From Yuukianura sp. NJ FZ-2021 (Eukaryota): 64,000 bases of DNA. Within the stretch, counting starts at the first letter, position 1, and each line of letters opens with the position of its first letter. The stretch is taken from positions 3,038,001 through 3,102,000 of the forward strand of contig CM102289.1 of the NCBI GenBank assembly GCA_046563655.1. The letters run 5' to 3'. The notes under the pieces were generated by a model. It saw nothing but the letters and a program-made list of their open reading frames with translations, did not search any database and had not been told where the DNA came from. Position numbers and translations under genes: made by a program. This document shows, piece after piece, positions 1 to 64,000 of this stretch.

Positions 1-355
1 GACAAAGGCCAGAATTAGAAGTAAGGGTGCAACAGTGCGTAGTAATGGCTGTGTCGTGTTCACAACAACAATTGTGTTTCTCCATCGTCGATTATCCGTT
101 TTCGAACAAGAGGAATATGAAGCAGAAGCAGTAGAAAAGTCGTTTCTTAACTTTTAGAATGGAAGATTGACTCGTGAGCTTCGACTTTGGATATGTTATT
201 GGTGCGATTATGACTTAATAAAAAGAGCAATTGAAGAAAGGACGATAAATAGAAAATCACACAGCTCCAAACTGACGGTGATGGTTCTGCCTGTGCCTGC
301 TGCGTTTTGACACAGTGACTTGACCTGTGAATATGATCAGAGGCTCGTCCGGATG

Positions 356-706
356 CTAATCTTGAGGCTCCGGTTCGGAAAATTCTCTTCGTAGAGTCCA
401 GCTATATTCGGTCGTTTGAATGCCTTTGGGACACGACGTCACTGTGGCCGTGGCTGTTGTCGTAATAACTTTAAATCCCAGAACCTCCAAACCTGTTAAA
501 ACAACTGCAATTTTAATAGGTGGTGGATTTCCGTTGTTGATATAACGACTTGAAGGGCCGAATCGGATGAATCCTTCGAGGTCACTTCCTTCTTGACGAT
601 TTGACAAACAAGGGATCTCTTCCAAGTATTTCAAATCCTCTGGTTTCAATCCGGCAATTTCCACCACTCCGCTTCCCTTCTTCCAAATCACTATGCAATA
701 TGGCAT
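356..706 (-). CDS. Small GTP cyclohydrolase I feedback regulatory protein (GFRP)-like protein, 116 aa, single coding exon
   Basis: Starts MPY and has 'VLTGLEVLGFKVIT' and 'YSWTLRRE', resembling GFRP 'MPY...VLDKLE..GFRV....VWCLHKE'. Recognised by eye only. Confidence 0.5.
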   Translation of the reverse strand: MPYCIVIWKKGSGVVEIAGLKPEDLKYLEEIPCLSNRQEGSDLEGFIRFGPSSRYINNGNPPPIKIAVVLTGLEVLGFKVITTTATATVTSCPKGIQTTEYSWTLRREFSEPEPQD

Positions 707-1553
707 ACCGATCTATTCAAATGGTTCCAAAATCCAAAGTGCTGTTTACTTCCTCTAAGCTCAACTGTATTACAAAAAAAAACATGCGTAATTTGTCACT
801 GTCAACTTGTCTTTGCCACCTTATTGCTTATGTGGAAATTGTAACCTGTGTTCCGTTGCGACAACAATAACAATGGCCCGTAAATCTTATTTAAATACGA
901 GAACCGCCGACATCTTAAATTGAACACACGAACACACACACAAAGACGAAATTTCGAATTTAAAAAAATCAACTGTAACAAATTTGACCATCGGACAAAG
1001 CCTATCTGAAATCTGCTGATTAAAAGTCTGTCCTAGTATAGCATGTCCATTGAAGTGTAGTATGGTATAGAAAGGTTGTCTAAAACTCAGAATTCCGCCA
1101 AAGTGACTGTAAAGCCTTTAGTCTTACCGAATCCGGCGCCCGCATCGGTGTTTGTCGACTTCAAGTGTTTCTATTTTTGAATTTCACATAAACGCCCCAA
1201 TGAAACCCAACAAAACGTCACCCCACCATTCGTGGCAACATTTTGATGTAAGCTTGAGGCGGCAGTAGCTCTTGGGAAAAAGATTTCGAGAGTTGGGTTT
1301 GAAATGGCGGAAAAAGTGAAAAATTCGTGCATTTCAACTTCCCATGCTTCTATTTTTGAATTTCACATGAACGATATGTTCATTGTACTGTGTAAAATTG
1401 TGGAACAAAGCGTGTGGTAACAATATACCCAAACAGGGATCCAATAACAAATATATCGAATTACAATTTAAAAGAAATGTCAAAAAAAAAATTAAACTAA
1501 ATGGAATTATAAATCCACACAGGACGTATAACCGCCGATGCTGAATGCATATT

Positions 1554-3420
1554 TTACTTTTTCTTTCTAGTCATGTCAATTTTTGGTTTTGCTTTTGAAA
1601 TGAACTGCAAAATCGCTTTGAACAAAAGCAGCAAAGCTTTGTATAGAATGCAGATTATGACAACCAGAGTTGCTGAAAGGAAACCAATCACATCCAAAGA
1701 ATAGTACTGAAAAAAGTTCAAATCTCTGGCGGCTGAGCGTAAATGGTGTGCACCTAAGTAAAAGTGCAAAATGAACGTCAAACGTCGTCATTTTATACAC
1801 GCACAAAGAAATCGTACAACTGATGATAGTTTTCTACTGACCTTTGTGTCTTATTACGTATTCGGACCAAAACACTGCACGATCCAGAGGATGATTTGGT
1901 TGGTCCTGGAAAGTTTTTGAAACAGCCAACGCTCTTTCCTTGTAACTAAAATGAGAAACGTTGCCACATAAATTGTACAATTTTTCTCTTCATGTAGCCG
2001 CGCTTAAATTTTACCGGGAGTCTGTTAAAATACTGTTGATAGCTTCCAACAACTTCTCCTCGGAAATTGTATTAAAATCCAGAACGAGTCCATAGCCAGC
2101 TTGCTTAGCCAGTTCCATGTTAATTGTTTGGTCAGCAAACATCGGAAAGCCAATGATAGGAACACCATGGTAAGCTGCCTCCGCTGTACTTCCGAAACCA
2201 CCATGAGTGATGAACGCCCTGCGAAGAAACATAGAAGGTCATTGACCTCTGTCCGACTGGTTGGACCTAAGGTCATTGACCTCACCTGATTTTAGGGTGA
2301 CCCAGAACATCCTGTTGGGGAACCCACTTGCTCAGTTTCACATTTGGCGGCAAATCATCCATCTCCTCAGTTTCCCACTTCCAAAGCACTTTCTGCTTCA
2401 ATTTCGAAAAAGCCCGGTTCAAAATTTTTCGTTTTTCTTCCGGCATTGTGGATCCCTTGAGTAGAGATCCCATGCTAAATAAAATGAAACCATCTTCCCC
2501 TGAACTGGATACAAAATCTTCCAACTCCTAAAAACAATTTTTTAAGAATGACAAATTTTAATTTAAAATTTAAACAAAAAAATTTTAAATCGGACTTTTG
2601 GAAGTGCTTTTGCGGGTCGACAGTGCATTCCACCAACTTCCACAATGTCGGGCAGGAACGGACGAATTGAACCAATACTAAAATGGCTATTGGAAAATAT
2701 CATGCTCGTGTTTTTGTACAGATCACTAGGAGATGGAACGTCATGTCCAAGTTTTTCCTTATAAACTTTTTCAATCTCCGAAAACATAATGCAATGCATG
2801 AATCCTCTGATGAAAATTTCAACGACAAAGTTCACAATTCGTTCGTAAAAATTCATGTGATTGGTGTATCCCGTCATAGCATGCGGAACAAAAGACGAAG
2901 GCGATGGAGTTCCAAGCATTGACGAAACTGCTGTAATGACGCTGAGTGGACTGATGAGAATCACATTTGTCTTGAAAGTCCAGGCAAACGCTAGAGAACA
3001 CTCGTTTACGTTGGCTGGAACAAAAATGAGGTCAAAGGTCATCGACCTCAAAGCCTTAACTTCGGTCGAATCCAAAGCCGCATTGCATTGTCTTACGGCC
3101 GCCATCAAAACGTTGAATGGACTTATGTTTCCTCCTTTGGATTTTACTTCAAACATGTTTGGTATCATGGCTGACATGCCGTCACCATCGCCAACCTGAA
3201 TTTCTCTTAAATTTTTGATTATTTTTGTACTTGGAACTGGTGTTACCACTGTGACCTCGTGACCTCTGGCAGCAAGTGCTTCTAGTAAAGGGTCATATGT
3301 AATTTTGTGACTCCGGGAGCACGTAAAGGCCACACAAAGAATTTTTGCGCCTGACGCAGTATGGAGACAATTCGGTACAAGAACAAACAGCACAAGCAAA
3401 TATTTTATTTTAATATTCAT
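1554..3420 (-). CDS. UDP-glycosyltransferase (UGT), ER membrane type, 5 coding exons; paralog 1
   Basis: ATG at 3420 (MNIKIKYLL, signal peptide); catalytic His in 'SRSHK'; UGT signature [45 protein letters not shown]-terminal TM helix and Lys-rich ER-retention tail; GT-AG introns at 2528-2595, 2219-2285 and two more near 1945-2015 and 1755-1841. Confidence 0.95.
2236..2282. promoter_or_regulatory. Two perfect IR1 nuclear-receptor palindromes (AGGTCAtTGACCT) in the 67-bp intron 2 of UGT paralog 1
   Basis: AGGTCATTGACCT at 2236-2248 and 2270-2282. IR1 is the idealised EcR/USP (and FXR/RXR) element. Function is not shown. Confidence 0.55.
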
Positions 3421-3857
3421 CCTCCAAAATTTTGTTTGAAAAAATTGTGAATTGAAATCAGTAGCAGAAAAACACTGTATCTGAAACCAAAAAAAAGGTC
3501 GAAAATGGCAGAACTTCGCACAACTAATAAAAATTAATCCTCTATACAATTGGCTCAATTGAAGTGGGTTGAAATTACTACATTATACTGTTTAGAAGCT
3601 TCAAGCCTTTGAAACCAAATTGGCATAAAAGAATAAACTTAGGGGTATGACAATTTTTTTTTTACTATCGGATTAGCCCTATGATGCAGCCTCTATGAAC
3701 TGTAAACTATATATGTGCGTTACAATGTCAGAAGAATTGAATTGAAGAAGAATTGACCATCTCAAATTCCGGTGCGAGGATTGTAATAAATAACACTTTT
3801 TAAAGCAATTTTTCATATAACGGCTGTAGTGTGTAGGCTAAGCGCATCTTTCTGAAA

Positions 3858-4060
3858 TGTTATACATGTATATTATACACATTTAGTATATTTTTCTATT
3901 ATACATGTATATTATACACATTTAGTATATTTTTTTATTATACATGTATATTATACACATCTATTATATTCATTTATTATGCACGTATATTATTCAGATC
4001 TAGTATATTTTTATATTATGCATGTATATTATACACATCTACTACATTTTTTATTATACA
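3858..4060. repeat. AT-rich minisatellite, about 39-40 bp unit, about 5 progressively degenerate copies
   Basis: Repeated ttatacatgtatattatacacatttagtatatttttt, containing the palindrome tatacatgtata. Confidence 0.85.
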
Positions 4061-4638
4061 TATTGTGTCTAAATTGCATCTAATTGCATTTGTGTTGGAT
4101 TACTCTACAAGAGTTACAGTAAATCCAAAATAAAATTCTAATCGTATTATTATTCTAATCTTATAACTTATAATAAAATAATTTACGTATGCCGAAAGGT
4201 TTTACACTTGGATTCTACTCATACCACGATCGATTTGGAGTGACACTTGTCTAATGCCGAAATCATGAATGACAAAAACCGTCTCAGCAGTTGCTCTGTA
4301 CCTGCTTTCGCGAAGAAATTAACGAACTCAAAGCCAAGTATTTGAATTCTTAAGAGTCTCGTATACAACTTCTAAGTTCATAGAGGTTAGTATAATATTA
4401 CTAGTACTATAATAGTAATTACTATTATATTACTCTTATATAACCTATATAATTACTAGTAATATATTACTCTTATATAACTAGTTACAACATGATTGCC
4501 GAAAAGGGAGGTAAAAATATAGAACCAAAAACGGTAGAAGGACTCACGTAAAATTAAAGTTGAACTTACACTTACAAGATGTTATAATTTTTAACAATAA
4601 AAGTGGCGCATAACTACTGTTTCTTCAAAATAGTTTGA

Positions 4639-6023
4639 TCAGTATTTCAGTGCCATTAGGAGTGAAATCAAGTTATCGACAATGGTTTCATTTACTGTGA
4701 CTATCATTCCACGATCAACATAGTTAAGCGGACCACATTTAACAGAAAATGCTCTCAATGGTTTTGCCAACAGAATGTCCGCCTTCCCTTTGGAATGTTT
4801 CTGAAGCAAAGAGATGCAATTGGTTGAAGTGGTAACAAGATCTGCAGCTTCTGCTACAAAGAAACTTATGACAATGTGAACACCGCCAGCTATACCAAAA
4901 AGAACAAAGCCATAGAGTGAACTGATTAATCTAAAGAAAATGGCATAACTGATTGAACTGGATGCAACTCCTGCTACAACGCACCACCCAAATATGCTCT
5001 CCAAAAAGTCATTCCAGAGCGGCATTAACACACTGACTGCGTTGTAGCGCCGAACTTCAACTAAAAAATAATTTGGTTTACGCAAGCGCTTTTCCAGTCG
5101 CGAATGAGAAAACCAGCATGTTTTCAAGTTCTTTGCCAACAAAATAAGACTTATATACTGCAAATGCTTGTGAAACGTAAGGTAGGCGACGACCACCAAG
5201 TTACCAAATAATGCGCAAGTGAGGCAAGTCTCGATGTAACTCAAGGTTGTATTTGGGAATACCATGGTTAGCAATATGTGCACGAGCGCTTCCATGTCTT
5301 CAAAGTACGCCCACGTTGAACATATTGGGAATCCAATTACTAGTATCACAAAAGCCTGATACAAAAGTTTCATCCACCGGAAGTTGCCAATCATTTTATT
5401 TCGAAATACCAGCATCCCTACTCACAGAACCAATTATCGGGTGTTCGAAAAGTTAGTTCCATCTTTTTTCTCCCTGTGTTACTTCTCCATCTCATCTCTC
5501 ATCTCCCACCGTTGAGTTTTTGCAGCTTACGAGTTTTGTGCAGAAAAAGATGGAACTAACTTTTCTAACACCCGATATATTCTGAACCTTGTAATTGATA
5601 AACATTTTTCCTTTTGTTTTAAATTTGCGTTTGACTTTAATTACCTGCATTTGATTCCAAATATGCCAGAATAGTATTGAGCAGTTGTTGCCACACTTTC
5701 CTGTTCCAAATTCCATTTAAATCCACAACAACATTATGAGACAGGACGAAGGCCCCAGCTAATATTTGAAATGTTAGTAGTGGATTCAAATTATTTGAAT
5801 AGCTAACAAAAGCCAGCATAAGGGATGTCGGTGTTTGGAGTAAGTCGTAAATAAGAACAGCGTAGGAGAGTACACGATAGTGTTTTGTCTCATCCAAACC
5901 GAAGGCGGCCTTGGATGGGTTCCATTTTAATGGATTCTGGTACATCACATGGCCTCTTCGTAAAACCATCAACAAAAACTCCAAGGATGGCAACATCTTT
6001 ATATTAAAACCTTTAACAGACAT
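4639..6023 (-). CDS. Divergent multi-pass chemoreceptor-like protein (GR/OR 7TM ion-channel superfamily), 2 exons, about 385 aa
   Basis: Phase-1 intron 5418-5644 (GCA G|gtaa...tag|GG ATG) joins the two ORFs in frame. About 7 hydrophobic segments; C-terminus 'RAFSVKCGPLNYVDRGMIVTVNETIVDNLISLL' fits the GR/OR-type G-x-x-x-I/V-D...TM7 pattern. Confidence 0.7.
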
Positions 6024-6764
6024 GTTGAAGAGTGTATTCCCAGGATGCTAAAATGAAAAAGACTGAAAAGAATTACCAAAAAACGAAAAAATAAACTTAT
6101 CAGTTAAAGTTTTGGTTTCATAAGCATTAAATAAAAGCATTACTTAAGGAAAAGTATGGAAATGGTATAAACTTGTAAAGTAGAATGTTTTTCAACCTAA
6201 AATTCGTTAATAATAGAACTTGAGGTGCTCTTTAGAGTACTTTCTAAAATACTCAACTTTTAGTGCTTTTAGCAGAGGCGTAATGGGTAGGTATAAGTCA
6301 ATATTCAATATTCAACTGCGAAGTCAACATGCCTACCAACTGAAACTCAATTTCAACACAATTTTTCCATTTTGATTCGATTTAGGAAATTCTAGGCAGC
6401 GTCCTATTATTTAGCAAACATTTTAAACATTTAGCTACCGTGAAAAGCTTTTATTTTGGAAAACAACTTTCACCTGCCGAAGTCAGGTTGAGTAATTATT
6501 GATAAAGTAGAGTTGATAATTTAAAACTTTTAAAAACTTGTTTTCACTGCTTCAATTTTTCCAAAACAATATGTTTCCGTTTTAGTTTTCACTGTGTCAA
6601 AATTAAACAAAAAGTTGTATGATGAAACACAGTTTTAAACTCCCGTGAGAATCACGATGCTGTAAAATTAAAATAAAAGTAGCAAAATTGAAAAAGCAAA
6701 TAAACTAACAGAAAAACAAATTTTTAACACAAATATGATTTGTCTTTGAAATCAAATCCATTGT

Positions 6765-8739
6765 TTATTTCTTCTTTTTTCTTAGGTCAGTTTGTTTTGC
6801 CTTTGAAAAAGTGAACCCTAGAATTGTTTTACACAAATACTTGATGATTCTGTAGATAGTCCAGAGTACTACAATCACCGTTGTCAAAATGAAGCAAATC
6901 ACGTCGATGGAATGGTACTGGAAAAAGTTTAAATCTCCGGCGGCTGAACGCAAATGTCGTGCACCTAAACGGTGAAATTTAAGTCGAAAGTTATTGTTTT
7001 TGTAAAAAATTCTTAAACTATTAAATAACCAATAGCTAATTCGTTAATTTTTTTTATAGTTCTATGGTAGTTCACCTTCGTGTCTTATGACGTATTCGGA
7101 CCAATAAACTGCACGATCCAGAGGATGATTTGGTTGGTCCTGGAAAATTTTTGAAACAGCCAACGCTCTTTCCTTGTAACTAAAATGAAAAAGGTTTCCA
7201 CATAAATCGTGCTTTGTCGATGTGCAGGTTATTAACCTTACATTAATCTTAACCTAATTTCGTTAGTAACTTAATTTATACCAATTTATAGTTTTTAATT
7301 CTTAATTCACAATAATTTATATTTGTTTTCACTTTACCTCGAGTCAGTTAAAATACTGTTGATAGCTTCCAACAAACTTTCTTCGGAAATTGTATTGAAA
7401 TCTAGAACGAGTCCATAGCCAGCTTGTTTAGCCAGTTCCATGTTAATTGTTTGGTCGGCAAACATCGGGAGACCAATGACCGGAACTCCATGGTACACTG
7501 CTTCCGTTGTACTTCCAAATCCACCATGAGTAATAAACGCCCTATAAAAACATAGAAGGTCATTGACCTCTGTACTACTGGTTGGAAAGGTAATTGACCT
7601 CACCTGATTTTGGGGTGACCCAGGACATCCTGCTGTGGAACCCACTTGCTCAGTTTAACATTTGGCGGCAAATCGTCCATCTCCTCAGTTTCCCACTTCC
7701 AGAGCACGTTCTGCTTCAATTTCGAAAATACGCGGGTTAAAATTTTCCGTTTTTCTTCTGGCATTGTGGATCCCTTGAGAACAGATCCCATACTGAATAA
7801 AATCAATCCATCCTTTCCTGAACTGGACACAAAATCTTCCAAGTCCTAAAAGAGCATTTAAAATTTTTTCACAGAATTTCAAAAAAAAAAATAATAAATA
7901 AATTGCAAGCCGACCTTTGGAAGTGGTTTAGCAGCTCGGCAGTGCATTCCACCCACTTCTACAATGTCAGGTAGGAACGGCCGAACGGAGGCAATGCTAA
8001 AATGGCTATTTGAAAATATCATGCTTGTGTCACGGTAAAGGTCACCGGGAGATGGAACGTCATGACCCAGCTTTTCCCGGTAAACTTTCTCAATTGCAGG
8101 GAACATAACGACCTGCAAGACTCCTGTGTACATGGTATCCGCAATAAGGTTTATCATTCGTTCGTAAAAAGTCATGCGCTCAGTGTATCCCGTCAAGAAA
8201 TTGGGAACGAAGGATGTAGGCGATGGACTTCCGTACATTCCCGAAACCGCTGCAGGGACGCTAAGCGGACTGATGAGAATCACACTCGATTTGAACGTCC
8301 AAGCAAATGCTAAAGAGCATTCGTTCATATTGGCGGGAACAAAGATAAGGTCATAGGTATTTGCCATCAGAGCTTTGATTTCAGGCAAATCCAGAGTCGC
8401 GTTACACTGATCTACCGCCTCAGTTATAAACTGTAATGGATTTATGTTTCCTCCTTTGGCTTTGACTTCGAACATATTTGGCATTGAGGCTGTCATGGCT
8501 TCTACATCACCAACTTGAATTTCCCGCAAGTTCTTGATTGTTTTTGTACTAGGAATTGGTGATACTACTGTGACCTCGTGACCTCTAGCGGCCAGTGCTT
8601 CTAGTAAAGGGTCATACGTAATTTTGTGACTCTTAAGGGAAGTGAAAGCCACGGAAAGAATTTTTGCACTCAATCCATTCTGAGGACAACTGGAAACCAG
8701 AACGCAAAACACCAAAAAATGTTTTATTTTAACGTTCAT
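6765..8739 (-). CDS. UDP-glycosyltransferase (UGT), 5 coding exons; paralog 2
   Basis: Same exon structure as 1554-3420; 'KSHK', UGT signature [46 protein letters not shown] helix and RKKKK tail. Confidence 0.95.
7557..7600. promoter_or_regulatory. IR1 pair in the 62-bp intron 2 (7542-7603) of UGT paralog 2
   Basis: Perfect AGGTCATTGACCT at 7557-7569 and one-mismatch AGGTAATTGACCT at 7588-7600, at the positions orthologous to paralog 1. Confidence 0.55.
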
Positions 8740-9784
8740 TTTGCTAAACTTTCAGAAAAATTGATACTTTCTAATACGGGCAGAAAACAGAAACTGCTGA
8801 AACAAATCAACGTCATGTGAACATAGCTAAACTTGAACAAATCACGCACAAAGACAATCTGACTCTCTATCTACCTAAATCACTCGACTGAAGTGTTTTC
8901 AAGTTACTTTATCAATCGGCCAAAACAGAATTAAACGAAATATGGACTTCGGAGTATTCCAACTTTCTAACATCGCATGTGTTCTGGGATGTGACCTCAT
9001 GCAACTGTAGCTTTGAAAGAACATAAAATGTATCAAAATTTTAAGTTTTCCGCTAAATGATTGGAATGCTGCGCCAGTTCTTAGCTAAACTAGCATTGAA
9101 GAAAACCAAAAAATAAAACTGAAGTGAAATTGAAACTCTCAAAGTATGATGACCTCGAATTCTATTAACTATTTTACAATATTTTCCAAGGTTAACACTG
9201 ATTGATGGAAATTAAAGTGTCTTTTTTTGGGTCTTCGGTGGGACATTGGTCATCAATTTTAACAGAAACACTTGGATAAAAAATCACACATTCGGTCTTT
9301 GTTTCTGTTCTGGTCTCACAACATGCTATTTTTTACAGTTTACGATGCTCAATCTCATATCTCAATTGAACTTCTATTTGCATCGAATTGTATTGGTTTC
9401 AATACTTTCTACACAACTTGTAATTTGAATTTTTTTTTAAACTGATGTCTACAGTTTTATGTAATGCTGAAACCTCCAAACAATATGCAATTAGTATGCC
9501 CCCAGTAATGTGGACTGGTTTTAAGCGTTACACAGTTTGCAAATAAACTTGACTCTTTTTTGCCTAATTTGTAAGAGGATGAAAGCAGTAGATGAATTCA
9601 TACACTTGACATTGAAATGTAAAAAAACACGTCAAAATAGTGTTAAATGGGATTGACCTTGAAAAAATATAATTTACGTATTGGTTGGTAACTCAAAAGA
9701 TAAATAAAATTGTCATTTCTCTCGCAGCAAAGTTAGCAGAGAAGCTCTAGTATCAAGGCAAGAGTGGTAGCGTTCCATGCAATC

Positions 9785-11685
9785 ATGATCGACATATTAG
9801 AAATCAGTTTTTATGTGATTTCTTCGCTTGTGATTTTATTAATTTTCGGTGCGGTAGCCATTGCACTTTACGCTCGTTGGTATCGCGGTACATTAGAACA
9901 AACTGGAGTTACTGTCATCAAACCGCATTGGTTTCTTGGAAGCAATTTCGATGCGCACAATCAAATTCAGCCTCATGTTGACTTGGAAAGAATGCAAAAA
10001 CATGGACACGTTTACGGGGTAGTGTGAGATTATGTTTTTCAATCCTAAATTTTGTGATGAATGTTTATTTTTTAGTTTGATGTAATTTTTTTTAGGTATA
10101 CGATGGACGTCAACCAACAATTTTCATCTCAGATGCAAAACTTATGAAAAAAATTCAGTCGACGGATTTTGATTATTTTAGAAGCCACAGAACGTTTCTA
10201 ATCGAGCATCCAATTTTCTCAGAACTTCTCGACTTTCTCGACGGTAAGATTTTAAGCACACAAATTGAAAACAAGTTGAGAATATTTACAAACAAATTGG
10301 AAAACACATTTTTTCAAAATTGAATCTAAATCGAAATTTTTTTCTTTACAATTTCCTGTAACAATTTCAGATGAGAAATGGAAAGAGGTCCGATCTGTCT
10401 TAACTCCGCAGTTTACAACTGGAAAGATCAAACAAATGTGTGACACAATTTCGGATATTTCCTCAGATTACGTCAAAGCATTGAAACAAGACATGATGAA
10501 AACCGGCCAGGATAGAATAAAAATTGATTTCAGAAGGTAAAATTATAAAATTAATTCTTATAACAAAACAAAGTATTTAAAAAAGTGAAAGAAATCGTTT
10601 TAAACCTACTTTCCAATTGTATATCAGATATTGCCCGCCTTTAGTTTTGGAAATTATCGGCAAAGTTTTTTGTGGTATCAACATCGAAAATGCACGCGAC
10701 CCTAACAACATTTTCATAAATAATATGAAACAGTGCTTGGGTGGAGACGGAGACCTTTCAATGGACTGGACTTTCACTTTAGGAAGTCAGAAGTCTAATT
10801 AATTCAAATCGGATTCAACTTTTTAGTAATTTAGAGTCAACTTTAAATTGAGTTCTGATTCACTTTATAGGTGCCGTTCCACTGATTACACAATTTTTTC
10901 CAGTATTTCCGCCTGGTGCTATGGAGGTTTTTGCTAAAGAAATCAGAAGTATTTTGGAAGCTCGAGACAAAGCCAAAGTGGAGTCTCAGGATATGGTCAA
11001 CACTTTGCTCGAAATGACCAAAAAAGCTAAAACGGACGAAAATTACAAACGATTGGGAATCACCAGTAACACAGCAGTGGCTCAAGCATTTGAATTTTTT
11101 ATTGCAAGTTACGAAGCAGTTAGAGCCATTTTAAGTTATCTCATCTACTACCTCGCTACACAACCGGAAATACAAGAACGAGTGCGAATGGAAATCGAAG
11201 AGGCAATGAAAAATCGAAAAAGTCAAAAAGTCACGTACGAAACTGTTTCCGAAATGCCGTTCTTGACAGCATGTCTCATGGAAACTATGCGACTACAACC
11301 GTCTTTCTTTAGACCAGATCGAAGATGTACTAAAGATTGGGAACACAATGGAATCAAAATCAAGAAAGACATGATAGTCATATTTCCACTGTATGCAATT
11401 CACCGTGATCCAGCATCCTATGATGACCCGGAGACCTTCGATCCAGATAGATTCATGCCCGGAAGAAAAGAGAAACTGGATCCTTACACTTTTGGAACGT
11501 TTGGGAATGGCCCTAGAGCTTGTATTGGACAAAAATTTAGTTACCAAATGCTTAAAATCATTGTAGTCCAGTATATGCAGAGTTTCATTTTTGAACAAAG
11601 GAAGGACACTGAATTGAAATATGTCAAGGGAAACCCAATTTTCATACAGACAACTCCAATTTATGTTGATTTTGTTAAACGATGA
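9785..11685 (+). CDS. Cytochrome P450, CYP3 clan, 5 exons, atypical I-helix
   Basis: N-terminal TM anchor; 'YGVYDGRQPTIFISD'; C-helix 'WKEVRSVLTPQFTTGKIKQM'; ExxR 'ETMR'; PERF-like 'PDRF'; heme loop FGNGPRACIG; I-helix 'AQAFEFFIASYEAV'. Confidence 0.93.
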
Positions 11686-12195
11686 TATGCAACATAAAAT
11701 TCCGTAGCCATATAGCAACACAGTTTTTGAAACAAAAATATGAATGTTTTGTCCGGCTTGGTTTAAAAAGATATTAATAAAATTACGTAATAAAATATTA
11801 CCCAATATTACTAACAACAGTAAACATAAATATGATATGCTTACTGTTGTCTGTATGCCCATAGCGTAATATTTTTGAAGAGTTTTTATTTACAAGACGC
11901 TTCAAATATTTTGTTCAATTCAGATTTATCTTTTCTAAGAGTTGTTTAATTTTTCCCAATGTCATGATAAGATTTCTATTTAGTTCTTCAGAAGGCAATA
12001 CACATCTCACAAGGTCATATTTCATGCGTGACCTTGTAAGATCACCAAAAAGCATTTAGATTTCCTCAGTCGTGTGTACAAGATACGCCGTTCTACAGAA
12101 AACTAACATAAACAATAAATCGAGCTCCACTTGTTCCTCCTAACCACTCCAACCAGCCAGTCGCTTAAGTTTCACCAAATTCCGAATTTTGAAAA

Positions 12196-13866
12196 ATGCT
12201 TCTAGAATTCCTCCTATTTTTAACAATTATACTCGTAGTAACCTATTTTTCACGAAACAAAATATATCATTTGCCTCCAGGTCCAATTGGATTTCCGTTT
12301 TTTGGGTACTTGCCAAAGTCTTTAGGTCGAAATGCCTACGAACGTTTTGACGTTTGGGCGAAGCAATATGGTGACATATATCGGCTGCGAATTGGTGGTC
12401 GTATGTACTTTGTACTAAACAACTACGAAATCATCCGAGAAGCTTATGTCCATGATGGACAAGGTCAAAATTTCTTGTCAAGACCTCAAGACTTCAACAT
12501 TTTTGGATGTGCCTTCGAATTTCGACCAATGCCGTTCAAAAATGGGCCGGAATGGGCAATTCACCGGAAAATGTTCAACTCGCTACTGCGTCGAAGTGAT
12601 GCGAGAACGGAAGCATTTATACATCAATCTGCTGAAGACATTGTTCGTCGAATTCGAGAATTGTCCACCGACGGTCCCGTCGATGTTTACAAGATCATTG
12701 CTGAGGGGGTCGTGAATATCGTAAGTAAATTAATAATAAATATTAATACAATTTAATTATATATTAATTAATTGTGGTTTTAGGTGAGTACGTTGGGCCT
12801 CGGACGACGACTTATGGACACGGATCCAGAACTTGCAAAACAAATTCTGGATGACACGAGAAAAATTTTTACAAATGCGCCGCGTGGAGATGGAATGCTG
12901 GCTGGCTGGATTGTCCAGTTGCTTACAAATCCATTTACTAAAAAACGACGCAACATCAATGAAATTACGAAAAGGGAGTTCGACATTATGGAAAAATTTG
13001 TGCGGGAACATGAAGCTGATTTTGACAGTTCAAATATCCGAGACTACATCGACGTTTGTCTCAACGAAAGAACCAAATCTTCAGACAATGATTGGCTATC
13101 TACAAGAAATATTGCATCGAACGTCCTAGTGTTGTTTGTCTCTGGAGTTGATACGACCACCACCACAATGTACTTTGCCCTGTTTCTATTGGCTAAGCAT
13201 CTCGACGTCCAAGAAAAATGTATCGAAGAGCTCAATAGTGTCATTGGACAAGATGTTCCTAATGTTAAGGCCAGTGACAGATCCAGACTACCATACATGA
13301 CAGCAGTACTTAACGAAATCAACCGATATGCCGTTGTGGGACCATTACCCCAACCTCGTGAAAATGTGAACAGGACGACGCTGGGCGGATATGACATTCC
13401 CGCTGGCTCCCATTTTATAACAAACTTGTGGTCGGCTTCGCGTGATGGAAAGTATTTTGCAAATCCACATCAGTTTGATCCAAACAATTTTTTCGGCAAA
13501 GATATTCCTCGAGACGTTGCATCCCTGGTTTTCTCGGCAGGTAAAATTTCTAAATTTCATTACTGATTTGACTAATTTTAAGTCGCATGATTCTTTTTTT
13601 TTAAATTCTAGAATCATAATTTTTGTTTTTTTCAAAATTACGTTAATTTTGAATCAGTTTTAACCAAAACTTTTTTTTTTTCCACAGGGAAGAGAGCATG
13701 TCCAGGAGAAAGTTTTGCACAAATGGAAGTTTTTATTTTCATTGCTCGAATTCTACAAAATTTTAAAGTTCTACCAGTTCCAGGCGAAGAATTGATTGAA
13801 ACTCTAGTGCCAGGATTCACGCGGACATTGGCACCTTTCAAACTTATGTTCAAATCGCGTCGCTAA
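12196..13866 (+). CDS. Cytochrome P450, CYP2 clan, 3 exons
   Basis: 'LPPGPIGFPFFG' Pro-rich hinge; WxxxR 'WAIHRK'; I-helix 'SGVDTT'; 'EINR'; heme loop FSAG|KRACPG split by intron 13541-13688; intron 1 at 12721-12783; stop TAA at 13864-13866. Confidence 0.93.
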
Positions 13867-14006
13867 ATTGTTAATACTAAAAGAATAAGGTTAAGCCGCG
13901 CTGCTAATTCTGACAAAATTGCTTCCTTTGATCTGGGAATGGAAGTGTCTACTTTCACAAACGACTACAAATACAACAATTTACTTTTGTAAATTTTAGC
14001 AAATTC

Positions 14007-14381
14007 TTAGCGATTCTGCACCCTGAAATCCTCTGAAGAGCAGTACACTGATGCAATTTCGCAGAATGCTCGTGTAGAATCTTCAGACACAGCGTTCATG
14101 GTAGAGCCGTATCGCTTTCCCAGCAGCGAATGACTGTCAACTTGAAAAAAAAATTATATGGTTTTAAATAAACTCCGAAATAATTTTTTCAGTATACATT
14201 TTTCTGAAATTTTTTTTCTGTATGAAGGCTCACCAAAATTTCTTTTTCCAAAAATGCCGCCATTGCGTGGTGGTAACTTTCCTTTCTTATTGACAACACG
14301 TCCAGCACATTCCGATGTCAAAATGTGCATTGCGAGAAGCGAAAGTATGAGACAAGCAACTTTCATATGAACACTAGCCAT
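14007..14381 (-). CDS. SIFamide-family neuropeptide precursor (divergent), 2 exons
   Basis: Spliced through intron 14141-14233: MASVHMKVACLILSLLAMHILTSECA-GRVVNKKGKLPPRNGGIF-GKR-NFVDSHSLL-GKR-YGSTMNAVSEDSTRAFCEIASVYCSSEDFRVQNR*. The PPxNGxIF-GKR core and the C-terminal CEIASxxC motif are typical of SIFamide precursors. Confidence 0.88.
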
Positions 14382-14899
14382 TTTGTAGCGATGCAAAATT
14401 TTGTGAAAAAATGGATTCGTGGATTTGCGGGATTTTCAAGAGTACATGCAAGTAACAAATTAAGGACGACGTTGGACAAAACGTTTGCTTTTATATCGTT
14501 GGAAATTTGAAGTTATTGCGAACCAAGAAATTGAATTTTTTGTTCTCTTATTACGTATAGAGAACCATTAAAAATGAATTTTCAGAAGCAAAAGTTCTGA
14601 TACGTTTGTCAAACTTTTTAAGTCCAACTTTTTGCAAATGAATGTGTGAATCGTGTAATCGGCGTCATGAACAAGTTTGTACTAACTACGATCAGATACT
14701 TTTTTGCCAAAGTAAAAATAAACAGTTGTTATTGGATTTTAGGATATTTCCAACACATTCGTGACGGTCATAATTTAATACCAAAATTATATCTGTTCTT
14801 ACACAATTCCAAATGAAGTGGATTTTTGGAACATACAAGAGTTCCAGAAAAGTTGGACAGAAATATCAGCGAAGGAGATCTGCTTGACTGCAATTAAAA

Positions 14900-16693
14900 C
14901 TAGCAGCTTTTCAAAAGTTCTAAAACTTGTAGCGTCTCCTCGTCGCCTTCGCCGTTAGCTTCTTTCCTTTCGTCGTAGATTTCTTGAAGAAGCTTCTTGG
15001 CGTCCTTTACTTTCCCTTGTCCTTTCAAAGATGTTCCCAACTTCAAGCCGCTGAAAAACGAAGGAAATGCTAGGAATTGTTCAGTACAATTTCAGTTCGA
15101 TGTTGTGCGTGCTAAACGTTACCATTCTAACGTCTCTTGGTCATCTTTTCCCAAAACACGTTTCCTAGCTTTGTAGACATCCTGAAATATTTTGGAAGCC
15201 TCGTTGTAGCGTTTGCCCAGAAAATGAATCCGTCCCATTTCGTAGTTTGTGTCGATTGTGTCTGGATCATCTTCTCCCATCAGCTGCTTCCGTCCAGTGT
15301 GGATTTTCTTGAGGAGAGCTAAGGCCTCACTGTACTTCTCCAGGCTTATCATTACACAAGCCATTTCGTGACCCTAGATTAAACGTTTAATGGTAAGCAA
15401 TGCTTGTAATTTCCTTTTAAGTTAGACCTTGAGGAAAACTTACTGACTCCAGGGTATCCTCTTCCTGGAACCCCAATGTTTTTTTACGCTTCTGAAACGC
15501 TTCTTCGAATATCTTCAGTGCTTCTTCAAACTTTTCTTGTTCTGATAATAAGCAGCCAATTTCGTGTAGAGTTTCCAACGTATCAGAATCATCGTCTCCT
15601 AAGACTTTTCTCCTTAAATTCAGAACGTCGTCGTACATTTTGGATGCATCGTCGTACTTTCCCATTCCTGCCATCACTCCTGCTAGCTCGTGCATTGTCT
15701 CGAGTGTTCTGAAAGAAACCAAAGCGAAAAATTACAAATTGGCTGAATATTATGATGGTGATGTTTGAAGTTACGCTGGGTCTTCTTTTCCAAGTACTTT
15801 CTGGCGCCCATCCAAAACTTTGTAGTACATCTCAAGTGCTTCATCTTGTCTGTCCAGGGAGTCTAAGTTACCTGGAGAAACAGAACACAAGTTATGAAGT
15901 TTACAACGAATATTAACACATAGCTGGATCAAATTGGGCTTGATTGATTGTATGCTCTTCATACTAGCTAGTTCATGTCCCGTTTCAAGTGTTTCGGCAG
16001 CATCTTCGCCAAGAATTTTTTGCCGGGCTTTGTAGACTCTTGAATAAACCTTATGGGCTTCTTTCTTCTTCCCAGCGTCATCCAAGGCCGAAGCCAGTTC
16101 ATGTAAGGTCAGCAAGGTATTCACGTCATGCTTCCCAAGAATCTTTCGACGAGATTCGTAGACTTCATCAAACAGGTTGATTGCCAAGTCGTACTTCTGC
16201 TGGTTGGCTCGTACCGCTGCCATGTCATGCTTCGTCTGTAACGTATCCGGGTGATCTGCAAACATTGTTATCTTTAGCGTTGCGCAATGATAATCTATTT
16301 CTAATACTAATCTATTTTTTAACCATCGCCGAGGACACGCTTCCTTCCTTGAAAGACTTCGCTATAGAGCTTGAAGGCTTCGACATACTTCTCATCAGCA
16401 TCCAAAGCCGTTGCCATCTTGTTCTTGGCTTCCAATGTATCAGCGTGGTCTGGACCAAGACTGGATTTCCTTCCTTCGAAAACAATTGAAAATTTCTTGA
16501 AAGCTTCTGCAAATTTGCAGTCATCAAATAATTCATTTCCTTCCTCATATCCGGCACGGAGTTTACTCCTACTCCTTGACCTTGACCGTTGTTGACCTTG
16601 ATTGACATCCTTTGTCACACCGCACTCAACGTCAGGTCCCTCTTGGACAAATTCGGAATCTTTGGCGTCTCCTCCCGCGTACTCCTGCTCCAT
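14900..16693 (-). CDS. TPR-repeat protein (42-aa kinesin-light-chain / TPR_10-12 type), about 6 exons
   Basis: Repeated 'R.K.LG.DHPDTL.T.HE(L/M)A' units, about 10 copies; short GT-AG introns; ends LELLKSC* at 14900. Confidence 0.85.
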
Positions 16694-17265
16694 CTTATAA
16701 AGTTTCACGAAACGTGATTGTCAAAAGAAACACAGAATAAAATTCCTAGAAGAGGGAACCAAGATTATCTACGTTTTACCCAAGGAAGGCTGTCTGTCAC
16801 ACCTACATTTACTTAAACCGATTAACAATATCAAATCTTTGAATTGGCTAAAAGTTAAACCATAACAAACTGTTAAAGACGTTTATCCCTCCCAAGTTGC
16901 CGGCATCAACCGTGCCTCCAGCTTCCAGACAGAACCACACTTTCTCTGAACTCTGCTATCAGCTGATTGCAATTTTGCACGTGGTGTGGTTGACGTACAC
17001 CAACCGCGTACTCGTTGTGTATACCTCTACCGCATTACGGAACAGGTACCTGCTGCCTTGCGGTAATTGTTTCTCTGCTGTATTCGGTTGGACGCTACAC
17101 TAAACCTCGGAATCCTCTGACAGATTTGGTTTCGGTAAAAGGTAACGAACGAACGCGGATTTAATTTCGTGGTTTTAATACGTTTTGTCCAAATTCCGGG
17201 CTCCATAATTTGTTTTTGTGTTTGTTAAACAGGATTCGAGTGCTTTGGATTCAGCTGCTGCGAAG

Positions 17266-18388
17266 ATGTCGTCTCTGTCTGTTATCGTTAAAGGTAATTG
17301 GTGTCCACTTTCATTTGCCGACTGAGCACTTCTTCTGTGGATTATGAATCTGAATTTGAAAAACTATTGGACTACTGATTGAGCTTTTTTTTAAATAATA
17401 GATAAGCCGATATTTGGATACTGGAATATTCGTGGAGTACGTACTAACTTGTATCGGCCAATCTGAAGTCTCGGCATTAATTTTTACATTGTCAATTTTA
17501 TGCCAACATTTTTCTTGATTTTTAGTTTGGGCAACCCATTCGATATCTTCTGAAATATTTGGAGGTAGACTATGTCGAAGCTACGTATAAATGTACTTTG
17601 GAGAGCAAATTGACAGAGTGGGATGCTGTCAAGGATGAACTTGGACTAGATTTTCCAAACGTAGGCTTGGTTTAAATAATTTATGTTGGTCAAATGTTCT
17701 CCGACCGAATGACAATAGTTCTATGTTTAATGTTATAGCTTCCATATTGGATTGATTCCAAAGTAAAGTTAACTGAATCAAGGGCGATTATCAGCTACTT
17801 AGCAAGGAACTACGATCCTTCTCTTCTCCCAAAAGGAAATGATAATATCGTCAAAGCTCAAATGGTGGACGGCGTTATTTCTGACTTATGGTCTCTTCTT
17901 GTCAAAGCCACTTACTATAATTCCGTAAGTGTTTCTCATCAACGGTTTAGAGACGTTTGCCGGTTCCTAAACGATTTTTTTTGCGCTGCATTTTTTTGAA
18001 TTACAACCTAGAAAGAAACTGAGGAAAACTACCATAGGGATGTTCCGAACAAGTTGACTCATCTTGCAATTTTTATGGAGAAGCTTGGGGGACCATGGGT
18101 CCTGGGTCCAAAGGTGAAAACATCAATTTAAACTAATTTTAATTAATTTGTTGGCGTCTCATACACCTCTCTTTTTGACATGTTTTCTAGTTGTCATATC
18201 TGGATTTCATATTTTACGAAGTTCTGGTTCATAATTTAGTTTATGACTCCGCTCTGCTGGATCATCTCCCGATTCTCAAAGATTTCATGGCAAAGTTTGA
18301 GCAAATTCCTGCCATAGAGAAATTCATGAAATCGCCAAGCTTTATTAGCAAACCATGTTTTAGACCATGGGCAAAAGTGAAAATTTAA
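17266..18388 (+). CDS. Glutathione S-transferase, mu class, 6 coding exons
   Basis: Spliced: MSSLSVIVKD-KPIFGYWNIRG-FGQPIRYLL...ELGLDFPN-LPYWIDSKVKLTESRAII...LSYLDFIFYE. 'GYWNIRG' and 'LGLDFPNLPY' are mu-class hallmarks. Confidence 0.9.
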
Positions 18389-19114
18389 GAAAGAGGTTTC
18401 TTTGTAAGCTATTGCGCGTACTTTCAGCATCATTCAACAATTTTTCACACAGTTGCTGGCAGTTGTATTGACTAAAATAGACTCTGAGGTAATTTAAAAA
18501 CTAACTCTTGTTACAACAACGGAGAGAAGATTTGTTTGATAAATTGATTATATATACTGGTGTGGTGCTTTAAAACATATTTTTATCATTTATGCCTTTT
18601 TTGAATACATTATAGCCACAAATTTGTGAAATGTCCAACTAACGTTAACGTTAGTTAACTTAACCTTGTTAACCTTAAGTTAGTTAGTTATAGCCTTGAT
18701 AGACACATCACCTACGAATGTAAACTTTAATCAAAGCGTCACCTCAATTTCGAAAAAATAAAATCCCACAACTTTCTGGGGATCTTAGCTACATGTATAT
18801 TTCCATAATCACCTTGACTTTCAAAAAATATTGGATTGACCAATCACGTGAAAATGGAACTGCCCTTGTGCCAAATAAGGAAAGTACAAAGTAAACTAAA
18901 CGTCATAACCTATGAATATAAGCTAACTTTTATTATCCTTAACTTTCTGTGATCTAATCCCACGAATAAATGTTCTCTTCCGTTGTCGTGAAATTCTCCC
19001 ATCAATGACACATAAACGTTACTTATCACTTTGCTTTCTTAAATTTTTGTTGAGTGATCAATCATTTCCAGTTGATTCACTTAGCACAATAGTTTAAGTT
19101 TTTGTTGCTCAGTA

Positions 19115-21995
19115 ATGTCTACGTACACATCGATTCTAAGGCGACTCGCCGACTTTACCCGTATTCCACTCGTGTCTCCCCGTCTAATTGAACTTGGGAC
19201 GCGCAGTGTCGTTGCACTTCCAACAGTAATTTTGCTAACACACTCTCTATACTATTACGCAGATTTTCTTCAGGCCCAGACACCGCAATTCTACAACACT
19301 TCATACGTAGAGACATACGACTTTATAGTGGGTGGGTTAATTTTTTGTGTTGGAGGTCAATGACTTCAATAAACTCAATTGTTAAATTTTTTTTAAAGTT
19401 GGCGGTGGAAGTGCTGGTGCTGTCGTGGCTAATAGGCTTTCGCTGCACAATAGTGTTCTGTTGCTAGAGCTTGGCGGAGATCCGCATCCACTTTCGTACA
19501 TTCCTCTGGCTGCGGCAACTCTACAACGTTGTCCGAGGTATTCAACTTTTTTAAGCAAAATAAAAATTTAAAACTTTTGAAAAAAATTGCATCATAAAAA
19601 AAGTTGTTCACACGAACTAGACAAAAATAATTTCAATTCTTTCCAAATGTACATGTTTTAGCACAGATCTTATGTATGAAACTGTACCTCAAAACAAATC
19701 TTGTCACGGGCTAAGGAACAACGTAAGGTCAAAAAATCAAAAACATGTTTGTTTTTTTTTTAAACGCTGTTTTGAATCCCCATTCTAGGTGATGTTTTGG
19801 CCACGAGGAACAGGTCAGTTCAAACCACCATTTTTATAACATACTTTTACACTAACAATTTCCCTTAACATAGGACTTGGTGGTTCCAGTAATTTGAACT
19901 ACATGATTTATCAGCGAGGAAGTCCCAAAGACTACGATAACTGGGCCAGAATCACACAAAATTCAGAGTGGGCTTGGGAAAACGTTCTAAAATATTTTAA
20001 AAAGTTGGAAGACTACCACGGAGCTTATCCAAACGGTAAAGTAAAAGGCGCGTTTTTTTAAAAAATTTAGAACAAAAATCAAAATTTGATTTTTTTTGCG
20101 TTTAGATTCTGTACATGGTCGTGGAGGTCCTCTGCACATTGAGAAATCTCGTCAAACGTACATGGCTGAATACTTCCTCAATTCTGCCAGAGAGAAGGGA
20201 TTCCCAATTTATGACACGAATTCAGGACAAGGCCAAGGTAACTCGACCAATGTCAAGTTAATTACTTAACTAACGTTCATAATTTTCAATTAATTAACTA
20301 AAGCTGGTGATTCTTAATTAACTTAGACTTTGGGGAAATGGATGTCACGAATTACAATGGGTTAAGGTGGAGCACATTCCCAGCATACATTGAACCAATT
20401 CTCAAAAGAAAAAATTTGACAATCAAGCGTTACTCTCGCGTCATCAAAGTGATAATTTTCATAAAAATTTCAAAAACAAAAACAAAATTCAAATTTTTTT
20501 TTACCAAAACTTTTCTTCTTTTTTTGAGGTGCATTTAGACAAAAATCGGCATGCGTATGGCGTCACTTACTACCGTCACGGACTCAAAAAGTTTGTGCGT
20601 TCGCGTAAAGAAATAATTTTGAGCGCAGGCGCAGTCGACACGCCCAAACTCCTTATGCTGTCTTCAATCGGACCTAGGCGTCATCTGCATTCCGTTGGGG
20701 TGAAACGATTTTGTCAAATTTTATAAACACTAGAATTTTTCAGATTTCGATTTTTTGAAAAATTGAATGAATGGAAAAAAAAGTTACTTTGGTTTAGTTG
20801 AAATGTCGTGTGAACTTACCTGTTGGGAGAAACCTTCAAGATCATGTATTTTCCCTTGTGGGGCCTTTCGTGTTTGACCTCAACGTGACCTCATCTCTCC
20901 ATCCAATCAGAGACTCCAACTTGGACGGACTTATTCAATACACTTCCAACGCTAGAGGGCCCTTAGCCTCCATTTCCACAATTTCTGCCGTCGGATTTTA
21001 TTCGACTCCGAGTAACTCCGAAGCCCAAGAATCGAAATGGCCAGATATTCAATATTTCCAAACAGCATTTGGAATTCCGAATGGCCTTGGAGCAGCATTT
21101 GAGCATATTGCTAACCTTGATGCGAAACTTACAGACAGCTACTTGGGTGGAATAGTTGGGCGCCACTCAAACACGATTATCCAAGTACTCGTGCGTCCAA
21201 AGTCACTCGGCTGGATTCAATTGGTGGGAAGAGATCCTCTGCTTAAACCAAAAATTCATCCTAACTACTTCTCTGATCCGCGCGACTTGCGTGCTATGGT
21301 AGAAGGTCCGAGCATTTGCAGTTGTTGAATTTTCGTAAACTAGTGTTTATTTTAAATTATTCGAACTAAAAATCATAAACAGTCAAAATGCCAAATCTAT
21401 TCTAGGTATGAAATTTGTTGTGGACTTGTATGAAAACACTACGACATACAGGAAGTTGGGCGCCAAGTTGAGTCCAATAGTGCTACCACCGTGTGCTCAT
21501 TTTGGATTTAGAAGCGACGCGTACTTTGCCTGTGTCGCAACAACTGTTACGCAGACGCTGTATCACCCTGCTGGAACTGTTGCTATGGGCAGGGACGACT
21601 ACTATAAAAATAAAACCGCAAGAATTAACAGCGGATCCAAGGGCCCGGCTCCTGTAGTGGATTCACAATTGAGGTAAGAAAAAACCAATTCCATATTATA
21701 ATTATGTAACTCCTTGTAATATTTCTCATGCCTATGTCACTTTTTTTTAATTTTGAAAAGAGTTTTCAAAACCACTGGACTTCGTGTGGTAGATGCTTCT
21801 ATTATGCCAGTACTTGTCAATTCAAACACCAACGTCCCTTCGATCATGATTGGAGAAATGGCAAGTGACTTCATACGAAGGTACTGGACACAGCACACTG
21901 AAATTTGTCCAAATGACCCCTATTCGTATCTTTTCAAAATTAACAGAAAATTTGAGTCCCAAAATCCGCAATGCACTTACAAAAAAATTTATTAA
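19115..21995 (+). CDS. GMC oxidoreductase (FAD glucose dehydrogenase-like), multi-exon
   Basis: YDFIV|VGGGSAG FAD motif; [47 protein letters not shown]; catalytic 'YHPAGT'; [11 protein letters not shown]...NTN; includes a 25-nt microexon at 19789-19813. Confidence 0.93.
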
Positions 21996-22540
21996 TAAAG
22001 AAAATAGTTGAAAGAAATATTAATTTCGAACTGTATTTATCATTTGTATATAACTTATAATTAATTTAATAGTAATTTAGTGCAGTAGGATCAAAAATAA
22101 GACATAGAAAACTGAACGTAGGTTCAAACACGCAATTGATCATTTGTACGTTCAAACTTATTACCCAAAGTTTACGTAAGTTTACGTACGGAGAAATTCC
22201 TCCGCACTATAGCGTCCTCTAATCGGAAAAGCTCGCGTAACTCAAAACTCCTAAGTGAACGCGTAAGTTCACGTACGATTTCAACTCCTCTAATAACTTG
22301 TGTTTGGAAACAATTATTGTTCGAAACAATTCATATTAGAAACATTTCATTCGAAACAATGCCGAGCTACCGCTTAATGAAGAGCATAACAATTATAATA
22401 GGAAAAGTGTATAACCAAATCTGATCCAATTTATTTTAAACAGTTGGGCTTTTAGAACTTATACTTATTTCTGCAAATTATCATACTCCAGCTGCAAATC
22501 TTTAACAAAGAAATTGGTTTTTAAAATTCCCACAATTATT

Positions 22541-23109
22541 TTAGCAGTCGAGACACTCCCAAGTGACAGATCCATCCCTGAATCCTGACCGATCAAATGT
22601 GTTGGCCTCTAAATCAATAAGGTAGCCACTTGGTTCGGCGTTGTCGGTACAGCAGCCACCACAATCAGAGTCACCACAAGTGTCGCACACGACTGCGTCA
22701 ATACTTTTCCCGTTTTGCCAAATCCGAATATTTTTATTGATGAATTTGTTTTGGTCTCCGTGTGTTGAGAAGAGAGCCACAATATTGTTGTTGATTACCC
22801 ACTCATGGGATTTGGATCCACAGTAGGCAAATTGTCCTTCCCAGCGACATGCAGAGTAGTCCTCACATTCAGTGTTGCCTGGACATTGTTCATGCTCAGC
22901 ATCCGTGTACGGAGGGCTGATATTGCTTTCGCAGCACGGCGAGTAGGAACAGTAATGGGTTAATTGACCTAATTCACATTGGGAAATTGTATGTAAAACT
23001 TTTTACATTTTAACTAATTTTACAATTCTAATTTTAGTCAAAACTTACCGTTGTAGGCTGTAGACAAGCCAACAACGCCCAAAACCAAAAGTAGAGCAAG
23101 ACGTGCCAT
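22541..23109 (-). CDS. Secreted Cys-rich protein with a probable double-psi beta-barrel (RlpA/expansin/kiwellin-like) fold, 2 exons, about 160 aa
   Basis: Signal exon MARLALLLVLGVVGLSTAYN|G joined by a phase-1 GT-AG intron to QLTHYCSYSPCC...NIVALF...IRIWQNGKSIDAVVCDTCGDSDCGGCC...GYLIDLEANTF...SVTWECLDC*. 'V.DTC...C...IDL...F' is the DPBB pattern. Confidence 0.7.
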
Positions 23110-23477
23110 TTTCCAATAAAAAAATAATAGTGTTTGATAAGCAAAAGTGAGAATTGAATTGAATTGGAGCGCTCACTTGAGCAATAGTTTTATTCATTAT
23201 TATCCTTTCATCATTAAATAGATAGAGATTACTGTTGTTAACTTAAATGTCAAAAACTCATTTCCAAAAAATTTTTAATACGCACTCATCGGGCTAATTT
23301 ATTTGGAAGTTGACAATCACAGTTTTATTTATCATGGGTGGGCCTCCATAGAATGAAGACATCCTCATAAACCTCACTCCTCATTTCAAATGAAATCCTC
23401 AAATACTCATCTCTTGTATCCTCACTCAACTCCTTTGTCCTCAACACTCAAATCATCATCCCTTTTTTTAAACCTCG

Positions 23478-23767
23478 TGCTTTGCTTTTTGCTGTTTTTG
23501 CTTTAATTGCTGTTGTTCCGCAGGGAATTACTAGAACTTGTGCGTAGATGCATGCTATGGCTTGGGTAATTATGCAATTACATGATTATACTGATTTTAA
23601 GCTCAGTTTTACTTAAAAAAGTGTTTTACTGTTAAATTAATTAATTATTATTTTAAAAAAAAGCAAAAACAGCAGAAAACATGAAAACCTATGCTTGCTG
23701 TTTTTGTGTTAAAAGCAAAAGGAGCAAGCAATTAAAGCAACTGCTTTATAGCACCGCGGAACACTGC
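23478..23767. mobile_element. Probable degenerate non-autonomous DNA transposon remnant with internal inverted repeats
   Basis: Left arm gctgtttttgctttaattgc is mirrored by aagcaaaaacagc and gcaattaaagc in the right arm, which ends ...gcggaacactg. A CCTCA-rich low-complexity tract (23345-23460) precedes it. No clear TSD. Confidence 0.35.
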
Positions 23768-23954
23768 TGAGGATATATCCAGTAAGAAGGTTGACCTATG
23801 TTTATTATTAGGTTTAAGGATTAGTTGAAAAATTTCCTTGTGTATTTTGCAATGATTGACTGATTGACTGATTGAACAAGTTTGTTTTCGGTGAAACACA
23901 CTAGATGAGATAGCGACATTTATCAACTACGGACTTCTAAATTAAAATGATTAT

Positions 23955-24246
23955 ATTTATGTAACTATATACACTATTTCTTATGCTTACGTCATTTTTT
24001 TAAATTTTGCAAAAAAAAAGAGTTTTCAAAGCCACTGGGCTTCGGGTGGTGGATGCTTCGATTATGCCAGTACTTGTCATTTCAAACACCAACATCCCTT
24101 CGATCATGATTGGAGAAATTGCAAGTGACTTCATACAAAGGGCAAAACATACCGAAATTTGTCTAAATGATCCCTATTTGTATTTTTCCAAAATTAACAG
24201 CAAATGTACTTTCAAAAAAAATTTATTAATAAAGATATTAGGATAG
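23955..24246 (+). pseudogene. Duplicated copy of the GMC terminal exon plus its acceptor (orphan exon or alternative last exon)
   Basis: [40 protein letters not shown] versus [40 protein letters not shown] at 21761; the upstream intron sequence is also similar; there are deletions in the tail. Confidence 0.8.
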
Positions 24247-24418
24247 ATGGGTTTTAACATCTTTTTACAAATGCTTTGACCTGTTTCACGGAATAAGTAA
24301 CCAATCAATATTTGGTCGCAGTTACCAATTTGAAAATCAAGTCCTAAAAACTTTAAATTAGAGAATTTAGACAACGTACGTTGTCCAAACATCATTCACA
24401 GCAGTAACGTTGAGTAAA

Positions 24419-26687
24419 CTAACGTTCCGTGATATTCACCGTTGATTTAGAAAGGTTTTTTCGAATGTAATCTTTGCAGTCAATGGAAAGCTGTATGTAA
24501 TACAAAATTTTATTTAAATTTGGCCGTTCTAAATAGATATAGATATAGAACATAATCTTTGCTTCCTTACACAATCTTTGCCCAAACTCAAGGTCAATGT
24601 TTCTAACCAAGACATTTTAGCCAGTCCAAAGTAGCCGGTGAGATCCAGAGAGCAATTGCCATATTCATATTTGATTGTCAGAGATTTAAGGTCTGAAACA
24701 ATTAATAAGAATAACTTTTTTAAAATTGAAATTTTGGAGTATCCAAAATTATGTATAACTTGTTGTACCTCTCAAATCTACGATGGATGACCGCCATCTT
24801 TGTATTTGTACGTTAGTCACAATCTTCCGGTCTAAAAGCTTTTGAAGGCGTTCCAGCTCTTGCTCCGTTATGCCCAGCATATAGAGGTTAATCTTCTGCT
24901 CATCAGCCTTGGGCAATTCAATGGAAATGTTGAGCACGCGCAGTTGTCTCCATGACCACAAAATCAGAACTCCAGCGGAGATCTCTACCTCGAGATTAAC
25001 CGCATCTGGATAACAGTCTGCAAGGCATTCAAGTAACGATTCATCTACTGCGCCATATTTCCATGTTGAAATCTTAGTTTCTGATTTCGTTTCTATGTCC
25101 AACACATTGAAGGTATTGGCGTACTGAATGGGGTCAATTCCTTCTACAGCAAATCGACGGAATACAATCTTTGACTGTGGCACAATTCGAATAGACTTTA
25201 CACCAGTTAGAAGCTCTTTTCGAAAAAACCATCTCATGTCTTGTTTGCAGTCTAGTCCAAAAATCTGGAGCTCATCTAAGTTAGACTGGCAGCATTTCAC
25301 GATGTCAATCAGAGCCTGGCGACATTCCTGCCTGTGTACTTTTTCCCAGTAGAAGAACTTAAGCACTTTAAGGTTATTTGCCTTCTGTGCCAAAGACAGA
25401 ATTGCTGTCAATGACCCCAGGTCAACACTTCCAGCGACCTGCAAACTCGTGAGGTTCGAAGAACATTCAGAGTTGTTTAGTGCAGTTAGGGCACCAGTTG
25501 GTCCTCCTCCGCCTTCAACATCTAAAGTCACTTCATGCAATTGTGGCATGTTTCTAAATAGATTATCAAGAAATATGTTCATTTCTTTGTCACACTTTCT
25601 GCCGAATGGTAACAACGAAGGACCAACGGAACGATTCAGTCGAATTGATTTCAGTTTGGGAAACAACGGGCTAGATAAAGAAGTACGACATTACATAAGG
25701 AAAGGCGTCAGCAGAAAACACATCAACAATGAAAACACATCATCAAAAATACACTTTTCCCCTCCAATTGCCAACAAGGTTTTTTAAATTTGAATTTCTT
25801 CGAGAGGTTGGGCAATACCACAAGCTTTTCCGATTTTGCAAGAAAAAGTGTCTTTTCATTTCAAAAACAACCGAATTTTTTAAGTTTTATATACGAATTG
25901 GTACCAGTTTTTCAGATTGGTAACAATTGGTACTAACTTTTTGTTTTTCATTTTTTTTTTGTCAAAAGGGGTGGTAGTACTCAATCTGTTAAAGAAAATC
26001 AACTTTTCGTTTGTCAAGAAAGCTTGAATTTTGAGGAAGTTTATTTTCTGTCATGTCATGTGTCATATTTTGATGTGTTTTCTGCTTGTCTTTTTCATGT
26101 ATTGGCATTAACTCATGCGAAGATGTGCAATCAACTGGTTCTGTGGGCATGGAAAAAAGGTCTTTGGCACTAGGGAGCCAAGTTGTGCAGCGCACTAAAT
26201 TATGCCGAAATCGATGTAGGAAGTTCTGCATTTCGTTCCAGCTAATCTCCAACATCAGTTTGTATTTGTCTTCAAAATGCAGTTCAGTGAGATGTCCGGT
26301 GCAGATATCCATGAGTCGGCGGATTAAATGTAGATCTGTTGAAGCACTGCTTAGTGCAAGTACAATTACCAGGGAAGTGAAGAACACATTGTTGGTGGAT
26401 TCAATATGCCAAATCAGATCGGCTACTTTTGCATGACCTTTGGCTGCAACTGTGACTGCCTTGACCTTTGACCTTGCTGCAAATTGGACTTGAAATCCTG
26501 ATGCCCAAGATGAACAAACTAGTCGGCCAGATTTTAAATCTGGATGTTCCATATGCTTTGCGAGGCATCGGAGAACCTTTGAAAAATAAAAAAAAGTTCG
26601 AATTTCAGCTTTAAAAAAAACCGTTGGATTCAACTTCGCTTGCTTTTTCATTACCGGAGATATCAGGAATGGATTAAGAGTACACAT
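24419..26687 (-). CDS. F-box protein with degenerate LRR-like C-terminal region, about 5 exons
   Basis: N-terminal 'P|VLRCLAKHMEHPDLKSGRLVCSSW' F-box pattern; LxxLxL repeats (FPKLKSIRL, MPQLHEVTL, NLTSLQV, NLKVLKF, QLRVLNI); ends NITER*. The donor of the intron near 25.67-26.1 kb is uncertain. Confidence 0.65.
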
Positions 26688-27177
26688 CTCTTCTTAAAAA
26701 AATAAGGCACTAATTTACGAATTGAATTGATGACTCCAGTTTTTTACTCTTTGTATAGGAATGTCGTTAATGTTGTGGTAAAGTGTAGCTAGTGGTCAGT
26801 TTTCTAATCAAAGTGAGATGTAAAAAGTGTAGCAAGTTTCTGCTGGAAGCTAAGAATTGAAGCATATAGGCATATATTAAGTGCACTACGAAAATTTAGC
26901 AAGAGAGCCAAAAAAAATTAAATGAAAGTGCTGGTTCAGTGTATTGAAAAGTTCCTTATGACTATGAGAAATAAATATAGATTTATCATATGCTAGTAAT
27001 TCTGTGGTGGATTGTAAAAAAAAACAGATTTGACAAAACATCACTCGTTTAAACATAGAATTTGCGAGCATTGGAGCGTCAGCGTTCTTCCGCTATCAGT
27101 ATAAATGAATAATTAGAGTTTGGAGGATTGAGTTGGACCATGAAACAAAAGGAAAGTGACAAATTTAGTATCAGTTT

Positions 27178-30100
27178 TTAGGGATATTGATGCGTAAAGT
27201 TTACGTTGTACATTGTTCCTTCAAAAGATTCCGCGCTGACATTCTCCAGAACATCGTCCATGAAGCTATCCGTCGCCATTGGCCAAGAAGACAACGAATA
27301 AAACGTAGGTTTGTTGTATTCAGCTTCAACGCGTTCAGCATTATGAAAAATTTCTTCAGTAGAGCTGACACGATTCCAAGGATGTAAGTCTAAGTGAGGA
27401 ATGGCTTCTGAGTCTGCACAAGATGCTCGCAGATTTCTGCAATCGAAACAAACAAAAATACGAACCGCTAGAATTTAAAATTTTATTTAAAAAAAATTAC
27501 CTCTGGAGTTGCGGAGCAAGAAAAACTACAGGTTGAATGGAAGTAATGGAATCACTCGTATCACAAATGACTCGAGCAAGCGTTGTATTGCGAATGGCTT
27601 GGAGTTGACTTGAACTAAATTGTCCAGCATTTTCATACCAAAATCGATCTCCTCTGCGCAAGTTTCTAAATGTTTGACCAATTATGCAAGCAAATGTTTT
27701 TCCAACAAGGCCGCCTCGAACCGAAGGTTCAAGCATTCCGCCTGGAAACAAATCCACGTCCCACGGATTCTCGTATAGTTTCGATAACGAATCAACTTTA
27801 GCTGTAGAATTCAAAATCAAACACTCAATTAAACTAAATTAATTGCAAGCATTTTAAGAAGTAAACGTTAGTTCATACATCGATTGAGTCCAGTTGCTTC
27901 TTCAAAGTCGTCCCAAGTGACGATGGGGCCATTCCGTTTGAGTGGTTTCAAGAGTCCACATGCTTCGCGCCATTTTAGATAAGGAGCCAAGCCATGGTCT
28001 CTCCCACTAGAAAAAACGTTTTCATTAAGCCAGCAAAAGCTACTTTATAATGTCATCTTGTTTGTCTGTCCGTCCGCCCGCGGCATTTATTATATCACAT
28101 GGCGCTAGGGTTCTACGACTATACAAAAGCAATATATTGCTTTTTGCTTATGTACTACGGGTATCCATAGTGTACTAGGTCAAAGGTCAACGGGTCTTTC
28201 GCTACTTATATACAACCGGTTTATTTCATTCTAAAATAAATTTTGGGCTTGTTCAAAAATACTCACCGCTGGATGTTGATGGCTGCCAAGTCAAGACCTT
28301 TGTGCGCATGGGATTGGAACAAATGATTTGTCAATTCAGTTGTAATGAATTCGTTTCGTTCTTGAGATCGTTGTGAAACGAGTCCTAGCGTGATCCTGTC
28401 GATTTCCCCCAATTTATGTAGGTTAGTAGGTGTCATAAACTCCAAACTTAAATTGACTCCTATGTAACATCAACAAAAAAATTAAAAAAAAAACTTTATT
28501 TTAGAATCTCCTTTAATTTTTTGTAAAGTTTGCTTACGATATGGCAGTTCCGTGTGACCTTCGTCCAAGCGTGGTAGCCTTGACTCAACCAAGGAATGTC
28601 CAAAACGAAACGCAGCAGAACCAAAGGAATTTGGAATTGACGCGTCAACTTTTGAATTGTAGTCATTGTAGTAGCCCGTTCGAAGCACTCTGAGGCCAAA
28701 AGTCTGTTGGAAATAAACCAAACGTGTCAATTAAACATTAAGCTTAAGAAATATTAAAAATTATAATGATAAATGATATAATTAACCTTGGCAGCATTAG
28801 GTCCTAGCACCAGTGGCAAAAATTCTCGGAATGTTATGTGCTGCAGTTGAGCAATCACAATTTTTCTGGTTTCCTGGAATACATTTTCCTGCAAGTAGAA
28901 ACACGAAGACAGTAAATTCATAATTTTAATAAAATTCATAAACTTATTTTTTTTAAATTAATTATTAATTAATATGTTATTGTTTATAAAATATTGTTTA
29001 CCTCGCTCCAATGGGGATTCATGAATTCCAGCTTCTGAGCAATGGTGTTGTGCTGGCGTAACCAAATCGTATGCATCGCAGCAAGACCTGGATGCTCGTT
29101 TACGCGCATGTCTCCCGCTCTGAAACAAAAGAGCCTTGGAGAAGTAACTCGGCATTCTCCATGTTCGGATCGCTGGAGGCGTGGCAACAAAGGCTTCTGA
29201 TTGGAAAACTTGTGATACTTGAGCTTCCCACTGCGGAACAGTCGCAGACTTTGCTGCTCTTCCTCCGTTGAGCCATAAATCATGCTTCCATCTAGCCACG
29301 ATGTGAGCTAGAAAGGCGAGATCAAACAATTAAATACTGACGACTAGTTAAATAATTGAGAGTGTTTTGGTTTTTCTAACTTGGTTCAATTGTTCCCTGG
29401 GACCAAAGCCACAGTCCGGACGAGGGCTGGGTGCACTTCTCACGAACTCCATGCAGTCAGTGCTTCCATTGAAATGAGGATCGTCCAGTGGAACTACAAT
29501 TGGCAAGCAGTCAGGGTGGCTTTCAGAAACGTTGCAGCACTTGGGAACGGAATTGTTGAAAGCTCTTGTCTGCGCAGCGAGGGTCAAATCATGATCCAGA
29601 AACTGTCCCCACCTAAAACAGTAATTAATCCAGTATAGTTTTTAATTAATTATTAATATCCACAACTCCAGAATGTCTTTGTTACTGCATGATCATAAGG
29701 GTATGCACTGCAGACGCCTTTGGAACGCCGTTCTCACGGTGGATACTCGTCGAAATCCTGCGGGCAGATGGAAGATCGTCTCCAGTCACAGATTTACGAA
29801 CTGTTGAAATACCTGTATGATGAAAATGCCATCATGAGTCGAAATATATTATAAATTGTATCAAAAAAAAATGTAAATAAATACATGCTAAATATTAAAT
29901 GTATTTAATATTTTGAACAATACCGTCATCATATTCTTGAGGAAGGTAACGCGCAAATGGCTGGAAGCTAGAGCCTCTGCTCGGATGATCTAAATTGTTG
30001 CACGTTCCGTCAGCCGTGCGATAAAACTGGGCAGTATCGTTACACTCTGATACCTTTACCCTGTAGTAAAAATACTAAAATGTTAAAATGGCGATTCCTA

Positions 30101-30818
30101 AATCGAAAACAGAATATGATCTTACTGGTTGAGACAATTCGTTTTCTCGAATTTGCTATCGCTTCCCATAGGAAACTCAGGAGTTTCCGCTTTGGGTACA
30201 TTCGTATCATTTCTGAACTGAGCCAACCTTAAAAAAATTGTGGCAAAACGAGAAATTAAAATAAAAAGCCATTTCATTTTTTTAGTTGAAGGCTCATTAC
30301 TGGTGATTCAGTGCTTCTGTCGCTCTTAGCTTGGCGTAGGCGAACCGCGATAAATTTTTTGCCCTAGCCACTTGATGATTGATTGCTGCCATAAAATATT
30401 GAGGATGATCCGCTGGAATGGCACCATCTGGAAATCGCATTAAGCAATTAATCCAAATTATTTAGTACACGAAATAAAATAGTATTCAGGAAAAACATGA
30501 GATGAAAGGCTATTTCGCTGCTGATCTCAGAAACTAATTTGAGTAATAAGTTGGTTTTAATTTACGCTAACGTAAGTTTAATTACTCACTTTGTGCATAG
30601 AGACCAGGTTCTATTGTTTCAAACAGTTTCGTGGCTTCCTGGATCCCAAATTCAAGAGCTTTTGCCACCACGGGATGAAAATTACTTTCACTTTCATTTG
30701 TAGATCCGCCATGAGATCCGAATTCTTGTCCGGCAGGCGTCTCTTCCTCTGCGGAGACTAATGTATTTGACTGTTGAATGACCAAAGTTAAAATTAGATG
30801 CAGAAGATGACTAGTCAT
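27178..30818 (-). CDS. Animal heme peroxidase (chorion peroxidase / peroxinectin-like), multi-exon, secreted
   Basis: YRTADGTCNN; distal 'MQ|WGQFLDHDLT'; 'CMEFVRSAP'; 'AGDMRVNE'; 'WLRQHN'; proximal 'AAFRFGHS'; 'DLAAINIQR|GRDHG'; 'GDRFWYEN'; stop at 27178. Confidence 0.92.
28021..28230 (+). mobile_element. Possible Helentron-associated (HINE/DINE-1-like) non-autonomous element in a peroxidase intron
   Basis: T-rich flank, degenerate 5' hairpin (aagccagc-aaaa-gctacttt), GTCY microsatellite (gtttgtctgtccgtccg) and a ggtcaaaggtcaa motif, in an intron longer than most of its neighbours. Confidence 0.35.
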
Positions 30819-31391
30819 CGTCTTCGCTTCTGTTCTGTCTGGAGTACAGAAATCGTTGACACGGATCACAGTAACTCGAGCTGTCACTGACAAAAACAAA
30901 ATCGCCAAGAAGCGCAATCTACGAATCTCTTTTCCTCCCGACTGCAGATACACAACTCAACGAATTGTTTTTAAAAAGATAGACAATTCTTGCACTTAAA
31001 AAGGAAATTCAAGTAATTTTCTCACGATAACAACTATTTTCGTTTAAAAAGGAAGTCAAAAGTAGCTTAGTATTCCGGAACAAAATGCCGCCGGAAAAGA
31101 AAGTGTGGGAACATAATCCTCGGATCATTCTTAACGTAATCAGAAATGAATAATGTTAGAATGTAAGCAAATTAGACACAAATTTCTTAAGATTTAAAAA
31201 CTTTTACTAGTAAATCCACACAAATGCAATTTTCAAAATCAAGAGTGAGGTATAAAAAGAAATCACGAAATCAAATTTGTGAACAACTCGATGAAAGTAT
31301 ATAATAATAGTAAGATTGTCCGTTGCATTGAAACAAATAAGAGTATATAAGTGAAAACAACACTTTAGATTAGGTTAATTTACACAAATCT

Positions 31392-34300
31392 TTACGGAGG
31401 AGGTGCAACCTGATCCTCCAGCCAGGACTTGATTGGAATGTAAAATTTGCTCATCCAAGTCCGGTTGTCATCCACTACTTGGAGAATTGCAGCAACAGTT
31501 TGAGGATCCAGCTCGAACCGTCCATCTTCGGCAAGCTTGCGGATCTAAACAGTTTCAGAAATCCAAAACTGAAGAAATTCAATTTATATTCTTCAAACTT
31601 AGGAACGCCAAACCATACCTGCTCTTGTTCATGTTGAGCATGAAAGTAGGGGCTCAGCAATTTCAAAGTTTCTTCAAGTTTCTTTTCTTTTTTGTAAAGT
31701 TTGATCATTCTCTCGGGCTTTTGGCACAAAAATTTAAATAAATTTTTGCGTCCGGATGGAAACGTTGCCACTTTTCGAATAAATCCATCTGACTCCTCTG
31801 CTGAAAAGTGGTCCGTATCAAGCGCAAGTGTCAGCATTCTAAAAAAAAGTTTTTAAAGTATGATTACTACTACTTTTTTGCATATTAATCTCTAAACTTG
31901 CGAACCTGCTAATTTTTGAACTGTCAGTTGAACATGCGAGAGAGTTAAGCAAAAGTGTTTTCTGCCTTCCAGTTTCCATGACGTACTTTTCTTGGACAAA
32001 TTCCCAAATAGTGTTGTCCGTGTCAAGTCGAACAGCAGTACAGTACACGGTGCTTTGAATATCCACTGGAATCCTAAACATTTACTTCAATTAATAAAAA
32101 GTTGTCCAAAATTATGAAAAAATATTTGCTTTTTACTTGTTTTTGGACGGATCAGACATCCATTGTCGAAACAATTTCAGAGCATACTGCTCACAATCTT
32201 TATCTTTCAAGGTACACGCCCAAGCCAGCAGAAAAGATCGAAAGTTGACCCGAATTCCTTTTTCGGCTTCAGGCTGCTCAAATCCAATCAAGTTTAGCAC
32301 AGCGTTTAGTTTAGGAGCCAAGTAATCCTATAGACGAATAGTAATGCAATTAATTATTACAAAATTACATCAAAAATAATTTCTTCAACATATTGTTATA
32401 TCAACAACTAAATCCTCAACTAATAACTTACACTCAAGCTCTGTTGCGCCGGTGTAGCCGAGAGTAATGACATGGTACGCTTCAAATTTGTGTACACAGT
32501 TATCCACACGTTGTACGAATCCTCTTTGTGTAGATACGTTGTGAGCCTGAGTGAACTAATTATGTCAACGTGATCTAAAACAAAAATTAAATGACATAAA
32601 ATTTCAAAATTTGACTACAGTATAGTACCTCTTGTGGAAACTCCTCTGATTGGGCCTTCTCATCCTACTCCTCCCATGGTCACCGTAAAACTTCTAGTAA
32701 TGTGTAAAACTCTTACGTAGAGTTGAGCTTTGACAATGTCTCTTCTCGCCTTCCCTCCCGTAGTTGGAAGTTGGCGGTATAAGAGGAGGGAGAAATAGGG
32801 ATAGCGTGGTTTCCACAAGAGGTCCTATACTGTAGCAAGAGCCGATTTGAAAATTTTCTGTGTTAAAATTTTTTGAAAATTATTTTAAATCAAATATTTT
32901 TACTCAAAAAGGCAAAGTTGAAGTAATCGTCCAGAAGTTGGCTTCGTGCATTTGGGCTAATACGCAATGGATCGTCTTCCAACTGCTTTTGAATTTTGCT
33001 CAAAACGTTTGAGTCGTAGAAAACTCGGAAGTAACCAATGGCGTCTGGGTTCACAATAAACCAATCTAGTGTGTCTATTCCGCTTTTTTCAAGCGAATTC
33101 GTGTTAGACGGTATCCAGAATTTAAAATTTTGGCGCTCAGCTCCAGCTGTTTGAATTGTAATCGGAATTGGCCATGTCGTCTCTTCAATTTCACGTCTAT
33201 CCCGCAAGTATTTTGGTTTTACAAATGTCTCCTGAAAATAATTTTTGAGATTTGCAATATAATGTAATGCATAATAGGAAGCGCTTTAAATTGAATTTCG
33301 AATAACAACCTGTGTGAGGGTAATGGCCGTAGAGTTTAAAATTTCAACGCGAACTAATGGGAAACCTTTTTTGAGCGTCCAGCTTTCCATGATAGATGAA
33401 AGCGATTCGGCTTTAGAAATCGAAGCAACACGATCTTCCCGCGCTTGAGCTTCCAGGGCAGCAAATAAGTCTTCTTGATGTACATTCCCAAATGATCTGC
33501 AACGTAAATACAAATTTTTGCGTTTGTAAATTTTATAATTCAAATATTTAAATATGTTCATAGAAATGAGAAAATCCAGTTTCATGTTGTTTTTCTCACT
33601 GCTGCTTTAGATAATTCCAAAGTCCTTTGACAAATGTTTCTTCGCCCAAGAATTCTCTCAGCATGCGCAGAAGAGATGCGCCCTAGACCAAAATTAGGAA
33701 CATTTTATTACAATGATTTAAAATAAAAGTTTTTTTTAGTAAAAACTCACCTTGTTGTATGTGATTTTGGAGAATCTTGCTGTCGTATCACTGTCATTAG
33801 CAATTGGATGCGCTTGTGAGCTTTGATCATATTGCATAGCTGATTGCATCGTTTGAGATACAAAGAGCGTCCACGGCTCAAATTCTGGACAAGCAGCGTC
33901 CTCGCCAATATTCTCAACAAATGCGGCAAATCCTTCGTTGAGCCACAATTGTGACCAGGATTTGCAAGTGACCAAGTCCCCAAACCATTGATGACCTTTA
34001 AAAAAAACAAATTGGCACATATTTTTAAATATATATATTTAGACAATTTGTAAATGCTAACTGCTCACCTAGTTCATGTGCAATGACAGAGCACACTCGA
34101 TTACGCTCCGCTTCCGTTGATACTCCGTCAAAGTATAGCAAGTATTTTTCTCTGTATTACACAAAAATATTTAGCTGCAATTTTGCATAATATATTAATA
34201 ATTTATTCTAAAATACAATTATGTTATACAACACGTATCAAACCTGTATGTATTCAGTCCATAGTTTTCCATTGCACCCGCCTCAAAATGTGGGATAGCC

Positions 34301-35737
34301 GCGGAATCCATTTTGGGCAAAGGGTACTTCATACCAAAATACTGTTCGTAGAAATTTAAAATTTTGGCGCCAGTTTCAGCTCCGAAGGCTCCGCCTCCCT
34401 TTTGAATGTAATGCTCAGGAGCCCAAACCTAGAAAACCAATTTAATTTTAACACAAAGTGTTAAATGCGTATGTACATTTCTTTAAGTCAAATCGTTTTT
34501 AAACTTCTTTCTTCGTTTTTACCTTCACAGACTTCCCACCAAAAAGTTTTGAATCGGCCGCTGCACTTTGAAACTTTGAAATGACTACAGCTACCAAATA
34601 TGTAGACATCTTCACAGTAGGTTTGAAGCGATCCCAGTACCAACCCTGGAGCCCTGCACTGAAACGATAAGAATTTCAAAATGCAATAACTTAATATAAG
34701 TTATAATAATTCGAAAATCATAAATTCGCAGCAGTGATACATATAAAAAGCAGCGGACAGGGAAAATTCTAAATTTTTTGTTACATTGGAGTTGATTCGC
34801 GTAAATCCATATTTGAAATGGAGTTGTACTCTTCCCGCCTTCCAACGCTTAGTTCAAATACAGCTTTCAGGTCTGGTTCATCGAAGGACGGAAATAACTG
34901 ACGCGCTCCTTGTGGCTCAAAATGTGTCACCACGAGATACCTAGCAGGAGAAAAAAGCCCGCAAACTTTAACTTTTAAATTTCTCGACTGTTTTCCATTT
35001 TGTGGCATAATGTTATACTCTGTTTCATTCTTCGTTGGATTGGTGTAGTTACTCAAGTAAAGACCGTCGAGACGATCTCTAAATACGAGTGCAATGTATT
35101 CCATGTAAATTTCATAAGTGGCGCCAAAATTTAAAGGTGTTTTAGTAATGATGCGAATTCTTCCGTCCTGCATGAAATCCTGAGACTCGATTTCAATTTC
35201 TGTCGTTTGCCCTTTCGTTGTGACCTAAATGACATACATTTTAAAATTCAATTTTTTTGGAAATGGCTTTACAAACTCAAATTCACTCCACATTTTTTGA
35301 AACAATGTTGTTGCTTGATAAATGTTGTAAATATGTTGTACCTTTGTAGCATTTGAGTAGAATGTAATATATTTGGCATTAAGGTAAATTGTCTTTGTGT
35401 CAGATACGCAGTCTACTGCTATTTTAACTGACCCCGGAATTGTAAACCTCTCATGCTTATTCTCTTTGGGGTCAAAAAGCGGTCTGATTTGAATTTCATA
35501 AAATGTAGGAAGTAGAGGTCGTGGAGCCGGCGCACGATGCAGGAGTCCATATGGTTCAATTCCTTCCAGTTTCTTTTCAAAACCTCTGCGTTCCATAAAA
35601 AAGTCATGATCGTCGAATGGTGCTCCTAAAAATGGCGGGGAATGGATTTTTCCTGAAATAAAAATCGGCAACACACCAATGCACAGGAAACCTCCTATGA
35701 AAAGTGGTTTTAAAAAATGAAGTAGTGTTTCAAACAT
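31392..35737 (-). CDS. Aminopeptidase N (M1 zinc metallopeptidase), multi-exon
   Basis: N-terminal hydrophobic anchor; 'THFEPQGARQLFPSFDEPDLKAVF'; 'KMSTYL'; GAMEN; HELGH...WLNEGFA (HExxH-x18-E); 'YNK|GAS'; ERAP1-like C-terminus ending WLEDQVAPPP*. Confidence 0.93.
32618..32832. mobile_element. Tc1/mariner-type MITE, 215 bp, in an aminopeptidase N intron
   Basis: TIRs CAGTATAGTACCTCTTGTGGAAAC / GTTTCCACAAGAGGTCCTATACTG (24 bp, 1 mismatch), flanked by TA on both sides (32616-32617 and 32833-32834). Confidence 0.88.
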
Positions 35738-36793
35738 TTTCTCAGCAAAAAGTGAAAAACTGAGAGCGACAACGGAGTTTCAAAAACTGAACCGATATGG
35801 AATTTTTATGACACGGTTCAGTCCGTTTCAATTTTTTTTTAGAAACCCTGAAGGCATTTCAAATTCTATTTTAAACTTTGGATTCTGAAAACAATGAAAA
35901 CTTTAAGGTGATGTTAAAAACCGTCCCTCTCCGTTTTTAAAAGGTCGACTTTTTAAAAAGTATTTGAACCTCATGAATGCATGTTTTTGAGCATCAAATT
36001 ATTCTAGACTTTATAAAACATCAATACAACTTTGTTCGAAAATAAGTAAATTCTATTCGAGCACGTTGAAGGAACAACGAAAAAGTTACAAAAACAGGAA
36101 GATAAAAAACGTAAAAACTGAAGCATGCTAAAATACGAACTTATAAGGACATGACTAGTACAAAAACGCTTGCAAATATTTTAACTAACGCTATACGGAA
36201 TATATTATTTAACATGATTTCACAACATGATTACAAAACCGTTGTTGAAATAATGTCATTTGAACAAGTCATATGTCTGTTTAATGATGTTATACTGCGT
36301 ATTGACCTTTAGAGGTCAAACGAATGCACCGAAACACTTCATTACATCAATTCGTCAATTGAGAGTATACAACAATCATCAGTTTGAACAACTTTGTTTA
36401 ATTCCTGTAAGTGCCAACGAGCTAGATAATCAATCACTTCGTAAGTGATTAATTATCACAATATATTGTCACATGAAATAGGAAAACCCCATCAACATAT
36501 TACGATACGATCAGCCTCTATTTTGGTGATCTCATCGTTCATGCTAAACAAAAAGCGAGTTGATCACAAATTGACACTTCAAATTGAAAACGTTTCTGGA
36601 ATTAAATTATTTCCTGTAATGCAAACAATTCAGTTCAATTGAATTGCTTAACAAACCGAAGGAGAATACATTTCGCCAAAAAAAGTTCAGATCGACTTTG
36701 AACGAATTCACAGAACAATATAAAAACAGCCCAAGTTTTTGTTGAAGTAAATTCAGTATTCACAGCGTCTTTGGATTTTATAAAATCTCCAAA

Positions 36794-37732
36794 ATGGAGG
36801 AGCTGAGCTGCAAGTTCATTGTGGCATTACTAATTTTTGGCGGGTCAATTTCAAAAAGTTTCCAGAACGAAGAAACAAACGCCGTAGATCCCTGGTCTGT
36901 TTTTGCAGACGAAAACTCTGATTTCTGCTACAACGACTCCCTGCCTTGCGGCCCATCCAAATGGGGCGGGTACTGTAACCAAGGAAACAATGGACGACAG
37001 TCACCAGTAGACCTGAGCAGTGCCAACGCCATCTTCAATTTCTTCTACCGTATGCGCATGAGCAAGACCTACGACAAGGCCATCTTCGATTCCTTCTCTA
37101 TCCAGAACGACGGTCATTCTATCCAGATCAGCCTTCCTGTAAATCCGACTTCTGAGGATTTGCGTGTCTCCTACGATTTCTTAGGATTGGAGCCTTATAA
37201 ATTTTCAAAGCTTCACTTTCATTGGGGGAGGAACAAAGAGTATGGCGCAGAGCACTTGCGCAAAGGCAATCCACCATTTGTTATGGAAGTTCATCTTGTT
37301 CACTATGCTTTGAAGTATGGATCAATTGAAGAAGCGATGAAAGCTACGTCTGACCCCGAAGCTCTAACTGTTCTTGGAATGTTTGTGAATGTTTGTGACG
37401 ACAGTACACATACGACTCCATTCGCTCAGATCATCACAGATGTAGCGAACGCTGGAAAATACCCGTCAAACGACATAGCGCTTGTGAAGAAGCAATTCTC
37501 ATTGAGTCGTTTCATTCCCAAGCGTCGTAGTCACTATAGTTACCAAGGGTCTCTAACAACACCGGAATGCGCTGAAATTGTTAAATGGACCGTGTTTCAT
37601 CAACCCATTTGTATTTCAAAACAGGAAATTGATGTTTTTCGGAATATTTTCATGAAAAACGGAGAAGTAATGGACACAAACCATCGACCTCTACAAAAAC
37701 TTGGAAACAGACGAATTGCGTACTATAGCTAA
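36794..37732 (+). CDS. Secreted alpha-carbonic anhydrase, intronless, 312 aa
   Basis: Signal peptide; QSPVD; NDGHS (proton-shuttle His); Zn ligands in LHFHWG and EVHLVH; GAEH; YQGSLTTPEC; NHRPLQ. TATA-like tataaa at about 36719. Confidence 0.95.
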   Translation: MEELSCKFIVALLIFGGSISKSFQNEETNAVDPWSVFADENSDFCYNDSLPCGPSKWGGYCNQGNNGRQSPVDLSSANAIFNFFYRMRMSKTYDKAIFDSFSIQNDGHSIQISLPVNPTSEDLRVSYDFLGLEPYKFSKLHFHWGRNKEYGAEHLRKGNPPFVMEVHLVHYALKYGSIEEAMKATSDPEALTVLGMFVNVCDDSTHTTPFAQIITDVANAGKYPSNDIALVKKQFSLSRFIPKRRSHYSYQGSLTTPECAEIVKWTVFHQPICISKQEIDVFRNIFMKNGEVMDTNHRPLQKLGNRRIAYYS

Positions 37733-38312
37733 TCATTACATTGTTACAAATAACTATTTACGTAATTTAACTATATATATAAATCGCTCTAAATTTTCAG
37801 TTTTTGAATTTCTAATAAATTAAAATAAATAGTATGCATCGATCGGAATTCGAGTATTGATTCCACTAAAAGGCATAGTATTAAAGTTATAGAAGACTGC
37901 ATCGTCGCAGCATGCTTGTAAAATTCTAAACAGTTTTCCCTGTATTTTTTATTTAATAAATAAATGTGTAAAATTAACTACACCATAAAAGCGGTTTTAG
38001 GATGCGCAGGCGCGATTCTATTTTTCATTTAGTGTAATTTGCAGGAAAAGGTAGATGTTTGCGTAAACGTCAATTTCGCGTGAAATCTACGAACCTGCTG
38101 GAGCAAGTAATTTGCCGTTTCAATGACAAAAGAGGTCATAATTTTCAATAATTTCCAGAATTGCACTTGACAAATATTGTTCGTGGCTTTCCGCCCAAGG
38201 TCAATCAGAAGTATTTCGCAAACATGTCTATAAATTATATGTATAATATATTGTAATGTAATTTAAGGTAGTTGCTGTCCGCTGTAAAACTTAGTTTTAG
38301 TTCAGAAAAAAA

Positions 38313-38821
38313 ATGATAAACATAGAAATTGGTCCAATGCGTCCAGTTTTACTTTTGCTAACTGTTTGTCTTCCGGTTTTTTGTGAAATTAATCTAAAGA
38401 ATTTGAACAAAGTAGATTTTCTAGAAAGGCAGAAGAAAAACCAGCAAGAAACTGGGATTTGTTCGTGGTATGGAGCAGAGGGTTAGCAAATTTCAAACCA
38501 AGTTTAAATTTTTTTAAAACCTAAGAAATTTTGAACTTGATATTGCGCTTCTAAGGTGAAATTCCGCAAGGCTGGCCAACAGCCAGTGGAGAGGGGTTTG
38601 ATCGTTATGCAATGGCGGCTGCGCACAAAACGTTAGCGTTTGGAACCAAAATTCGAGTAAGGAATCCTATCAATAAGAAAACTGTTGTCGTGCGGATCAA
38701 TGACCGAGGACCATATACCAAAGGACGAATTTTAGATTTGACTTATGCCGCTTTTGGAAAGATTGAAAACAGAGACAAAGGCCTCATCCACAACTGCACC
38801 TACAGAATAGTTCCGACATAA
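38313..38821 (+). CDS. rlpA: RlpA-like (rare lipoprotein A, DPBB) lytic transglycosylase of bacterial type with a eukaryotic signal peptide and intron
   Basis: Exon 1 38313-38481, intron 38482-38555 (gttag...taag), exon 2 38556-38821, in frame. Protein ...ETGICSWYGAEGEIPQGWPTASGEGFDRYAMAAAHKTLAFGTKIRVRNPINKKTVVVRINDRGPYTKGRILDLTYAAF matches the RlpA consensus. TATA at about 38229; AATAAA at about 38855. Confidence 0.92.
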
Positions 38822-39189
38822 TACAATTAACTTTTGGTGATAAATTAACCAAAAAATAAAATAAAACTTGAACATTTTCAAACGTCGAATGAATTTTTCA
38901 AAACCATTTCAGCGTCTGTTCAAAAATTTAGAAAATTGTATTAAAATAGATGTCCAAAGTCCAAATATCAAAAATGTGAAAACTTATCATCGTTACCATG
39001 ATCCTGAGCGTCATGACGTAACTTCCATAACAAGGTTTAACTGTCATTTTTCATTCAGTAAAAAGGAATCACATAATGGATTATATCTAGGATTGTAGTA
39101 AGTCTCATCTGCCATGCGACATGCGTGGTGAAAAATGTCAAAATGACATTGGGAATTGTGTAGACAATTAGGTCTTAGGATTTAAAATA

Positions 39190-40649
39190 TTAGAAGGAAC
39201 TGGCTAGAGCAGCAACTTCCTCGTCACCTAATAGATTCCCTAAATTACAGTTCAGGAAACGACGACAAGTGGAAGCTTGGCATGTACAAGGAACTAAAAT
39301 ATCGGAAGTGAATTTGTAGTCGAACGTCAGTTCCTCGCCAATTTCAATATCACGAGTTGTGAAAATGAGACAACGGTTCTTGCCATGAATCTCAATCGTT
39401 TCTGCTTTACAGTTTGGCTAACAGAGGAAAACATCATTAAAAACATTCAGTCATAAGTTATGTGGATTGTGGTACAACTTGATAGATATGGGTTCGAACT
39501 TACCTCACAGGAATTATTCATGTACTTTGAGCAGTTGCCATACGCCGTTGCATCCCACAGGAGTTTACCAATTTTCATTATAAATGGCTTTACAGCGTGA
39601 TTCTCGCAGCTATATTGCCGCCTGGCGGCTTGGATGTTGGTGATGACCTGTAATAACCAATGGTAAGTTTTAGACCAAATCCTTAAATTATGTTAAACCA
39701 GTCGTAACAACAAAGCAGAGCGTTGTTTACCTTAAGATATAATAAAAGATTCTCTATACCTCTCCGGTGTACTCGATCACAAGTTCTCCTTTTGGTAGAA
39801 ACGTCCCAGTGAACAAGCCCAACCCATCAATCGGGGAGTCCAGAACTACCAGACGTCTTCCCATATCGTAAGACGTCAAGTCCACTTCAGGACATCTGTC
39901 TATGAGGGTCATAAACCTATAAACAATCGAAGGTTACTATAATTCTGATTGACAAAAAATTAATCCACTGCTTCGCATATGAATTTTGAATTAAAGAATT
40001 AAAAGCTGGCGAAATTAATGATGTGATTCACCGAATCTGAGTAAACACTCACTGATCATTGTTGCCGTCATCTTCTTCGCCACTATCATCTGTCTCCATA
40101 ATACCATGCTTCATCTCCAAGTGGTCCCGTAACGAATTCAAATGCTTAAATCCTTTGAAGCATTGTGGACACGCAAACCAATCCGTGTCTGTAGTAGGTA
40201 GACAATTGTGGACACGAACGAGGCCGCCACGACTATCAATCACACTGGTAACCTCAATTGAACTTGACGTCGTGCTTGGCCCTTCGCTAGCCTGTCGAGT
40301 CGCTTCCAGTATGTCATCTGTACTCGTACTCTGCTATGAACAAACATTAATGCATATTGTACGTACATACATAGTGATTTTTAGCATAAAAAAAGCTTGT
40401 TACTCGGGTTTACCGAATCCGATCCGAGTCCGACATCAATATCGTCGTCGATTTCCATTTCCCTTGATGAAGCCTTGACCAACCGTTTCAGCGTTTCAGA
40501 ATTAGAAACGCTAAAGCTAAAAACAAATTAATTGAGTGTTCATAATTTAGTAAATAAGAAGCCAACGTTAAAAAAACAATTTCTCCTCTGCTCTTCTCCG
40601 CCTGCCTCCACCAGAATTTACTTGCAAAATTCGAGTGATTCATTGCCAT
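39190..40649 (-). CDS. Compact C2H2 zinc finger + SET + post-SET protein (SET1/trithorax-like SET domain), about 6 exons
   Basis: The exon with CPQCFKGFKHLNSLRDHLEMKH splices (CA|gtgagt...tag|G) in frame to SPIDGLGLF...VIEYTGE|VI...DATAYGNCSKYMNNSCE|PNC...RDIEIGEELTFDY...VPCTCQASTCRRFLN. The N-terminal exons and the start at 40649 are less certain. Confidence 0.82.
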
Positions 40650-41456
40650 TGCTTTATTACTTCGGTGCAAAATACAACAACGATTAATTAGAAACATATT
40701 ACACATACACTCTACACAATTTTGCAATAAATAATGCAGTTTTACATTTAAAAAACCTAGTATTTGTCAATGAAAAAGTTTGAAATACTATGGAGGGCAA
40801 GACGGCCATTGATGACTCCAAATAGTTTTTTTTTATTTAATTAGAAAAATATGTAAGTCATCAATGCCCCTTTAATTATACTTTAATTAAGAATAATTAT
40901 ACAATAAGAATATAATTAACCTGCATTTACGATTATTATTTATTAATAACAGTGGTATAGTGAGTGACGTTTTATTTCGCGTTTCTTTCGGTTTCGCAAT
41001 GTCAATTGGACAATGTAATTTCGGAATACAAACTGAAATGAAATCGAATTCCCGCCTTTAGTACAACAAATTCAAAACGAAGATGTTCCCGCAAAACAAT
41101 ACCGCCAACATATTCGTCACAGACTAAAGGTTAAAGACAACTAGAGGCGTCATTGCATTAGTTACTCAATTAACTTAAGTTACTCTCAGCGTCAATGCTT
41201 CTTTTGAAGTTTTACAAGGTTAGGTTAGGCAGTAAAATAAAAGCAAACGATACAGGGCTTATGTTTTTTACTTTTTCAAATGCGAATTGACCTAGGCTTC
41301 TATCAAATTTTGTTAAAAACTGAAAAGTTACTCATCGTTCGTCCAACGCACTATAGGAAAGCATTGGTCTTTTTCCTCCTTATTCCAATTTTCACTGTTG
41401 CATGCAACTGCAAGGTTTAATTTTAGTTCATGATTTTCACATGTTTCTTTATTAGC

Positions 41457-44400
41457 TCAAAGTGCAAATAAAGAAATACCTTTTCCAAATGCTATGAAAG
41501 GCTTACAAATTGTATCGTCGTAATTAAGTTGGCGACAAATTGTAATTCCCTTTCCATCTTCAATAGGAATTCGTACACTACGAATATTATCAAAATATGT
41601 ATCACATTTGTACAATTTTCCGTTGGATACAAAGTGTATGGTGACTGCACAACAATCTCTTCCGGACTTTTGTTTAACACTATACTGCAGTCCCATAATC
41701 CCACCATTGGTAATGTTTGATTGCAGTAAATGATTCTGTACATCTCCATGCAAAAAGTCATCAACGTACAATCGATGCAAAGAGCCGTCGTCGCCTCCAA
41801 TCACAATTATTGTGTTCACGATGTTTGGAATAACAGTCATAGCAGTGATTGATGTCGCAGCTAGCGTATAATTACGAATCGCAGGTATTCCTTTTAGAGT
41901 CCAAAAACTTTCAGAAGATGCTTCGAATCCCAAATCTATTCCCCATGCCAAAATTTCTCCGTTCGATGTGCCACAAAATATAGTCAGCTCAGATGGGGAC
42001 TCATGTCGTAAAATTTCGACTGTCGTGAGACAATGCGTCGCTCCTATTCCCTTCTGATATATTTTGCTGAATGTAAACCTTCCGTTGTATCGTATAATAC
42101 GTAGTGTTCCATCTGAGCACGCAATGAAGCCAACCAGTATCATTTTGTCTGGTGCCACTTCTGTACCACAGTCTTTTGTTAATGGAAGTAACATTGATTT
42201 GATATCCATGATCCGAAAATCCACTTCTTCTTCAAATCCAAATAGCCTTAGGCGACAATACTTCTTCAAATGACAACCTGTTTGGAACATCATCAATATA
42301 AAGTACATCTACTAATAGTAATACAAACATTAGTAAAAAATAAACAGTAGTTTTGTTATTACCATCCAAATAAAGCTTGGTAAGCACCAGTTCCGATTTA
42401 CCTCCACCACTCAGTAGAAAGCCTTCTTTGTTCGACATCAATTCTTGGTAATATACGCACCGCACGGCTGAGGTGTGATTAGAAACTGTATGAGTTTTGA
42501 CTTTCGTAAATCCTAGGCGTGGAACGTCGCTCTGGGTTCCAATATCTTCCAATCTGAAAGTAGAAATTTTGACAGCCCCATCTTCGCTTCCAGTAGCAAC
42601 AATGGTTGCCGTCTCGGAGGCAGAATAAATTTCAGTGACACTATTGATATCCTCGAGGTGAAGTCCTTCCTAAAATAACAAAAGTTTCACATCTCTTCCC
42701 AGAATATAGACTTAAAAAGATTTTGTAGATTTACCTTTATGCAATTGGTATTGCATTGATCGAGATGGAAACACACTTTGTACACACGACGGTTACGTAT
42801 ATGTGTGAAAAATCCGGTTCCATCTTTAGACATCAGAAAGTCCCAGGCACGATGAGCACCACCACAATGAGTTCTGCCTATGATCTGTTCTCGACGAAAA
42901 GAATATATAACAAAGTCCGCCTAAAATAAAAACGATTTCAAATTAAACTCACACAGTAAAAAAATTAAACAATTTTTAAAAAATGGTTTAAGGTCTTACC
43001 GAATCGTACCCGCATACAATAAGATCCTCCCGATAGATCAACAAAGTTCCAACCCAAAGAAATGGGATTGGAACAGTTTTTAAATGAGTGACTGGCTCCT
43101 CTCCATCGAAATCTTTCATACCGAAGTCTCCCTCGATATAAAAGAAATTCAGGCTCGAGTCTCTACCGCCTGTAACAAGGTGATCCTCGTACACAATTAT
43201 CCCACCAACCCCGTACTTGCTATGTCGTGCTTTAAATTCGTACAACATTTCGCCTGTTTTTCTGTTGTAGGATTTAATTTTCCCGTTGTCCAGGCCGACG
43301 AACACAACATTGTTCCAGGCAGTAGCACAATTTGTGTTGGATTTTTGTTTAGCTGCCCATTTAATCGATGCCTGAGGGATTGGTTCCACGTTGATGGTCC
43401 CATTAGAATGAGTATTCATAGACACCTCGTACATTAGCAGTGAACTCACAGTTGATATCAGCAGTTCTTGTGAAGTAATAAAATGGGTTGAAATGATTTT
43501 TTCTGGTTTTGGAATGTAAAACGTCGAATTACATCCTACTTGTAAGTCTTTTGACTCTGAAACAGAAAACAAAGTTGCTCATACGATTGAATGAAAATGA
43601 AGTGCTTTAGAAAAGTAAGTAAACGAGGAATCTCTTCAAATTGCAAAGATAATTCGAAAATGCTACTGTTTTGGAAGATTGTGGTTATGAAGTCGACGTG
43701 TCATTTTTTTTTGCACTTTTAGTTGTTTTGCTGAGTCCAGTCATAAATTAGAATTCGTATTTACCGTTTTCTAGGCGGGATAACTTATTGAAAGAAAAGG
43801 CTCCATGTAAAGTCCCCGCGACGTATATTTCTTTTCCGGGGTACCAAGAGAACGTTATATATCCTCGCCATGATTCCAGTTCATGACAGTATCGTATCGA
43901 GTCTTTGTCTAAAATGTAAATCTTCCCAGAATCCGTGGTAACCACGGAAGATGTCTCGTCAAAGGACTTCACCAGTCTAGGATAATCTGCGGACAGAAAA
44001 AATCCCAAAAGCTTAGCAAAATTAAAGTACAAAGACAAATTTACTGACCTTGACTCTTTGCTTTTGACTTCAAACGTATCGGGTTGTCTTCACTATTTGA
44101 AAACCACACAGGGCGAAGTTCACAGTATTCAGTTAGTTCGTAAGTGTGTACCGATTGAGATATGTTCCACTCATAAATACCTCCATTGTCACCTCCTGTG
44201 TACTAAATCATGCGACCGTTTCTCAAAACTGTTAAATATTTTAATTCACTTAACTCTAAAATTGAAACTGAACTCACTATTCTCCCACTACCAGGATCGT
44301 ATGCGCAAGCCCAGATTGTAGACCCACTGTGACTGCCTATTACACGATGGCGAGTTAAATCTTTCAAGGACCAAGCTACAATACTGGAATCCTACATAAC

Positions 44401-45445
44401 CAACAACTGCTTTTTAAAAATCTACCTTCAAAAGAAGATGGGTACGTAACGATAATTTACTACCTACTAGATAACTTATAAATACCTTACCTCCCCAACG
44501 CTGACTACATGATCGTGTACCAGCATTGCATTAAATATTCTCGAAGTATGCCCTTCAAGCGTTCCATGAAGTGTTACTGAGGTCCATTCCCAAGGTCGAA
44601 ATTGTGAGACGTCTGCCTCTTTAAAATCGCAATTCCAAAGTGAAACCGACCGATCATCAGACGTTGTGAGTATCAATTTGAATTCCGGATAAAATTTAAC
44701 AGAAAAAATCACGCCCTGAAAAGATTAAAAGAAGTTGCAAAATACTTCAATGTTAAATTGTTAAATTAAATGAACTAAATTAAGAAACTCTAAAAAACTA
44801 AAGCCAAAGCGAGAATTGTACCTTTGGTTGGCAGAAGGTATACAAACAGTGAATTTCGTTGTCGTGTTGTCCATCGCCGCAGAACAGTTTGCAAATGCTA
44901 ACGCAGGAGGATGTGGCAACAAAAAATAAGACGTCACTTCTCGTGCTACCCGTTATGGTGACAGAATCCGGTGCTGGAAGATAGCCTTGATAACTTGTGA
45001 CTTTCTTCTCATCTGTGTGTTCGCATGTGTCATGTAGTAACGCCGTATTGTTGAGGTCGTAAACAACACAACTGGCATCTAAACACCGCCCTGCTATAAT
45101 TTCTCCGGAGTTGGCTTCGTACAATCCGTCGAGTTTACCTAAGCTAGTTCCTCGGATACTACTATTAAATACAAGTTCTCGATAACAATACAAGGACGTA
45201 ACCAGAGCACGGACATGGATATCGCCGTCACTACTGGTACTATTGGAACAAGATGTACATGAAATGCTTGTGATTGGGCAGCCTTCCGTAAACACTTTTA
45301 CGACTTCGGGATGCCGGTTTTCAAACCCTAGGCGATAAATCAACAGATTGCTCCCAACTCCAGCCAGTATGTGTTGACGGAATACTTCAATAACCTTCAC
45401 TGGTTCACATGCCCATGACAGAATATTTAGCCGTGAGTTACCCAT
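41457..45445 (-). CDS. WDR6: WD repeat-containing protein 6 (Trm734/RTT10 homolog), multi-exon
   Basis: WDR6-type motifs 'GVIFSV...TSDDRSV.LW...GHTSRIF', 'TGGRD', 'CGGAHRAWDF', 'GLH...I', 'TGSED', 'HTSAVR', 'SGGGKSEL'. Confidence 0.8.
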
Positions 45446-45687
45446 AACAAACCAATTGTTGTAACCATAGAACTAACGAGGTACTAACGAAGTTTACCGG
45501 TAGGTGCACTAAAGATACAGAACACACTTTAACAATGCAGTTTAGAAAAATACAAACTCGCTGATTGTTTTCACTTCCTCAGCTGTTCGCGGACGCCCCT
45601 AAATATCAGATTTCTCACATCTTCTCAGACTTGAGATCTTCCCGAAGTCGAAAAACGCGAAAGAAATTTGAACAGCACCAACGCAAA

Positions 45688-48600
45688 GATAACCTACAAA
45701 TTTCATTGGTAAAGCATTTTGGTAAGGTAAACTCCCAAAATTTAGAATATTCTGTATCCGTGTCAACAACGTGCTTAGAAGCTTTAACTTTCTCCCGATA
45801 AAGAAAAAATTTGAATGTTATCTTCAACAGAAAATTTTCACACGGATTCAGCCGAAAAACCTGACAAGCAAGTTTGATAAACAACAAATTTCGTTGGTAA
45901 CGCTTCAGAAAGGACTTGAACACCCGAAATTAAAATTGTTCTGTATTTGTGTTAACAACGTGCTTAGAAGCTTTCACTTTCTCCCGATAAAGAAAAAATT
46001 TGAATGTTATCTTCAACAGAAAATTTTCACACGGATTCAGCCGAAAAACCTGACAAGCAAGTTTGATAAACAACAAATTTCGTTGGTAACGCTTCAGACA
46101 GGACTTGAACACCCGAAATTAAAATTTTTCTGTATTTATGTTAACAATGTGCTTAGAAGCTTTCACTTTCTCCGGATAAAGAAAAAATTTGAATGTTATC
46201 TTCAACAGAAAATTTTCAGACGGATTCACCCGAAAAACCTGACAAGCAAGTTTGATAAACAACAAATTTCGTTGGTAACGCTTCAGAAAGGACTTGAACA
46301 CCCGAAATTAAATTTTTTCTGTATTTGTGTTAACAACGTGCTTAGAAGCTTTCACTTTCTCCCGATAAAGAAAAAATTTGAATGTTATCTTCAACAGAAA
46401 ATTTTCACACGGATTCAGCCGAAAAACCTGACAAGCAAGTTTGATAAACAACAAATTTCGTTGGTAACGCTTCAGACAGGACTTGAACACCCGAAATTAA
46501 AATTTTTCTGTATTTATGTTAACAATGTGCTTAGAAGCTTTCACTTTCTCCGGATAAAGAAAAAATTTGAATGTTATCTTCAACAGAAAATTTTCACACG
46601 GATTCAGCCGAAAAACCTGACAAGCAAGTTTGATAAACAACAAATTTCGTTGGTAACGCTTCAGACAGGACTTGAACACCCGAAATTAAAATTTTTTTGT
46701 ATTTATGTTAACAATGTGCTTAGAAGCTTTCACTTTCTCCGGATAAAGAAAAAATTTGAATGTTATCTTCAACAGAAAATTTTCAGACGGATTCAGCCGA
46801 AAAACCTGACAAGCAAGTTTGATAAACAACAAATTTCGTTGGTAACGCTTCAGACAGGACTTGAACACCCGAAATTAAAATTTTTCTGTATTTATGTTAA
46901 CAATGTGCTTAGAAGCTTTCACTTTCTCCGGATAAAGAAAAAATTTGAATGTTATCTTCAACAGAAAATTTTCAGACGGATTCAGCCGAAAAACCTGACA
47001 AGCAAGTTTGATAAACAACAAATTTCGTTGGTAACGCTTCAGACAGGACTTGAACACCCGAAATTAAAATTTTTCTGTATTTATGTTAACAATGTGCTTA
47101 GAAGCTTTCACTTTCTCCGGATAAAGAAAAAATTTGAATGTTATCTTCAACAGAAAATTTTCAGACGGATTCAGCCGAAAAACCTGACAAGCAAGTTTGA
47201 TAAACAACAAATTTCGTTGGTAACGCTTCAGACAGGACTTGAACACCCGAAATTAAAATTTTTCTGTATTTATGTTAACAATGTGCTTAGAAGCTTTCAC
47301 TTTCTCCGGATAAAGAAAAAATTTGAATGTTATCTTCAACAGAAAATTTTCAGACGGATTCAGCCGAAAAACCTGACAAGCAAGTTTGATAAACAACAAA
47401 TTTCGTTGGTAACGCTTCAGACAGGACTTGAACACCCGAAATTAAAATTTTTCTGTATTTATGTTAACAACGTGCTTAGAAGCTTTCACTTTCTCCCGAT
47501 AAAGAAAAAATTTGAATGTTATCTTCAACAGAAAATTTTCACACGGATTCAGCCGAAAAACCTGACAAGCAAGTTTGATAAACAACAAATTTCGTTGGTA
47601 ACGCTTCAGACAGGACTTGAACACCCGAAATTAAAATTTTTCTGTATTTATGTTAACAATGTGCTTAGAAGCTTTCACTTTCTCCGGATAAAGAAAAAAT
47701 TTGAATGTTATCTTCAACAGAAAATTTTCAGACGGATTCAGCCGAAAAACCTGACAAGCGAGTTTGATAAACAACAAATTTCGTTGGTAACGCTTCAGAC
47801 AGGACTTGAACACCCGAAATTAAAATTTTTCTGTATTTATGTTAACAATGTGCTTAGAAGCTTTCACTTTCTCCGGATAAAGAAAAAATTTGAATGTTAT
47901 CTTCAACAGAAAATTTTCAGACGGATTCAGCCGAAAAACCTGGCAAGCAAGTTTGATAAACAACAAATTTCGTTGGTAACGCTTCAGACAGGACTTGAAC
48001 ACCCGAAATTAAAATTTTTCTGTATTTATGTTAACAACGTGCTTAGAAGCTTTCACTTTCTCCCGATAAAGAAAAAATTTGAATGTTATCTTCAACAGAA
48101 AATTTTCACACGGATTCAGCCGAAAAACCTGACAAGCAAGTTTGATAAACAACAAATTTCGTTGGTAACGCTTCAGAAAGGACTTGAACACCCGAAATTA
48201 AAATTTTTCTGTATTTGTGCGTTAACAACGTGCTTAGAAGCTTTCACTTTCTCCCGATAAAGAAAAAATTTGAATGTTATCTTCAACAGAAAATTTTCAC
48301 ACGGATTCAGCCGAAAAACCTGACAAGCAAGTTTGATAAACAACAAATTTCGTTGGTAACGCTTCAGACAGGACTTGAACACCCGAAATTAAAATTTTTC
48401 TGTATTTATGTTAACAATGTGCTTAGAAGCTTTCACTTTCTCCGGATAAAGAAAAAATTTGAATGTTATCTTCAACAGAAAATTTTCAGACGGATTCAGC
48501 CGAAAAACCTGACAAGCAAGTTTGATAAACAACAAATTTCGTTGGTAACGCTTCAGAAAGGACTTGAACACCCGAAATTAAAATTTTTCTGTATTTGTGT

Positions 48601-51600
48601 TAACAACGTGCTTAGAAGCTTTCACTTTCTCTCGATAAAGAAAAATTTGAATGTTATCTTCAACAGAAAATTTTCACACGGATTCAGCCGAAAAACCTGA
48701 CAAGCAAGTTTGATAAACAACAAATTTCGTTGGTAACGCTTCAGACAGGACTTGAACACCCGAAATTAAAATTTTTCTGTATTTATGTTAACAATGTGCT
48801 TAGAAGCTTTCACTTTCTCCGGATAAAGAAAAAATTTGAATGTTATCTTCAACAGAAAATTTTCACACGGATTCAGCCGAAAAACCTGACAAGCAAGTTT
48901 GATAAACAACAAATTTCGTTGGTAACGCTTCAGACAGGACTTGAACACCCGAAATTAAAATTTTTCTGTATTTATGTTAACAATGTGCTTAGAAGCTTTC
49001 ACTTTCTCCGGATAAAGAAAAAATTTGAATGTTATCTTCAACAGAAAATTTTCAGACGGATTCAGCCGAAAAACCTGACAAGCAAGTTTGATAAACAACA
49101 AATTTCGTTGGTAACGCTTCAGACAGGACTTGAACACCCGAAATTAAAATTTTTCTGTATTTATGTTAACAATGTGCTTAGAAGCTTTCACTTTCTCCGG
49201 ATAAAGAAAAAATTTGAATGTTATCTTCAACAGAAAATTTTCAGACGGATTCAGCCGAAAAACCTGACAAGCGAGTTTGATAAACAACAAATTTCGTTGG
49301 TAACGCTTCAGACAGGACTTGAACACCCGAAATTAAAATTTTTCTGTATTTATGTTAACAATGTGCTTAGAAGCTTTCACTTTCTCCGGATAAAGAAAAA
49401 ATTTGAATGTTATCTTCAACAGAAAATTTTCAGACGGATTCAGCCGAAAAACCTGACAAGCAAGTTTGATAAACAACAAATTTCGTTGGTAACGCTTCAG
49501 ACAGGACTTGAACACCCGAAATTAAAATTTTTCTGTATTTATGTTAACAATGTGCTTAGAAGCTTTCACTTTCTCCGGATAAAGAAAAAATTTGAATGTT
49601 ATCTTCAACAGAAAATTTTCAGACGGATTCAGCCGAAAAACCTGACAAGCGAAGTTTGATAAACAACAAATTTCGTTGGTAACGCTTCAGACAGGACTTG
49701 AACACCCGAAATTAAAATTTTTCTGTATTTATGTTAACAATGTGCTTAGAAGCTTTCACTTTCTCCGGATAAAGAAAAAATTTGAATGTTATCTTCAACA
49801 GAAAATTTTCAGACGGATTCAGCCGAAAAACCTGACAAGCGAGTTTGATAAACAACAAATTTCGTTGGTAACGCTTCAGAAAGGACTTGAACACCCGAAA
49901 TTAAATTTTTTCTGTATTTGTGTTAACAACGTGCTTAGAAGCTTTCACTTTCTCCCGATAAAGAAAAAATTTGAATGTTATCTTCAACAGAAAATTTTCA
50001 CACGGATTCAGCCGAAAAACCTGACAAGCAAGTTTGATAAACAACAAATTTCGTTGGTAACGCTTCAGACAGGACTTGAACACCCGAAATTAAAATTTTT
50101 CTGTATTTATGTTAACAATGTGCTTAGAAGCTTTCACTTTCTCCGGATAAAGAAAAAATTTGAATGTTATCTTCAACAGAAAATTTTCACACGGATTCAG
50201 CCGAAAAACCTGACAAGCAAGTTTGATAAACAACAAATTTCGTTGGTAACGCTTCAGACAGGACTTGAACACCCGAAATTAAAATTTTTCTGTATTTATG
50301 TTAACAATGTGCTTAGAAGCTTTCACTTTCTCCGGATAAAGAAAAAATTTGAATGTTATCTTCAACAGAAAATTTTCAGACGGATTCAGCCGAAAAACCT
50401 GACAAGCAAGTTTGATAAACAACAAATTTCGTTGGTAACGCTTCAGACAGGACTTGAACACCCGAAATTAAAATTTTTCTGTATTTATGTTAACAATGTG
50501 CTTAGAAGCTTTCACTTTCTCCGGATAAAGAAAAAATTTGAATGTTATCTTCAACAGAAAATTTTCAGACGGATTCAGCCGAAAAACCTGACAAGCGAGT
50601 TTGATAAACAACAAATTTCGTTGGTAACGCTTCAGACAGGACTTGAACACCCGAAATTAAAATTTTTCTGTATTTATGTTAACAATGTGCTTAGAAGCTT
50701 TCACTTTCTCCGGATAAAGAAAAAATTTGAATGTTATCTTCAACAGAAAATTTTCAGACGGATTCAGCCGAAAAACCTGACAAGCAAGTTTGATAAACAA
50801 CAAATTTCGTTGGTAACGCTTCAGACAGGACTTGAACACCCGAAATTAAAATTTTTCTGTATTTATGTTAACAATGTGCTTAGAAGCTTTCACTTTCTCC
50901 GGATAAAGAAAAAATTTGAATGTTATCTTCAACAGAAAATTTTCAGACGGATTCAGCCGAAAAACCTGACAAGCGAGTTTGATAAACAACAAATTTCGTT
51001 GGTAACGCTTCAGACAGGACTTGAACACCCGAAATTAAAATTTTTCTGTATTTATGTTAACAATGTGCTTAGAAGCTTTCACTTTCTCCGGATAAAGAAA
51101 AAATTTGAATGTTATCTTCAACAGAAAATTTTCAGACGGATTCAGCCGAAAAACCTGACAAGCGAGTTTGATAAACAACAAATTTCGTTGGTAACGCTTC
51201 AGACAGGACTTGAACACCCGAAATTAAAATTTTTCTGTATTTATGTTAACAATGTGCTTAGAAGCTTTCACTTTCTCCGGATAAAGAAAAAATTTGAATG
51301 TTATCTTCAACAGAAAATTTTCAGACGGATTCACCCGAAAAACCTGACAAGCAAGTTTGATAAACAACAAATTTCGTTGGTAACGCTTCAGAAAGGACTT
51401 GAACACCCGAAATTAAATTTTTTCTGTATTTGTGTTAACAACGTGCTTAGAAGCTTTCACTTTCTCCCGATAAAGAAAAAATTTGAATGTTATCTTCAAC
51501 AGAAAATTTTCACACGGATTCAGCCGAAAAACCTGACAAGCAAGTTTGATAAACAACAAATTTCGTTGGTAACGCTTCAGACAGGACTTGAACACCCGAA

Positions 51601-54600
51601 ATTAAAATTTTTCTGTATTTGTGTTAACAACGTGCTTAGAAGCTTTCACTTTCTCCCGATAAAGAAAAAATTTGAATGTTATCTTCAACAGAAAATTTTC
51701 ACACGGATTCAGCCGAAAAACCTGACAAGCAAGTTTGATAAACAACAAATTTCGTTGGTAACGCTTCAGACAGGACTTGAACACCCGAAATTAAAATTTT
51801 TCTGTATTTATGTTAACAATGTGCTTAGAAGCTTTCACTTTCTCCGGATAAAGAAAAATTTGAATGTTATCTTCAACAGAAAATTTTCAGACGGATTCAG
51901 CCGAAAAACCTGACAAGCAAGTTTGATAAACAACAAATTTCGTTGGTAACGCTTCAGACAGGACTTGAACACCCGAAATTAAAATTTTTCTGTATTTATG
52001 TTAACAATGTGCTTAGAAGCTTTCACTTTCTCCGGATAAAGAAAAAATTTGAATGTTATCTTCAACAGAAAATTTTCAGACGGATTCAGCCGAAAAACCT
52101 GACAAGCGAGTTTGATAAACAACAAATTTCGTTGGTAACGCTTCAGACAGGACTTGAACACCCGAAATTAAAATTTTTCTGTATTTATGTTAACAATGTG
52201 CTTAGAAGCTTTCACTTTCTCCGGATAAAGAAAAAATTTGAATGTTATCTTCAACAGAAAATTTTCAGACGGATTCAGCCGAAAAACCTGACAAGCAAGT
52301 TTGATAAACAACAAATTTCGTTGGTAACGCTTCAGACAGGACTTGAACACCCGAAATTAAAATTTTTCTGTATTTATGTTAACAATGTGCTTAGAAGCTT
52401 TCACTTTCTCCGGATAAAGAAAAAATTTGAATGTTATCTTCAACAGAAAATTTTCAGACGGATTCAGCCGAAAAACCTGACAAGCGAGTTTGATAAACAA
52501 CAAATTTCGTTGGTAACGCTTCAGACAGGACTTGAACACCCGAAATTAAAATTTTTCTGTATTTATGTTAACAATGTGCTTAGAAGCTTTCACTTTCTCC
52601 GGATAAAGAAAAAATTTGAATGTTATCTTCAACAGAAAATTTTCAGACGGATTCACCCGAAAAACCTGACAAGCAAGTTTGATAAACAACAAATTTCGTT
52701 GGTAACGCTTCAGACAGGACTTGAACACCCGAAATTAAAATTTTTCTGTATTTATGTTAACAACGTGCTTAGAAGCTTTCACTTTCTCCCGATAAAGAAA
52801 AAATTTGAATGTTATCTTCAACAGAAAATTTTCACACGGATTCAGCCGAAAAACCTGACAAGCAAGTTTGATAAACAACAAATTTCGTTGGTAACGCTTC
52901 AGAAAGGACTTGAACACCCGAAATTAAATTTTTCTGTATTTGCGTTAACAACGTGCTTAGAAGCTTTCACTTTCTCCCGATAAAGAAAAAATTTGAATGT
53001 TATCTTCAACAGAAAATTTTCACACGGATTCAGCCGAAAAACCTGACAAGCAAGTTTGATAAACAACAAATTTCGTTGGTAACGCTTCAGACAGGACTTG
53101 AACACCCGAAATTAAAATTTTTCTGTATTTATGTTAACAATGTGCTTAGAAGCTTTCACTTTCTCCGGATAAAGAAAAAATTTGAATGTTATCTTCAACA
53201 GAAAATTTTCAGACGGATTCAGCCGAAAAACCTGACAAGCAAGTTTGATAAACAACAAATTTCGTTGGTAACGCTTCAGACAGGACTTGAACACCCGAAA
53301 TTAAAATTTTTCTGTATTTATGTTAACAATGTGCTTAGAAGCTTTCACTTTCTCCGGATAAAGAAAAAATTTGAATGTTATCTTCAACAGAAAATTTTCA
53401 GACGGATTCAGCCGAAAAACCTGACAAGCAAGTTTGATAAACAACAAATTTCGTTGGTAACGCTTCAGACAGGACTTGAACACCCGAAATTAAAATTTTT
53501 CTGTATTTATGTTAACAATGTGCTTAGAAGCTTTCACTTTCTCCGGATAAAGAAAAATTTGAATGTTATCTTCAACAGAAAATTTTCAGACGGATTCAGC
53601 CGAAAAACCTGACAAGCGAGTTTGATAAACAACAAATTTCGTTGGTAACGCTTCAGACAGGACTTGAACACCCGAAATTAAAATTTTTCTGTATTTATGT
53701 TAACAATGTGCTTAGAAGCTTTCACTTTCTCCGGATAAAGAAAAAATTTGAATGTTATCTTCAACAGAAAATTTTCAGACGGATTCAGCCGAAAAACCTG
53801 ACAAGCGAGTTTGATAAACAACAAATTTCGTTGGTAACGCTTCAGAAAGGACTTGAACACCCGAAATTAAATTTTTTCTGTATTTGTGTTAACAACGTGC
53901 TTAGAAGCTTTCACTTTCTCCCGATAAAGAAAAAATTTGAATGTTATCTTCAACAGAAAATTTTCACACGGATTCAGCCGAAAAACCTGACAAGCAAGTT
54001 TGATAAACAACAAATTTCGTTGGTAACGCTTCAGACAGGACTTGAACACCCGAAATTAAAATTTTTCTGTATTTATGTTAACAATGTGCTTAGAAGCTTT
54101 CACTTTCTCCGGATAAAGAAAAAATTTGAATGTTATCTTCAACAGAAAATTTTCACACGGATTCAGCCGAAAAACCTGACAAGCAAGTTTGATAAACAAC
54201 AAATTTCGTTGGTAACGCTTCAGACAGGACTTGAACACCCGAAATTAAAATTTTTCTGTATTTATGTTAACAATGTGCTTAGAAGCTTTCACTTTCTCCG
54301 GATAAAGAAAAAATTTGAATGTTATCTTCAACAGAAAATTTTCAGACGGATTCAGCCGAAAAACCTGACAAGCAAGTTTGATAAACAACAAATTTCGTTG
54401 GTAACGCTTCAGACAGGACTTGAACACCCGAAATTAAAATTTTTCTGTATTTATGTTAACAATGTGCTTAGAAGCTTTCACTTTCTCCGGATAAAGAAAA
54501 AATTTGAATGTTATCTTCAACAGAAAATTTTCAGACGGATTCAGCCGAAAAACCTGACAAGCGAGTTTGATAAACAACAAATTTCGTTGGTAACGCTTCA

Positions 54601-57600
54601 GACAGGACTTGAACACCCGAAATTAAAATTTTTCTGTATTTATGTTAACAATGTGCTTAGAAGCTTTCACTTTCTCCGGATAAAGAAAAAATTTGAATGT
54701 TATCTTCAACAGAAAATTTTCAGACGGATTCAGCCGAAAAACCTGACAAGCAAGTTTGATAAACAACAAATTTCGTTGGTAACGCTTCAGACAGGACTTG
54801 AACACCCGAAATTAAAATTTTTCTGTATTTATGTTAACAATGTGCTTAGAAGCTTTCACTTTCTCCGGATAAAGAAAAAATTTGAATGTTATCTTCAACA
54901 GAAAATTTTCAGACGGATTCAGCCGAAAAACCTGACAAGCGAGTTTGATAAACAACAAATTTCGTTGGTAACGCTTCAGACAGGACTTGAACACCCGAAA
55001 TTAAAATTTTTCTGTATTTATGTTAACAATGTGCTTAGAAGCTTTCACTTTCTCCGGATAAAGAAAAAATTTGAATGTTATCTTCAACAGAAAATTTTCA
55101 GACGGATTCAGCCGAAAAACCTGACAAGCGAGTTTGATAAACAACAAATTTCGTTGGTAACGCTTCAGACAGGACTTGAACACCCGAAATTAAAATTTTT
55201 CTGTATTTATGTTAACAATGTGCTTAGAAGCTTTCACTTTCTCCGGATAAAGAAAAAATTTGAATGTTATCTTCAACAGAAAATTTTCAGACGGATTCAC
55301 CCGAAAAACCTGACAAGCAAGTTTGATAAACAACAAATTTCGTTGGTAACGCTTCAGAAAGGACTTGAACACCCGAAATTAAATTTTTTCTGTATTTGTG
55401 TTAACAACGTGCTTAGAAGCTTTCACTTTCTCTCGATAAAGAAAAATTTGAATGTTATCTTCAACAGAAAATTTTCACACGGATTCAGCCGAAAAACCTG
55501 ACAAGCAAGTTTGATAAACAACAAATTTCGTTGGTAACGCTTCAGACAGGACTTGAACACCCGAAATTAAAATTTTTCTGTATTTGTGTTAACAACGTGC
55601 TTAGAAGCTTTCACTTTCTCCCGATAAAGAAAAAATTTGAATGTTATCTTCAACAGAAAATTTTCACACGGATTCAGCCGAAAAACCTGACAAGCAAGTT
55701 TGATAAACAACAAATTTCGTTGGTAACGCTTCAGACAGGACTTGAACACCCGAAATTAAAATTTTTCTGTATTTATGTTAACAATGTGCTTAGAAGCTTT
55801 CACTTTCTCCGGATAAAGAAAAAATTTGAATGTTATCTTCAACAGAAAATTTTCAGACGGATTCAGCCGAAAAACCTGACAAGCAAGTTTGATAAACAAC
55901 AAATTTCGTTGGTAACGCTTCAGACAGGACTTGAACACCCGAAATTAAAATTTTTCTGTATTTATGTTAACAATGTGCTTAGAAGCTTTCACTTTCTCCG
56001 GATAAAGAAAAAATTTGAATGTTATCTTCAACAGAAAATTTTCAGACGGATTCAGCCGAAAAACCTGACAAGCGAGTTTGATAAACAACAAATTTCGTTG
56101 GTAACGCTTCAGACAGGACTTGAACACCCGAAATTAAAATTTTTCTGTATTTATGTTAACAATGTGCTTAGAAGCTTTCACTTTCTCCGGATAAAGAAAA
56201 AATTTGAATGTTATCTTCAACAGAAAATTTTCAGACGGATTCAGCCGAAAAACCTGACAAGCAAGTTTGATAAACAACAAATTTCGTTGGTAACGCTTCA
56301 GACAGGACTTGAACACCCGAAATTAAAATTTTTCTGTATTTATGTTAACAATGTGCTTAGAAGCTTTCACTTTCTCCGGATAAAGAAAAAATTTGAATGT
56401 TATCTTCAACAGAAAATTTTCAGACGGATTCAGCCGAAAAACCTGACAAGCGAGTTTGATAAACAACAAATTTCGTTGGTAACGCTTCAGACAGGACTTG
56501 AACACCCGAAATTAAAATTTTTCTGTATTTATGTTAACAATGTGCTTAGAAGCTTTCACTTTCTCCGGATAAAGAAAAAATTTGAATGTTATCTTCAACA
56601 GAAAATTTTCAGACGGATTCACCCGAAAAACCTGACAAGCAAGTTTGATAAACAACAAATTTCGTTGGTAACGCTTCAGACAGGACTTGAACACCCGAAA
56701 TTAAAATTTTTCTGTATTTATGTTAACAACGTGCTTAGAAGCTTTCACTTTCTCCCGATAAAGAAAAAATTTGAATGTTATCTTCAACAGAAAATTTTCA
56801 CACGGATTCAGCCGAAAAACCTGACAAGCAAGTTTGATAAACAACAAATTTCGTTGGTAACGCTTCAGAAAGGACTTGAACACCCGAAATTAAATTTTTC
56901 TGTATTTGCGTTAACAACGTGCTTAGAAGCTTTCACTTTCTCCCGATAAAGAAAAAATTTGAATGTTATCTTCAACAGAAAATTTTCACACGGATTCAGC
57001 CGAAAAACCTGACAAGCAAGTTTGATAAACAACAAATTTCGTTGGTAACGCTTCAGAAAGGACTTGAACACCCGAAATTAAATTTTTTCTGTATTTGTGT
57101 TAACAACGTGCTTAGAAGCTTTCACTTTCTCCCGATAAAGAAAAAATTTGAATGTTATCTTCAACAGAAAATTTTCACACGGATTCAGCCGAAAAACCTG
57201 ACAAGCAAGTTTGATAAACAACAAATTTCGTTGGTAACGCTTCAGACAGGACTTGAACACCCGAAATTAAAATTTTTCTGTATTTGTGTTAACAACGTGC
57301 TTAGAAGCTTTCACTTTCTCCCGATAAAGAAAAAATTTGAATGTTATCTTCAACAGAAAATTTTCACACGGATTCAGCCGAAAAACCTGACAAGCAAGTT
57401 TGATAAACAACAAATTTCGTTGGTAACGCTTCAGACAGGACTTGAACACCCGAAATTAAAATTTTTCTGTATTTATGTTAACAATGTGCTTAGAAGCTTT
57501 CACTTTCTCCGGATAAAGAAAAAATTTGAATGTTATCTTCAACAGAAAATTTTCAGACGGATTCAGCCGAAAAACCTGACAAGCAAGTTTGATAAACAAC

Positions 57601-60600
57601 AAATTTCGTTGGTAACGCTTCAGACAGGACTTGAACACCCGAAATTAAAATTTTTCTGTATTTATGTTAACAATGTGCTTAGAAGCTTTCACTTTCTCCG
57701 GATAAAGAAAAAATTTGAATGTTATCTTCAACAGAAAATTTTCAGACGGATTCAGCCGAAAAACCTGACAAGCGAGTTTGATAAACAACAAATTTCGTTG
57801 GTAACGCTTCAGACAGGACTTGAACACCCGAAATTAAAATTTTTCTGTATTTATGTTAACAATGTGCTTAGAAGCTTTCACTTTCTCCGGATAAAGAAAA
57901 AATTTGAATGTTATCTTCAACAGAAAATTTTCAGACGGATTCAGCCGAAAAACCTGACAAGCAAGTTTGATAAACAACAAATTTCGTTGGTAACGCTTCA
58001 GACAGGACTTGAACACCCGAAATTAAAATTTTTCTGTATTTATGTTAACAATGTGCTTAGAAGCTTTCACTTTCTCCGGATAAAGAAAAAATTTGAATGT
58101 TATCTTCAACAGAAAATTTTCAGACGGATTCAGCCGAAAAACCTGACAAGCGAGTTTGATAAACAACAAATTTCGTTGGTAACGCTTCAGACAGGACTTG
58201 AACACCCGAAATTAAAATTTTTCTGTATTTATGTTAACAATGTGCTTAGAAGCTTTCACTTTCTCCGGATAAAGAAAAAATTTGAATGTTATCTTCAACA
58301 GAAAATTTTCAGACGGATTCACCCGAAAAACCTGACAAGCAAGTTTGATAAACAACAAATTTCGTTGGTAACGCTTCAGACAGGACTTGAACACCCGAAA
58401 TTAAAATTTTTCTGTATTTATGTTAACAACGTGCTTAGAAGCTTTCACTTTCTCCCGATAAAGAAAAAATTTGAATGTTATCTTCAACAGAAAATTTTCA
58501 CACGGATTCAGCCGAAAAACCTGACAAGCAAGTTTGATAAACAACAAATTTCGTTGGTAACGCTTCAGAAAGGACTTGAACACCCGAAATTAAATTTTTC
58601 TGTATTTGCGTTAACAACGTGCTTAGAAGCTTTCACTTTCTCCCGATAAAGAAAAAATTTGAATGTTATCTTCAACAGAAAATTTTCACACGGATTCAGC
58701 CGAAAAACCTGACAAGCAAGTTTGATAAACAACAAATTTCGTTGGTAACGCTTCAGACAGGACTTGAACACCCGAAATTAAAATTTTTCTGTATTTATGT
58801 TAACAATGTGCTTAGAAGCTTTCACTTTCTCCGGATAAAGAAAAAATTTGAATGTTATCTTCAACAGAAAATTTTCAGACGGATTCAGCCGAAAAACCTG
58901 ACAAGCAAGTTTGATAAACAACAAATTTCGTTGGTAACGCTTCAGACAGGACTTGAACACCCGAAATTAAAATTTTTCTGTATTTATGTTAACAATGTGC
59001 TTAGAAGCTTTCACTTTCTCCGGATAAAGAAAAAATTTGAATGTTATCTTCAACAGAAAATTTTCAGACGGATTCAGCCGAAAAACCTGACAAGCGAGTT
59101 TGATAAACAACAAATTTCGTTGGTAACGCTTCAGACAGGACTTGAACACCCGAAATTAAAATTTTTCTGTATTTATGTTAACAATGTGCTTAGAAGCTTT
59201 CACTTTCTCCGGATAAAGAAAAATTTGAATGTTATCTTCAACAGAAAATTTTCAGACGGATTCAGCCGAAAAACCTGACAAGCAAGTTTGATAAACAACA
59301 AATTTCGTTGGTAACGCTTCAGACAGGACTTGAACACCCGAAATTAAAATTTTTCTGTATTTATGTTAACAATGTGCTTAGAAGCTTTCACTTTCTCCGG
59401 ATAAAGAAAAAATTTGAATGTTATCTTCAACAGAAAATTTTCAGACGGATTCAGCCGAAAAACCTGACAAGCGAGTTTGATAATCAACAAATTTCGTTGG
59501 TAACGCTTCAGACAGGACTTGAACACCCGAAATTAAAATTTTTCTGTATTTATGTTAACAATGTGCTTAGAAGCTTTCACTTTCTCCGGATAAAGAAAAA
59601 ATTTGAATGTTATCTTCAACAGAAAATTTTCAGACGGATTCACCCGAAAAACCTGACAAGCAAGTTTGATAAACAACAAATTTCGTTGGTAACGCTTCAG
59701 ACAGGACTTGAACACCCGAAATTAAAATTTTTCTGTATTTATGTTAACAACGTGCTTAGAAGCTTTCACTTTCTCCCGATAAAGAAAAAATTTGAATGTT
59801 ATCTTCAACAGAAAATTTTCACACGGATTCAGCCGAAAAACCTGACAAGCAAGTTTGATAAACAACAAATTTCGTTGGTAACGCTTCAGAAAGGACTTGA
59901 ACACCCGAAATTAAATTTTTCTGTATTTGCGTTAACAACGTGCTTAGAAGCTTTCACTTTCTCCCGATAAAGAAAAAATTTGAATGTTATCTTCAACAGA
60001 AAATTTTCACACGGATTCAGCCGAAAAACCTGACAAGCAAGTTTGATAAACAACAAATTTCGTTGGTAACGCTTCAGACAGGACTTGAACACCCGAAATT
60101 AAAATTTTTCTGTATTTATGTTAACAACGTGCTTAGAAGCTTTCACTTTCTCCCGATAAAGAAAAAATTTGAATGTTATCTTCAACAGAAAATTTTCACA
60201 CGGATTCAGCCGAAAAACCTGACAAGCAAGTTTGATAAACAACAAATTTCGTTGGTAACGCTTCAGAAAGGACTTGAACACCCGAAATTAAATTTTTCTG
60301 TATTTGCGTTAACAACGTGCTTAGAAGCTTTCACTTTCTCCCGATAAAGAAAAAATTTGAATGTTATCTTCAACAGAAAATTTTCACACGGATTCAGCCG
60401 AAAAACCTGACAAGCAAGTTTGATAAACAACAAATTTCGTTGGTAACGCTTCAGACAGGACTTGAACACCCGAAATTAAAATTTTTCTGTATTTATGTTA
60501 ACAATGTGCTTAGAAGCTTTCACTTTCTCCGGATAAAGAAAAAATTTGAATGTTATCTTCAACAGAAAATTTTCAGACGGATTCAGCCGAAAAACCTGAC

Positions 60601-63600
60601 AAGCAAGTTTGATAAACAACAAATTTCGTTGGTAACGCTTCAGACAGGACTTGAACACCCGAAATTAAAATTTTTCTGTATTTATGTTAACAATGTGCTT
60701 AGAAGCTTTCACTTTCTCCGGATAAAGAAAAAATTTGAATGTTATCTTCAACAGAAAATTTTCAGACGGATTCAGCCGAAAAACCTGACAAGCGAGTTTG
60801 ATAAACAACAAATTTCGTTGGTAACGCTTCAGACAGGACTTGAACACCCGAAATTAAAATTTTTCTGTATTTATGTTAACAATGTGCTTAGAAGCTTTCA
60901 CTTTCTCCGGATAAAGAAAAAATTTGAATGTTATCTTCAACAGAAAATTTTCAGACGGATTCAGCCGAAAAACCTGACAAGCAAGTTTGATAAACAACAA
61001 ATTTCGTTGGTAACGCTTCAGACAGGACTTGAACACCCGAAATTAAAATTTTTCTGTATTTATGTTAACAATGTGCTTAGAAGCTTTCACTTTCTCCGGA
61101 TAAAGAAAAAATTTGAATGTTATCTTCAACAGAAAATTTTCAGACGGATTCAGCCGAAAAACCTGACAAGCGAGTTTGATAAACAACAAATTTCGTTGGT
61201 AACGCTTCAGACAGGACTTGAACACCCGAAATTAAAATTTTTCTGTATTTATGTTAACAATGTGCTTAGAAGCTTTCACTTTCTCCGGATAAAGAAAAAA
61301 TTTGAATGTTATCTTCAACAGAAAATTTTCAGACGGATTCACCCGAAAAACCTGACAAGCAAGTTTGATAAACAACAAATTTCGTTGGTAACGCTTCAGA
61401 CAGGACTTGAACACCCGAAATTAAAATTTTTCTGTATTTATGTTAACAACGTGCTTAGAAGCTTTCACTTTCTCCCGATAAAGAAAAAATTTGAACGTTA
61501 TCTTCAACAGAAAATTTTCACACGGATTCAGCCGAAAAACCTGACAAGCAAGTTTGATAAACAACAAATTTCGTTGGTAACGCTTCAGAAAGGACTTGAA
61601 CACCCGAAATTAAATTTTTCTGTATTTGCGTTAACAACGTGCTTAGAAGCTTTCACTTTCTCCCGATAAAGAAAAAATTTGAATGTTATCTTCAACAGAA
61701 AATTTTCAGACGGATTCAGCCGAAAAACCTGACAAGCAAGTTTGATAAACAACAAATTTCGTTGGTAACGCTTCAGACAGGACTTGAACACCCGAAATTA
61801 AAATTGTTCTGTATTTGTGTTAACAACGTGCTTAGAAGCTTTCACTTTCTCCCGATAAAGAAAAAATTTGAATGTTATCTTCAACAGAAAATTTTCACAC
61901 GGATTCAGCCGAGAAACCTGACAAGCAAGTTTGATAAACAACAAATTTCGTTGGTAACGCTTCAGACAGGACTTGAACACCCGAAATTAAAATTTTTCTG
62001 TATTTATGTTAACAATGTGCTTAGAAGCTTTCACTTTCTCCGGATAAAGAAAAAATTTGAATGTTATCTTCAACAGAAAATTTTCAGACGGATTCAGCCG
62101 AAAAACCTGACAAGCAAGTTTGATAAACAACAAATTTCGTTGGTAACGCTTCAGACAGGACTTGAACACCCGAAATTAAAATTTTTCTGTATTTATGTTA
62201 ACAACGTGCTTAGAAGCTTTCACTTTCTCCCGATAAAGAAAAAATTTGAACGTTATCTTCAACAGAAAATTTTCACACGGATTCAGCCGAAAAACCTGAC
62301 AAGCAAGTTTGATAAACAACAAATTTCGTTGGTAACGCTTCAGACAGGACTTGAACACCCGAAATTAAAATTGTTCTGTATTTGTGTTAACAACGTGCTT
62401 AGAAGCTTTCACTTTCTCCCGATAAAGAAAAAATTTGAATGTTATCTTCAACAGAAAATTTTCACACGGATTCAGCCGAAAAACCTGACAAGCAAGTTTG
62501 ATAAACAACAAATTTCGTTGGTAACGCTTCAGACAGGACTTGAACACCCGAAATTAAAATTTTTCTGTATTTATGTTAACAATGTGCTTAGAAGCTTTCA
62601 CTTTCTCCGGATAAAGAAAAAATTTGAATGTTATCTTCAACAGAAAATTTTCAGACGGATTCAGCCGAAAAACCTGACAAGCAAGTTTGATAAACAACAA
62701 ATTTCGTTGGTAACGCTTCAGACAGGACTTGAACACCCGAAATTAAAATTTTTCTGTATTTGTGTTAACAACGTGCTTAGAAGCTTTCACTTTCTCCCGA
62801 TAAAGAAAAAATTTGAATGTTATCTTCAACAGAAAATTTTCACACGGATTCAGCCGAAAAACCTGACAAGCAAGTTTGATAAACAACAAATTTCGTTGGT
62901 AACGCTTCAGACAGGACTTGAACACCCGAAATTAAAATTTTTCTGTATTTATGTTAACAACGTGCTTAGAAGCTTTCACTTTCTCCCGATAAAGAAAAAA
63001 TTTGAATGTTATCTTCAACAGAAAATTTTCACACGGATTCAGCCGAAAAACCTGACAAGCAAGTTTGATAAACAACAAATTTCGTTGGTAACGCTTCAGA
63101 CAGGACTTGAACACCCGAAATTAAAATTTTTCTGTATTTATGTTAACAACGTGCTTAGAAGCTTTCACTTTCTCCCGATAAAGAAAAAATTTGAACGTTA
63201 TCTTCAACAGAAAATTTTCACACGGATTCAGCCGAAAAACCTGACAAGCAAGTTTGATAAACAACAAATTTCGTTGGTAACGCTTCAGAAAGGACTTGAA
63301 CACCCGAAATTAAAATTTTTCTGAATTTGTGTTAACAACGTGCTTAGAAGCTTTCACTTTCTCCCGATAAAGAAAAAATTTGAATGTTATCTTCAACAGA
63401 AAATTTTCAGACGGATTCAGCCGAAAAACCTGACAAGCAAGTTTGATAAACAACAAATTTCGTTGGTAACGCTTCAGACAGGACTTGAACACCCGAAATT
63501 AAAATTGTTCTGTATTTGTGTTAACAACGTGCTTAGAAGCTTTCACTTTCTCCCGATAAAGAAAAAATTTGAATGTTATCTTCAACAGAAAATTTTCACA

Positions 63601-64000
63601 CGGATTCAGCCGAGAAACCTGACAAGCAAGTTTGATAAACAACAAATTTCGTTGGTAACGCTTCAGACAGGACTTGAACACCCGAAATTAAAATTTTTCT
63701 GTATTTATGTTAACAATGTGCTTAGAAGCTTTCACTTTCTCCGGATAAAGAAAAAATTTGAATGTTATCTTCAACAGAAAATTTTCAGACGGATTCAGCC
63801 GAAAAACCTGACAAGCAAGTTTGATAAACAACAAATTTCGTTGGTAACGCTTCAGACAGGACTTGAACACCCGAAATTAAAATTTTTCTGTATTTATGTT
63901 AACAACGTGCTTAGAAGCTTTCACTTTCTCCCGATAAAGAAAAAATTTGAACGTTATCTTCAACAGAAAATTTTCACACGGATTCAGCCGAAAAACCTGA
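45688..64000. repeat. 189-bp tandem satellite array, about 96 head-to-tail copies, running off the window end; higher-order repeats
   Basis: Monomer aagctttcactttctcc(c/g)gataaag...gtgcttag recurs every 189 bp (ORF track spacing 189). Only about 8-10 recurrent variable sites; one HindIII (AAGCTT) and one HpaI (GTTAAC) site per monomer; degenerate partial monomer at 45688-45790. Confidence 0.99.

Follow-up and report, generated by a model that had tools for sequence, protein, structure and literature searches.

The canonical arthropod SIFamide, xYRKPPFNGSIF-amide, is usually cited among the best-conserved arthropod neuropeptides, and its signalling system is characterised by expression in a few large brain neurons. 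To our knowledge, the clear departures from SIFamide known to date are SMYamide and IMFamide, both of which followed a duplication of the gene. The SIFamide receptor is described as a GPCR of the NPFF-receptor type in the available excerpt of PMC5818035. IMFamide, the SIFamide paralog of Lepidoptera, is printed as NYKNAPMNGIMF-amide in the excerpt of PMC4926255, which describes it as identical across Lepidoptera and coexisting with SIFamide. A Cys pair separated by six residues is named there as a striking feature common to the SIFamide and IMFamide precursors (PMC4926255).

The window, i.e. the whole 64-kb stretch of DNA that was analysed, contains a SIFamide-like gene consisting of two exons on the minus strand (14381-14007), which encodes a predicted secreted precursor of 93 aa. 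The locus is very probably an intact arthropod gene of the SIFamide family that descended in place from a gene with a PPFNGSIF core, and in which the bioactive peptide has diverged. Its features are given below.

14488..14495, minus strand: TATA-like box TATAAAAG, read from the sequence, with its end 106 nt before the ATG
14234..14381, minus strand: coding exon 1, 148 nt; translation MASVHMKVACLILSLLAMHILTSECAGRVVNKKGKLPPRNGGIFGKRNF plus one base of a codon split by the intron
14307..14381, minus strand: putative signal sequence (residues 1-25), with an uncertain cleavage site, C25 or G27 being the last residue removed
14241..14306, minus strand: peptide region AGRVVNKKGKLPPRNGGIF with the G-K-R amidation/cleavage signal, residues 26-47
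14141..14233, minus strand: phase-1 intron, 93 nt, GTGAGC...TTTTTTTTCAAG
14007..14140, minus strand: coding exon 2, reading DSHSLLGKRYGSTMNAVSEDSTRAFCEIASVYCSSEDFRVQNR after Val; TAA stop at 14009-14007
14112..14120, minus strand: second G-K-R, residues 57-59
14040..14063, minus strand: Cys-x6-Cys tail motif CEIASVYC, C76...C83, within predicted exon 2
12193..13866, plus strand: P450 gene running towards the peptide gene, 141 nt from stop to stop; the synteny anchor

A scripted join of the exon coordinates gave a spliced CDS of 282 nt (93 codons and a stop) with no internal stops, which confirmed the spliced model of the initial annotation, namely a signal peptide, the peptide with GKR, a second GKR and a Cys tail. 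The ATG start codon (14381-14379) lies in the context ACAAAATGG. Exon 1 encodes the predicted signal peptide, the SIFamide-like peptide, G-K-R, N-F and one base of the split codon, and exon 2 encodes the remainder of the second predicted peptide, the second G-K-R and the two-Cys C-terminal peptide. The intron has an A+T content of 77% and GT..AG borders; its donor, G|GTGAGC with the GT at 14233-14232, is found two codons past GKR, and the codon split across the exon junction, G|TT, specifies Val. Basic pairs are present in the precursor at KK32-33, KR46-47 and KR58-59, and Cys at positions 10, 25, 76 and 83. The TATA-like octamer is predicted to act as a promoter element, and an identical octamer ends 98 nt upstream of the ATG in the SIFamide gene of a metagenome contig piece, L045. 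Two other models were rejected. An acceptor at 14205-14204 would leave an intron of 30 nt and a short tail without Cys, and unspliced read-through would give a product of 75 residues with no Cys pair, which still includes the GIF-amide peptide.

The signal region has a mean Kyte-Doolittle hydropathy of 1.5-2.0 in the first 15-residue windows (residues 1-23) and of less than 0 past residue 21, and it can be aligned with the corresponding region of 14 SIFamide genes from the metagenomes. The mature N-terminus had previously been placed at G27, which corresponds to a cut after A26 and brings Glu to position -3; as judged by the -3/-1 rule, a cut one residue to either side, after C25 or G27, is better. 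We infer the expression, processing, amidation and receptor of the GIF-amide gene, the processing steps from standard prohormone biochemistry. Signal peptidase would cut after about residue 25-27, a prohormone convertase would cut past KR46-47 and KR58-59, the basic residues would be trimmed by a carboxypeptidase, and peptidylglycine amidating monooxygenase would use the Gly thus exposed to amidate the C-terminus. The first product would be ...KLPPRNGGIF-amide of roughly 17-19 residues, or of 11 residues with additional cleavage at KK32-33, and G45-K46-R47 would thus yield the ...GIF-amide already proposed for this locus. The second G-K-R is predicted to release and amidate a further peptide, ...SLL-amide of 9 residues, spanning the splice junction, and the third product, from the C-terminus of the precursor, would carry a disulfide loop between C76 and C83. 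As for function, the GIF-amide would most likely serve as a neuromodulator acting via a SIFamide-type (NPFF-receptor-related) GPCR.

A single match to the degenerate DNA pattern for P-x-N-G-x-I-F-G-K-R is present in the window, at 14242-14270 on the minus strand, and none of 100 shuffles had any. Genes for comparison were taken from a pattern scan of metagenome contigs, which gave at least 111 stretches; 25 of the 111 listed were judged to be SIFamide-type genes, representing about 15 distinct groups. The pattern by which these loci were picked is one that the window also fits, so that they agree in the core by design, and P38, N40, G41, I43, F44, G45, K46 and R47, which are invariant in the 15 aligned sequences, occupy columns fixed by the search pattern. 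A tail motif, C[EDQ][IVLM][AS]xxxC, expressed as a regex devised in the present analysis, has one match when the window is read in six frames, over 128,000 codon positions. Among the 422,058 positions of the 111 loci listed it occurs six times, five of them downstream of SIFamide cores.

Beyond the core, the precursor has just one copy of the peptide, placed immediately behind the signal peptide (one core motif in the window), with a Gly and a dibasic site, G45-K46-R47, behind the peptide. The phase-1 intron lies shortly after G-K-R, a feature derived from the loci and not from the literature: a phase-1 G|GT donor was read by eye 1-16 codons past GKR in 17 of the 25 SIFamide-type loci listed. 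In the C-terminal peptide of the precursor, two Cys (C76 and C83) are six residues apart. A tail of the form CE[IVL]AxxxC was found among the loci listed in L002, L017, L045, L051 and L100, the last of which resembles a spliced form of the L002 type, and the C, E, A and C of the motif are invariant across six aligned tails. Architecture, intron phase and the Cys-x6-Cys tail all agree with the assignment to a divergent SIFamide family member made in the initial annotation.

The core of the window peptide is P-R-N-G-G-I-F versus P-F-N-G-S-I-F, with five of the seven residues kept; hence, the peptide is a variant and not SIFamide by name. The N-terminal x-Y-[RK]-K-P-P is also altered, in that there is no Tyr and G-K-L stands between K-K and P-P. 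With two changes among the seven C-terminal residues of the canonical peptide and an interrupted Y-R-K-P-P block, activity at a SIFamide receptor is not assured. The variation seen at the F and S positions among the loci listed indicates that the earlier description of SIFamide as nearly invariant was somewhat overstated: in the 15 SIFamide-type groups listed, the F position is L in three and M in one, and one group has G for S.

Exon 1 with its read-through had no candidate relative in a word-index homology search (proteins of 41-132 aa), and an exhaustive phmmer search of exon 1 against 1.84 billion representatives gave no matches at E up to 0.001. No Pfam family was matched by the translation of either exon, and no Rfam match was found in the window. 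The best scores of exon 1 in the Protein Atlas, 0.88 (prolactin-releasing peptide cluster) and 0.87 (a 74-aa arthropod cluster), are below 0.9 and serve as leads only. With no relative in the sequence databases, the family assignment rests on short motifs, the gene architecture and one syntenic contig. Text searches by peptide string gave no relevant paper, among those listed, for the core of the window peptide, and the other peptide strings of the window and the loci were absent from the literature searched; a text search for the EC50 of truncated peptides at the SIFamide receptor found no paper. As a separate observation, the window also encodes a carbonic anhydrase, whose best matches are metagenome proteins (44-48% identity) and whose best named match is from shrimp (34%). 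A homology search for longer proteins with the P450 gave no match, and the taxon can be narrowed to Arthropoda but no further.

The best tblastn match of the peptide ORF among the 111 loci listed was L045, in which a SIFamide gene whose core is the canonical PPFNGSIF lies tail-to-tail with a P450 gene, i.e. in the same convergent orientation as in the window. When the 519 ORFs of the window were compared with the 111 loci listed using tblastn, the P450 exons matched L045 alone. Three ORF pieces of the neighbouring gene in the window have Pfam p450 matches, and its product is CYP3-like, is placed among arthropod clusters by the Protein Atlas, and is 60% identical to the P450 of L045 (125/208, E 2e-101). 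The exon 1 products of the two peptide genes are 41% identical (20/49, E 1e-12) with a three-residue gap at G-K-L, which appears as a 9-nt gap in the DNA alignment; the start context is common to both genes, and the L045 intron is at an identical position, N-F-G|. As compared with the L045 core, NRKPPFNGSIF, the window gene has G-K-L (9 nt) inserted ahead of Pro-Pro, just past the basic pair, together with a change of Phe to Arg and a change of Ser to Gly.

The window gene therefore occupies a position homologous to that of a recognised SIFamide gene. Being P450-flanked like the canonical-core gene of L045, it diverged in place, and the presence of the changed gene at the ancestral position dates the change after the split from this canonical-core relative. 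The synteny is one gene deep, and the P450 and SIFamide pair could have been copied jointly by segmental duplication.

The odds are about even as to whether the genome has a single SIFamide-family gene or two or more. The initial annotation had called it a paralog, which was not substantiated, the P450-flanked position being the same as that of the canonical-core gene of the related organism. We nevertheless give slightly less than an even chance to an extra, neofunctionalised paralog, with a separate canonical SIFamide gene elsewhere and possibly a receptor of its own, by analogy with SMYamide in Polyneoptera and IMFamide in Lepidoptera. In the known cases, as described in the excerpts of Veenstra 2014 (PMC4237046) and the Veenstra 2020 preprint, the peptide diverged strongly once the gene had been duplicated, and two to three SIFa precursors are described for a few non-pterygote hexapods in the excerpt of Derst et al. 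(PMC4770511). The syntenic L045 gene itself is already without the usual Tyr (...GNRKPP...), and the metagenome from which it came also has the fully canonical L002 and a third gene, L073, which could be paralogs of one organism. However, these three loci may merely represent three species. The tetranucleotide correlation between L002 and L045 is 0.48, where chunks of the window give 0.47 +/- 0.12 mutually, and equally high values are obtained across metagenomes (L061-L045, 0.47; L048-L045, 0.49). Further, no second SIFamide-like motif was found in the 64 kb of the window or in the 3 kb of L045, and the P450-flanked position shared with the canonical-core gene implies that any duplication predates that split.

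The same positional homology with the canonical-core gene argues for a sole SIFamide gene of the lineage, an orthologue that drifted or adapted while its receptor co-evolved, such that the ...GIF-amide would be the 'SIFamide' of this organism. This explanation, the probability of which also falls a little short of even, is consistent with a window that holds no tandem copy and with the constancy of the peptide-coding stretch in the listed contig pieces, one of which is from a run labelled as another organism. Variation at the same positions occurs in other single loci listed, with F replaced by L in L003, L010 and L106, and S by G in L010, and Diplura are described in the excerpt of PMC4770511 as having a substituted single-copy peptide with an SIYa end. 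However, the C-terminus is very well conserved elsewhere, the large known changes being in duplicates according to the excerpts seen (Veenstra 2020 preprint; PMC4237046; PMC4926255), and a charge-introducing replacement of F by R together with a three-residue insertion in a sole ligand would demand a matching change in the receptor.

The additional predicted amidated peptide of the initial annotation was upheld to the extent that the second G-K-R is present in the window gene and has no counterpart in L045. As L045 is the closest relative found, this predicted peptide would be specific to the lineage of the window. The corresponding K-R 'insertion' in the tail relative to L045 is visible solely in a MAFFT protein alignment, the region being unaligned by BLASTP and the insertion not visible in the DNA alignment. 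The fuller proposal, in which a sole gene was remodelled in place, implying a co-evolved receptor, and gained a brand-new amidated peptide through the second G-K-R, is put forward tentatively, with a probability well short of even.

Recent constancy of the peptide-coding part was seen on comparison with contigs of four DNA runs; no RNA run was among those listed as containing the stretch. Of the listed contig pieces, four span 14229-14315 (X4 record 26, X3 record 18, X1 record 1 and X2 record 9), and none of them differs from the window there. One of the four is the piece from the differently labelled run, and X2 record 9 has four differences, all intronic. The differences among the contigs listed fall in the signal peptide (14331, 14348, 14349 and 14377), in the intron (14212, 14215, 14222 and 14228, and a 2-nt deletion at 14145) and at 14115 inside the second G-K-R, where the variant is synonymous; these are the listed differences, with 98 substitutions and 44 indels further, and some of the variant contigs have a depth of less than 5.

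The peptide is the best-conserved part of canonical SIFamide genes. In the comparison of the window gene with L045, it is no better conserved than the rest of the precursor, having, depending on the alignment, either three substitutions and a three-residue insertion or changes at 5 of 11 positions, with about 41% identity overall. This would be expected of a decaying gene in which the peptide was freed from constraint, for instance when the receptor disappeared, and which is becoming a pseudogene or is not processed as predicted. Decay is nonetheless quite improbable: no damage is seen in the reading frame, the context of the start codon, either splice site, either G-K-R or either tail Cys; the signal-peptide and intron sequences on the two sides of 14229-14315 vary, whereas this stretch itself is without differences in the listed pieces; and the variant in the second G-K-R leaves the amino acid unchanged. 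A chance ORF with an accidental likeness to a neuropeptide precursor, for which the abundance of short ORFs in AT-rich DNA and the lack of a homologue in the database searches could be cited, is exceedingly improbable and is already effectively refuted by the synteny with L045, the tail motif, which is unique in the window and lies inside a spliceable exon, and the absence of the core pattern from all shuffles, the intron position and phase being conserved as well.

If the intact, diverged gene is the sole copy, it offers a defined ligand-receptor pair for the study of co-evolution, and if the new peptide is also true, a natural example of ligand-receptor co-evolution and of neuropeptide birth. 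If a canonical copy exists elsewhere, the gene would represent a third independent type of SIFamide paralog. In either case, the second G-K-R suggests that a very small change can make a candidate new amidated peptide within an existing precursor. Among the metagenome loci listed, the variation at the Phe and Ser positions exceeds that suggested by the model-organism literature.

Like the window gene, the canonical SIFamide precursor has a signal peptide followed by one copy of the peptide, a P-x-N-G-x-I-F core and G-K-R, as well as a phase-1 intron just past GKR and a CE[IVL]AxxxC tail. Unlike it, the window gene has Arg for Phe and Gly for Ser of PFNGSIF, no Tyr, the G-K-L insertion, an extended N-terminus and a second G-K-R in the tail. 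An independent G-I-F-amide end directly behind a signal peptide is found in L010, an AT-rich arthropod metagenome contig (...KKPPLNGGIF-GKR), in which, however, the basic pair adjoins Pro-Pro, Leu rather than Arg is at the Phe position, and the tail is different, with no Cys pair traced within its 459 nt. The dipluran SIFa, NNVRKLPFNGSIYa, is likewise a substituted peptide, in a gene regarded as the ordinary single-copy SIFa of its lineage, but its core has a conservative change of F to Y alone, as given in the excerpt of PMC4770511, whereas the window gene has two core changes, one of them charged, and an insertion. With its G-I-F-amide C-terminus, the window peptide falls outside both SMYamide and IMFamide. 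The SMYamide gene of Polyneoptera is also a SIFamide-derived paralog with a peptide less conserved than SIFamide, as described in the excerpts of the Veenstra 2020 preprint and PMC4237046, but this peptide ends in S/A-M-Y-amide. In IMFamide, as in the window peptide, the Phe position is changed (to Met, and to Arg in the window) and the N-G core and Cys-x6-Cys tail are kept, according to the excerpt of PMC4926255; IMFamide ends in I-M-F-amide, whereas the window peptide changes Ser and keeps I-F-amide.

The initial annotation had placed a two-exon precursor gene of the SIFamide family at 14007-14381 and had proposed that it encodes a divergent peptide ending in GIF-amide together with a second amidated peptide. 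Its coordinates, exon junction and peptide strings were all correct when re-read from the sequence, and the gene model is as follows.

14381-14234, minus strand: exon 1, ATG at 14381 in the context ACAAAATGG, translated as MASVHMKVACLILSLLAMHILTSECAGRVVNKKGKLPPRNGGIFGKRNF, with one further base that starts a split codon
14233-14141, minus strand: intron of 93 nt, 77% A+T, donor G/GTGAGC, 3' end a T-run and CAAG
14140-14007, minus strand: exon 2, in which the split codon is finished as Val and followed by DSHSLLGKRYGSTMNAVSEDSTRAFCEIASVYCSSEDFRVQNR and a TAA stop

Splicing the exons at these coordinates gives a CDS of 282 nt (93 codons) free of internal stops. Residues 1-23 of the precursor are strongly hydrophobic, basic pairs are found at KK 32-33, KR 46-47 and KR 58-59, and C76 and C83 are the only Cys beyond the signal region. 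Only the exact cut of the signal peptide is uncertain; the -3/-1 rule prefers C25 or G27 to A26, the site implied by the initial annotation.

The DNA pattern for P-x-N-G-x-I-F-G-K-R matched once in the 64 kb window and not once in 100 shuffled versions that preserved dinucleotide frequencies. A search of all six frames (128,000 codon positions) for the tail motif C[EDQ][IVLM][AS]xxxC likewise gave a single match, exactly inside the predicted exon 2, and a looser six-frame scan of the window found no SIFamide-like core besides this gene. A word-index search among proteins of 41-132 aa returned no relatives of the precursor, an exhaustive phmmer search with exon 1 gave 0 matches, and a Pfam search gave no match to the precursor. 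Such an outcome is to be expected when only ~10 of the 93 residues are conserved. The peptide motif strings were also absent from the literature searched, though the peptide may already be catalogued, for example in supplements to the hexapod survey (PMC4770511).

Metagenome contigs were therefore scanned with the degenerate P-x-N-G-x-I-F-G-K-R, the Phe and Ser positions left free, and at least 111 stretches matched. Judged by translation, with a hydrophobic leader directly upstream of a basic-Pro-rich core as the criterion, 25 of the 111 stretches listed are SIFamide-type genes, in ~15 distinct groups. The remaining 86 are unrelated ORFs. A large share of these false matches among the stretches listed comes from one repeated element, present in several metagenomes, with an ORF containing P-[IT]-N-G-x-I-F-G-K-[RS] (e.g. 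L005, L008, L016, L022, L023, L028-L030, L038 and L041). Among the SIFamide-type genes, that at L010:424-576 (minus strand, contig of 27% G+C) independently encodes ...KKPPLNGGIF-GKR immediately after the signal peptide, hence the G-I-F-amide ending would have arisen at least twice. Genes with ...K[KL]PFNGSIF and ...APPMNGSIF co-occur in two metagenomes (L040 and L071 in one, L009 and L094 in the other), and the tetranucleotide signatures of L040 and L071 are very similar (r = 0.70); these genes may be a SIFamide paralog pair of another unsampled organism.

When the window gene is aligned with 14 metagenome genes, all have the peptide immediately after the signal peptide and ending in G-K-R, the agreement in the core columns being by construction of the search pattern. 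A phase-1 donor G/GT was seen by eye 1-16 codons past G-K-R in 17 of the 25 SIFamide-type loci listed. No nearby donor was found in L009/L040/L082, L010, L071/L094 and L108, and L100, which reads through into the tail with no intron, resembles a cDNA-like, spliced copy of the L002 type. The tail CE[IVL]AxxxC follows the core in L002, L017, L045, L051 and L100. Over the 422,058 codon positions of the listed loci it had six matches, these five and one stray in L074, and an alignment of six tails shows no variation at C, E, A and C. It was not found in the DNA available for the other loci, several of which have <500 nt of downstream DNA, yet some, e.g. L027, L047, L049, L061 and L079, have >1 kb. 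The window gene has all three features: the peptide behind the signal peptide with G-K-R, the phase-1 donor and the CE[IVL]AxxxC tail.

The window DNA is arthropod-like (G+C 34-39%), and 2563-13866 is occupied by a series of detoxification-type genes, namely two for UDP-glycosyltransferases and two for P450s.

2563-3582, minus strand: UDP-glycosyltransferase gene
7879-8751, minus strand: UDP-glycosyltransferase gene
10852-11685, plus strand: CYP3-like P450 gene
12193-13866, plus strand: second P450 gene, in three ORF pieces

The end of the second P450 gene is 141 nt from the stop of the peptide gene on the opposite strand, and the two genes are therefore convergent. Farther along the window are TPR, GMC-oxidoreductase, M1-aminopeptidase and carbonic-anhydrase genes. 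A 189-bp satellite (96.6 copies, 98% match) extends from 45750 to the window end at 64000 and gives rise to long open frames in the ORF list that are spurious. A Cys-rich open frame of 153 residues (22541-23002, minus strand) matched no Pfam family with E up to 1, and may resemble a double-psi beta-barrel or expansin-like secreted protein.

When the 519 window ORFs were compared with the 111 listed loci by tblastn, the adjoining P450 (12193-13866) matched only L045 (60% over 208 aa, E 2e-101 by BLASTP; 42% for its last exon), and L045 was also the best match of the peptide ORF among these loci. The relevant features of L045 are as follows.

3-903, plus strand: 3' exons of a P450 gene
~350 nt past the P450 exons, strand opposite to the P450: two-exon SIFamide gene with its ATG at 1631

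The start context of the L045 gene, ACAAAATGG, is identical to that of the window gene, and its donor G/GTGAGC is at exactly the same position, before an intron of ~100 nt. A TATAAAAG box at 14495-14488 ends 106 nt upstream of the window-gene ATG, and the same octamer occurs ~100 nt upstream in L045 (1730-1737, ending 98 nt before the ATG). The L045 core is NRKPPFNGSIF followed by G-K-R-N-F, and its tail contains CEVAATYC. Exon 1 is 41% identical between the two genes (20/49, E 1e-12), with a single gap of three residues where the window peptide has G-K-L separating the basic pair from Pro-Pro, matched by a 9-nt gap in the DNA alignment; the MAFFT protein alignment is gap-free here, with 5 changes in 11 residues. 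Both alignments place the differences at Phe (Arg in the window), Ser (Gly in the window) and the N-terminal half. In the tail, MAFFT sets S-L-L-G-K-R-Y-G-S of the window against G-S-L-G-Y-G-S-S of L045, and a two-residue K-R insertion may have created the second G-K-R. This is tentative, since the insertion appears in MAFFT alone, being absent from the DNA alignment and in a region that BLASTP left unaligned.

Recent variation was assessed over 13400-15000 at 80% likeness in contigs of four DNA sequencing runs, three from one sample of one organism and the fourth (X4) labelled as another organism. Outside the coding sequence, variant contigs in X2, X3 and X4 are several percent off the window, for example with 17-21 differences in ~210-250 nt upstream of 14286. 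The segment 14229-14315, which codes residues 23-49 (the whole peptide and G-K-R) and includes the donor, is identical to the window in all four listed pieces spanning it: X4 record 26 and X3 record 18 (0 differences each), X1 record 1, and X2 record 9, whose four differences (14212, 14215, 14222 and 14228) are all intronic. Among the differences listed, 14377 (A2G), 14348 (I12L) and 14080 (D70G) change the protein, and 14349, 14331 and 14115, the last in Lys of the second G-K-R, are synonymous; beyond these there are 98 substitutions and 44 indels, and depth is <5 in some contigs. Exons generally vary less than flanks. The invariant stretch hints modestly at purifying selection acting on the peptide but does not prove it. 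Two contig versions occur in each of X2 and X3, which come from the sample that also gave the near-identical X1. One version is as the window and the other several percent off (for example 0 vs 17 differences over 14301-14515), which points to divergent haplotypes or pooled individuals.

The window gene is intact, has SIFamide-family architecture and lies at a SIFamide locus; by architecture and position it is a member of the SIFamide precursor family. Its peptide fails a strict SIFamide definition, retaining 5 of the 7 C-terminal core residues with the N-terminal block interrupted, and is neither SMYamide nor IMFamide. There is a roughly even chance that the gene is a paralog, an extra SIFamide-family copy. 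SMYamide and IMFamide, the large departures known so far, are described as duplicates in 10.1101/2020.09.17.302331, PMC4237046 and PMC4926255, and a few non-pterygote hexapods have two or three SIFa precursors (PMC4770511). The usual Tyr is missing from L045 too, and the metagenome of L045 also has L002, which is fully canonical, and a third gene, L073. That the gene is instead the sole SIFamide orthologue of its lineage is about equally probable. It occupies the same position as the canonical-core gene of L045, and there is no tandem copy within the 64 kb window. The same positions vary in single loci: among the ~15 groups listed, three have L and one has M at the F position, and L010 has G at the S position. 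In Diplura, the single-copy peptide is itself substituted (PMC4770511). As the only SIFamide gene of its genome, the window gene would be of more interest to neuropeptide specialists. Decay of the gene is very improbable.

For an intact SIFamide-family precursor, standard prohormone processing would begin with removal of the signal peptide, after which a convertase would cut behind KR46-47 and KR58-59, a carboxypeptidase would trim the ends and the Gly-extended ends would be amidated. The predicted products are ...KLPPRNGGIF-amide, a 9-residue ...SLL-amide encoded across the exon junction, and a C-terminal peptide looped between C76 and C83. In alignment, the K-K at 32-33 corresponds to the basic pair inside the canonical peptide, where Pro comes next. 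K-K is reportedly seldom used as a cleavage site in insects, from a survey by Veenstra, and the long form of the GIF-amide peptide, with K-K uncut, is therefore favoured. Two Cys six residues apart are a striking common feature of the SIFamide and IMFamide precursors, as stated independently in PMC4926255. Homology would predict a GPCR of the SIFamide type as the receptor, and SIFamide-type signalling is regarded, in PMC5818035, as orthologous to vertebrate neuropeptide-FF-type signalling.

What the first reader, a model, noticed from the sequence alone, without database searches (positions are those of the whole stretch)
38313..38821. Domesticated bacterial RlpA lytic transglycosylase: candidate horizontally acquired antibacterial effector
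Seen: a near-textbook RlpA catalytic domain (SWYG...TASGE.FD...AAHKTL.FGT...VVVRINDRGPY..GRILDL) carrying a spliceosomal intron, TATA box and poly(A) signal, between ordinary animal genes, so contamination is unlikely. The putative catalytic Asp in 'ILDLT' is kept. The bacterial SPOR domain is absent; there is a hydrophobic signal, a short pro-like segment ending in basic RQKK, a strongly cationic mature domain and two Cys (GICSW, HNCTY) that could form a new disulfide. Established: RlpA cleaves peptide-denuded peptidoglycan, and laterally acquired rlpA genes are known in aphids. Inference: an independent domestication for immunity, bacterivory or symbiont control, possibly working with host amidase PGRPs that strip stem peptides.
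Basis: partly seen in the sequence, partly recalled or inferred. Interest (0 to 1): 0.85.

Follow-up and report, generated by a model that had tools for sequence, protein, structure and literature searches.

The report
Bacterial-origin RlpA gene in soil arthropod
An animal genome carries an intron-bearing gene for a small secreted bacterial-type cell-wall-cutting enzyme (RlpA), which is real but belongs to a family already listed as horizontally acquired in springtails.

Summary
Window 38313-38821 (+) encodes a two-exon, 144-aa secreted protein. Exon 2 is an RlpA-type DPBB domain (Pfam 1.7e-20; NCBIfam rlpA 82.5 bits, cut-off 82.15). A 74-nt GT..AG intron restores a junction identical to the Orchesella cincta homologue. 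The gene lies between intron-split animal genes, and DNA contigs from two studies bridge it to its flanks.

It is not a new domestication. It sits in a clade (bootstrap 98 / SH-aLRT 88) that holds every named springtail (3 species), sciarid gnat (2) and one oribatid mite sequence. Two O. cincta RlpA genes were already listed as confirmed HGT in a 2016 supplement.

The clade shares a 3-residue EIP insertion with small, SPOR-less secreted RlpA proteins of Archangiaceae myxobacteria and Lysobacter. So SPOR was probably never acquired.

The catalytic Asp is kept (D117; Ser in inactive E. coli RlpA). A Cys pair specific to the eukaryote clade (46/46 and 45/46, against 0/51 in the bacterial relatives) supports the proposed disulfide.

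Most likely function: a secreted lytic transglycosylase used for digestion or defence against bacteria (about 0.55).

Not tested here: expression, enzyme activity and independence from aphid rlpA.

Interest is moderate: a new member of a known kind.

The parts
38229..38234 (+). TATAAA, candidate TATA box 84 nt upstream of the ATG
   Evidence: Read directly. The hexamer occurs 26 times in 64 kb, so this is weak evidence on its own.
38313..38481 (+). Exon 1: start codon, signal peptide, linker and first beta-strand (ETGICSWYGAEG); ends in phase 1
   Evidence: ORF and sequence. Splicing arithmetic. No Pfam or NCBIfam hit on its own.
38313..38384 (+). Predicted signal peptide (residues 1-24, hydrophobic core PVLLLLTVCLPVF); a second Met at residue 9 aligns with the start of O. 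cincta P0001
   Evidence: Sequence. Compared with the N-termini of homologues. No signal-peptide predictor was available, so this is inference.
38385..38447 (+). 21-residue basic linker (EINLK...RQKKNQQ) between the signal peptide and the DPBB domain
   Evidence: Not present in relatives. A propeptide role is unsupported.
38460..38462 (+). Cys50 (GICSWYG), first half of the Cys pair specific to the eukaryote clade
   Evidence: Cys in 46/46 eukaryote-clade rows, 0/51 bacterial EIP-clade rows and 1/22 generic RlpA rows.
38482..38555 (+). Spliceosomal intron, 74 nt, GT..AG, GC 26%
   Evidence: The junction restores the sequence that is continuous in homologues. No RNA data were available.
38556..38821 (+). 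Exon 2: the rest of the RlpA-type DPBB domain plus the TAA stop
   Evidence: Pfam DPBB_1 E 1.7e-20. TIGR00413 at 82.5 bits. PDB 4avr PA4485 at E 1.5e-17.
38558..38566 (+). EIP: 3-residue insertion that marks the subfamily
   Evidence: Present in 44/46 eukaryote-clade and 51/51 bacterial EIP-clade rows. It is a gap in 22/22 generic RlpA rows and absent from 80/80 best GTDB species-representative loci.
38735..38737 (+). Asp117 (GRILDLT), predicted catalytic aspartate
   Evidence: Aligns to the Ser of E. coli RlpA (VISLS). PMC9712689 states that E. coli RlpA is inactive because its catalytic Asp (D168 in P. aeruginosa) is replaced by Ser. Invariant in all three groups.
38795..38797 (+). Cys137 (HNCTY), second half of the Cys pair specific to the eukaryote clade, in the last beta-strand
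   Evidence: Cys in 45/46 eukaryote-clade rows (1 gap); Val in 50/51 bacterial EIP-clade rows.
38855..38865 (+). Two overlapping AATAAA poly(A) signals, 34-39 nt after the stop
   Evidence: The hexamer occurs 1.05 times per kb in the window, so this is weak evidence.
36794..37732 (+). Upstream neighbour: alpha-carbonic anhydrase (animal type)
   Evidence: Pfam Carb_anhydrase E 5.6e-58. The best named relatives are animals, at 36% identity or less.
39190..39417 (-). Downstream neighbour: last exon of a SET-domain gene, convergent with RlpA
   Evidence: Pfam SET E 1.7e-07.

Best explanation
This is a functional, horizontally derived animal gene. It encodes a small secreted single-domain RlpA-type lytic transglycosylase.

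Shown here:
- It is integrated between animal genes and carries a spliceosomal intron.
- It belongs to an old, multi-copy eukaryote clade (springtails, sciarid gnats, at least one oribatid mite). The closest bacterial relatives of that clade are small SPOR-less secreted RlpA proteins, sharing the EIP insertion, from Archangiaceae myxobacteria and Lysobacter.
- The family has been under long-term purifying selection.

Inferred:
- After signal-peptide cleavage the roughly 100-120-aa DPBB domain is released into the gut lumen or another extracellular space. A disulfide specific to the eukaryote clade (C50-C137) would tie the first and last beta-strands.
- It cuts the MurNAc-GlcNAc backbone of bacterial peptidoglycan through the single catalytic Asp117, giving 1,6-anhydro-MurNAc ends as P. 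aeruginosa RlpA does. It probably acts best on glycan strands whose stem peptides an amidase has removed.
- Its use is lysis or digestion of ingested or invading bacteria by a soil detritivore.
For: Domain and family: Pfam DPBB_1 at 73.5 bits and TIGR00413 rlpA at 82.5 bits against a cut-off of 82.15, from exon 2 alone.

Catalytic Asp: kept, and mapped through the E. coli Ser substitution.

Fold: the AlphaFold model of O. cincta homologue P0001 (72% identical over exon 2) has pLDDT 91.8. It superposes on P. aeruginosa PA4485 (4avr) at TM 0.93, rmsd 1.3 A.

Integration: X2 contig record 9 (7,938 nt) spans 36500-40500. X4 record 23, from a second study, spans 37824-39984 and bridges RlpA to the SET exon. 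GC is uniform across the region.

Constraint:
- pN is 0.15-0.36 against saturated pS of 0.75-0.91 in 6 pairwise comparisons with metagenome relatives.
- In run X1 there are 0 differences across 38117-38995, against 21 in the 728 flanking bases. All 21 are accounted for in the listed table. Fisher P = 5e-8.

Clade: 44 rows including all 12 springtail, 2 sciarid and 1 oribatid sequences and the window, UFBoot 98 / SH-aLRT 88.

Offensive use of such domains elsewhere: the bacterial relatives are secreted proteins of predatory, bacteriolytic soil bacteria (names; their lifestyle is from my own knowledge). An RlpA-like domain also sits in a cyanophage baseplate hub (8kea).

Literature (passages seen): the RlpA DPBB domain cleaves denuded peptidoglycan (PMC9116674). 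An O. cincta RlpA HGT gene is tied to an EST clone from a cadmium SSH library (supplement of PMC4987106), which suggests that a homologue is transcribed.
Against: No enzyme assay exists for any member of this subfamily, eukaryotic or bacterial, in what I could read.

The DPBB fold also carries non-lytic proteins. The same model matches Streptomyces papain inhibitor, expansins, kiwellins, loosenin and cerato-platanins at TM 0.6-0.7.

E. coli RlpA shows that an intact fold can be catalytically silent.

The Glu of the TASGE motif is kept here but in only 21/46 eukaryote-clade rows. So part of the family may have drifted from catalysis, or that residue is not essential.

A preference for denuded glycan would need a partner amidase. 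None was seen among the window ORFs scanned.

The host taxon itself is not pinned down. The neighbouring carbonic anhydrase has no close named relative.
Confidence: 0.55

Rival explanations
1. The protein is a non-lytic, expansin- or loosenin-like wall-loosening or carbohydrate-binding protein. It would help digest fungal or plant cell walls (chitin, glucan, cellulose) rather than bacterial peptidoglycan.
For: The fold search returns bacterial, fungal and plant expansins and a fungal loosenin at TM 0.58-0.66. NCBIfam gives a sub-threshold expansin_EXLX1 hit (33.3 bits). The O. cincta paper (passages) reports that its foreign genes are mostly for carbohydrate metabolism and cell-wall degradation, in a fungus- and litter-feeding animal.
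Against: The RlpA models score far higher than the expansin model (82.5-85.8 against 33.3 bits; the expansin cut-off of 100 is not met). There is no second expansin (CBM63-like) domain. The closest solved relative is an RlpA-type protein at 46% identity. The RlpA catalytic Asp and the INDRGP core are invariant.
Confidence: 0.17
2. The protein is a catalytically irrelevant binding protein or inhibitor. It could be a peptidoglycan- or glycan-binding immune recognition factor, or a protease inhibitor like the DPBB Streptomyces papain inhibitor. In that case the fold serves only as a stable disulfide-bonded scaffold.
For: Streptomyces papain inhibitor is the third structural match (TM 0.65-0.68), and there is a weak NF041659 hit (18.9 bits). 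Authors of the aphid work argue that the DPBB domain of aphid RlpA may serve another function (PMC9116674, passage). The Glu of TASGE is variable in the family.
Against: NF041659 is far below its cut-off (18.9 against 150). The catalytic Asp is invariant in 46/46 eukaryote rows even though neighbouring motif residues vary, which points to selection on catalysis.
Confidence: 0.12
3. The gene manages a resident symbiont, as proposed for aphid rlpA. It would be expressed in symbiont-housing or germline tissue to control a Wolbachia-like or gut symbiont cell wall.
For: There is a precedent in aphids. There rlpA is 154-fold enriched in bacteriocytes (PMC2662799, abstract and passages).
Against: The family is spread over free-living soil arthropods with different symbiont status, and has many paralogs per genome (at least 6 in O. 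dallaii and 3 in O. cincta). That fits digestion or defence better. No expression data exist here. Even for aphids, the authors doubt a role in symbiont peptidoglycan metabolism.
Confidence: 0.08
4. It is an artefact: bacterial contamination, a misassembly, or a dead, unexpressed relic.
For: No transcript evidence could be obtained for this window.
Against: The intron is needed to complete the domain. Exon GC of 41% sits in a 37% GC animal context. Contigs from two studies bridge the gene to its neighbours. The frame is intact, with every conserved residue kept. pN is much smaller than pS, and there is no polymorphism across the gene against 2.9% in the flanks.
Confidence: 0.03

Closest known systems
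RlpA-like HGT genes of the springtail Orchesella cincta (ODM88241.1 = P0001; Ocin01_18441/18442 in supplementary table of PMC4987106) and O. dallaii
   Same: Same eukaryote clade. 71-73% identity over exon 2. Same short layout of signal peptide plus DPBB, same EIP insertion and same N/C-terminal Cys pair. Already scored as confirmed HGT with best hit Cystobacter fuscus RlpA.
   Different: The window copy lacks the second Cys pair (TAC...PCG) that 32/46 clade members carry. It has a 21-residue basic linker and the highest pI of the 22 named or low-GC members. Its place inside the clade is unresolved (support 50-54), so orthology to any Orchesella copy is not shown. The intron position in the Orchesella genes could not be examined.
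Small secreted RlpA-family proteins of Archangiaceae myxobacteria (Stigmatella, Cystobacter, Archangium, Melittangium, Vitiosangium) and Lysobacter
   Same: Same EIP insertion and DLTYGAF...N.D.G motifs. About 50-57% identity. 132-154 aa, with DPBB as the only Pfam domain and no SPOR. Part of the same 100/100-supported superclade.
   Different: They are bacterial genes on 64-71% GC contigs with bacterial signal peptides. Their Cys lie at other positions (C at -3 of SWYG, and in 'RC.DL' in 50/51). A strict sister relationship is not resolved by the tree. One clade of all 67 EIP-bearing rows is not rejected (AU p = 0.38), but it is not shown either.
Aphid RlpA1-5 (Acyrthosiphon pisum and other aphids)
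   Same: A bacterial DPBB domain without SPOR in an arthropod genome, with a eukaryotic signal peptide, introns and a poly(A) signal (PMC2662799; PMC9116674).
   Different: Aphid proteins are 220-aa chimeras with knottin (ICK) modules and are bacteriocyte-enriched. The window protein has no Cys-rich module. The aphid best hit was a Bradyrhizobium RlpA at only E 9e-15, with origin unresolved. In the O. cincta table, the best metazoan score for its RlpA genes is about half the myxobacterial score (57.8 against 108 and 53.9 against 103 bits). No aphid protein is among the 120 best hits of the family profile.
Pseudomonas aeruginosa RlpA (PA4000) and PA4485 (PDB 4avr)
   Same: Same DPBB catalytic domain and the same catalytic Asp position. 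PA4485 is likewise a stand-alone DPBB protein.
   Different: Canonical RlpA is an outer-membrane lipoprotein with expansin-like and SPOR domains, acting at the septum of its own cell. The equivalog model NF007953 is not met (73.5 against 201 bits).
Canonical terpene synthases shared by Sciaridae, Collembola and Acariformes (PMC11665903)
   Same: The same unusual triad of soil arthropod lineages carries a foreign gene family. Those authors propose transfer between arthropods (abstract and passages).
   Different: It is a different gene family and function. For RlpA, the direction and number of transfers were not tested.

Membership tests
RlpA family / DPBB_1 (Pfam PF03330, NCBIfam TIGR00413) | Sequence scores above the curated family cut-offs | tested here: met
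   PF03330 at 73.5 bits against 28.8. TIGR00413 at 82.5 against 82.15 from exon 2 alone, which is marginal.
RlpA family / DPBB_1 (Pfam PF03330, NCBIfam TIGR00413) | Catalytic aspartate of the lytic transglycosylase domain (D168 of P. aeruginosa RlpA; Ser in inactive E. coli RlpA) | tested here: met
   Asp117 aligns with the E. coli Ser. The literature statement is in PMC9712689. Invariant in 119/119 aligned rows of three groups.
RlpA family / DPBB_1 (Pfam PF03330, NCBIfam TIGR00413) | Double-psi beta-barrel fold | tested here: inconclusive
   Met for homologue P0001: pLDDT 91.8, TM 0.93 to 4avr. The window's own spliced protein could not be handed to the fold tool.
RlpA family / DPBB_1 (Pfam PF03330, NCBIfam TIGR00413) | Lytic transglycosylase activity on (denuded) peptidoglycan | not testable with these tools
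   Needs recombinant protein and a sacculus assay.
Canonical septal-ring lipoprotein RlpA (NCBIfam equivalog NF007953) | Equivalog score, lipoprotein signal and C-terminal SPOR domain | tested here: not met
   73.5 bits against a cut-off of 201. The protein ends at the last DPBB strand, as all clade members do. No SPOR hit.
Eukaryote (soil-arthropod) EIP-type RlpA clade | EIP insertion after SWYGxxG | tested here: met
   Residues 58-60. 44/46 clade rows carry it and 0/22 generic RlpA rows do.
Eukaryote (soil-arthropod) EIP-type RlpA clade | Cys directly before SWYG, paired with Cys in the last strand | tested here: met
   C50 and C137. 46/46 and 45/46 in the clade; 0/51 in the bacterial EIP clade.
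Eukaryote (soil-arthropod) EIP-type RlpA clade | Phylogenetic placement inside the clade | tested here: met
   44-row clade at UFBoot 98 / SH-aLRT 88 in the careful tree (85 rows, 112 columns). A 46-row clade at SH-aLRT 98 in the 129-row quick tree.
Aphid knottin-RlpA chimeras | Knottin/ICK modules flanking the DPBB domain | tested here: not met
   The mature window protein has only 2 Cys and no extra module. Other clade members do carry Cys-rich N-terminal modules.
Aphid knottin-RlpA chimeras | Common descent with aphid rlpA | not tested
   No aphid sequence could be retrieved with the tools. Only indirect hints point to separate origins.
Bacterial expansin EXLX1 (NF041144) | Family cut-off and two-domain (DPBB + CBM63) architecture | tested here: not met
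   33.3 bits against 100. Single domain.
Streptomyces papain inhibitor (NF041659) | Family cut-off | tested here: not met
   18.9 bits against 150. Fold resemblance only.

The most novel reading that the evidence does not exclude
The EIP-type RlpA gene entered arthropods once, from a predatory soil bacterium related to Archangiaceae or Lysobacter, where the small secreted RlpA would be a prey-lysis weapon. It then moved between soil microarthropods (springtails, acariform mites, sciarid gnats), the same triad reported for canonical terpene synthases. On the way it picked up eukaryotic Cys-rich modules: a 'CWWxGCQP...RGC...CC' domain shared by Orchesella, Bradysia, Pseudolycoriella and Dinothrombium, and a knottin in another lineage, echoing aphid knottin-RlpA. 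That would mark a recurrent route of gene exchange among soil arthropods, and a shared secreted antibacterial or digestive enzyme family that no one has characterised.
Probability: 0.3. Interest if true: 0.65.

Novelty: new member of a known kind. Interest (0 to 1): 0.4.

Why it matters
On its own the gene is one more copy of a foreign gene family already catalogued in a springtail genome, so it is not a surprise to specialists.

It gains value in three ways:
1. No member of this animal RlpA family, and none of the small SPOR-less RlpA proteins of myxobacteria and Lysobacter, appears to have a tested activity. The searches I ran found no such work.
2. The family's patchy spread over springtails, sciarid gnats and mites, with a shared eukaryotic Cys-rich module, could give a second, independent marker for gene exchange among soil arthropods.
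3. A 100-aa, disulfide-stabilised, cationic lytic transglycosylase is an easy target for expression. It would show whether animals use lytic transglycosylases, rather than lysozymes, against bacteria.

Tried and rejected
- Expression: the look-up of sequencing runs listed 5 holders from 2 studies, none on record as RNA. No RNA holder listed, so splicing and expression stay untested. Read laying showed DNA contigs only and no joints.
- Whole genome: none is held for the window.
None of the 80 best loci carries the EIP insertion.
- The genome search with the L128 protein: 0 of 401 sampled Myxococcota and 0 of 401 sampled Actinomycetota genomes at E <= 1e-20. These are samples and no positive control rang, so the result is uninformative. 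The named myxobacterial and Lysobacter members came instead.
- Aphid comparison: no aphid RlpA sequence could be obtained. None is in the best 18, 150 or 120 rows. The supplements of PMC9116674 held no sequence motifs in the 12 files searched; 2 of its 14 files were not searched. A joint tree was therefore left out.
- Host taxon: the neighbouring carbonic anhydrase gave only unnamed metagenome hits at 44-48% identity and named animals at 36% or less. 'Springtail' rests on the RlpA relatives alone and is not established.
- ESM Atlas: phage DPBB clusters at scores below 0.85 for P0057, and no usable hit for the Cys-rich module.
- Earlier notes of this scan: nothing by place, words or sequence.
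- Sister group: the careful tree leaves the eukaryote clade, the myxobacteria/Lysobacter clade, P0003/P0135 and the actinomycete RlpA proteins as an unresolved set inside a 100/100 superclade.
- Dinothrombium P0249: long branch (2.4). It falls just outside the 98/88 clade, in the 48-row node at 80/89.
- Oppiella P0220: left out of the trees because it is a partial two-domain protein without the insertion.
- dN/dS: synonymous sites are saturated, so only pN << pS can be stated.
- Papers not held or not searched: Jorgenson et al. 2014 is not held. Supplementary file 1 of PMC4987106 could not be searched.
Full report
**What is there.**
Window 38313-38821 (+) holds a two-exon gene.
- Exon 1 (38313-38481) encodes a hydrophobic N-terminus (MINIEIGPMRPVLLLLTVCLPVFC), a 21-residue basic linker and the first beta-strand ETGICSWYGAEG.
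- A 74-nt GT..AG intron follows (38482-38555; GC 26% against 41% in the exons).
- Exon 2 (38556-38818, TAA at 38819) encodes the rest of the domain.
- Unspliced, the frame ends at TAG 38484. Spliced, the product is 144 aa.
- The junction reads SWYGAEG|EIPQGWPTA, identical to the Orchesella cincta protein P0001 and continuous in bacterial relatives.
- Exon 2 alone hits Pfam DPBB_1 (E 1.7e-20), NCBIfam rlpA TIGR00413 (82.5 bits, cut-off 82.15) and the solved P. aeruginosa protein PA4485 (E 1.5e-17).
- TATAAA (38229) and AATAAA (38855, 38860) are present, but such hexamers are common in this AT-rich DNA.

**Context and assembly.**
No genome is held for the window. The neighbours are intron-split animal genes (64 of 86 ORFs of 90 aa or more were scanned): UGTs, P450s, a TPR gene, a GMC oxidoreductase, a haem peroxidase, an M1 aminopeptidase, an alpha-carbonic anhydrase directly upstream and a SET-domain exon directly downstream. 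GC is even across the region.

DNA contigs of public runs from two studies cover the locus. One 7,938-nt contig spans 36500-40500. A 2,168-nt contig from the second study spans 37824-39984. Contamination or misassembly is therefore very unlikely.

The host is an animal. Its carbonic anhydrase has no close named relative, so 'springtail' rests only on the RlpA relatives.

**The family.**
The first search gave O. cincta 'RlpA-like lipoprotein' at 71% identity, and O. dallaii is in the same 90% cluster. A profile of the close relatives (3,179 proteins at E <= 1e-10 among 8,000 candidates, best 120 listed) named these members:

| Group | Species (named entries) |
|---|---|
| Springtails | O. cincta (3), O. 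dallaii (6), Allacma fusca (3) |
| Sciarid gnats | Bradysia odoriphaga (on a 7.2-Mb contig), Pseudolycoriella hygida |
| Mites | Oppiella nova, Medioppia subpectinata, Dinothrombium tinctorium (short contigs) |
| Bacteria | Stigmatella, Melittangium, Archangium, Cystobacter, Vitiosangium (Archangiaceae), Lysobacter, one Sciscionella |

A pattern scan of metagenome contigs (104 stretches, 12 of them true homologues) added two sets:
- Seven low-GC (26-40%) eukaryote-like loci.
- Five high-GC (64-71%) bacterial loci with bacterial signal peptides.

**A marker and a tree.**
All these sequences share a 3-residue EIP insertion after SWYGxxG. It is present in 44/46 eukaryote-clade rows and 51/51 bacterial rows. 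It is absent from 22/22 generic RlpA rows and from the 80 best loci of species-representative genomes.

In the careful tree (85 rows, 112 columns):
- The window falls in a 44-row clade with all 12 springtail, both sciarid and the Medioppia sequences and the six low-GC loci used (UFBoot 98 / SH-aLRT 88).
- Dinothrombium, on a long branch, joins at the next node (80/89).
- The myxobacteria/Lysobacter clade has 100/98 support.
- Both lie, with actinomycete RlpA proteins and two unnamed EIP-bearing proteins, in a 100/100 superclade apart from generic RlpA. Inside it the order is unresolved.
- One clade of all 67 EIP-bearing rows is not rejected (AU p = 0.38; the group was named after seeing the tree).
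- The window's place inside the eukaryote clade is unsupported (50-54).

**Features derived in the eukaryote clade.**
- Main Cys pair: Cys directly before SWYG (46/46) and Cys in the last strand (45/46) are fixed. They are absent from the bacterial EIP clade (0/51), which instead has Cys in 'RC.DL' (50/51). In the model of P0001 both Cys lie in the first and last strands. No coordinates were available to measure a distance.
- Second Cys pair: it co-occurs perfectly in 32/46 rows. The window copy lacks it.
- SPOR: the bacterial relatives are 132-154 aa with DPBB as their only domain, so SPOR was probably never transferred.
- Introns: in 6 of 6 low-GC loci the DPBB exon starts just before the mature domain, and a candidate signal-peptide mini-exon lies 59-341 nt upstream. 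The window gene has its intron inside the domain instead. Intron positions therefore differ within the family. My scan could only find loci that are continuous at the window's intron site.
- N-terminal modules: several members carry a Cys-rich module 'CWWxGCQP..W..RGC...CC' with no Pfam match. These are O. dallaii x3, Bradysia, Pseudolycoriella, Dinothrombium and locus L118. One locus (L086) carries a knottin-like module.

**Selection.**
Against metagenome relatives, pN is 0.15-0.36 while pS is saturated at 0.75-0.91.

In run X1, all 21 differences from the window in 37799-39405 lie outside 38117-38995. That is 0 in 879 bases against 21 in 728 (Fisher P = 5e-8). The invariant stretch includes the intron, so this is not purely coding constraint.

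**How it most likely works.**
Asp117 aligns with the Ser of E. coli RlpA. PMC9712689 (passages) states that E. coli RlpA is inactive because the catalytic Asp (D168 in P. aeruginosa) is replaced by Ser. The Asp is invariant in all groups.

The homologue model is a DPBB barrel (pLDDT 91.8) that superposes on PA4485 at TM 0.93.

I therefore read the product as a secreted, disulfide-clamped, single-domain lytic transglycosylase that cuts bacterial glycan strands. Following PMC9116674, it would act best on strands stripped of peptides. It would be used by a soil animal for digestion of, or defence against, bacteria.

Two points fit an offensive use:
- The source family sits in predatory, bacteriolytic bacteria (lifestyle from my own knowledge).
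- An RlpA-like domain sits in a cyanophage baseplate hub (8kea).

Activity, partner amidase, tissue and induction are inferred, not shown. The fold also hosts expansins, loosenins, kiwellins and a protease inhibitor, which gives the rival readings. The high pI (9.7) is particular to this copy; the median of 22 eukaryote members is 6.8.

**Comparison with what is known.**
The supplement of the O. cincta genome paper lists Ocin01_18441 and Ocin01_18442 as confirmed HGT with best hit Cystobacter fuscus rare lipoprotein A. Their bit scores are 108 and 103 against 57.8 and 53.9 for the best metazoan. One is tied to a cadmium SSH clone. The supplement also lists an O. cincta-only RlpA ortholog group. 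The main text mentions only 'genes that break down peptidoglycan'.

Aphid rlpA (PMC2662799; PMC9116674) encodes 220-aa knottin-DPBB chimeras of unresolved bacterial origin. Nothing I could retrieve allowed a joint tree.

Full-text searches found no paper that treats RlpA in springtails, mites or sciarids. One Wolbachia paper (PMC7046167) holds the words together; I saw it only in the listing.

The triad Sciaridae, Collembola and Acariformes matches that of canonical terpene synthases (PMC11665903).

**Verdict.**
It is a new member of a known, catalogued but uncharacterised family.

Noticed in passing
window 45750-64000: A 189-bp satellite array of at least 96.6 copies at 98% match runs to the end of the window. 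Because 189 = 63 codons, it produces long open frames (up to 844 aa) and spurious Pfam hits (YidB, Znf_Tenuivirus, with no qualifying stretch).
   Followed up: partly
window 2566-35224: The neighbourhood holds detoxification and extracellular-enzyme genes, all split into exons: UGTs (2566-8751, -), P450s (10852-13563, +), a TPR protein (15420-16720, -), a GMC oxidoreductase (20394-21992, +), an animal haem peroxidase (27500-29641, -) and an M1 aminopeptidase (32893-35224, -).
   Followed up: no
P0057, P0207, P0209 (O. dallaii), P0178 (Bradysia), P0180 (Pseudolycoriella), P0249 (Dinothrombium); L118:1597-1735: A conserved Cys-rich N-terminal module 'CWW[ST]GCQP..W..RGC...CC' precedes the RlpA domain in a springtail, two sciarid gnats and a trombidiform mite. 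It lies on a separate upstream exon in one metagenome locus. It has no Pfam match and no usable Atlas hit. A shared eukaryotic module argues for common descent of these animal genes.
   Followed up: partly
L086:1173-1697 (-): A low-GC metagenome homologue carries a knottin-like N-terminal module (C-x6-C-x5-CC-x4-C-x10-C; sub-threshold Toxin_12 hit at E 0.034) fused to the RlpA domain. This architecture parallels the aphid knottin-RlpA chimeras.
   Followed up: partly
one search list; loci L081, L128, L146, L151, L152: The bacterial members of the EIP subfamily come almost only from predatory or bacteriolytic soil bacteria (Archangiaceae myxobacteria, Lysobacter). In L128 the gene sits next to a secreted M4-type metalloprotease ORF (HExxH). 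Some myxobacterial members add a DUF7910 domain (P0230, P0233-P0235).
   Followed up: no
window 38117-38995 versus flanks: One haplotype in run X1 has no difference across the whole gene, intron and UTR-like flanks included. The neighbouring 728 bases differ at 21 sites (2.9%). This suggests low diversity at the locus beyond coding constraint, possibly a sweep.
   Followed up: partly
eukaryote RlpA clade alignment: A second Cys pair (TA-C-GE and LP-C-GT) co-occurs perfectly in 32 of 46 clade members and is absent from the window copy. In the same clade the Glu of the TASGE motif is kept in only 21 of 46 rows, while the catalytic Asp is kept in all.
   Followed up: partly

Follow-up and report, generated by a model that had tools for sequence, protein, structure and literature searches.

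A single-locus 189-bp satellite array between two divergent genes of Yuukianura sp., most likely an ordinary local satellite rather than a centromere

A 189-bp tandem repeat, 121 monomers long, fills the gap between two divergently oriented genes on scaffold C7 of Yuukianura sp. NJ FZ-2021. In the most likely reading the array is a local satellite of an ordinary kind rather than a centromere: a non-coding interstitial satellite specific to this locus (a large VNTR), which expanded where it now stands and plays no part in centromere function. The window analysed is a stretch of 64,000 nucleotides (CM102289.1, positions 3,038,001 to 3,102,000). The array occupies 45774..64000 on the forward strand and runs on to 72639 in extended positions, that is, window numbering carried on past 64000 (C7:3,110,639), which places its end 8.6 kb beyond the window's right edge.

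Structure and layering of the array

TRF reported positions 45750-64000 of the window as a repeat of period 189 with 96.6 copies and 98% matches, and a recount gave 97 anchors and 96 full monomers, 83 of them exactly 189 bp, which bears out the satellite described in an initial annotation made from the letters of the window. The whole array measures 22,814 bp (about 23 kb), with an inserted LINE of about 4 kb extra. Mean monomer identity is 98.1%, so that monomers differ from each other by 1.9%, and monomer GC is 0.333, compared with 0.37-0.375 in the flanks. The dyads remarked on earlier are only marginally special: the longest palindrome in the monomer (10 bp) was equalled by 27% of shuffles and its seven six-base palindromes by 3.9%. 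Monomers had also been sorted into two main haplotypes plus recombinants, and this fits the linkage between sites: in 117 of the 120 neighbouring pairs, site 186 of one monomer has the state of site 23 in the next, and 114 of 121 monomers are concordant for sites 23 and 68.

Above the monomer, several longer periods are present. Against 5000 shuffles of 112 monomers, corrected by the maximum, lags 7, 9, 16, 21 and 30 exceed chance (p = 0.014, 0.0002, 0.002, 0.0016 and 0.018, respectively), and the longest repeated string of monomer types is 10, compared with at most 6 across 1000 shuffles. The 7-mer zone (51635..61641, forward strand) carries near-identical copies of the type string CABABED. 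Five of these (at 51635, 55600, 57300, 58622 and 60320) are 0-3 letters apart, whereas 60 random 7-monomer blocks taken in register average 24 differences; 9-monomer spacings arise within this zone because two extra monomers separate 7-mer copies. The marker TTCACCCG occurs eight times (at 46225, 51330, 52652, 55296, 56618, 58318, 59639 and 61338). Its last six spacings (1322, 2644, 1322, 1700, 1321 and 1699 bp, or 7, 14, 7, 9, 7 and 9 monomers) agree exactly with those first listed; the positions given for it mark where frames start, 106 bp upstream of the motif itself; the copy at 46225 had been missed. A duplication at a lag of 21 monomers spans 49745..56921 (forward strand), where 49745-52955 appears again at 53711-56921. 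This recurrence at 3966 bp, also proposed earlier, is real: over 17 monomers (3212 columns) the copies differ at 3 places, over all 21 (3968 columns) at 15, and their longest exact match is 1814 bp. The distal zone (61454..64000, forward strand) holds a partial 9-mer repeat in which five of nine monomers are shared and old-type variants are commoner. Here GAGAAACC was found as described, at 61911 and 63612 with 1701 bp between, and GAACGT (at 61493, 62248, 63193 and 63949) extends the 4+5 monomer spacing seen at first to 4+5+4.

The nested 7-, 9- and 21-mers of the initial annotation are significant as periods but weaker as units than that annotation suggests: the 7-mer has about 6 copies (interrupted), the 21-mer 1.8 and the distal 9-mer, with its five shared monomers, about 1.5. 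These units are short duplication blocks. Periodicity as strong as this is common under a neutral model of duplication and deletion: among diversity-matched runs, 32% (n = 44), 43% (n = 127) and 41% (n = 27) reached the observed autocorrelation excess. That simulation is a toy model; at most one diversity-matched run came out of 7 of its 12 settings, and a mean block length of 2 gave no basis for a judgement.

The array is also layered by age. At its left end lies a diverged edge monomer (45568..45773, forward strand, blastn E 7e-7), 123-328 bp upstream of the neighbouring WD40 gene's ATG. Its proximal part (45688-45773) has 72% identity to the consensus (p<0.001) and its distal part (45568-45687) a weak gapped match (p=0.006), each judged against 1000 flank windows. 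A diverged partial copy marks the right edge (extended 72642-72699), with the QTRT1 ATG next. The first five monomers (45774..46718, forward strand) have an old-type ("B") fraction of 0.52, with variants common to the diverged edge, and along the array from its left end this fraction runs 0.52, 0.20, 0.26, 0.56 and 0.62, the value of 0.56 applying from the distal zone (61454) up to the LINE. Divergence at both edges, together with the concentration of old-type monomers at the ends, supports layered local growth of the array and, taken with the high identity and the near-identical 7-mers, sustains the earlier description of a young, actively homogenising array with layered expansion. The LINE itself (extended 67099-71146, reverse strand) is full-length and intact and interrupts the array. 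The blocks flanking it are separated by 6 differences in 923 columns, and the element sits in only one of them, which shows that it was inserted later than the last distal duplication. A satellite-targeting LINE family was considered and rejected: a 22-mer from the 3′ end has a single match genome-wide, and neither 120 sampled stretches nor the surroundings of the 127-bp satellite block described below yielded an ORF2 relative. A probable polymorphic MITE lies within the same intergenic space.

Neighbouring genes and occurrence elsewhere

To the left is a multi-exon WD40 beta-propeller gene (41460..45445, reverse strand; Pfam WD40 E 1.4e-5, below the cut-off), its approximate extent taken from exon frames. 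It faces away from the array, and its probable ATG at 45445 is 123 bp from the diverged edge. By motif pattern it may be WDR6/Trm734-like; homologue searches for a name were empty, and PDB, Atlas, Pfam and a representative search returned generic WD40 or nothing. To the right, QTRT1 begins with an ATG at extended 72917, 218 bp from the array's diverged edge (Pfam TGT E 5e-37; best PDB hits QTRT1, E 6e-42). The two form a divergent pair with the array filling the gap between them, 27,472 bp from ATG to ATG; if the WDR6 name holds, both would act on tRNA position 34. Stop-free frames of at least 120 codons occupy 17 of 22 and 13 of 19 two-kb flank bins, which gives the flanks a gene-dense look, and interspersed repeats make up 1.1% of them in a partial test.

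The host assembly is that of a small arthropod genome (98.7 Mb, eight chromosome-scale scaffolds). Two monomer 24-mers, one searched exactly and the other with up to 3 mismatches, each matched the genome 121 times forward and 0 times in reverse, and all 121 exact matches fall inside the array. No monomer copy was found elsewhere in the assembly by these pattern searches, which are blind to relatives more than about 12% diverged. A transposon-derived monomer was rejected, as no dispersed copy was found in the assembly by these searches, which pick up old relatives poorly. Unrelated local arrays are common along C7: among 120 sampled stretches, 4 were wholly tandem and 6 more than 30% tandem, and the periods sampled (38, 128, 59, 45, 49 and 46) belong to arrays unrelated to the 189-bp monomer.

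In an independent sample the monomer is present as a looped contig, with both states of site 68, and the array is found with a different flanking haplotype. Runs X3 and X4 carry a variant at position 54 of the monomer that none of the 121 assembled monomers has, which fits turnover between haplotypes. In run X2, one contig runs on into a diverged look-alike that has 0 matches in the assembly at 2 mismatches. The ratio of monomer to flank depth ranges from about 7-fold to about 200-fold among the four contig runs and does not measure copy number. Metagenome contigs gave 0 matches to the monomer 24-mer, and among 80 metagenome QTRT1 loci searched for an outgroup none had the WD40 exons or the monomer.

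Alternative readings

A functional centromere of C7, perhaps young or repositioned and built of a chromosome-specific satellite with an inserted LINE, is improbable. The nucleosome-scale, highly homogeneous and layered monomers would suit it, as would the intact LINE within the array; Drosophila centromeres span 101-171 kb and are enriched for a non-LTR element (PMC11917152). The array, however, extends over 22.8 kb at a single locus and lies right between two start codons (a short interstitial array being half of what the initial annotation had itself named as counting against its "possibly centromeric"), its periodicity is matched by the neutral model, and the single genomic match of the LINE 3′ end leaves no family common to arrays. 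C7 moreover carries a 113-kb block of a different, unrelated 127-bp satellite (C7:827,083-939,845, edges mapped and interior sampled), 2.1 Mb away and five-fold larger, which in subsamples turns up on three or more further scaffolds, C3, C4 and C9 among them. Centromeric satellites would be expected to rank high in abundance among tandem repeats and to occur on several chromosomes, and to form the largest array of their chromosome (about 100 kb or more); the 189-bp monomer has 121 matches genome-wide, as opposed to 3380 for the 127-bp and 2988 for a 59-bp satellite, and shows neither property. It also lacks gene-poor, repeat-rich flanks, as does the 127-bp block (0.8% repeat), and because the rival shares this lack, flank content counts for little in this genome. 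A centromeric reading is not supported, and the 127-bp block would be the better, if unproven, candidate for C7. A centromeric satellite is functionally defined by CenH3/CENP-A occupancy at the primary constriction (PMC6471113). A literature search on springtail centromere type found nothing usable, and a term search of PMC4359364 found no mention of springtails.

Monomers of one higher-order repeat (HOR) in alpha satellite differ by 20-40% and each such repeat has hundreds of copies, whereas in this array the figures are 1.9% between monomers and 1.5-6 copies per unit: multi-monomer units resemble each other more closely than single monomers or randomly drawn blocks do, as in alpha satellite, but a unit of diverged monomers in many tandem copies is not seen at 98.1% identity. 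Arabidopsis CEN178 has duplication-type HORs, and there too a few variants shared among near-identical monomers reflect local block duplications, but its arrays are megabases long on every chromosome and load CENH3, against 23 kb at one site here. Primate alpha satellite is likewise head-to-tail, near nucleosome length, with multi-monomer periods and younger sequence inside older edges, but its arrays are CENP-A-bound, span megabases and occur on all chromosomes (PMC2588610; PMC6471113). HOR structure is also documented in non-centromeric arrays: the human 61-bp Xp22.33 VNTR, HsatII and GAATG arrays are, like this one, longer than 10 kb and at one locus, in part with HOR-like periods ascribed to unequal crossing over (PMC2588610). 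The 189-bp array differs from the human VNTRs in its nucleosome-scale unit, its place in a divergent-promoter gap and its compact arthropod genome. In Drosophila, short intergenic euchromatic arrays are documented in the ananassae subgroup (PMC11917152), and these and the D. koepferae CDSTR198 and CDSTR54 (PMC13553610) are likewise short, with units of about 190 bp, off-centromere and with copy numbers that reach a few hundred; those families occur at many scattered sites, while the 189-bp array sits at one locus in the assembly.

Another possibility, to which we give a low but not negligible probability, is that the monomer arose by amplification of part of the ancestral divergent promoter and that the array, varying in copy number, now serves QTRT1 and the WD40 gene as a regulatory spacer, insulator or enhancer. 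In its full form, held just as tentatively, the satellite would have been born in place by about 120-fold amplification of a piece of the short divergent QTRT1/WDR6-like promoter, and would now act as a promoter multimer of variable length, tuning or uncoupling both housekeeping genes, their start codons pushed 27 kb apart and each keeping a diverged edge copy as promoter. The monomer has no copy elsewhere in the assembly, diverged monomer-like sequence at the array's edges reaches to 123 and 218 bp from the ATGs and leaves little unique promoter, and the second sample has the array beside another flanking haplotype. Diverged edges are equally expected from end decay, however, so that the direction of descent is not shown; no outgroup locus emerged from the 80 metagenome loci; and the LINE and the probable MITE suggest loose constraint. 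A narrow open-access search found no matching paper on satellites born in bidirectional promoters, which is not proof of absence.

That the periods or the array length are an assembly artefact is very improbable. The four runs are all contigs with widely scattered depth ratios, which leaves some room for it, but the 112 kb spanning the locus contain no N, the copies at lag 21 are not identical, rare variants come back as linked sets (159del+177C, 22T+31del) not expected from random error, and the independent sample has both site 68 states. A repetitive protein is extremely improbable: one monomer frame is stop-free (63 codons) and an open frame runs through 45726-48260 (844 codons), but it has no ATG, 13% of 3000 dinucleotide shuffles are also open, 20 of 119 monomers are frameshifted, six of the seven commonest substitutions alter the residue and no Pfam match was found. 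A coding role was rejected on these grounds, and a structured RNA on an Rfam search of 45300-46400 that was empty at E<=1.

The local-satellite reading agrees with the head-to-tail, non-coding array at one locus. Several points count against it: flank repeat content is no discriminator from the 127-bp block, that satellite was placed on only 3 of 8 chromosome-scale scaffolds and one unplaced (in subsamples), the periodicity simulation is simple, and diverged relatives would escape the searches, as the X2 look-alike illustrates.

Growth of the array and its significance

As a local satellite, the array could have started with a head-to-tail duplication of an intergenic segment of about 190 bp. 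Multi-monomer blocks would then have been copied and deleted in successive rounds of unequal exchange or replication slippage, each copied block bringing its own few point variants and giving rise to the visible 7-, 9- and 21-mer periods. Less recombination at the array edges would retain older sequence there, and the array may be tolerated since either gene retains a short proximal promoter of its own at the adjoining edge.

The locus offers a clean, fully assembled small case of satellite turnover, which shows that nested HOR-like periods can form in a 23-kb array and do not mark a centromere. The 127-bp satellite is the more useful lead for work on this genome's centromeres. If the monomer were amplified promoter DNA acting on both neighbours, the array would matter more, and a promoter-born array would be a dated record of the birth of a satellite from regulatory DNA.

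Extent and periodicity of the array

The 189-bp array fills window positions 45750-64000 (96.6 copies by TRF), and neighbouring stretches carry it 8.6 kb beyond the window, to position 72639 in numbering extended past the window end. In total it holds 121 monomers in 22,814 bp, with no N in 112 kb across the locus. The window spans C7:3,038,001-3,102,000; the assembly comprises 98.66 Mb in 22 contigs, with eight scaffolds of 6.6-15.5 Mb (C22 left out). Genome-wide, an exact monomer 24-mer gave 121 forward and no reverse matches, all 121 inside the array, and a second 24-mer gave the same counts at up to three mismatches.

Cutting the portion within the window yields 96 full monomers, which represent 29 sequence types, and all motif spacings reported in the initial annotation were reproduced, with an additional copy of the rare motif at 46225. 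Type coding of the 112 full monomers that precede an inserted LINE gave 30 types (one homopolymer indel was disregarded). In this string the 7-mer CABABED occurs about six times in the central array, a 17-monomer block recurs at lag 21, and a distal 5-monomer block recurs at lag 9. Five of 40 lags (7, 9, 16, 21 and 30) are significant (max-statistic correction, 5000 shuffles), five copies of the 7-mer are 0-3 letters apart versus a mean of 24 in 60 random in-register blocks, and mean pairwise monomer identity is 98.1%. The 7-, 9- and 21-mer periods are therefore recent block duplications, each recognisable by a handful of variants, rather than one unit repeated over a long tandem series. A coding role for the stop-free monomer frame was rejected as chance: the frame is open in 13% of shuffles, has no ATG, and is shifted in 20 of 119 monomers.

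Random turnover could suffice to produce such periods. In a simple neutral model, blocks were duplicated and deleted at random and mutations added, and runs were matched to the array by type number. The observed autocorrelation excess was reached in 32% of 44 (mean block 4), 43% of 127 and 41% of 27 (mean block 8) matched runs, and a repeat as long as the longest one observed arose in 27%, 66% and 70% of those three sets. Since half of the 12 settings yielded no matched run and another three yielded one or two, the model speaks to the plausibility of a neutral origin only.

Layering, edges and flanking genes

Old-type monomers, set by five diagnostic sites and matching the diverged left edge, are concentrated toward the ends: from left to right their fraction is 0.52 (first five monomers), 0.20 (next 16), 0.26 (next 62), 0.56 (30) and 0.62 (last eight). 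The left edge is a half monomer at 45688-45773, 72% identical to the monomer, and a weaker, gapped similarity extends from it as far as 45568 (p = 0.006 versus flank windows). The right edge is a diverged 58-base partial copy, beyond which no monomer similarity was found (p = 0.6). These edges may have given rise to the monomer or may be copies of it that have decayed; the data fit both. The LINE (extended 67099-71146, -) is full-length, with ORF1 (295 codons) and an endonuclease-RT ORF2 (944 codons) in one frame with a single stop between them; it has a poly-A tail and what looks like a 4-base target duplication. The array blocks on either side of it show differences at six of 923 columns and only one contains the LINE, which is therefore younger than the duplication that made them. 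A 22-mer from its 3′ end has one match genome-wide, and no close sibling of the 3′ end was found in the assembly.

The view of the array as young and layered is borne out by the mean identity, the near-identical blocks, the old-type monomers at the ends and the diverged edges, and the data support layered growth in place. An intergenic segment would first have been duplicated, unequal exchange or slippage would then have acted in blocks of several monomers, and the edges would lag behind the interior in turnover. Directly observed are the single locus, its size, the order of variants, the edge divergence, the age order of the LINE and presence in a second sample. A process of the unequal-exchange type is also invoked for higher-order repeats in non-centromeric human arrays (PMC2588610).

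The array separates a head-to-head gene pair. On its left, a WD40 gene (41460-45445, -; probable ATG 45445) runs away from it, and on its right QTRT1 (ATG extended 72917, +) does the same; edge-to-ATG distances are 123 bp (WD40 side) and 218 bp (QTRT1 side). By its motif pattern the WD40 gene may be WDR6-like; sequence searches returned generic WD40 or no match. If it is WDR6, two tRNA position-34 modification genes would have a common promoter region. That the array was born from the shared promoter and regulates it is possible but unlikely. Among 80 metagenome QTRT1 loci searched for an outgroup, none had the WD40 neighbour or the monomer.

Elsewhere in the window we take frames to encode UGT, P450, GMC oxidoreductase, peroxidase and aminopeptidase N, genes that point to an arthropod with a compact genome, probably a springtail. 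A 39-bp minisatellite (3860-4061, 5.2 copies by TRF) lies between two UGT-like genes. TPR-repeat frames in several pieces (15417-16720, -), presumably kinesin-light-chain-like, are possibly a broken or multi-exon gene, and a 153-codon cysteine-rich, secreted-protein-like frame (22541-23002, -), fungal or microbial in type by impression, is a possible transferred gene.

Other samples and haplotypes

Five DNA runs from two studies contain part of the left junction, and four (X1-X4) were examined, all as contigs. X1-X3 come from one sample, which may be the assembly source; X4 is from another sample and study. In X4 the monomer appears as a contig with a 189-base loop-back, in which site 68 occurs in both its states. 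X3 and X4 have in common a flanking haplotype that departs from the reference in many places, and in both runs monomer position 54 shows a variant absent from all 121 assembled monomers. Monomer versus flank depths, which are not copy number, are about 33 versus 4.5 (X4), 780-880 versus 33 (X3), 1500-2900 versus mostly 100-300 (X2) and 45,000-62,000 versus mostly 140-340 (X1).

At 43000-45700, runs under a single sample label contain two flanking haplotypes that differ by about 3%; X4 shares one of them. At 45857 an X2 contig runs from the monomer into at least 255 letters that start like a diverged monomer and have no match in the assembly. At 45650-45657, the loose ends of X1 and X2 contigs carry one terminal repeat in inverted orientation on the two sides of what looks like an 8-bp target duplication. 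This is probably a polymorphic MITE insertion, which we assume to be hAT-like and which the assembly lacks. Genome-wide, 84 matches to the terminal repeat occur, often paired about 470-500 bp apart.

Satellites and the centromere

The initial annotation considered the array possibly centromeric. It is 22.8 kb at one locus, and C7, its scaffold, carries a larger block of a 127-bp satellite; the suggestion is not supported, and it is very improbable that the array is the centromere of C7. CENP-A is what defines a centromere, and satellites are also known at non-centromeric sites (PMC6471113). An open-access literature search turned up no publication on the type of centromere that springtails have.

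C7 was sampled every 85 kb, in 120 stretches each about 2.5 kb long. Tandem repeats filled four of these entirely (periods 38, 128, 59 and 49) and made up >30% of two more; the 189-bp monomer had no match there except one 38-base hit (E 0.004). A 24-mer of the 127/128-bp repeat has 3380 matches at up to two mismatches, and this repeat is not related to the 189-bp monomer (best E 0.23). It forms one block per scaffold on at least four scaffolds: C7:827,083-939,845 (about 113 kb) and, in subsamples, C3:6.65-6.73 Mb (with a strand switch within the block), C4:8.45-8.48 Mb and the unplaced scaffold C9 at 0.274 Mb. It is a better centromere candidate on C7 than the 189-bp array and the best seen, but is unproven: it was found on only three of the eight large scaffolds in subsamples, its flanks are no more repeat-rich (interspersed repeats 0.8% versus 1.1% around the 189-bp array) and a 100-N gap interrupts C7 near 1.06 Mb. 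An AT-rich satellite of 59 bp, with 2988 matches, occurs close to scaffold ends on C2 and C6 and, in mid-scaffold, at about C7:5.04-5.055 Mb, the latter possibly a fusion or inversion scar.

Short intergenic euchromatic arrays are described in Drosophila (PMC11917152 and PMC13553610), and the 189-bp array is most likely a local satellite.
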